Source of the DNA: Candidatus Nanosynbacter sp. BB002
GTDB taxonomy: Bacteria; Patescibacteriota; Saccharimonadia; Saccharimonadales; Saccharimonadaceae
DNA length: 32,000 nucleotides
Reading direction: 5' to 3'
Assembly (NCBI RefSeq): GCF_037013405.1
Contig: NZ_CP146064.1
Span: 390,001 to 422,000, forward strand
Below are positions 1 through 32,000 of the stretch, piece by piece; the first letter of the stretch is position 1; each line of letters begins with the position of its first letter. The position numbers and the translations under genes are program-made. Under the pieces are notes generated by a model that searched no databases, had not been told where the DNA came from, and was given only the letters and a program-made list of their open reading frames with translations.

Positions 1-3000
1 TTAGCCTTAACGACCAACTGCATGGTGCCTGGGATTTCGTAACGAGCTGGTGCGCCAGCTTCAGCAGCGATGACCAAGGTGTCCTCAGCCGCCTCAACCA
101 CACCGTCAAATGGTGCGACCAGCGGACGAGTGTCACCTTCGCCAGTTGCCAATACGTCGCCAGCCTTGACGCTTGAGCCAGCCTTGACCACGACGGTTCG
201 GCCGTCCAGCGGCAGGCGCTCAACCTTGCCCGATTCTGGGGTAACTTGGACGATGTACTTTTTGCCATCTTCCCAGACGTCAACTAACCCAGCAATTTCC
301 GTGACATACGCCTGACCCTTTGGTGTGCGCGCCTCGAACAATTCTTCAACACGCGGCAGACCTTGGGTGATGTCACCACCAGCGACACCAGAGTTGTGGA
401 AGGTACGCAAGGTTAGCTGAGTACCTGGCTCACCGACTGACTGAGCAGCGATGACACCGACTGGCTGATGATTACCAACCAATTTGCCAGTTGACATGTC
501 AACACCGTAACTGCGTTGTGGAATGCCGTTGAGGTTGTTAGTTGACAAGACTGATTGGATCTTGACGCTCTGGATGCTTTCATCGTCATCAATTGAGTCA
601 GCGATTTCCCGAGTGATCAATTCGTCCTTGTTGACGTGACCTGGAATCGTCTCAGCGGCATAACGACCAGCCAAGCGGTTCGAGAAGTCGATCATCGTTT
701 CTTCAGTTTCTGAACGGTAAATTGCGTAACCTTCGTCGTCACCTTCAACGTCCTCAACGGTGAAGACATCCTGCGCCACGTCGACCAAACGACGGGTCAG
801 GTAACCTGAGTCGGCGGTCTTGAGCGCGGTGTCAATCAGACCCTTACGCGCACCACGGGTTGCCACGAAGGCCTCAAGGCTGGACAAACCACCGGTGTAC
901 GAACTACGGATCGGCAGCTCAATTTCGTGGTTGGTTGCGTCCATCTGAATACCGATCATGGCGCTCGCCAGCTTCACGTTGGAAATATCACCACGAGCAC
1001 CAGAGTTAACCATCATGGAAATACTGGTGTCCATGTGCGCCAATTGATCCTTCAAGAACGCGGTAATCTTATTGTCGACGTTTCGCCAGGCATTCACTGT
1101 CAAGTTGTAACGCTCTTCTTCGGTGATCAGACCCTGGTCGAACTGCTCAGAGATCAAAGCCGCTTTAGCGTCACCCTCAGCCACGAACTCAGGGATTTCG
1201 TCGAAGTGCACGTAGTCGGTCATACCGGTCGACACCGCCGCGGTTGTCGCGAAGCGGAAAGCCTGACCCTTCATGCGGTCAGCGATTTTGGCAGTCTCCT
1301 CGGCACCGTACTTGTTAAAGATTTGCGCCAAGACCTTCTTCAGCTGTTTCTTGGTCTGGACGTTGTTGTCGTAAGGGAAGTCCTCTGGCAGAATCTCGTT
1401 AAAGAAGACGCGTCCCAAGGTTGTCTGACGCACCTTGCCTTTAGCAAAAATCCGGATTGGCGTTTGTAGCTGAATATCACCCTTGTCGTATGCCAACTCT
1501 GCTTCGTAAACTGAGCTAAATGACTTGATGTGGTCAGTCTGCGCCTGTGGCTTGTCATAGGTCAGGTAATAGTTACCCAGCACGATGTCCTGCGAAATGT
1601 GCAAGACTGGCGCACCGTCAGCAGGCTTCAGCAAGTTAGCAGTAGCGCTCATCAATTCGCGTGCCTCGGCTTGCGCTTCCTTAGAGAGTGGTAAGTGAAC
1701 GGCCATCTGGTCACCGTCAAAGTCAGCGTTAAAGCCGGCACAAACTAGCGGATGCAGTTGGATGGCTTTTCCTTCAACCAAAACTGGCTGGAAGGATTGG
1801 ATTGACAAACGGTGAAGTGACGGAGCACGGTTCAACAGCACGTATTTGCCTTCAATCACCGCATCCAATGCGTCCCAAACAACTGCTTCGCCTGATTCGA
1901 TCAACCGCGTTGCTGAGCGAATGTTGTGAGCAAATTCATTGCGGATCAGCCAGCTGATAACAAATGGCTTGAACAGTTCAAGCGCCATTTGTTTTGGCAA
2001 ACCACACTGGTGAATCTTCAATTTTGGACCAACGACGATGACTGAACGGCCAGAGTAGTCGACACGCTTACCGAGCAGGTTTTGACGGAAGCGTCCCTGC
2101 TTACCCTTTAGCATGTCGGAAATTGACTTCAAGCGGCGGCGACCACCAGTCGAACTGACGGCGCGACCACCACGAGCAGCAGCGTTGTCGATCAATGCGT
2201 CGACTGCTTCCTGTAGCATGCGCTTTTCGTTGCGCTGAATGACTTCTGGTGCATTGAGCTCAACCAATTTCTTCAGACGATTGTTACGGTTGATGATGCG
2301 GCGGTACAGGTCATTCAGGTCTGAGGTAGCAAATCGACCACCACTAAGGGCTACCATTGGGCGAAGGTCCGGTGGGATGACCGGCAATACACTCAGTGTC
2401 AAGCTGCTTGGCTTGATGCCAGCGGCGTGCATGCTCTCGAGCATCTTCAAACGCTTGAGGATTTTCTTCTCGCGCTGACCCTTGGCGCTTTCAGCCTCTT
2501 CGGTCAACTCTGCGATCAGCTGTGGCAAGTCGATCTCGTCTAGCAATGTCTTCAATGCTGAAGCACCCATGCCAACTTCGATGAGCTCATCGTATTCTTC
2601 TGGCAAGTTGCGGTAGTCAGTTTCAGACAACAACGCGCCCTTGTTTAGGCTGTCAAGCTGTGCTTTGCGAGTATTGTATTTCTCGTTCAATTCTTCAACT
2701 TCACGACTCTGCTCTTTGGCCAAGGCTTTGATGTCAGCACCGTCTTCTTCTGCCATTTTTTCATAGCGAATCTTGATAGCAGCACGACCAGCTTCAGTTT
2801 CAGCCTCTAGATCTGCGAGGTATTGGTCGCGAGTTGCTTCATCAACTTTCAAAATGACATAGGTCGCAAAGTAAGCTACTCGCTCCAAGTTGCGAACTGT
2901 CATGCCGAGCAATTGACTCATGGCACTTGGTGTGCCGCGCATAAACCAGATGTGCGCGACTGGTGCGGCCAGTTGAATGTGACCCATGCGCTCACGGCGA

Positions 3001-3281
3001 ACGATTGACTTGGTAACTAATTCACCATTTTTGTCAACCGCCGCTTCGCGTGAACGAACACCTTTTAGCTTTGAGTCGTGTGGATTGATGTCCTTAACGG
3101 GACCGAAAATTCGTTCACAGAACAAACCGTCACGCTCTGGCTTTTGAGTACGATAATTGATCGTTTCTGGCTTAGTAACTTCACCGTGACTCCATTTCAG
3201 GATATCTTCTGGGCTGGCAACCACTAAGCGTACTGCATCAAAATCGCTAATGCCAGTAGCATTGAATGCAAATTGCGCCAT
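1..3281 (-). CDS. rpoC: DNA-directed RNA polymerase subunit beta' (N-terminal ~1093 codons; C-terminus runs off the left edge)
   Basis: Absent from the ORF track because there is no stop in the window. My minus-strand translation from ATG 3281..3279 reads [61 protein letters not shown]... It contains the catalytic [12 protein letters not shown] motif (about 1695-1730). It starts 1 nt after the rpoB stop, with AAGGAGG inside the rpoB 3' end. Confidence 0.95.
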
Positions 3282-3282
3282 C

Positions 3283-6200
3283 TTACGCATCCTCCTTTAT
3301 TTCTTCTACTTCGTCAATGTCTTGTACGCTCATGCCCCCTTCGATTTCTCCGATATCATCAGATTCATCCAAGAAAGTTTCTGCTTCTTCGTCCTCAGAC
3401 GTTACCGCAGGCGTGGTTTTATCTTCAGGTCCACTGGACGCGATCACGTGCTCAGCGTCAACGACAGCTTCATCATCCACCAAGTCAACCTTCAGACCCA
3501 ATCCCTGGAGTTCCTTGACCAACACGTTGAAGGACTCTGGGAGTTTCGGACCGACGATCGGCTCGTCCTTGATGATCGACTCGTACGCCTTGGCGCGGCC
3601 ATAGACATCGTCAGATTTGATGGTTAGCATTTCCTGCAAGGTTGCGGCGGCACCGTAGGCTTCCAGTGCCCAGACCTCCATCTCACCGAAGCGCTGACCA
3701 CCGTTCTGTGCTTTACCACCGAGCGGCTGCTGAGTAACCATGGTGTATGGACCAGTTGAGCGGGCGTGAATCTTGTCAGAAACCATGTGGTGCAATTTGA
3801 TCATGTGCATCACACCGACTGTGGTGCGCTCTTCAAAGGCTTCACCGGTTCGACCATCAAACAATTGACTCTTACCATCGCGTGCTAGTCCTGCTTTTTC
3901 TAGTTCATCAGAAATTGTTGCTGATGGCACACCGTTAAATGATGGAGTTGCGACGCGGTAACCCAATGCTCGTGCCGCCATACCAAGGTGTGTTTCAAAC
4001 AACTGACCAAGGTTCATACGACTTGGCACACCGAGTGGGTTCAAAATTACGTCAATTGGCGTACCGTCTTCCATGAATGGCATGTCTTCAACTGGCAGAA
4101 CCTTGGCGACCACGCCCTTGTTACCGTGACGACCAGCCATCTTGTCACCAACACCGATTTTGCGGAGCTGGGCCACAAAGATTTGAATCTGCATCAACAC
4201 GCCAGCTTTCAAGTCATGGCCATTTTCGCGGCTAAAGATTTTGACGCCAACGACTTTACCACCACCTGCATTGTTCATGCGCTGTGAGGTGTCGCGAACG
4301 TCTTTGGCTTTTTCACCGAAGATGGCGCGGAGCAAGCGCTCCTCGGAACTAAGTTCCTGCTCGCCCTTTGGTGTAATTTTACCGACCAAGACGTCACCGG
4401 CCTTGACCTCAGAACCAATTTGGACGATACCGTTTTCGTCCAAGTGGCGTAGACTTTCCTCAGAAACGTTTGGAATATCGCGGGTAACAATCTCTGGACC
4501 CAATTTGGTTTCACGAACTTCAACATTGTAATCTTTAATGTTGATGGATGTCAGTGTGTCGTCTTGTACCAATCGGTTAGACAAAATCACCGCGTCTTCC
4601 ATGTTGTAACCACCCCATGGCATAAAGGCCACCAACAGGTTACGTCCCAGTGCAATTTCGCCCTCCGCAACTGAAGCGCCTTCGATCAGGACATCGCCCT
4701 GCTTTACCTTATCGCCACGCTTGACGCGAACTTTCTGGTTGTAGCAGCGGTCGTCATTGTTTTTAACAAAATGACGGAGCTCATATACTTTGACGCCGCC
4801 ACTGTATTTGACGTGAATTTCATTTGCATCAGCTTTGACTACTTCACCGTCACCTGACGCCAAGGTTAAGTGACCACTGTTTGCAGCAATGGACTTTTCG
4901 ACGCCCGTACCAACAGTTGCTGGTTCTGGTGTGAGCAGCGGTACTGCCTGGCGCTGCATGTTTGAGCCAGTCAAGCTACGGTCGATACGGTTCTTTTCGA
5001 TGAACGGAACCAAGGCTGCAGTTGATCCCAAAATCTGCTTGTGTGCTGCGTCCATGTAGGTAACTTGATCAGCATCAACCTGAGATGGTTGCATATTGTT
5101 ACGAGCTGACACGCGCTCATCACGGAACGTACCGTCTTCGTTCAACACAGCACCAGCATCAGCGATCACTTCAGCGGCTTCCTGCGCCGCGTCCAAGTAG
5201 ACAACATCGTCAGTCACGCGGCCGTTGACAACCTTGAGGTATGGCGTTTCGATAAAGCCGTATTCATTGACCCGTGCGTAGGTGGCGAGGTTTAGCACCA
5301 AACCAACGTTAGCACCTTCTGGTGTCTCCACCGAACAGATACGACCGTAGTGTGTTGGGTGAGCGTCACGAACGTCAAAACCAGCACGTTCACGGCTCAA
5401 ACCACCAGGACCCATCGAACTCAAACGACGTTTGTGGCTCAGTTCGGACAGCGGGTTGACCTCGTCCATCAACTGACTCAACTGTGAGCTAGTGAAGAAT
5501 TCACGAACTGCTGCCACCACTGGGCGAGCATTGATCAGCTGGCTTGGCGTTACACCTTCCATGTCTGCCACACTCATGCGGTCCATAGCGTTGCGCTGCA
5601 TCCTGAGCATACCAACGCGGAACTGACGAGCTACCAATTCACCAACCAGCTTCACTCGACGGTTGCTCAATGAGTCGATGTCATCGGCTGGCTCTTGGGT
5701 GTTGTTGAGGCGAATGATTTCGCGGATGATGGCTACCAAGTCGCTCATCTGGAAAATACGGTTTTCAGCGGTATTGGCAACGTCCAGACCCAGGCGTTGG
5801 TTCAGCTTGTAGCGACCAACACGAGAATAATCAAAGCGCTTGAAATCAAAGAACATTCGCTCAATCATCTGACGTGCATTGTCGACTGTCGCCAAATCAC
5901 CCGGCCGGAGACGGCGATAAACCTCGATCAGCGCTTCATTGGCACCACGAGTTGTGTCCTTGTCCAAAGTTTCTTGGATGTAGCTGGTCTCACCAGTGTC
6001 AATGTCAGCAAATAGTTCACGAATTTCTGACGTTTTTGGATGACCCAAAGCACGCAGCAATGTCGTCACTGGCAATTTGCGACGACGGTCAATCTTGACA
6101 TAAATCGTGCCATTTGGCGCAGTCTCAAACTCCAGCCATGCACCACGACCTGGGATCATCTTGGCACCGTAGTAATTGCGGCCAGCCACGGTGTCAGCCG

Positions 6201-6633
6201 TAAAGAATACACCAGCTGAGCGAATCAGTTGGCTGACCACCACGCGCTCAGTACCATTGATGATAAAGGTACCGCGCTCGGTCATCCATGGATAATCACC
6301 AAGGTAGATTTCCTGTTCTTTGACTTCGCCCGTGACTTTGTTGGTTAGTTCAACGGTTGCGTGCAGTGGCGCTTCAAACGTCAAATTGTTCTCCTTGGCG
6401 AACTGATCGGTGGTCTTTGGTTCGTCAAATCGATACGCACCAAATCGCAATGACAATTTCTGACCAGTATAGTCGTCAATTGGATTAATTTCTGAAAAGA
6501 TTTCGCTCAAACCATCCTCGACGAACCAACGCCAAGAATCTTCTTGATGAGCGATCAGGTTTGGCAGCGGCAACGAGCTGTCTTCAGAGGTGAAGAACAC
6601 GCGTCCGCCATCCGTGGACTGTTGTTTTGCCAC
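3283..6633 (-). CDS. rpoB: DNA-directed RNA polymerase subunit beta
   Basis: 1116-aa ORF with typical beta-subunit blocks ([39 protein letters not shown]). GTG start at 6633 preceded by GAGGAG. Directly followed by rpoC. Confidence 0.97.
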
Positions 6634-6784
6634 AGGTATGAACTCCTCGCTTTAGTTTAATTTAGTGATCACGGCCGGAAGATCCCTAATTCACGACTGC
6701 AACAAAAGCGATTTGCCTGTTCGCTTTGTTTCTTCCTGTCGTGAATACACTACTTCTCTAAGTACCAGTATGCACGAAACCAGG

Positions 6785-7456
6785 TCAAAAATCAATATTA
6801 TTTCTGGAGATTTCTTGAAGAATTTGCTGATGTACGTCAGTCGGCGAACGCTCAGCCAAAATCAGTGGAATATTGTGCGTTTTAGCAACAGTTTGATAGC
6901 CATCATTAATCTTCTGCTGGAACGCATCATCACGTGACTCAAAACTATCAACCGCCTCTGTCGTACCGCGCTCGGCGATGCGCTGCTGCCTGACACGGTC
7001 ATCCGCAAATAATACCACAACAAAGTCAGGGTTCATGTACCGCTCATGAGTAAAACGCTTGGTCATGTTGATGATGGCTTCCTGGGCTATACCTTCGCCA
7101 TGACCTTGATAGACCAAAGTCGACAAATAGTTCCTGGAGCTCAACACCACCGCGCCACGACGCAAAGCCGGCTCAATTTTGTGAAACCACAGCTCACGCC
7201 GCGCTGCACTGAACAACAGTAGATTGACCTCCGGATCCAACTTAAACCGATTATCTTTCAGAACCCTCCGATATTCATTGGCGACTGGCGTGGTTTTAGT
7301 CTCATCATCGCTGCCTGGCTCCTCGACAACAACAACTTCACGCCCGCGTTCTCTCAGCCACACTGCCAACATATCCACTTGCGTGGATTTACCGGTGCCG
7401 TCATTGCCTTCAATGACGAGATATTTGCCTGCGACATTTGGCGAATTTTCCATCAC
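6785..7456 (-). CDS. tmk: thymidylate (dTMP) kinase
   Basis: 223 aa with P-loop EGNDGTGKST and Tmk-like size and layout. Start (GTG 7456 or ATG 7453) overlaps the dcd stop. Confidence 0.85.
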   Translation of the reverse strand: MMENSPNVAGKYLVIEGNDGTGKSTQVDMLAVWLRERGREVVVVEEPGSDDETKTTPVANEYRRVLKDNRFKLDPEVNLLLFSAARRELWFHKIEPALRRGAVVLSSRNYLSTLVYQGHGEGIAQEAIINMTKRFTHERYMNPDFVVVLFADDRVRQQRIAERGTTEAVDSFESRDDAFQQKINDGYQTVAKTHNIPLILAERSPTDVHQQILQEISRNNIDF

Positions 7457-8172
7457 AATAGCCCCTGGCTCAAGCCGTCAATTGGTACGGGGGTTTTGCG
7501 CCTGTCACGGTACGTCTTTGGCAGTAACATATCTGGCTGCCAACTGGCGATGATTTCCTTCAAATCGTTCCCGGTCTGATATTTATCACTGACCTTACGC
7601 GCGCCAGAACCATAGCCACCCTCAACTGGCCCAGTTTTGTGAAAAATCATTTGACCAATGCGTTCGCCAACCGGCAACACAACGCTCTCGTGCATGTTGA
7701 GATTATAAATTTCCAGCGTAATCCGATTGATATACCCTGGATCGATCCAGCCAGCATCAAAGCACACCGCCACGCCATTGCGCCCCCATGAGCTACGGCT
7801 CAACACCTGCGCTGCGCCGCCCTGTGCGCGAATACCGACAAACTCGTGCGTGTGCGCCAAAATCCGCTCGCCAGGACGCAGCACGATGATCGGATGGTCT
7901 GGTGGGATGTTTTGAAATGGCGTTGCATCGTGCTCCTTGCACCATTCGGCATGCGGCATAGCTTTGAGCGGACCTTTGAAATATTTAGCAACATACGCCG
8001 CGTCAAAGGGATTATAGACGCGATATTCGCCTTCAAATTCCTGCTTATAGTAGTAGTGACCCAGCGTAAAATCCAAACTGGCTTCTGCCACATGGTCAGG
8101 ATTGAACGGCTGACAGACGATAATGTCGTCGTTGATGGCTTGGCGGATTTCGATATTGCTATAAACAGTCAT
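7453..8172 (-). CDS. dcd: dCTP deaminase / dUTPase-superfamily protein (long form)
   Basis: 239 aa. N-terminus MTVYSNIEIRQAINDDIIV plus SRSSWGRNG, GWIDPGY and PVGERIGQMIF resemble the Dcd/Dut trimeric fold. GGAG RBS before ATG 8172. Confidence 0.8.
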   Translation of the reverse strand: MTVYSNIEIRQAINDDIIVCQPFNPDHVAEASLDFTLGHYYYKQEFEGEYRVYNPFDAAYVAKYFKGPLKAMPHAEWCKEHDATPFQNIPPDHPIIVLRPGERILAHTHEFVGIRAQGGAAQVLSRSSWGRNGVAVCFDAGWIDPGYINRITLEIYNLNMHESVVLPVGERIGQMIFHKTGPVEGGYGSGARKVSDKYQTGNDLKEIIASWQPDMLLPKTYRDRRKTPVPIDGLSQGLL

Positions 8173-8175
8173 GAT

Positions 8176-8613
8176 TTATTTACTCCACAAAATATACGGT
8201 TTAACACTAGTGAATAACATATTTTTTGGTTTGCCATGTGTTTTAATGAGGTGGGTGTGTTGATGAGCGACGGATTTTTGTTTATTTTCTGGAGCTCGAG
8301 CATAAACAGAGTATCCCTGTTCTTCGTACTCAGCAATCACGTCCATCAACTCAGCTCGTTCTGTCTTGTCCAACTGGTAGATGCCTTCAACATGACGCCT
8401 GGGGACGACCATGATGTGGTCAGCGACTTCATGACTGTCCCAAATCTCATATGGAAACAGGTTGTCTGTCACCAAGAAGTATTCATGCGCTACTCGCACT
8501 TGCTTGTCTTCTGGACTAAATTGACAAAAATTACACCCAGGTGCTGCCTGCTGTTTCATCATTTTTCGATATTTGACATAGCGCTGCTCTGTCGACCGTC
8601 GCCGATAAACCAT
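8176..8613 (-). CDS. HIT-family nucleotide hydrolase/transferase
   Basis: Histidine-triad motif HQHTHLI near the C-terminus. I prefer the ATG at 8613 (MVYRRRS...) because GGAGGAAAC lies immediately upstream; the longer track ORF (to 8676) lacks an RBS. Confidence 0.8.
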   Translation of the reverse strand: MVYRRRSTEQRYVKYRKMMKQQAAPGCNFCQFSPEDKQVRVAHEYFLVTDNLFPYEIWDSHEVADHIMVVPRRHVEGIYQLDKTERAELMDVIAEYEEQGYSVYARAPENKQKSVAHQHTHLIKTHGKPKNMLFTSVKPYILWSK

Positions 8614-8644
8614 GTTTCCTCCGTTTTCCTCAGTATCTGTTAAA

Positions 8645-8673
8645 AGTATAGCACGTCTGGCATGAGCATCATA
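8645..8673 (-). promoter_or_regulatory. candidate promoter of the HIT-dcd-tmk operon (extended -10 TGcTATACT)
   Basis: Minus strand reads gacgTGcTATACT (-10 at 8650..8645). The -35 is weak (TATGAT at 8673..8668). Confidence 0.35.
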
Positions 8674-8718
8674 CACTGGTTTTCGCCCTCAAATACAACT
8701 TCTAGCAACATCACATCA

Positions 8719-8747
8719 TTGACATATCAACACTTTTTTGTTATTAT
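8719..8747 (+). promoter_or_regulatory. sigma70-like promoter TTGACA-17-TATTAT
   Basis: TTGACA at 8719-8724, exact 17-nt spacer, TATTAT at 8742-8747. About 50 nt upstream of the AAGGAG RBS and ATG at 8798. Confidence 0.5.
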
Positions 8748-8797
8748 ATAAAAAGTATTTGATCAAATTGTTAATAGTGAGAGACAAGGAGAAATAC

Positions 8798-9205
8798 ATG
8801 GATCATAAAAATAGCTTAACATGCTTACCAGTTATTTTTGGACCAAATGAGTTAGGCCTCAGTACAAAAACCACTGGTACTGGCGAAGGCTCAAAATGGG
8901 AGACTGCTTTTGTAGTCGCCGACCCGCAAGGGATTATTAGAGAGGTTGAAACACCCAGCACTCCTGACGAAGCTCTCGTGCCTCCACACAGGATAGTCGC
9001 TGTTGATATTGATCAATGTTTGCCTCAGGAGAGTAGTCCCGGTCAATCTCATATCGTCGGTAATGCCGTGGAAATACGACCAGACCTAGACCCGGACGCA
9101 GAGCCGAGAAAACTGGGGCGAGCCGCCGTCTTTGGTTACGACCCAAAAACTGGCAAAGGCGTCATGGTGCTCAACCCAGACCAGGCAGCAACCGAAGAAG
9201 AATAG
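8798..9205 (+). CDS. hypothetical protein (135 aa)
   Basis: ATG at 8798 preceded by AAGGAGAAATAC. No motif recognised. Sits upstream of the HD-like gene on the same strand. Confidence 0.55.
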   Translation: MDHKNSLTCLPVIFGPNELGLSTKTTGTGEGSKWETAFVVADPQGIIREVETPSTPDEALVPPHRIVAVDIDQCLPQESSPGQSHIVGNAVEIRPDLDPDAEPRKLGRAAVFGYDPKTGKGVMVLNPDQAATEEE

Positions 9206-9235
9206 ACCGCTCCCTTTCTAGCGTATCGCTCATGC

Positions 9236-9264
9236 TTGGGCGACGCTTATAAACATCTTATACT
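9236..9264 (+). promoter_or_regulatory. candidate promoter TTGGGC-17-TATACT, 6 nt before the ATG (leaderless type)
   Basis: TTGGGC 9236-9241, 17-nt spacer, TATACT 9259-9264, then aagagt and ATG at 9271. No SD. Confidence 0.35.
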
Positions 9265-9270
9265 AAGAGT

Positions 9271-10806
9271 ATGTCAGACAAACTGTACCTCAGAGAAGAC
9301 ATCATGCCGGGATATCAAGGCGATCCAGGCGAGACTATCATGGGAGCATTACACATGCCGTCCTATGAATTGGAGGACAATTCAATGGTGATTCATGATG
9401 CAGTATGGGGAGACTGCTTAATTGGTGACCGACAGCCGTACGATTCACTACTCATGGAGCTGGCACGTTCACCGCTGTTTCGCAGACTGCAAGCAGTCGA
9501 GCAACTGACATTGCCACCATCGTTCTCTACAGTGCCCAACACAACCCTCTTTTCCCGGTGGCAACACATCTGGGGAAGCTTGGCTTTTGTGCGGAAAATG
9601 ACCGAAGGTGATGATCGGTTCGATGACCGACAGCGAACCGTATTGGAGCTGCGAACGCTGTTTTCTGATGTTGGACAGACGGCTTTCTCACACTTGGGAG
9701 ACTGGATTTTCCAAGGTATCCAAGGCGGAGAAAACCTCCACGACCAAGATTTGAGGGCGTTACTGGAGACGTTTGGTATCGATGAAACATTAGCCGACTA
9801 TGGCCTAACCCTGGAGGAAACCGTCTTCCCTGAGACAGAAGACTGGGTGGAGTGTCCGTCACCGGCTTTGTGTGTTGATAGAGTTGACTACGGTATGCGC
9901 GAAGTTTTGCGTTGGTCAGGCTGGCCAATGGGCATCATGCAATATGAAGATCGGCTCCAAGATCCCAAGTCTCTCTTCCGCATCAATGACCACATGATGT
10001 TAGAAATCACAGATCAAGAGTTTGCTCGTCGCTTTGCCGCCGGTTACAGTATTTTACCGACAGAGCACTGGGCGCAGCCAGTGCATCGACTACAACTTGA
10101 ACTATTGCAAACCGCTACCAAGCAAGCACTGACTGGTGGTGGACATTTTAGTGACGGGGTCCCTCTAACTCACCCTGTCCATCCTCGTGACCGCATGTAT
10201 GGCATCGATTCGGACTTTCGCTTCGCTTTTAGCGGTGGCGACGCTGCCCTCAGGAGAATATTAGAGACTATTGGTTATCATCAGCGGCAAATCTACAAGC
10301 GAGCACGTCAAGCAGATCTCCGCAGTCTATTTGGCGAGATGAAAGGTGACTTTCCCGAATTCCCTGACCCATTGACCTCGTATTGCCCAAAATCCCGCAA
10401 TTTCATGCTGGTCGCACCGCAGGTGGAGATAGAAAGAAACAATACAGCACAGCAAGGTATGGCGTTAGATATGGGGCGCATCGCCATTGGGCTGCCAGCC
10501 CTGAAGGCGCGGCTGATCGATCCGCCCGTTCAAACCACTGAGGGTATAGCACCGTTGAGTGAGATTGATCCAAGCTACAAAAACTATTTGGACGGCCAAA
10601 CCAGAACCATGAAAATGGGCTATCAGGCAATAGTAATGCTCAACAGAGACTTCAGTCAACGCATTTATGATATCTATAGCGAAGCGTCAGCAACCTGGCA
10701 ACGCTGTTCAACTATGCCGCGAAACGCTGATAATCTGCGCAACCTTGTTGCTCAAGCTGGTTTTTACGGTGCTGGCGCGCGCTTTGATGATATTCGCGAG
10801 ATATAA
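9271..10806 (+). CDS. SAMHD1/COG1078-like HD-superfamily protein with degenerate HD motif
   Basis: 511 aa. IHDAVWG...SPLFRRLQAVEQL...FSRWQHIWGS...LFSDVGQTAFSH...VDRVDYGMRE parallels the dNTP-triphosphohydrolase pattern IhDpvhG..FqRLr.ikQL..RfeHSlGv..LlHDiGHgPFSH..DrlDYl.RD. However, HD is SD and GH is GQ here. Confidence 0.75.
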   Translation: MSDKLYLREDIMPGYQGDPGETIMGALHMPSYELEDNSMVIHDAVWGDCLIGDRQPYDSLLMELARSPLFRRLQAVEQLTLPPSFSTVPNTTLFSRWQHIWGSLAFVRKMTEGDDRFDDRQRTVLELRTLFSDVGQTAFSHLGDWIFQGIQGGENLHDQDLRALLETFGIDETLADYGLTLEETVFPETEDWVECPSPALCVDRVDYGMREVLRWSGWPMGIMQYEDRLQDPKSLFRINDHMMLEITDQEFARRFAAGYSILPTEHWAQPVHRLQLELLQTATKQALTGGGHFSDGVPLTHPVHPRDRMYGIDSDFRFAFSGGDAALRRILETIGYHQRQIYKRARQADLRSLFGEMKGDFPEFPDPLTSYCPKSRNFMLVAPQVEIERNNTAQQGMALDMGRIAIGLPALKARLIDPPVQTTEGIAPLSEIDPSYKNYLDGQTRTMKMGYQAIVMLNRDFSQRIYDIYSEASATWQRCSTMPRNADNLRNLVAQAGFYGAGARFDDIREI

Positions 10807-10807
10807 G

Positions 10808-11404
10808 TTACGCTTTCTTGACCACCGCGTCGATCAGGCCATAGGCTACGGCTTCTTCTGGCTTCATCCAGTAGTCGCGCTCCATATCAGCTTTGATTTT
10901 GGCGAGCTTTTGACCAGTGTTTTTGGCCATGATTTTTGCCAGCATTTCCTTCATCTCCAGCGTCTCTTTCAGGTCAATTTCCATGTCAGTCACCTTACCA
11001 CGCGTACCTGACGATGGCTGATGGATCATCACTTTGGCGTGCGGCAAGCAAAATCGCTTGCCCTTGGCACCGCTTGAGAGCAAGAATGCGCCCATACTAG
11101 CTTGCAAACCGATGCCGTAGGTCGCGACGTCAGGCTTGATGAAATTCATGGTGTCGTAAATCGCTAAACCGTCATACACGCTACCACCAGGGCTATTGAT
11201 GTACAGCGAGACGTCAGCCTCTGGGTCAACCTGAGCCAAGTGCAGCAGCTGCGCCACCACAATGTTGGCGGTGTGCTCATTTACTTCCTCACCCAGAAAA
11301 ATTATTCGCTCGTTCAAGAGACGTGAATAAATATCAAACGCTCGTTCGCCATCAGAAGATTTTTCAATAACAGTTGGTACCAGGTAGCTATTTACTTTAT
11401 TCAT
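10808..11404 (-). CDS. clpP: ATP-dependent Clp protease proteolytic subunit
   Basis: [41 protein letters not shown]... and later blocks ([17 protein letters not shown]) are classic ClpP. I prefer ATG 11404 over the longer track start. Confidence 0.92.
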
Positions 11405-11411
11405 GAACCAT

Positions 11412-11445
11412 ATTATAGCATATAGCCAGCACCTCATGGTACACT
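11412..11445. promoter_or_regulatory. back-to-back extended -10 promoters for clpP (-) and folA (+) in a 47-bp intergenic region
   Basis: Minus strand: TGcTATAAT (-10 at 11417..11412), 7 nt, ATG 11404. Plus strand: TGgTACACT (-10 at 11440-11445), 6 nt, ATG 11452. Neither gene has an SD. Confidence 0.45.
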
Positions 11446-11451
11446 GAGAAT

Positions 11452-11955
11452 ATGCAGAAAGCTATCATCGTTGCGTATGATACCAACCGCGCCATCGGGC
11501 GAGGTGGTGATTTACCATGGGGACGGAGCTTGCCAGCAGATTTGGCACATTTCAAGCGGCTAACCAGGGGTGGCGATATCATCATGGGTCGGAAAACCTT
11601 TGAGTCAATCGGCTCTCGCCCGCTGCCAGAGCGCGAAAACATCGTTATCTCCTCACGACCGACGGGCGTCAAAGGCGTCCTTACGGCGGTAAACTTGTCA
11701 AGCGCCCTAGCGTTGTCACGCTACCCAACCTTTATCATCGGTGGTGCACAGGTATACGGCGATGCACTGGGCGTGCCAGAGATTGACACTATTTACGCCA
11801 CCGAAGTCGACGCTACGTCCCCAGACGCCGACACCTTTTTCCCAGAGCTAGACATGACCGTCTGGGAAGAGACTGACCGTGTCCACCGCCCAGCAGATGA
11901 AGCTAATGTCTACGCTCTTGACTTTGTGATCTATCGGCGAAAAGCCGCACAATAA
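11452..11955 (+). CDS. folA: dihydrofolate reductase
   Basis: 167 aa. [19 protein letters not shown]...[10 protein letters not shown]...[12 protein letters not shown] is the canonical DHFR N-terminal pattern. Confidence 0.9.
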
Positions 11956-11962
11956 CGGCAAT

Positions 11963-12895
11963 TTACACCGCGATTGGCGCCTTGATCGGTGGATGGTGCT
12001 CGTAATTTTCCAGGCGAATATCGTCAATAGTGAAATCATCAATACTCTTAACGTCAGGGTTCAGCCACAGCTTTGGCAGCGGCAGCGGACGGCGCGACAA
12101 TTGCTCGTCGACCTGCGCACGGTGATTATTGTAAATATGCGCGCTATTCAAGGTATGAATAAACTCACCTGGCTGCTTGCCAGTTACTTGGGCGATCATC
12201 GAAAGTAATAATGCGTAACTAGCAATGTTAAACGGCACACCTAGGAATATATCTGCCGAGCGCTGCGTCAATGCCAGATCTAGTTTCTCGCCATTCTCAT
12301 CTGGCCGAACATTAAACTGAAACATAGTATGGCACGGCGGCAGCCCGCCCGAACGCACGATTTCGTCAATTTCCGCCACATTCCAGGCGCTGACGATGTT
12401 GCGTCGCGACGTTGGATTATTATTTATCATGTCGATGGCGTTTTGGATCTGGTCAATCGTCCCGCCCTTACCGTCCGGCCATTTGCGCCACTGCACGCCG
12501 TACACTGGTCCCAAATCACCCCACTCCTCAGCAAAGGCGTGATCAGTCGCGATTTTACCGATAAATGTTTTCATGCCAGTGCGCCACTCCTCGCCATTGA
12601 TTTCCGGAATGCTTTGGCCGGTTTTCTCCAAATAATTCTTGTACGGCCACTCGTCCCAGATGTGCACGCCGTTTTGCGCCAGATATTCAATGTTGCCAGT
12701 GCCTTTGAGAAACCACAGCAGCTCATGTACCACGCTGTTGAAATATAATTTCTTAGTAGTCATCGCCGGAAAACCATCCGCCAAATCATACCGCGTCTGC
12801 ACACCAAACACTTCCGTCGTTCCCGTGCCAGTGCGGTCGCCTTTTTTTACGCCGCTGTCGCGAACCTGCTGTAACGCGTCTAGATACTGCCTCAT
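11963..12895 (-). CDS. thyA: thymidylate synthase (ThyA, long form)
   Basis: 310 aa. [11 protein letters not shown]...GDRTGTGT...HELLWFLKG...LPPCH..FQF...[21 protein letters not shown] (GGGAGTAGGAAAT) before ATG 12895 and a TGgTATACT box upstream. Confidence 0.95.
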
Positions 12896-12983
12896 ATTTC
12901 CTACTCCCTTTAACTACAACTAGTATACCAAATACTCATTAGCTCTTGGAAGCTACGGAAATGATTAGCAAATATATAAAATA

Positions 12984-14000
12984 CTAATTATTCATAATAA
13001 TTTGGTTGCGCTCGGCTACCCGTTCACGTTCAGCCCGAAGAATCTCCTGCGATTCTGAGCTATTGAGGTCTCGAACATTAATATAGACACCGTCGCGAAG
13101 GTTGTATCCGGAGGTCACCAAAACACCCGATTTACCCAATTGCGAATCCGCATAATTCACTGATTCCGTTTGAGAAGTATAATCAATTAGGTTAAATGGG
13201 CTCGTTTCAAGCAATGCCGTACCACGGTTGTCTTTCCAGGTGGCAAATACACCAATCTTCTGGATAGGATGCTCGATTTTGTTTCCTTGTTCGTCGAACA
13301 GTGGTCCGCAAATTGGTCCAAAGAAAATATTTTCTATATCTGGCAAAATCTTTTTCAATACATGATCAGCCGGTAATGGCATGACTACCCCTAGTCGCTC
13401 ATCAAATTCTTGAGACAATGAGTACCGTACTGTCTCTGAATGACCTTCAAAGTCATTAACTTTACGGCGTGGATCAAGGTGTTTCAGCTCCGGCGGCGAA
13501 AATAGCAGTCTGGAATTCTTAGAAAGATTGGAAGTGTTGGAAATAATACCAGCGCTCTTTTCGAATAGATCTGGTCGCCCCATAACACTAAACGGCGAGG
13601 CATACTGCTGTACTTGAGAAGGGTCTCCCGGCACTTTTTCCAGATCAAAACCAGCTTGCAGAAGGTTTTGTATGGTATCAAACGCACACGCTATGCGTAG
13701 CTCTCCATCCTCGCCTTGGAGTTGGTTTGGCATCAACAATTGATGCCCCAGTCCTTTGCCCAACTCTGGACCCAGTAAATGACCTACTTCATGCGCAATA
13801 ATACTACTAGGAGCACGGTTGTAATTAGCAGTAAACCACGGGAAATATGACCCATCTGCGTTGTCAGGCTTCTGGAATGCTCGGCCGCCATAATTTTTTC
13901 CCTCTGTATCGCCACCATTGACCATCACGGCAATAATGGCCTGATTACCCAACATCTTTCTGTACTTTTCATAGTGCGACCGAGCAATTTTTTCTATCAA
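12984..14000 (-). pseudogene. zinc-metalloprotease domain (HEVGH); probably the 3' part of one frameshifted gene
   Basis: 338-codon frame beginning at a TTG with no SD. Contains HExxH (IIAHEVGHLLG). It has no signal peptide of its own and overlaps the preceding ORF by 4 nt. Confidence 0.55.
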
Positions 14001-14356
14001 TCCGTCAGAAAAACCCCATTAGGAAGATCAGGAGGGGTCTCATCTATCCAATGAGGTGTTTTCGTAAATGTATAAGCTCCAGCAGTTGTGTCAGTTGTCC
14101 ATCCTGTTTGCTGCTGAACCTCTGTTACGATATCACTAGTACCTCTGTGGTTATTGTGACCCTTTGGCTGCAAAATCACCGAACCAAAAGCGATACCATA
14201 TGGCGGTAATGAACTAGCAGCCTCCTGCGACTTGTGCGACTTGGGTTGAGAAAGTTTCCCTCCATATTGAGCCCCAAGCTGGTATCCTACGCTTCCTACT
14301 AATCCAGCACCGGCACCAACCGCCGCAGAAAGTCCCAAAAAACGACGGCGAGACAT
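13997..14356 (-). pseudogene. Tat-signal N-terminal part of the same (frameshifted) secreted protease
   Basis: MSRRRFLGLSAAVGAGAGLVGS matches the twin-arginine consensus S-R-R-x-F-L. ATG at 14356; an alternative ATG at 14443 would add 29 aa. The frame ends at TGA 13999..13997, just after a GGGGTTTTT run. Confidence 0.55.
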
Positions 14357-14454
14357 CGTAACCCGCTCTAGTAACGGTTTTTGCTCTGGCTCTGAACCGC
14401 ACTGGAAAATGGTTGAAGTATAACCTTCGTGACGTTCACACATAACTGATTACT

Positions 14455-14483
14455 ATTTTACACCATAAAGGCATTTTTGTCAA
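14455..14483 (-). promoter_or_regulatory. sigma70-like promoter TTGACA-17-TAAAAT
   Basis: Minus strand: TTGACA 14483..14478, 17-nt spacer, TAAAAT 14460..14455, directly upstream of the Tat-signal ORF. Confidence 0.45.
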
Positions 14484-14528
14484 TACCAGCAGAAGCGGTA
14501 TAAGTGTCGCCCGAGCTACCCTGAAGGA

Positions 14529-15812
14529 CTATTTGTTCAGTTCTATCAGTTTTTCGACCGTTTTGTCGGTGATCATGCGGTTTGCAATGTCACGGTGGAC
14601 ATTTGGATCGTTGAAGCGTTCAGCTATCTTTGGATCTTTGCCATACTGTTGCTTCATGGCCTCAATTTGCGTGGATAGTTCTTCGTGAGAAACTTCTACG
14701 CCCAGCTCTTTGGACAACTCTGCCAGCACCAAACCAGCCTTGACACGCTTTTCGGCAGCAGGACGGGCTTCTTTGGCTCGCCAATCATCCTTGTCCTTAA
14801 ACTTTTGTGTCTGTAGGTAGCTGTCAAGTGTCAATCCACGGTACATCAAGTTCTGCATCAAATCTTGCTCAATTGACCGGACTTGATCGTCAATCAACAG
14901 CTCAGGCAATGCCGCCTTAGAAGCTTCCGCCAATTCTCCCACCAAATCATCTTTCAATTTTTCGTCAGCTTCACGCTCTTTCTGATTGGTGATTTCGCGT
15001 TTAATGTCAGCTTTGAATTCGTCTACTGAGGTGAATGGACCGCATTTGGCAGCAAATTCATCGTTCACTTCAGGCAGTGACAATTCATTGACTTTGTGCA
15101 AGGTCACCGTAAAGACGACGTCAGCACCAGCCAACTCCTTGGCGTGATAGTCTTTCGGGAACGTCAATTTCAAATCAAAGGTTTCGCCAGCTTTGTGACC
15201 AACCACCCCCTCTTCAAAACCAGGGATAAATTGACCAGAGCCTAACTTTAGCGCAAAGTCTTTCGCTGCACCACCATCAAATGGCACATCATCTTTTTTG
15301 CCAGTAAAGTCGATGACCGCTTCATCACCTTCTTTGGCAGCACGCTTAACTTCTGTTTTCTCAGTAAAGTTTTCACGCATCCGAGTGATGATTTCCTCTA
15401 CTTCTTTGTCCTCAACTTTGACGGCTTGCCGTTTAGCCTTCAGTTTTTTGTAGTTACCCAATTTGACCGGTGGGATGATCTCTACTTCTGCAGTGAATTC
15501 CAGTTCCTGACCTGGCACAAATTTCTTCACATCAACCGCTGGACGGTCCAGAGCCTGGATCTTTTCTGCCATGAAGGCCTCGGCTACTGCTTTGCTCAGA
15601 GCATTGTCCAAGGTCTGCTCCTGCAGCGCCGCTGGGTTGACATGTTTTGCGGCAACACTAACGGGGACCTTGCCTTTGCGGAAGCCCGGCACCTTCACAT
15701 CAGCCGCCATTTTAGTAAGCGCTACTTGCTCGGCAGCTGACAGCTCTTCGCTACCCAGTGAGATGGTCAATTCTACTTTAGTATCTGATAGTTTCTTTAC
15801 AGTCGTCTTCAT
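14529..15812 (-). CDS. tig: trigger factor
   Basis: 427 aa. MKTTVKKLSDTKVELTISL...VKVPGFRKGKVP... is the classic trigger-factor N-terminus with the GFRxGxxP ribosome-binding motif. Confidence 0.95.
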   Translation of the reverse strand: MKTTVKKLSDTKVELTISLGSEELSAAEQVALTKMAADVKVPGFRKGKVPVSVAAKHVNPAALQEQTLDNALSKAVAEAFMAEKIQALDRPAVDVKKFVPGQELEFTAEVEIIPPVKLGNYKKLKAKRQAVKVEDKEVEEIITRMRENFTEKTEVKRAAKEGDEAVIDFTGKKDDVPFDGGAAKDFALKLGSGQFIPGFEEGVVGHKAGETFDLKLTFPKDYHAKELAGADVVFTVTLHKVNELSLPEVNDEFAAKCGPFTSVDEFKADIKREITNQKEREADEKLKDDLVGELAEASKAALPELLIDDQVRSIEQDLMQNLMYRGLTLDSYLQTQKFKDKDDWRAKEARPAAEKRVKAGLVLAELSKELGVEVSHEELSTQIEAMKQQYGKDPKIAERFNDPNVHRDIANRMITDKTVEKLIELNK

Positions 15813-15820
15813 ATCTGTTG

Positions 15821-15849
15821 ATTATAACAGATATAGGGCTAAGCCTCAA
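15821..15849 (-). promoter_or_regulatory. candidate tig promoter TTGAGG-17-TGtTATAAT, 8 nt before the ATG
   Basis: Minus strand: TTGAGG 15849..15844 (inside the hisS 3' end), 17-nt spacer, TATAAT 15826..15821 with TG at 15829..15828, then caacagat and ATG 15812. No SD. Confidence 0.4.
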
Positions 15850-17176
15850 ATAAGGCGTCCTCATCACCATCGTATCGGTGATCAGTCACCACGCTAATCA
15901 TGCGGGTGAAATTGACTTTTTGTTCAGTTGATTCGACTAAGTTTTTCACGGTGTAGGTTTCTGATTCTAACTCTTCTGGACCCACAAACACGGCAAACGG
16001 CACTCGCTTTTTCAGAGCAGCTTTCAGTTGTTTGTCGATCTTGCGACCCGTGATGTCGAGCTCAGCAAACACCCCTTCAGAGCGTAACTTCCTGGCAAGC
16101 GCATCGGCGCCGCTCATGACTTCTGGACTAACTGGGATGATGTACACATCAGTGTGCGTGGCTAGCTCCGGTAACAACCCGTGGACTTCCAAAAATACCT
16201 GCATGGTCGTTGCACCCATACCGACACCAACCGTCGCCATCGGTTCAACACCAAACAATCCGACAAGCCCGTCGTACCGACCACCGCCAAACATAGCACG
16301 ATTGTTTTCTGGCGCATTGTCAAAGAACTCAAAAACCGTGCCAGTATAGTAGTCCAGGCCTCTCATCAATGTCACGTCAAATACCGCATTGGTCACGCCT
16401 TTTTGTCGCAGCAGGTTCATGACGGTGCGTATCTGCTGAACACTTGGACTATCGCTCAGCTCAGCTGGTAAATCATCGACGCTCTTCATGCTAATCATCT
16501 GAGCTAGTTTCGGCAGCCCTTCACGCGAGCCCTCAGCACCAAAAATTTCAATGGCTTGCTGCTTGAAGGTCTCCGGCGGAATCTTATTTTTCTTATCGAG
16601 CAGCTTTGTCATCATATTTGCGCCGATGACATCCAGCCCCAAAAATTGACCAAGGAGTTGATTGACCAGTTGGCGGTTATTTACTCGCACTGTAAACATG
16701 TCGGGGCGCGCGCCAAAGTTCAGCACTGAGCGATAACTCATCTCGATGATTTCGGCATCAGCCATGGGACCGTCCACACCAAACAGGTCGGCGTTTAGCT
16801 GCCAAAACTCACGCTCTCGCCCGCGTTGTGGGCGTTCGTAGCGCATGAAATTTGCGATCGAATACAAACGTGCTGGCACCGCAAATTCGTGTCGTCTGGC
16901 TGCCACCATGCGGGAAATTGACGGCGTCATCTCTGGACGAATGGTCACCTGCCGACCGCCACGGTCTTCAAACGCGTAGGTTTGCTCACCTGCCAATTCT
17001 TGACCTGACTTTGCCAGATAGATGTCCATGGGCTCCAGCAACGGAGCGCCGTATTCTTCATAGCCAAAACTTTCGACGGTTTTGCGCCAAACGTTAAAAA
17101 TATAATTTTGCAGACGTTTTTCCTCTGGGAAATAGTCTCGCGAACCTTTGTAACTTTGTGTTGATAAACTGCTCAT
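15839..17176 (-). CDS. hisS: histidine--tRNA ligase
   Basis: 445 aa. GSRDYFPEE...YEEYGAPLLEP...FEDRGGRQVTIRPEMT...LYSIANFMRYERPQRGREREFWQ...GGGRYDGL are class-IIa HisRS motifs. Confidence 0.95.
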   Translation of the reverse strand: MSSLSTQSYKGSRDYFPEEKRLQNYIFNVWRKTVESFGYEEYGAPLLEPMDIYLAKSGQELAGEQTYAFEDRGGRQVTIRPEMTPSISRMVAARRHEFAVPARLYSIANFMRYERPQRGREREFWQLNADLFGVDGPMADAEIIEMSYRSVLNFGARPDMFTVRVNNRQLVNQLLGQFLGLDVIGANMMTKLLDKKNKIPPETFKQQAIEIFGAEGSREGLPKLAQMISMKSVDDLPAELSDSPSVQQIRTVMNLLRQKGVTNAVFDVTLMRGLDYYTGTVFEFFDNAPENNRAMFGGGRYDGLVGLFGVEPMATVGVGMGATTMQVFLEVHGLLPELATHTDVYIIPVSPEVMSGADALARKLRSEGVFAELDITGRKIDKQLKAALKKRVPFAVFVGPEELESETYTVKNLVESTEQKVNFTRMISVVTDHRYDGDEDALFEA

Positions 17177-17185
17177 GTTAGTTCC

Positions 17186-17214
17186 ATTATGTCATTATTT
17201 CTTCTATATATCAA
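17186..17214 (-). promoter_or_regulatory. candidate hisS promoter TTGATA-17-TGaCATAAT, 9 nt before the ATG
   Basis: Minus strand: TTGATA 17214..17209, 17-nt spacer, CATAAT 17191..17186 with TG at 17194..17193, then ggaactaac and ATG 17176. Confidence 0.4.
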
Positions 17215-17215
17215 T

Positions 17216-17241
17216 CAAAAACGCCGAGGCAGAACTCGGCG
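17216..17241 (-). terminator. rho-independent terminator insulating hisS from upstream (prophage-side) transcription
   Basis: Minus strand: CGCCGAG-ttctgc-CTCGGCG followed by TTTTT (stem 17241..17235 / 17228..17222, U-run 17221..17217). Confidence 0.7.
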
Positions 17242-17264
17242 CGGACAATCAAAAAATCAGAGCT

Positions 17265-17344
17265 CTACCTCGGCAACACATGCGGATGATGGAATGTGAA
17301 TGAAATCATAGGTTAATTATAGGGTATTATAGACTGTTTGTAAA
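17265..17344 (-). promoter_or_regulatory. promoter TTTACA-17-TATAAT plus a 14-codon leaderless mini-ORF (MISFTFHHPHVLPR)
   Basis: Minus strand: TTTACA 17344..17339, 17-nt spacer, TATAAT 17321..17316, 6 nt, ATG 17309, stop TAG 17267..17265. The terminator at 17216-17241 follows. Confidence 0.3.
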
Positions 17345-17496
17345 CATGTTTGTTGACAAGTACGCGAATAATTGATATATATAAATCACTGAAAAATATT
17401 ACATGATAGAGCAAACCGCTCAACCATGAATCTTGTTTTTCCAGTGATGTTAAAGGCCATTGATGGCGGTGGTTGCCGCTCATCTGAACTGTCTTC

Positions 17497-17537
17497 AGTA
17501 TAGCAAAACGCAAGCGTTCTGTCAATACGCTTGCGTT
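17497..17537 (-). promoter_or_regulatory. composite hairpin/promoter P1: TTGACA-17-TGcTATACT with the -35 in the loop of an 11-bp hairpin
   Basis: Minus strand: AACGCAAGCGT-aTTGACAga-ACGCTTGCGTT-ttgcTATACT (-35 at 17525..17520, -10 at 17502..17497, stem 17537..17527 / 17517..17507). Lies 60 nt downstream of the recombinase stop, so it may also terminate that gene. Confidence 0.5.
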
Positions 17538-17596
17538 ATAAAAATGGGCAAAATGGTGCGAAAACTGTGGAAAAGTCCGCACCATTACCTCTGTTA

Positions 17597-18463
17597 TTAT
17601 GATGTTGCGCTAAATTTCAATCTTTCAAAGCATGCCGCCATCTGTCCGTCCAATCCATGCAAATATCGCTGCGTAATTACCGCGTTTGAATGGCCGAGCA
17701 TCTCTTGCGATTCCATGAGCGTCGCCCCATTGCGTTGAATGTCTGTAGCGAACGAATGCCGCAGCGAGTGTGGGTGAAAATTGCGAAATCCCGCCAGATA
17801 AAACGGCTGCCGCATTAAATGCCGCAGCTCCTCTACACTAAGCAGTGTGCCGCTCGACTTCTGCCACAAATAGTCATCAATACGCCGACTAACGACCCAC
17901 TGTGTCAATCTTTCGCGAGCTTCTCGGCTCATATGTACCTCCCGCCGTCTGCCGCCCTTGCCAGTGAATACGATCATTCTGTCGGTGATATTCAATAGTC
18001 GCAGATTCCGCAGCTCAGTGATACGTAAGCCGCAGTCAAACGATAATTTAATCAGTAGCCACTGTATCTGATTGCAATATCCCAACACCTGCTCGATTTG
18101 CTCTCTCGTGTAGAAAACGCGGCGAATCGGCTCGGTCTCTTTTTGCTTAACAATGTGGCGAATCTTTAATTCAGGCATCTCCACGCCCATATCTCTGAAA
18201 TATCTGAACATTGCCACCACATGGCAAATTCGCGTATTGATAGTCCGACTGTTTAGCCCGCGTCGTGCCTGAGCGGCTATCCAATCGTTCACCTGCTGTG
18301 TTGTGATCTCTCCTAGTGTTTTGGCCGGCACGTTGGCCCGAAAATCCATCATCACCCAGCGTTTAGCACTCAATGTTTGGCGGCTCATCCGGCGCGTAAA
18401 CTCGCAGTACTCCAGATATTCGTCAAAAGCTCGCTCGATTGGCATAATTGTATTTTTCGTCAT
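17597..18463 (-). CDS. tyrosine site-specific recombinase (small XerC/D-like; phage integrase and/or invertase)
   Basis: 288 aa. N-terminal SAM-like core-binding region, then catalytic signature GLRITEL (Arg), HSLRHSFAT (His-x-x-Arg), LGHSN (His), QRYLH (Tyr). GGAG RBS before ATG 18463. Confidence 0.9.
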   Translation of the reverse strand: MTKNTIMPIERAFDEYLEYCEFTRRMSRQTLSAKRWVMMDFRANVPAKTLGEITTQQVNDWIAAQARRGLNSRTINTRICHVVAMFRYFRDMGVEMPELKIRHIVKQKETEPIRRVFYTREQIEQVLGYCNQIQWLLIKLSFDCGLRITELRNLRLLNITDRMIVFTGKGGRRREVHMSREARERLTQWVVSRRIDDYLWQKSSGTLLSVEELRHLMRQPFYLAGFRNFHPHSLRHSFATDIQRNGATLMESQEMLGHSNAVITQRYLHGLDGQMAACFERLKFSATS

Positions 18464-18489
18464 GATTTTAACTCCACTTAAAAAACCAG

Positions 18490-18577
18490 TTCTATATAGA
18501 ATTGCTTATAACGAACCTTAAAAGCTCAATTGTATATAGAACCCTCACATTTAATTTTCTGATAATTCTGTTATCAA
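18490..18577 (-). promoter_or_regulatory. candidate recombinase promoter (TTGATA-17-TTAAAT) with two TT(C/G)TATATAGAA palindromes downstream
   Basis: Minus strand: -35 at 18577..18572, -10 at 18554..18549. Perfect 12-bp palindrome TTCTATATAGAA at 18490-18501 and near-copy TTGTATATAGAA at 18530-18541, 40 bp apart, between the promoter and the start codon. Confidence 0.35.
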
Positions 18578-18613
18578 AAATGGGCGGTGGCGGGCGGATT
18601 TGCACTAACTTGA

Positions 18614-18638
18614 ATAAAAAATACGGCCAGACGGCCGC
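18614..18638 (-). terminator. weak rho-independent terminator
   Basis: Minus strand: CGGCC-gtct-GGCCG followed by TATTTTTTATT. Confidence 0.4.
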
Positions 18639-18703
18639 TTTCATTACGCAAAACTCCCAAATACTCGCATATATCTAGGATTATTGCATAATATTTGTAT
18701 ACA

Positions 18704-18735
18704 GGCAAACGCAAACAAGCCGCTACGCGAGCGGC
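18704..18735 (-). terminator. candidate terminator after the 125-aa gene
   Basis: Minus strand: GCCGCT-cgcgt-AGCGGC followed by TTGTTTGCGTTTG, about 20 nt after the stop at 18758. Confidence 0.4.
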
Positions 18736-18757
18736 GTCAAAATGTCAGCAGTGATTG

Positions 18758-19135
18758 CTACGTTATCAGGTTGTAGCTGTGCTTCATCTGCGCCAGCTTA
18801 TCTAATCCATCAATGTTGATCGGTAAGGCTGCCTGCTCTTGCATTTTCTGCTTGTGGCGTTCCTCTGCTGCCCTGGCCTTCGCCTGTGCGATCAGTTTGC
18901 GCAGCCAATCCACCGTCTTCGCCAGATTCTTACTTGACCAAATAAATGCGAAGTACTTGCGTGGATTACGTTTTCGTTTCGCCAATTTAATCGAATAATC
19001 GAACTCTCTCGCATAATTGATCTGTCGATTTCTAAACATCGGCAGGTAATTATCATCGGTGATTAGCTTTGTCGCCTTGCCTAATCGCTGCTGCATTTTC
19101 TGAACTCGTCGCTCGTCTATGGTTATGTTCCCCAT
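18758..19135 (-). CDS. hypothetical basic protein (125 aa)
   Basis: I prefer ATG 19135 (MGNITIDERR...) with GAGGGTAAA upstream. Lys/Arg-rich with a coiled-coil-like C-terminal half; no motif recognised. Confidence 0.55.
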   Translation of the reverse strand: MGNITIDERRVQKMQQRLGKATKLITDDNYLPMFRNRQINYAREFDYSIKLAKRKRNPRKYFAFIWSSKNLAKTVDWLRKLIAQAKARAAEERHKQKMQEQAALPINIDGLDKLAQMKHSYNLIT

Positions 19136-19273
19136 TTTACCCTCAAAATGCCATTTTGCTCTTGACAAACAAAAATAGCCTCTAAAATTGATAACAATTT
19201 TTTGAGGCCAGATACAGACAGCCCGCCCTGATTTACATCTGGGCGGGCTGAAAATCCTGTACGTTCACCGTCG

Positions 19274-19302
19274 ATTGTAGCAAATCTGCTTCATCTTGTC
19301 AA
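19274..19302 (-). promoter_or_regulatory. promoter P3: TTGACA-17-TGcTACAAT
   Basis: Minus strand: TTGACA 19302..19297, exact 17-nt spacer ending in TGc, TACAAT 19279..19274. A 10-bp hairpin (19221-19252, CAGCCCGCCC/GGGCGGGCTG) lies in the resulting 5' UTR. Confidence 0.5.
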
Positions 19303-19330
19303 CAAAAACGCCCCCATTTTCAGAGGGCGG
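19303..19330 (-). terminator. candidate terminator after the RHH gene
   Basis: Minus strand: CGCCC-(11-nt loop)-GGGCG followed by TTTTTGTT. Short stem. Confidence 0.35.
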
Positions 19331-19373
19331 AATAGGTACATGGATGTTCAAACCATGCGTTTGCAGTTTATCA

Positions 19374-19520
19374 CTATTTATTAGATTCCGCAACAGCAAC
19401 GTCAGTAACGACCAGCCGTCGTATATATTCGCTAACTGTCATATTCAACTCGGCGGCACGCTTGACGATCATCTCGTGATCGCTCTCTGAAACTTTTATG
19501 TGTATATGTTTAGTTTTCAC
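19374..19520 (-). CDS. ribbon-helix-helix (CopG/MobC-like) DNA-binding protein, 48 aa
   Basis: Below the ORF-track size cut-off. My translation from GTG 19520 (RBS AAAGG 6 nt upstream) is MKTKHIHIKVSESDHEMIVKRAAELNMTVSEYIRRLVVTDVAVAESNK. This fits the RHH pattern: beta strand (IHIKV), helix, and the G/N-x-S/T-x-SEYIR helix. Confidence 0.65.
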   Translation of the reverse strand: MKTKHIHIKVSESDHEMIVKRAAELNMTVSEYIRRLVVTDVAVAESNK

Positions 19521-19570
19521 ACTATACCTTTCTGCCCGATACGATGCCTCGGGCAGGGCTCTGTTAATAT

Positions 19571-20002
19571 TTAATAAATAGCACTGACGGTAAAATATTT
19601 CAATCCGTCGTAGCGAATTTCAGCTTCATCGTTACCACTCGATTCAATCTGCTCTACTGCGTTTCTGAGCGCCTCTCCAGCATTAAACACCTCTGCCAGC
19701 TCGTCGTCGTCATTGTAAAAGAATATAGTACCGTTATCTACTACCGCTTCATAATCCTCATATCTATCTAGCTCCTTCACCGTCTCAATGATATTCTCTA
19801 GCATAGCCTCTTCATCCAATTCGATGCTGATGTTCTCGATTGTAGCGTTCTCCGCTGTACTTCTGCTGAATCGTTTACGCATCTCTCTCTTCATAACCGT
19901 CTCAAGTTCTTCTATATCACCCCTCAAGCTCTTATCTGCTTCAAAAGTGAATTCTTGTGTTGGTTGGTCGCCCGTGTAGTACCACCCTGTAAATGTTGCC
20001 AT
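19571..20002 (-). CDS. highly acidic hypothetical protein (143 aa)
   Basis: ATG 20002 preceded by AAGAAAGGATAAGAAA. Very Asp/Glu-rich. Transcribed from P2 through a ~225-nt leader. Confidence 0.65.
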   Translation of the reverse strand: MATFTGWYYTGDQPTQEFTFEADKSLRGDIEELETVMKREMRKRFSRSTAENATIENISIELDEEAMLENIIETVKELDRYEDYEAVVDNGTIFFYNDDDELAEVFNAGEALRNAVEQIESSGNDEAEIRYDGLKYFTVSAIY

Positions 20003-20229
20003 TTTCTTATCCTTTCTTGGCGGCGGCGGTTGAGGGGCTGTTTATTTTTTAGTGTTTGTGTTTTCTAGGTTTTATTTTCTAGTTTTGATTTTTCGTTTAT
20101 TTACAATCTCCAATTTTACAGTGATTTTAATTCTGAAAAACTGAAAGGTTGATTTGAACATTTTTATACCTACTTTCTTTTGCCGCCGAATTGTTAATTG
20201 TTGCTTGGTTGCCCCTCAACCATGTCTTT

Positions 20230-20265
20230 AGTATAGCAAACGTGTTGCCGTATGTCAACACGTTT
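20230..20265 (-). promoter_or_regulatory. composite hairpin/promoter P2: TTGACA-17-TGcTATACT embedded in a 10-bp hairpin
   Basis: Minus strand: AAACGTGTTG-acatacgg-CAACACGTTT-gcTATACT (-35 at 20258..20253, -10 at 20235..20230). The downstream sequence TATACTaAAGACA matches P1 (TATACTgAAGACA). Confidence 0.55.
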
Positions 20266-20340
20266 TACCAAAAAAGTCAGAGATTTTTCGACATTTTTCA
20301 TCACCCCCGTTAAACCTGTGGAAAACTCGCAATATTACAC

Positions 20341-20712
20341 AGTATAGTCCTACCACGACACTTGTCGCCAGCAGCTCGTGGCGACCGCAGCACGTCAGAA
20401 GTCGACACCGGCATGAAATGGATTGACGGCCGCACAATTTACCAGAAGACATTTGCGATGGGTGGCCTAAAAGTTGCTGGTAAAACAACGAAACCGCATG
20501 GCATTGAAAAACTAGATATGGTTATCAATATTCGTGGTATTGCGAAAGAAGACAGTATTGGCGCAACTATCAACTTACCTCACGCTGCTGATCAACAAGC
20601 TTACACGGTGACGGTTTATGTCGACAATAATAATGTCAACATTCAAACCTACGCTGATCAGTCTGGATATAAGACCTCATTTGTCACCATACAATATGTG
20701 AAAAAAGCCTAA
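20341..20712 (+). other. silent tail-fibre C-terminal (receptor-binding) cassette A
   Basis: The frame is open from 20314. The core reads S-IVLPRH-L in this frame. There is no SD, and the only starts are a TTG inside the site flank and an internal ATG at 20413. The product, TGMKWIDGRTIYQKTF..HGIEKLDMVINIRG..NLPH..SFVTIQYVKKA, resembles a common phage fibre C-terminal domain. Its stop overlaps the fibre stop. Confidence 0.7.
20343..20360 (+). repeat. recombination-core candidate, copy A (TATAGTCCTACCACGACA)
   Basis: 18/18 identical to the minus-strand copy at 21070-21087. It is part of a 23-nt stretch (20341-20363) identical to 22119-22141. Confidence 0.9.
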
Positions 20713-21686
20713 ACAATTCCAATTGCCACCCATGAAATCCCATGCCAAGCCCCACCAAATATGCCAGTTGTTGAAGCGTTGAGTGTCGTACCGGTGTTCG
20801 TAACAACGCCAGACTCAATATTCAGTCCACTGCCGATCACCTGATTAAATTCGCTGATACTGGTAGCTTTGCCGCCTGTCTTGTAGCCAATTAAGGTCGG
20901 TGACATTGAAAACACCTGCTTGAATTGCTTTGGAAAAACAACAGGCACTGGCTGTCTTTTCGTGCTATTTCCCCAGAATTGCACCCAGCCAGTTTGCACT
21001 AAGATATTGCCAGTAACGCTCTGGCTGACACCGTCAGCACTGAATGCTAACAGAGCTGATGAGCTGAGATGTCGTGGTAGGACTATATCATTGCCAAGTG
21101 CGTCAGAGCCAATCACGCCGTTTTTGAACATTTCAGCCCTGTTAATCCGTCCATCAGCCAACGTGGCTGGATTACGCCTATCAGTGATGACAGAGTCGAG
21201 AATTGTCGTCGTGCCAGCGTTTACGCGTATCTCAGCGATGACTTCATATGGATTAGACGCACCAATCTTCGCCTTGATCTGCGATGGCGTTGGTGCGCTT
21301 GGGTTAGTCGCTGGCGTGCCTGGAACGACAACGGCCTTTGTGCGATTCTCGTTGTTAGCGACGGCTTGCGACGCAGCCACGTTTGTGTCGATGTAAATCA
21401 CCACCGCGTCAATTCGCGGATTGGCGCTGTTTGCCGTGGTGACACTCGCTTGAACTGGCTGCGTACTCAAGTTGCTCACTGGAAACGTTGCCGACATAGC
21501 GTCACGCACCAGTAGATCGTCAGGTATACCATTCTCCCCGCCGATCAGCACATTCATGCCGACAGGGCTGGCTTGACGCACTCTAAAGCCGCTAATCCAC
21601 GAGCCGACAAAAGCATTTCCGAGTGCGTGGAATAGTGCGCTATCAGTAGTGCGGCCACCGTTGCTATTAGGAAAACCTAGCGCCAT
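20709..21686 (-). CDS. tail fibre / receptor-binding protein (constant residues 1-~206 plus currently joined variable end)
   Basis: 325 aa. The N-terminal half (..GFRV..MNVLIGGENG..NPRIDAVVIYID..VVPGTPATNPSAP..ILDSVITDRR) matches a pattern I associate with siphophage fibre/RBP N-domains. The C-terminal end resembles cassette B. Contains the core at codons 200-206. Confidence 0.8.
   Translation of the reverse strand: MALGFPNSNGGRTTDSALFHALGNAFVGSWISGFRVRQASPVGMNVLIGGENGIPDDLLVRDAMSATFPVSNLSTQPVQASVTTANSANPRIDAVVIYIDTNVAASQAVANNENRTKAVVVPGTPATNPSAPTPSQIKAKIGASNPYEVIAEIRVNAGTTTILDSVITDRRNPATLADGRINRAEMFKNGVIGSDALGNDIVLPRHLSSSALLAFSADGVSQSVTGNILVQTGWVQFWGNSTKRQPVPVVFPKQFKQVFSMSPTLIGYKTGGKATSISEFNQVIGSGLNIESGVVTNTGTTLNASTTGIFGGAWHGISWVAIGIV
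21070..21087 (-). repeat. recombination-core candidate, copy F (inside the fibre gene)
   Basis: Minus strand: gaT ATA GTC CTA CCA CGA CAt = D-IVLPRH. Inverted relative to copies A and B. Confidence 0.9.
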
Positions 21687-21688
21687 AG

Positions 21689-21991
21689 TTATTTTTCGTC
21701 AGCGCTTTCAGCCTCAGCCTCGGTGGTGTCGACCGTCTCGACCTCAGCATCATCATTGGTATTTTCAACTTCTGGCTCAACAACCTCGTCAGCAGACTCT
21801 ACTACTGGTGTCTCTGGCTCAGTAGGCTCGCTTTCAGCCTCAGCCTCGGTGGTGTCGACCGTGCCTTTGGCTGCCGAAATACTCACGTACGGCCCGCTGT
21901 GTGCATCGCCTTTGACGAAAATATAATAGCCGTCAACTGTTCGACGAATCTCGCCGCCCTTATAATTCTGTACTTTTTCAGTGTTTTCCAT
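21689..21991 (-). CDS. acidic hypothetical protein (100 aa) with a repeated TVDTTEAEAES tail
   Basis: ATG 21991 preceded by AGGAGGATTCAT. 34-bp direct repeat at 21703-21736 and 21829-21862. Stop lies 2 nt before the fibre ATG. Confidence 0.65.
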   Translation of the reverse strand: MENTEKVQNYKGGEIRRTVDGYYIFVKGDAHSGPYVSISAAKGTVDTTEAEAESEPTEPETPVVESADEVVEPEVENTNDDAEVETVDTTEAEAESADEK

Positions 21992-22118
21992 ATGAATCCT
22001 CCTGATTATAAATGTACAGATTAGGCGATTTGACATTATTTGCCGTGGAAAATATAGCGGTACTCTTTATATAGGCGAATAACGATTCTTTTGAGTATAA
22101 TAAACATATTCTAATTAT

Positions 22119-22502
22119 AGTATAGTCCTACCACGACACTTAAAATGGTCAGACTTCATTCAGGCGAAACGAGACAGCACTAACCAGCCAGTTGAACCTG
22201 TCATTTTTCAGTATGGTCGAGCAAGAGTAGTAGCCCCAGCCGACACAATAGAGACTACGACGACCGTTACGTTTCCGAAAATATTTAAGAGTGGAACGGT
22301 ACCGACTGTTATTTGCACCTACAACGGATACGGCAACAGTAGTGATCCATGGACGGACGCACCAAATCCGTCTTGGGCTGGTGCGGCAATTGGGGCGGTT
22401 AGTATCACAAACTCATCATTTGCGGCGAGATGTCGCCGCTTTGATGGTGCTATGCTGAGAGGTTCATATTACTTCAGCTGGATCGCAATTGGCGCAGTCT
22501 AA
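22119..22502 (+). other. silent tail-fibre C-terminal cassette B (paralogue of the expressed end)
   Basis: My translation shows a frame open over 22104-22499 (132 codons) with no ATG/GTG/TTG before codon 117, so it is absent from the ORF track. It reads ..SIVLPRHLKWSDFIQ..VTFPKIFKSGTVPTVICTY..YYFSWIAIGAV*. The expressed end reads ..VVFPKQFKQVFSMSPTLIGY..HGISWVAIGIV*. Confidence 0.65.
22121..22138 (+). repeat. recombination-core candidate, copy B
   Basis: Same 18-nt core. The 23-nt stretch 22119-22141 is identical to 20341-20363. Confidence 0.9.
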
Positions 22503-22526
22503 ACTATAAAGAAATCCTTTCTAGTT

Positions 22527-22561
22527 CAAAAACCGCCTCGGAGCTTATCGAGGCGGTTTTC
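22527..22561. terminator. bidirectional rho-independent terminator
   Basis: AAAAAA-CCGCCTCG-gagcttat-CGAGGCGG-TTTT. Lies between the holin stop (22582, -) and the cassette B stop (22502, +). Confidence 0.8.
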
Positions 22562-22581
22562 AGTTGTTCGGAAATACCGAA

Positions 22582-22839
22582 CTACTCAACGGCCTGCTGC
22601 ATCTGACGCACTAACTCAATGACTATCGTCTTAGCGGCCGACAGTCCAGCAGCAATCGCAGATAGCGTAGTCGCTAGTGCCAGTGCCCACAACTCGCGCC
22701 AACTTGCCGCAAACAACAAATTTACTAGGTTTACGCCTGCTAATAAGAATGTTGCGATAAACGTTTGTAGAAACGTCCACAATGCTCGAGCAACAACATC
22801 TTTGTAGTTGATATTTTTCAGTGCTTCTAGTGATTTCAT
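22582..22839 (-). CDS. holin (two-TM, small)
   Basis: 85 aa with two hydrophobic helices (ALWTFLQTFIATFLLAGVNLV; ELWALALATTLSAIAAGLSAA) and a charged C-terminus. AGGAGAG RBS. Position in the lysis cassette. Confidence 0.65.
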   Translation of the reverse strand: MKSLEALKNINYKDVVARALWTFLQTFIATFLLAGVNLVNLLFAASWRELWALALATTLSAIAAGLSAAKTIVIELVRQMQQAVE

Positions 22840-22851
22840 GCTATTCTCTCC

Positions 22852-23172
22852 TTACATTAATCCAAAACTGCTGCTGGAGCCGCTCTTTAGCAGACAGTTT
22901 TCGGTATTTTGAATTTTAGCGTCTATTGTTCGCTGGATTACAGCACCTCGCGGGTCTTTCAGCGGCTCGCCCGTTTTGGGATCGTGCCATCTACTCAAGC
23001 CTGGGACGCTGTGCGCGTCCACTAAGCATTGCAGGCAATCGTTGTATGTCGAGCCTGCTGGCATCTCTGGCGTGGTCTCGCCAACGTGCAGCGTCACGCA
23101 GCCGCAAGCTTTGCACTCGCGGAAGTACAGGCTCGACTTCGTGATGGTGATTTTTGATAAATCTGGCGCCAT
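22852..23172 (-). CDS. hypothetical CxxC...CxxC (zinc-ribbon-like) protein, 106 aa
   Basis: I prefer ATG 23172 (MAPDLSK...), which overlaps the endolysin stop as TAATG. Contains CKACGC and CLQC cysteine pairs. Confidence 0.5.
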   Translation of the reverse strand: MAPDLSKITITKSSLYFRECKACGCVTLHVGETTPEMPAGSTYNDCLQCLVDAHSVPGLSRWHDPKTGEPLKDPRGAVIQRTIDAKIQNTENCLLKSGSSSSFGLM

Positions 23173-24155
23173 TATGGTAACCTCAAAACGTCGCCTGGGT
23201 GGATTAGATCCGGGTTTGGCAGGTTGTTGATTCGAGCCAGCGTCTGCCAGTCTGTGCCGTGCGCAGCCGCGATAGTGCTGAGGTTGTCGCCCCATTGAAC
23301 CGTCACGGTTCGTTCGGCCGGCGCGCTTCCGCCTGGTACTCGCAATACTTGGCCTGCATAAATCAGGTTTGGATTCTGAATGCCGTTGATGGCTGCTAAG
23401 TAGTGGTAATCTACGCCATATTTTTCGGCGATCTCACTCAGCGTATCGTTTGGCTGAACTGTGTATGTCGGCTGTGGCTCTGGTGTTGGTTGTGGGTTAG
23501 CAATTTGCCCGCTGTGTCCAGCTGGTGCTGGCGCTCCGCCTGCGTACTTATCCCACGCTTCAGCGTCGCCGTAAAACTCGTTACAGTCGAGGTTTCCACC
23601 CCAGCCGTCAAGTCGGCCGCTTGATGTCCACTGCCACATTGCGTAGCCGTCCCAGTATTTGACGCTTGGCGGCGTGCCGGCCTGGCTCATGTCGTAGTTG
23701 AAGTCGACGGCCATGTCGCGATACTTCGCCACCCAAAGTCCATAGTCAGCGCCAGCGACGCTGCTCCAATCGTGGCTGTTTACCACGCTCTCTGACATGT
23801 AGATGAGCGGCTTCACTCCTGTGCGTTCCTGTACACGGTCGAGCCAGCGCTTTGCCCACGCTACGTCGCCAACATTTCCGCCGTCTTCCCAGTCGAGAAT
23901 AAGCATAGCGTGCTTAATGTATCCCTGGATATTGTCGACGAAAAAGTCAGCTTCAGCGATTGCGCCATTGCTGCCATTTCTCGCAAAGTGATAAACACCG
24001 AGCTTTTTGCCGGCTGCGGCCGCCTGCTGATAATGCTCGTCGCAATTTGGGTTGACGTAGTCAGTTCCCTCGGTTGCTTTTACTATTACGAAATCTGCCG
24101 GGATTTTACCGGCGTCCAAGCCAGCCTGCCAGCTTGATATGTCGATGCCTTTCAT
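23172..24155 (-). CDS. endolysin: GH25 muramidase plus two LysM repeats
   Basis: MKGIDISSWQ..DFVIVKATEG..GVYHFAR..LILDWE is the GH25 pattern. Two C-terminal LysM units (YTVQPNDTLSEIAEKYGV...VLRVP; VTVQWGDNLSTIAAAHGT...VLRLP). AGGAGG before ATG 24155. Confidence 0.9.
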   Translation of the reverse strand: MKGIDISSWQAGLDAGKIPADFVIVKATEGTDYVNPNCDEHYQQAAAAGKKLGVYHFARNGSNGAIAEADFFVDNIQGYIKHAMLILDWEDGGNVGDVAWAKRWLDRVQERTGVKPLIYMSESVVNSHDWSSVAGADYGLWVAKYRDMAVDFNYDMSQAGTPPSVKYWDGYAMWQWTSSGRLDGWGGNLDCNEFYGDAEAWDKYAGGAPAPAGHSGQIANPQPTPEPQPTYTVQPNDTLSEIAEKYGVDYHYLAAINGIQNPNLIYAGQVLRVPGGSAPAERTVTVQWGDNLSTIAAAHGTDWQTLARINNLPNPDLIHPGDVLRLP

Positions 24156-24178
24156 TTGACCTCCTATTAAATTAATCA

Positions 24179-24484
24179 TTACGGTTTATTCACGACTCTC
24201 ACAATCAAATCGACCATAAAGCCAATCACGGTAATTACCGCTGTCATTACGCCAGCACCAATCTTGGCTTCGCTCTTGGACAGATAATTGCCTTGCATCA
24301 GTTCCACGCGGGCTATCAGGGCTTTAAGCTCCTCGGCATCGGCTTTCGATTCAGCTAGCTGTTTGACCGACTCCGCCAGCCGCGACACATTATCGTTTAT
24401 TGAGCTCAGCCGCTCATTCAGTACGTCGTCGCGCGCAGTCATCATGATGCCCAATTCCCGCACCGTTTTGGGTGTTTGATTCAT
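24179..24484 (-). CDS. XhlA-like lysis-associated membrane protein (coiled coil plus C-terminal TM)
   Basis: 101 aa from ATG 24484 (AAGGAA RBS). Coiled-coil N-terminal part and one C-terminal TM helix (GAGVMTAVITVIGFMVDLIV). Immediately upstream of the endolysin, as PBSX xhlA is relative to xlyA. Confidence 0.5.
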   Translation of the reverse strand: MNQTPKTVRELGIMMTARDDVLNERLSSINDNVSRLAESVKQLAESKADAEELKALIARVELMQGNYLSKSEAKIGAGVMTAVITVIGFMVDLIVRVVNKP

Positions 24485-24532
24485 CGATTCCTTGTCTCGT
24501 TTATCGTTCATTCTCACTTACCACATTACAGA

Positions 24533-24955
24533 TTAGACATATTCAACCCTCAGCTCACCGTCAGACGTAGCGAACGCGTAGATTTTGAACGTGTTGCTGC
24601 CGAGGTCGACTAAAAAATCTGATATATTTAGCCACGTCTGTACACCGCCATTGCTTCGCCGGCGTTGGAAATAGCGAGTAACATCCTCTAGTCTTGAACC
24701 ATGGCTGCTGCGCCTGCCAACCATCAGCTTAAAAACCATACCCGACTGATACGTACTAGCTTTCGGCGTAAATACGATTTTGAACCGCCTCAGAAACATT
24801 GCGTCACGCTTGTCGATCGCCGCTTCTAACTTGATACGAAATACCTGCACGCCGTCAGCACCAACACGCTGTGCTGCTTTCATCTCGGTAATTTCACGCT
24901 CGCACCGCGTAATGATTCGCGCCATCGTCTCGCCGTCTATCTCTTGAATCCTCAT
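24533..24955 (-). CDS. small tail/baseplate-associated protein, paralogue 3 (140 aa)
   Basis: Shares an N-terminal helix plus the motif EMKAAQRVGADGVQVF with the two upstream genes. ATGA overlap with its neighbour. Confidence 0.6.
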   Translation of the reverse strand: MRIQEIDGETMARIITRCEREITEMKAAQRVGADGVQVFRIKLEAAIDKRDAMFLRRFKIVFTPKASTYQSGMVFKLMVGRRSSHGSRLEDVTRYFQRRRSNGGVQTWLNISDFLVDLGSNTFKIYAFATSDGELRVEYV

Positions 24956-25407
24956 AACATCCTACTTTCGATTGTCAAATCGACACTAGTATTTGCCACC
25001 ACGGCACACTTCATCTGCGCCAGCACGCTACTCAGTCCCTTTCGCACGTACGCGTATGCAAACCATCTGCGAACATGCCGCGCGTCGCTTGATATCGGTA
25101 TTATGTCAATACGCGTCGGTGCTGCACTGTTTATCAGTATCTTGTCAATAATCAGATCAGCCAACAAGAACGTCTTGTCCTTTCTTGCCGTCGCCGTAAT
25201 GATAAATGGCACGCCAGAGGCTTGCTGCTGTCCGCCAACCACGTTAGCAACCTGATTGAAATCCCACTCGTCGTTGCTGGCACTCTCGTAAAACACCAGC
25301 CCGTTTGATGCCATCACCTGGCTAGTCTTGAGGTCGCGGATGTTGCGATCAAGTGACGTTAGAATGTCTGTCAGCTGGTTTTCAGGCAACATACTCAGCC
25401 GATTCAT
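24952..25407 (-). CDS. small tail/baseplate-associated protein, paralogue 2 (151 aa)
   Basis: Motif RDLKTSQVMASNGLVFYE. ATGA overlaps on both sides. Confidence 0.6.
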   Translation of the reverse strand: MNRLSMLPENQLTDILTSLDRNIRDLKTSQVMASNGLVFYESASNDEWDFNQVANVVGGQQQASGVPFIITATARKDKTFLLADLIIDKILINSAAPTRIDIIPISSDARHVRRWFAYAYVRKGLSSVLAQMKCAVVANTSVDLTIESRML

Positions 25408-25904
25408 AGCAGGCTCGCTTTCATGCCGAACGACCCCTTATCTGTCCCCAGAAAAATACACTTGGCGTAGACGTATTTTGTTTGCCCTGGTCGTGGACTG
25501 TCGATAGTGGCGCTGGCACTAAACACCAGTTGATATGGCAACTCTAACTTATTGATATCTGGCGAACTCTGATCAATAATACTGCCAGTAATCGGCTGCG
25601 CGCCCGCTAGCGTGTCAGGGTTATCGCCGATATAAAACTGTGGCAAAAACAGCACGTATGGCCACTGCTGTTTACGTGCGGTGAATGTTGTTTCAATTTT
25701 GATTATTCTTCCACTAGGAAAAGTCGGGTCATATGTGACAGGTATCATCGCGTCGTATTCCTGTACACTTTTCGTTTCGTAATAAATAATGCCAGAGTTG
25801 TTGCTGGTTCTCTGCGCCGCTTTCATTTGCTCAGAGGCACGCAGTAGCGCCCGCAATCTGCCAATGGCACGCCGCTCCTCCACTAGATTCAATCGTCCGC
25901 TCAT
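25404..25904 (-). CDS. small tail/baseplate-associated protein, paralogue 1 (166 aa)
   Basis: Motif EQMKAAQRTSNNSGIIYYE. ATGA overlap with the Tal-like gene. Confidence 0.6.
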   Translation of the reverse strand: MSGRLNLVEERRAIGRLRALLRASEQMKAAQRTSNNSGIIYYETKSVQEYDAMIPVTYDPTFPSGRIIKIETTFTARKQQWPYVLFLPQFYIGDNPDTLAGAQPITGSIIDQSSPDINKLELPYQLVFSASATIDSPRPGQTKYVYAKCIFLGTDKGSFGMKASLL

Positions 25905-26989
25905 AAGTCGTAATTATCCAGCGTTAGAGTTATTTCCTCGCTCATGTTCTCATCAACTTTCACTGACAGCTGTTCAATACGATAGTAGCCGCTTAGTGGG
26001 CAAGATGAATACTTATTTTGCTCAACTACGATACGGTCGCCCACGCCGATGCTGTTCAAGTCAAACTGCGTCCCGCGCACTGTGACGCGCGGCAGGTCGA
26101 CCAGGCGACTCATCACGGCAACATCAGCCTCGCAATGCCCCGCCAACGTCGATAGGTTCTTGATGCTATTGTATAGCTGCACTTTTTCGCGCAGGATAAA
26201 CTCCTGCTGGCTCAATACATCCTCAGCACTATAGCGGATTGTCTCCTCACCCATACCAGAGGCCTTGCCTATGATGTTGTTGTACAGGTTTGCCCCAGAT
26301 TGCGGCAGCTCCATACGAATCGCACCGATACCCAAGCCGTCATCAGGATAATGTACCACTACATCTGGCCGTTCGTTGCCCAGTGTCTGAAACGTCTCGA
26401 ACTTGCGGTCGTAGGTGAAACGGAAGTCAAATTTGCCGTCCTGCAAGTTCGTTAGCGACACCAGCGCATCTTTGGCGTTGATATCCTCCCAGTCGTCCAT
26501 TCTGTCGCGTTGTATGCCGGTGCGGTACTGCCTGCTACCTCTAGTGATGCCGACGTCGCCGTTCGGGCGATTCTGCGCCTCCTGAATGACGCCCCAGGCA
26601 ATGTCCGTAGTTTCAATACCTTTCCAGCGGCCGTTCAAGTATCGCGCGTCAATCAGATTCAAGTAGCCGTCGCACTGCACCAACACTCGTGCATTGTCGG
26701 TATTCAGGTTGCGGTTCGCTTCCACCGCTACCGAGCCAAACAGATACTCGCCATTACGCTTGATTTTGATGTCGCTCACCCACGGCTTTAGAATCGTGTT
26801 TGGGTCTTCGCTAATCCGCCGACACTTCTCCTCCCAGTCTGGCATTGACATGTTAAAGTCTAGCGACTCTACGCCGTTTCGCGTCATGCTCCAGTCGAGG
26901 TCTTGGCAAAGTCTGGTGATGTCGGCTACCTTTGTTTTGCCACGATGCCATAGCTCGATAGTGTAGCGTGGTGGTACGTATTCATCCAT
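25901..26989 (-). CDS. Tal-like tail tip/baseplate hub protein (362 aa, short form)
   Basis: Immediately downstream of Dit. Size and position fit a Tal N-terminal (gp27-like) module. I prefer ATG 26989 (MDEYVPPRY...), which overlaps the Dit stop as TAATG. Confidence 0.6.
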   Translation of the reverse strand: MDEYVPPRYTIELWHRGKTKVADITRLCQDLDWSMTRNGVESLDFNMSMPDWEEKCRRISEDPNTILKPWVSDIKIKRNGEYLFGSVAVEANRNLNTDNARVLVQCDGYLNLIDARYLNGRWKGIETTDIAWGVIQEAQNRPNGDVGITRGSRQYRTGIQRDRMDDWEDINAKDALVSLTNLQDGKFDFRFTYDRKFETFQTLGNERPDVVVHYPDDGLGIGAIRMELPQSGANLYNNIIGKASGMGEETIRYSAEDVLSQQEFILREKVQLYNSIKNLSTLAGHCEADVAVMSRLVDLPRVTVRGTQFDLNSIGVGDRIVVEQNKYSSCPLSGYYRIEQLSVKVDENMSEEITLTLDNYDL

Positions 26990-27876
26990 TACGCAACTCC
27001 CGTGTAGCCGTTGTACCACTCGACGATAGCTGTGCCAGTATCAGCACTGTTCGAGGTATTGAAAATCAGCTCATTTAGCCCTGGCACTAAACGCCAGTAT
27101 TGGCTGCTGGTGAGGTTGTTATCGATACCTACCCCATTTAGCGTCACTTCTCGGTTGTATGTATCAAATACGATTGTGTCGCTGTCTGTCGTGCTGATAT
27201 TTAGTGCCAATATTTCGCCAGTTGTCTGGTTGGACACGGTCGGATTGGTGACTTTGCCAGTAATTGTGATTGTTGGCCAGACGTACGTATTGCCGTCGTT
27301 GATGGCGTGGTTCACTCCTCCGCCGGCCACCCAGTGCAAGCCGTCACGCTCCCAAAGCAATCCCGTAGGGCTCCACAATAAACCACCGTCACGCGGTCGC
27401 TCGAGCGTAACTCTCTGTGCTGCACCGTCAGTGTAGTCGTACATTCGCGGATCGCCCGCTACTAGCTCGATGTCATAGTCGGCAATGAGCGGCCACTCAA
27501 TCTTTGGATCAAGAGGCTGTGTCAGCTTGGTAATAGTCTGATAAACGCGTCCAGTTGGCGTGAATAGCTGCACCCGCAACTTGTCACGGATCTTGATGGT
27601 TCTAGCGATTTTTGCCATCTCGGCGTGCATTTCGGCCAATTTTCCGTCATGCTCCACCAACACGAAAAAGCTCAATGGTATTTGTCGCACGCCGTAAAAC
27701 TGCTCATCTACACTACCGCCATCGGCACCAGAAAACACATATTGGCTGTTGCGAACATCGGGGTCACCAAAGCCCTTCAGTGGCGGTGTTAGGTGGGATA
27801 GCCCCTGTTTGCTGCCCGCCAGAAATACACTCTCGTTAGTGCGCATGTTGGTAATTTGCACGTCATAGGTTCTCAT
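26989..27876 (-). CDS. distal tail protein (Dit)
   Basis: 295 aa, directly after the tape measure. Call rests on position, size and siphophage synteny. RBS GAGGAGGGG inside the TMP 3' end. Confidence 0.65.
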   Translation of the reverse strand: MRTYDVQITNMRTNESVFLAGSKQGLSHLTPPLKGFGDPDVRNSQYVFSGADGGSVDEQFYGVRQIPLSFFVLVEHDGKLAEMHAEMAKIARTIKIRDKLRVQLFTPTGRVYQTITKLTQPLDPKIEWPLIADYDIELVAGDPRMYDYTDGAAQRVTLERPRDGGLLWSPTGLLWERDGLHWVAGGGVNHAINDGNTYVWPTITITGKVTNPTVSNQTTGEILALNISTTDSDTIVFDTYNREVTLNGVGIDNNLTSSQYWRLVPGLNELIFNTSNSADTGTAIVEWYNGYTGVA

Positions 27877-27878
27877 AT

Positions 27879-30023
27879 CTAGCCCCTCCTCATCTGCTGC
27901 ACCAAGCTGCGGTTATACTGGTCAACGTCGATGCCGTTGGTGAGGTTGACGGTTTGGTTGATTTGAGGTGTATTGCCGCTAGATGATGTGCCAGTACCTC
28001 TCTCGTTCATAGAGTTCTTCAAGAACTGACTCAGCTTACTCAGTGGGATAACGGCCTCCGGCTCACTACCCTCACCAATCATGGCTAGGGTTGCTTTTGT
28101 AGCGATGCCGCCCTCTGCAAGTTGCGGAATATTGAGGTTCGGTATTTTTGGAATATGGACGCCAGGAATAGCGTTGATAATACCTGTCGCCCAGTTTATC
28201 GAGTTGATAAATCCGTTAATCATTCCAGAAACAAAGCCTAGCACACCATTTATGGCACCTCTGAACGCCCCGCCGATAGCATTGCCTATAGACACACCTA
28301 CGCTACCAAAAATACCAACCACACCGTTCCAGATACCTCTGAACCAGCCCGCTAATCCTCCAAATACACTAACTATAGCGTTCCAAGCCCCTCTGAATAC
28401 GCCACCGAACCAACCGGCTACGACGCTAAACACGCCGACTATACCGCCCCATATGCTGCCGAACCATCCGACAGCCGCTCCCCATACGCCCGCAATAAGA
28501 TTCCAGGCTCCAGTAAATATTCCGCCGAAGAACTGCACCACCGGGGTGAACGTCGCTACGATGAAATCCCAGACGGCTTGGAAGACGGCAAATATTTGAT
28601 CCTTAAACGTAAAGAACAGCCCGATGATCAGCGCCACTGGCGCAAATATCACCGCCAAAATTGTAAGCCCCCATTGCTGCAAGAAAGCTACAACGTTATT
28701 AAATACGGTTGTGATACCTATCCAAATACTACTAAAAAAGCCGACTACACCACTAACAAACCCGCTAACAACCTGACCAATAGCTCCGAACACTCCGCTG
28801 AACCAGCCAACTGCTGCGCCCCATACTGCCGTGATAGCGTTCCACGCTTGGCCAAAGATATTGAACTTTACCTGCAAAAATACCAGTGCACCGACGACTG
28901 CGGCAATTGCCACGGCTATGATTGTAAATGGATTTAGCCCGGCTACCGCATTGAATGCCGCCATGGTCGACTGCCCATTCTTTAAAGCACCGATGAAACC
29001 TCGCAAACCGATGGCACTTTTTGCTATCGTTGTCGCAAACTGACCAACTTTCATTGCTACAAACGCCGAGCCTAGCGCTGCAATGGCTGGCACAGCATTG
29101 TCTATGATGAAATTGGCAAAACCAACAATCGTTTGCTTGTTTTCTTTCAGAAAGGCGGTGAGCTTTGTGACGCCGTCACTAAACCTGGCAAATAGTCCAT
29201 TTTGGTCAACTATCAGCCCCTTTTCAGAATCCACCCGTACACCAATAATCTCTAGTCCGAGTGACCGAATCGAGCCCTGCAAGCTAATCATTCTGTTCTG
29301 AAACGTGTTTGAGAACTTGCTAATATCAAGACTTTGTGCATACTCCGCCATAGCCGCCGTGAACTCCTCGGCGCTCACCTTGCCGCCATTGATTCTACCG
29401 GCAGCTTCCTCCATAGAAATACCAAATTTCTTGGCCAAGATTGTAGTTAGCGGGATATTATTGTTGATCAGCTGTAGAGCATCTTGTCCAAATAACGCAC
29501 CACGGCTCGTAACCTGTCCAAAAACCAGTGCTAAATTCTGCAAATTTGCACCAGAAACGATAGACAGCCTACCTAGGGTATCCATGTCTGGTATGACCTG
29601 CTGTGCCGTGCGTCCATAGCCTAGTAACGTAGAGGCTGCTTTTGAAGCATCGGGAAAAGCGATTGGCTTACCAAGTACCTGATTGTACAGTTGACCAAAA
29701 ACCTTGTTGGCCGCCTCGGTTGACCCAGTGAGCGACGCCATCTGCGCTTGTGTTGTTTGCAAGCCACTGGCGAGGTCGATAAACTGTTTTGCACCAAATG
29801 TACCGCCACCGATAACCCCGGCAGCGACGATACCAAATTTTTTTATCGTATTAGCAACGCCACCAAAGCCCCGATTTAGCCCGTCAAAAAACTTGCCATA
29901 TTTTGATTGAGTCGAGTTGAGATTTCTCTCGCTCTCGTGCATCTTTTTTTGGACATTGCTCATAGCGGTGATTGCACCACTCGAATCAACACGATATGTG
30001 ATAATAATCTCACCTTGGTTCAT
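27879..30023 (-). CDS. tail tape measure protein
   Basis: 714 aa. Helical N-terminal part, long Gly/Trp/Phe-rich repetitive hydrophobic region (VWGAAVGWF occurs twice, GWFGGVFRGAWN etc.). Positioned between the chaperones and Dit. Confidence 0.85.
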   Translation of the reverse strand: MNQGEIIITYRVDSSGAITAMSNVQKKMHESERNLNSTQSKYGKFFDGLNRGFGGVANTIKKFGIVAAGVIGGGTFGAKQFIDLASGLQTTQAQMASLTGSTEAANKVFGQLYNQVLGKPIAFPDASKAASTLLGYGRTAQQVIPDMDTLGRLSIVSGANLQNLALVFGQVTSRGALFGQDALQLINNNIPLTTILAKKFGISMEEAAGRINGGKVSAEEFTAAMAEYAQSLDISKFSNTFQNRMISLQGSIRSLGLEIIGVRVDSEKGLIVDQNGLFARFSDGVTKLTAFLKENKQTIVGFANFIIDNAVPAIAALGSAFVAMKVGQFATTIAKSAIGLRGFIGALKNGQSTMAAFNAVAGLNPFTIIAVAIAAVVGALVFLQVKFNIFGQAWNAITAVWGAAVGWFSGVFGAIGQVVSGFVSGVVGFFSSIWIGITTVFNNVVAFLQQWGLTILAVIFAPVALIIGLFFTFKDQIFAVFQAVWDFIVATFTPVVQFFGGIFTGAWNLIAGVWGAAVGWFGSIWGGIVGVFSVVAGWFGGVFRGAWNAIVSVFGGLAGWFRGIWNGVVGIFGSVGVSIGNAIGGAFRGAINGVLGFVSGMINGFINSINWATGIINAIPGVHIPKIPNLNIPQLAEGGIATKATLAMIGEGSEPEAVIPLSKLSQFLKNSMNERGTGTSSSGNTPQINQTVNLTNGIDVDQYNRSLVQQMRRG

Positions 30024-30079
30024 GACGTTATTACCCTGTCTATGCTATGATTGTGGTATAAGACGAAAGGAACTCTTAA

Positions 30080-30421
30080 ATGAATAAACAACATCATCTG
30101 TCTAAAGAATGGCTTATAAAGAAGCTGGTTTTTTGGTTTTGGCTGCACATGATTACATTTGGTGTAACCGCTTGGCTCGCCTATAGAAAATACCGCAACG
30201 TTTCTTTTGAGCTGACAGATACCGCCATCAAGTTCAGAAATGGTAGGCTCACTCGTACAATCAATTATCGAACGATAGAGGGCTTTGTGCGAAATGGCAA
30301 TACCATCGGGATTACGACGATTGGCGAAAAAATCATTGGTGGTTCGCTTGTCATCTCCGACATTGAAAATATTGACGAGTTTGAGTCTCATCTGGAAAAA
30401 TACCTTGAATCTGCCAAATAA
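30080..30421 (+). CDS. membrane-anchored bacterial PH-domain (YdbT/bPH_2-like) protein; opposite-strand moron
   Basis: 113 aa. TM helix LVFWFWLHMITFGVTAWLAY, then FELTDTAIKFRNGRLTRTINYRTIEGF, typical of bPH domains. AAAGGAA RBS. TGgTATAAG extended -10 at about 30048-30056. The overlapping minus ORF (30020..30430) looks non-protein-like. Confidence 0.65.
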   Translation: MNKQHHLSKEWLIKKLVFWFWLHMITFGVTAWLAYRKYRNVSFELTDTAIKFRNGRLTRTINYRTIEGFVRNGNTIGITTIGEKIIGGSLVISDIENIDEFESHLEKYLESAK

Positions 30422-30423
30422 CC

Positions 30424-30720
30424 CTACCATTTTGCCTGCTTCTCCAATAAACTGATTAGCTTGTTGGCCTTTTTGCCACCAAGCGCAGCGGTAATTATCG
30501 CCATTTGCTGTAACGCCTCTTGTGCCTTGAATACACGAGCTGCTTTGATTAATAATTCAGAGTCTCCGTATGGCATCTCTACCGCCTCAGCAAACGGTAT
30601 TTGATAGTAGTAAACTAGAGCAGCAGCGGTGATTTTCTGATTCTTCAAAATATCCTTGGTCTGTTTTTCAATCAGCAAGGCTAGCTTTTCTGGATCGTAC
30701 TGCTGCTCGTGGTCTTCCAT
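30424..30720 (-). CDS. tail assembly chaperone, T-like distal ORF (98 aa)
   Basis: Lies in the -1 frame relative to the upstream chaperone, with its ATG overlapping that stop (TAATG). Position matches gpT. Confidence 0.55.
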   Translation of the reverse strand: MEDHEQQYDPEKLALLIEKQTKDILKNQKITAAALVYYYQIPFAEAVEMPYGDSELLIKAARVFKAQEALQQMAIITAALGGKKANKLISLLEKQAKW

Positions 30721-31103
30721 TACTGCAATACCTCGACCCCCTCAGCACGAAGTGTTGCGTAATCCTCAGTCGCTAGTCTGAATAGCTCTGTCATGAATGC
30801 TTCGAGGTTTTCATCTCCGATTAACTCGACGAGTTTATCTACTTCTGGTGCGCCATCAATTGGCTCTAGATTAGAAAGCAGCTCACCACTTAGCGAATTG
30901 GAAACGATTGCCTGTAGCTGTGCACCGCCCACGCCCTTGACGCTACGCCTAGCATCATATTGAGTTGCAACCACTTTTGTGCGGCTCAGTCGCGGAACAA
31001 CATATTTCAAGGTACTCACATTACCGTTGTCGCTCATTTCAAGCGCCATGACAACACGCGGCGCACTAGTCTGGCTTTGAGTTTTATTAAACTTAAACGC
31101 CAT
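30720..31103 (-). CDS. tail assembly chaperone, G-like (127 aa)
   Basis: Between the major tail protein and the tape measure. Acidic C-terminus. ATG 31103 with GGAGGATAAG upstream. Confidence 0.6.
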   Translation of the reverse strand: MAFKFNKTQSQTSAPRVVMALEMSDNGNVSTLKYVVPRLSRTKVVATQYDARRSVKGVGGAQLQAIVSNSLSGELLSNLEPIDGAPEVDKLVELIGDENLEAFMTELFRLATEDYATLRAEGVEVLQ

Positions 31104-31192
31104 CTTATCCTCCATTTCATAGTTGTAAAAACTACATTACTTTTTATCAATTTAGGTATTGACACGGTGTTTTTAGTACCGTGCCACCCCTG

Positions 31193-31699
31193 TTACGCAA
31201 ATGTCAGTTCGCCCTCGACAAACTGACCGTTGACAGTAACTTCGTACTCAGTCAAGCCATCTTCCAGTGACCAGTCAGTTAATGTTGCGTCTGCATCTAA
31301 AATATAAATAGTATGCTTCGCCTGTGATGCCAATTTAGGTACCAGCTTTAAGGTACCGGGCACTTGTGTCGAAGAGCCCTTTTTTAATCCAACTTGGACT
31401 GCACCACTTGTGCCGACAGTAACACCGTCTACGTTGTCGATTCTCTCACCACTGTCATAAACATGACCTGGTACGATATTCTTCAAGTTCTCCTGACCAA
31501 TATCGGTAACTTTAAACTTCATACTCGAAGTAAACTTCTTGACCACTTTTAGGCTTGTGCCGTCTATAAAATCGCGCGTCACCTTGTCATCGTCATTGTC
31601 TGGTTCGAGATCGTGTACGCCCAGAATTTTCTTAAAATTCTTGCCGTCTTTTGTACCAAAGTACAAATCGTGTGTCAGCCCAGAATATTCAATTGCCAT
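31193..31699 (-). CDS. major tail protein
   Basis: 168 aa with a beta-rich composition. Called by position immediately upstream of the chaperone pair. AAAGGAGAGAAAGC before the ATG. Confidence 0.65.
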   Translation of the reverse strand: MAIEYSGLTHDLYFGTKDGKNFKKILGVHDLEPDNDDDKVTRDFIDGTSLKVVKKFTSSMKFKVTDIGQENLKNIVPGHVYDSGERIDNVDGVTVGTSGAVQVGLKKGSSTQVPGTLKLVPKLASQAKHTIYILDADATLTDWSLEDGLTEYEVTVNGQFVEGELTFA

Positions 31700-31718
31700 T
31701 GCTTTCTCTCCTTTTGCC

Positions 31719-32000
31719 TTAATCTTTCAAAACTAATGTTACAGATTGGGCACTCCATACCCCCATCCGTAGTTCAGAGGCTTCGTAGGCACTGTCTTGC
31801 ATCGGAAATACACTCACACGAATGAATCTCGCGTCGGTGTATGGCAATTGCATCAATGCCGTTCTCAGCTTGCTGTCAAGCTCGTACAGCTCGGCCGCAT
31901 CGGCTTTTACTACGGTGATAGTTAGCTCGGTAGTCAGCTTGGTATTACCTAAGTTACCGCCGTCGTATTCACCGCCGCTAGCCGCAACTGCTACCATGCC
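31719..32000 (-). CDS. head-tail joining / tail-terminator-like protein (partial; may extend past the right edge)
   Basis: The frame is open to the window edge. Position is upstream of the major tail protein. No motif recognised. Confidence 0.45.
   Translation of the reverse strand, partial: GMVAVAASGGEYDGGNLGNTKLTTELTITVVKADAAELYELDSKLRTALMQLPYTDARFIRVSVFPMQDSAYEASELRMGVWSAQSVTLVLKD

Follow-up and report, generated by a model that had tools for sequence, protein, structure and literature searches.

A probable site-specific inversion switch of the fibre tip in a prophage of Candidatus Nanosynbacter sp. BB002

Organization of the fibre locus

The analysed window, a stretch of 32,000 nucleotides from Candidatus Nanosynbacter sp. 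BB002, holds the right end of a temperate siphovirus-like prophage of about 31 kb (~30.8 kb), since homology to free-phage contigs begins at about position 17373 (17368-17382 in 30 loci). Host genes extend to hisS (15839-17176). The attachment site attP, as present in locus L012, is a palindrome with 29-nt arms that is centred on the boundary of GTGATTTAT and ATAAATCAC. On the - strand, tape measure, Dit and baseplate-like genes are followed by a holin gene, a GH25-LysM endolysin gene and a second holin-like gene. The order continues with a terminator, cassette B, segment Y, segment X, three small genes, the recombinase gene REC and the prophage end attR. One of the three small genes encodes a NikA-like ribbon-helix-helix protein. 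A megablast search of 17200-24200 against GenBank phage records gave no match. Individual features of the locus are as follows.

17360..17400, no strand: prophage/host junction attR, right half of the attP palindrome (about 17373)
17597..18463, - strand: REC, 288-aa armless Xer-like tyrosine recombinase (Pfam Phage_integrase 5e-28 and SAM-like N domain)
20343..20360, + strand: site 1, exact match to the 18-nt core
20344..20712, + strand: cassette A, silent alternative 3' end, 122 codons from the site and then a stop (translation)
20361..21069, no strand: segment X, cassettes A and C tail to tail, seen in both orientations relative to its flanks
20709..21086, - strand: cassette C, currently expressed 3' end, 125 codons from the site, part of ORF 20709-21686
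21070..21087, - strand: site 2, central and common to both putative inversions, inside the fibre gene (exact core match)
21088..21686, - strand: constant N-terminal half K, 199 codons of the 325-aa fibre protein (ORF 20709-21686)
21088..22120, no strand: segment Y, constant half, acidic gene and 5' region, inverted relative to both flanks in relatives
21689..21993, - strand: gene of a 100-aa acidic protein, start at 21993 behind AGGAGG (ORF and ribosome-binding site)
21994..22120, - strand: 5' non-coding region P of the fibre operon, 127 nt, presumed mobile promoter site (alignment of 32 distinct copies)
22121..22138, + strand: site 3, exact match to the 18-nt core
22122..22502, + strand: cassette B, silent start-less alternative 3' end, 126 codons and then TAA (translation)
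22529..22560, no strand: bidirectional intrinsic terminator, hairpin AAAACCGCCUCG..CGAGGCGGUUUU (folding energy)

The three sites are exact copies of one 18-nt core, TATAGTCCTACCACGACA. When the window was scanned with up to three mismatches allowed, no fourth match was found (0.01 matches expected by chance). The third copy, on the + strand, had been proposed in the initial annotation together with a 23/23 identity between 20341-20363 and 22119-22141. Both were recovered as exact matches (repeat family D5). Translation also agrees with the proposed reading phase of this copy, S-IVLPRH-L, as the sites are read as IVLPRH alike in the expressed gene (..GNDIVLPRHLSS..), in cassette A and in cassette B.

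Site 2 divides the fibre gene into the constant half K and cassette C. The encoded protein matches hypothetical protein V4210_02205 of strain BB002 at 100% identity. Upstream lies the acidic gene, which contains a 34-nt exact internal repeat (family D1). Segment 21088-22120 was described earlier as carrying 200 constant codons, the acidic 100-aa gene and the 5' region; these constituents are all present, the constant codons numbering 199. Alignment of the 32 distinct copies of the 5' region revealed that its proximal 60 nt are nearly invariant. A scan of the gene strand of 21994-22120 for sigma-70 promoters returned no consensus match. Candidates picked manually in this region, such as the TATAAT that abuts the site, were set aside as they have no -35 element.

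Cassettes A and B are open frames that continue from their sites. That of cassette A spans 20326-20712 on the + strand, and its product is unrelated in sequence to B and C, only the site-encoded IVLPRHL being common with B. Cassette B belongs to a frame of 132 sense codons and TAA (22104-22502) that is preceded by an in-frame stop at 22101-22103. It had been called start-less, and the only ATG, GTG or TTG in it is indeed an ATG at codon 117. Its product was also taken for a diverged paralogue of the expressed end C, which is borne out by BLASTP (29% identity, E = 9e-7). The hairpin of the terminator at 22529-22560 has a folding energy of -28.1 kcal/mol (z = -4.1 against shuffled sequences) and is flanked by an A-run and a U-run. 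It starts 26 nt past the stop of cassette B, one nucleotide further than the 25 nt first reported, and serves as the end of B in one direction (+ strand) and of the lysis module in the other (- strand).

Taken together, the locus very probably represents a programmed site-specific inversion switch (shufflon) of the phage fibre tip. Three cores in the order + - + share one phase, and the middle one lies inside a putative fibre, or receptor-binding, gene. Recombination between sites 1 and 2 would flip segment X, so that tip A replaces tip C. If sites 2 and 3 recombined, segment Y would flip, an expression module in which the 199 constant codons are accompanied by the acidic gene and the 5' region. 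Flipped Y would then read rightwards into cassette B and end at the bidirectional terminator. One constant half could in this way be joined to three tips (A, B and C), presumably changing the cell-surface receptor bound by the virion.

Arrangements of the locus in related phages

Scanning of public collections for the core yielded 73 related loci, 5 in Saccharibacteria MAGs and 68 in IMG/VR, where many of the contigs are about 31 kb long. For BLAST comparison, the locus was divided into four blocks: left flank L, X (20361-21069), Y (21088-22120) and right flank R. Both X and Y were found in either orientation relative to the flanks. Y is inverted with respect to both flanks in L014, L017, L028, L030, L031, L033, L048, L050 and, as a partial locus, L057. 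In the states listed below, the recombinase side is on the left and the lysis-gene side on the right; > and < show the direction in which a cassette reads, and K stands at the site to which it is joined.

>A C<K >B: the window and 14 loci
>C A<K >B: 20 loci
>A C< K>B: L014, L017, L030, L031, L033, L048 and L050
>C A< K>B: L028

Two inversions that share the middle site predict four arrangements, all of which are thereby shown, on comparison of assembled sequences, to occur in nature. The earlier suggestion that one constant segment can be provided with three ends by two adjacent inversions agrees with these 73 loci. The same holds for its central element, the flip of 21088-22120 between 21070-21087 (-) and 22121-22138 (+) that lets K read into B, as eight related loci carry an intact frame of constant half and B. 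One of them, L017, has a 326-aa K+B open frame at 1243-2223, directly preceded by the acidic gene, which stays upstream of K in the flipped state.

A census anchored on the sites covered 161 site copies in related loci. Cassette family A is represented by 54 copies (20 joined to the constant half), family C by 43 (15 joined) and family B by 42 (7 joined, an eighth K>B locus, L031, being cut by the contig end). Families D, E, F and G have few copies, and D was once found joined to the constant half. Besides the 20 loci, fusions of cassette A to K are known as proteins such as P0082. Proteins of the types K+C, K+A, K+B and K+E-like are present in the protein database; those of type K+B are called in many public assemblies, and their cluster P0061 alone has 117 member sequences. 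The context to the left of the site can be K, L or P for cassettes A and C and only K or P for B, exactly the combinations that two inversions predict. A junction of the left flank with B, the product of deletion between sites 1 and 3, was not found among 42 B copies; such a deletion would remove the fibre gene and be lost anyway. Since P adjoins copies of all three cassettes, this region moves together with Y. Since the flipped K>B state is common and under selection, we infer that the promoter travels inside Y.

The most direct evidence comes from pairs of nearly identical loci. L017 (K>B) and L058 (C<K) are 100.00% identical over 3425 nt, which align in three blocks with only the Y block inverted; the overlaps between blocks correspond to the 19-nt site. 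L002 and L050 are 99.9-100% identical, X and Y both being flipped in place. As judged by these alignments, the inversions are recent and site-specific. Further, 14 of 158 sites lie no more than 130 nt from a contig end. Since an 18-nt repeat alone should not break an assembly, such ends are what mixed orientations within a sample would give. Contig breaks in L001 and L003, which come from one MAG, were not counted as evidence of inversion, since they are located in the 34-nt repeat inside the acidic gene and not at a site. Likewise, a G16 variant of the core (CACGGCA) proved unusable for mapping of crossovers because it is present in several contexts.

Conservation of sites and cassettes was examined in the same set of relatives. 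Positions 2-15 of the core do not vary in any of 161 copies, third codon positions and other synonymous positions included. In the cassettes, about half of synonymous sites have changed (pS ~0.52), so the constraint on the core acts on DNA and not on the encoded peptide alone. All 41 complete copies of cassette B are intact and have 123-126 codons, and dN/dS amounts to 0.165 for A, 0.177 for B and 0.152 for C. These ratios demonstrate purifying selection on all cassettes, and on the same comparative grounds cassette B is functional. A comparison of genomes for the integrity and phase of B had been proposed along with the original description, and frameshifts or stops in relatives would have spoken for decay; all complete copies turned out to be open, with a dN/dS of about 0.18.

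Two explanations that do without a reversible switch have to be considered here. The arrangements could be specific to lineages, having become fixed through rare exchange between phages by illegitimate or homologous recombination, i.e. by ordinary mosaicism. This is compatible with the nature of our data, as the evidence for the switch consists in comparison of separate assemblies. We nevertheless regard it as very improbable: L017 and L058 do not differ apart from the inversion, whose breakpoints fall in the core, and the four states are scattered among close relatives. Invariance of the core at synonymous positions and frequent contig ends at sites point in the same direction, and a repeat of 18-23 nt is too short for efficient RecA-dependent recombination. 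Cassette B, in turn, might be an unused, decaying remnant of a duplicated fibre end, as could be supposed from its missing start codon and its silence in the window. The comparative data refute this idea, to which we attach next to no probability. B is intact throughout the complete copies, is constrained to the same degree as the expressed cassette, is followed by a terminator and, in 8 loci as well as in many called proteins, is fused to K. Loss of site 3, by a 13-nt deletion in L070 and by absence of the site in L042, shows that loss can happen, but such cases are exceptional. A programmed, reversible inversion remains our preferred reading.

The variable protein and the candidate recombinase

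In the lineage of the window, the fibre gene is located downstream of the lysis genes, an odd place for a tail gene. Its constant half gave weak PHROG matches to virion structural proteins and no match to a recognised tail-fibre domain. A homologue of K, designated K3 (36% identity, E = 3e-26), is encoded in the tail operon of lineage-2 phages, directly after the Dit, Tal and baseplate genes, and this position supports a role of K in the tail.

The tips were initially supposed, with low confidence, to resemble H-type lectins. For cassette B this guess has gained support from both profile and structure comparison. Pfam matches of the window's cassette B to Gp53-like_C (7e-5) and H_lectin (9e-4) are both below threshold, the H_lectin (PF09458) score being 19.8 bits against a gathering cut-off of 24. 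Its relatives P0069 and P0074 exceed this cut-off with 29.6 and 31.0 bits. An AlphaFold2 model of K+B, built with an alignment of 42 homologues, has a mean pLDDT of 82-96 in 10-residue blocks from about residue 230, and below 50 in residues 1-207 of the constant half. A model from single sequence was discarded (pLDDT 33). The top Foldseek matches of the alignment-based model are SLL-2 (E = 7e-5) and the R1 pyocin fibre (1.6e-4), with Helix pomatia agglutinin (HPA), discoidin and AP22 gp53 among further ones; all top matches have a probability of 1.00. In the R1 and R2 pyocin fibres the matched part is the C-terminal "foot", and C-termini of several tailspikes were matched as well. The predicted structure thus supports an H-type-lectin-like fold of tip B, as in tips of R-pyocin and phage fibres. 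We propose that tips C and B are two diverged domains of this type and that tip A has an unrelated fold. By analogy with known fibre switches, they would be expected to differ in receptor specificity.

REC is a tyrosine recombinase without an arm-binding domain. Comparison with NCBIfam gave XerC-, XerA- and XerD-like matches, all below cut-off, and its best PDB matches are XerC-like 4a8e, IntI4 and XerA. In its alignment to a XerC-like structure, motifs of the tyrosine-recombinase active site can be seen, namely GLRITELRNL, GKGGRRREV, HSLRHSFAT, LGHSN and QRY. The complete phage genome is covered by 17373-32000 of the window together with 2766-18837 of locus L093, and Pfam scanning of its 38 ORFs found REC as the only recombinase; neither a serine recombinase (Resolvase/Recombinase family) nor a separate integrase was detected. 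The classification of the system as "shufflon-like, not Mu-like" therefore holds in terms of enzyme class. In every lineage-1 locus that extends far enough, a homologue of REC (87-97% identical) occupies the corresponding position next to the switch.

As the sole recombinase of the phage, REC is by elimination the candidate invertase, and as it adjoins attP (224 nt apart), it is also the candidate integrase. We infer that it catalyses the inversions. Tentatively, REC may be bifunctional, performing both integration at a hisS-proximal attB through the attP palindrome and the two fibre inversions through the 18-nt core, with the expression module (promoter and constant half) as the moving part. 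If this were true, host range and lysogeny would both be governed by one small armless enzyme. There is no resemblance between the palindrome (GTGATTTATATAAATCAC) and the inversion core, only trivial matches of 4-9 nt. A direct repeat (17490-17577 and 20223-20328) considered as an att or arm site was rejected, as it is a duplicated consensus promoter on the - strand.

The inversions could also be real and yet be carried out by a host enzyme, e.g. XerC/XerD of Saccharibacteria, or by some other factor, REC being an integrase only. Its usual integrase position next to attP would fit, as would the lack of an obvious half-site common to attP and the core, and the three small genes that separate REC from the switch (1.9 kb from site 1). 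We consider this unlikely, since the phage has no recombinase besides REC and a homologue occupies the same place beside the switch in every locus that extends to it. In a lineage whose REC homologue is 40% identical, moreover, the core retains TCCTACCAC and has different arms, GGTTCAATCCTACCACAGAA, an observation that comes from this single lineage. There is also precedent for one tyrosine recombinase serving two types of sites: HvsR of Mycoplasma pulmonis does so, and XerCD acts at dif, cer and phage sites. Another question concerns the product and not the enzyme. The variable protein might be a surface or lectin protein of the host cell, acquired by lysogenic conversion and phase-varied for the benefit of the bacterium, rather than a receptor-binding protein of the virion. 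Location of the operon between lysis genes and integrase is the classic position of a moron; the operon has its own 5' region and terminators, and its constant half lacks a recognised tail domain. On the other hand, no signal peptide or membrane anchor was evident on inspection of the protein sequence, K3 immediately follows Dit, Tal and baseplate genes in lineage 2, the PHROG matches are virion structural proteins, and the fold of the tip resembles pyocin and phage fibre tips. A conversion protein hence appears rather improbable, and we favour a fibre tip of the virion that is switched by the phage's own REC.

Significance and comparison with known systems

To our knowledge, hardly any work has been done on phages of Saccharibacteria or other CPR bacteria. 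The locus offers a concrete candidate receptor-binding protein, with three natural exchangeable tips, for a phage of ultrasmall epibionts, and the H-type-lectin-like character of two of them points to glycan receptors. Since the switch resides in a prophage of a cultivated strain, it is directly testable; BB002 has been grown on Actinomyces sp. F0337 (PMC11737083), and its genome announcement does not mention a phage. The switch also breaks assemblies at its sites and makes one phage yield three "different" fibre proteins, which matters for annotation of viromes and for host prediction. In the literature library searched, nothing was found that ties Saccharibacteria to a shufflon or to fibre inversion.

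Of known systems, the Rin shufflon of Bifidobacterium breve and B. longum prophages is the closest, together with that of R64; Rin has been described as the first phage-encoded tyrosine DNA invertase that acts on a receptor-binding protein (Mavrich et al. 2018, PMC6109161). In these phages, the constant part Rc is not itself invertible and lies beyond one end of the invertible region, with rin at the opposite end, the crossover (rix) sites are 11 bp long, and a separate lambda-type integrase is present (PMC6109161). Like them, the phage in BB002 encodes its own tyrosine recombinase, armless and XerD-like, near the variable locus. Common to both are also short asymmetric crossover sites that precede start-less C-terminal cassettes in phase with the constant part, as well as inversions evident from genome comparison. 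Unlike in Rin phages, the constant half, the upstream gene and the 5' region here constitute one of two invertible segments, the sole recombinase adjoins attP with no second integrase, the core is 18 nt long and the host belongs to Saccharibacteria. Rin shufflons are reportedly mentioned also in a study of Eggerthella lenta prophages.

The shufflon of R64 and other IncI plasmids is a tyrosine-recombinase system with multiple inversions, in which Rci acts on sfx sites to exchange tips of PilV. It has in common with the present locus short asymmetric in-phase sites within a coding region and alternative C-terminal adhesin ends that are silent until joined. The R64 target is, in contrast, an adhesin of the conjugative pilus, with the constant part of pilV fixed outside the segments. 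As for the enzyme, the best NCBIfam and PDB matches of REC are XerC, XerA, XerD and IntI, with family scores under their cut-offs, and NCBIfam puts REC nearest to Xer. The R64 shufflon is mentioned in PMC9881135. An active tail-fibre shufflon has further been described in a BV01-like phage of Phocaeicola vulgatus, with cassettes at the distal end of the gene and a flanking recombinase (PMC13596623, 2026 preprint). It is likewise phage-encoded and multi-cassette, and differs in that its cassettes lie downstream of a fixed gene and its motifs are 10 bp long; flipping of the constant part is not described for it. Gin of Mu, Cin of P1 and Min of p15B also swap the C-terminal part of a tail fibre by inversion, thereby altering host range. 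These are serine invertases that employ an enhancer and Fis, with the constant part outside the invertible segment, whereas no serine recombinase is encoded among the 38 ORFs of this phage.

The nearest analogues in topology are vsa of Mycoplasma pulmonis (HvsR) and sap of Campylobacter fetus, where an expression module is inverted to face silent cassettes on either side. The moving part in both is a unique promoter, either alone or together with the 5' end of its gene. They are surface-antigen systems of bacteria and not of phages, and sap relies on about 600 bp of homology and on RecA. We know of no phage receptor-binding gene for which a moving expression module (promoter and constant half) has been described. 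In Rin, BV01-like, R64, Mu, P1 and p15B systems, the constant part is fixed and the cassettes move; here the constant half itself is invertible. The BB002 prophage would extend phage shufflons to a form in which constant half and expression signals are invertible as well.

Surroundings of the switch and the prophage end

Several features of the window lie near the three 18-nt inversion sites and the right end of the prophage:

17360-17400: prophage/host junction, at ~17373, adjoining hisS
17497-17525 (-): near-consensus promoter, TTGACA, 17 nt, TATACT
20230-20258 (-): its paralogue, with the same elements and spacing
19374-19520 (-): NikA-like ribbon-helix-helix protein, 48 aa (Pfam 1e-9)
21703-21736 and 21829-21862: exact 34-nt direct repeat in the acidic 100-aa gene (TEAEAES.. 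repeats)

In free-phage contigs, attP is an imperfect palindrome with 29-nt arms and the centre GTGATTTAT|ATAAATCAC (L012 5213-5268), located 224 nt downstream of the sole recombinase gene. Both promoters sit within a direct repeat of 72-88% identity (17490-17577 and 20223-20328). One of them drives the gene at 19571-20002; the other faces the 17313-17585 region beside attR, where the sole ORF is a dubious one of 90 aa. The NikA-like gene is situated between recombinase and switch, and the protein may act as an accessory factor, a directionality factor or a repressor. The repeat in the acidic gene has an additional 126-nt unit in two related loci (L034 and L003), and the assembly of one MAG is interrupted at the 34-nt repeat.

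Sites and tips among relatives

Many IMG/VR and MAG contigs stop 0-60 nt from a core site (the end of L018; the starts of L013, L038, L055, L067, L070 and L004), which suggests mixed orientations inside samples. Site 3 is not preserved everywhere. L070 carries a 13-nt deletion within the core (1816-1822) beside an intact cassette B and is therefore a "locked" variant. L042 is devoid of both site 3 and cassette B (~4080).

The right-hand position also hosts other kinds of tip. Cassette F (L053 1883) encodes 144 aa and contains ..FRATATSAQLFPNN.., and the 341-aa database protein P0116 joins the constant half K to an E-like tip of 137 aa. There are thus more than three tips across the phage family.

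Two further phage lineages

In a third phage lineage (L006 1559-3264; likewise L007, L011, L036 and L073), the 18-nt core and the three-site topology are unchanged relative to the window. Its constant part, K2, comprises just 50 aa within a 176-aa protein, and the gene upstream encodes 117 aa. The cassettes (D, A', E and G) differ from the window set; K2-A', K2-D and K2-G junctions were found.

The second lineage (L154-L159, L095) possesses a different core, GGTTCAATCCTACCACAGAA, and a recombinase homologue only 40% identical to REC. Examples of its sites are:

L155: 3750, 7105, 7832
L156: 2654, 3381

Here the constant half, K3, has a fixed position where the tail operon ends, and the third site with a B-like cassette adjoins G2/REC, across the lysis genes from K3. 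In the one example, the L156/L095 contig, the K3 site and the third site appear to have recombined, inverting ~4.1 kb. Such an inversion would move the entire lysis cassette.
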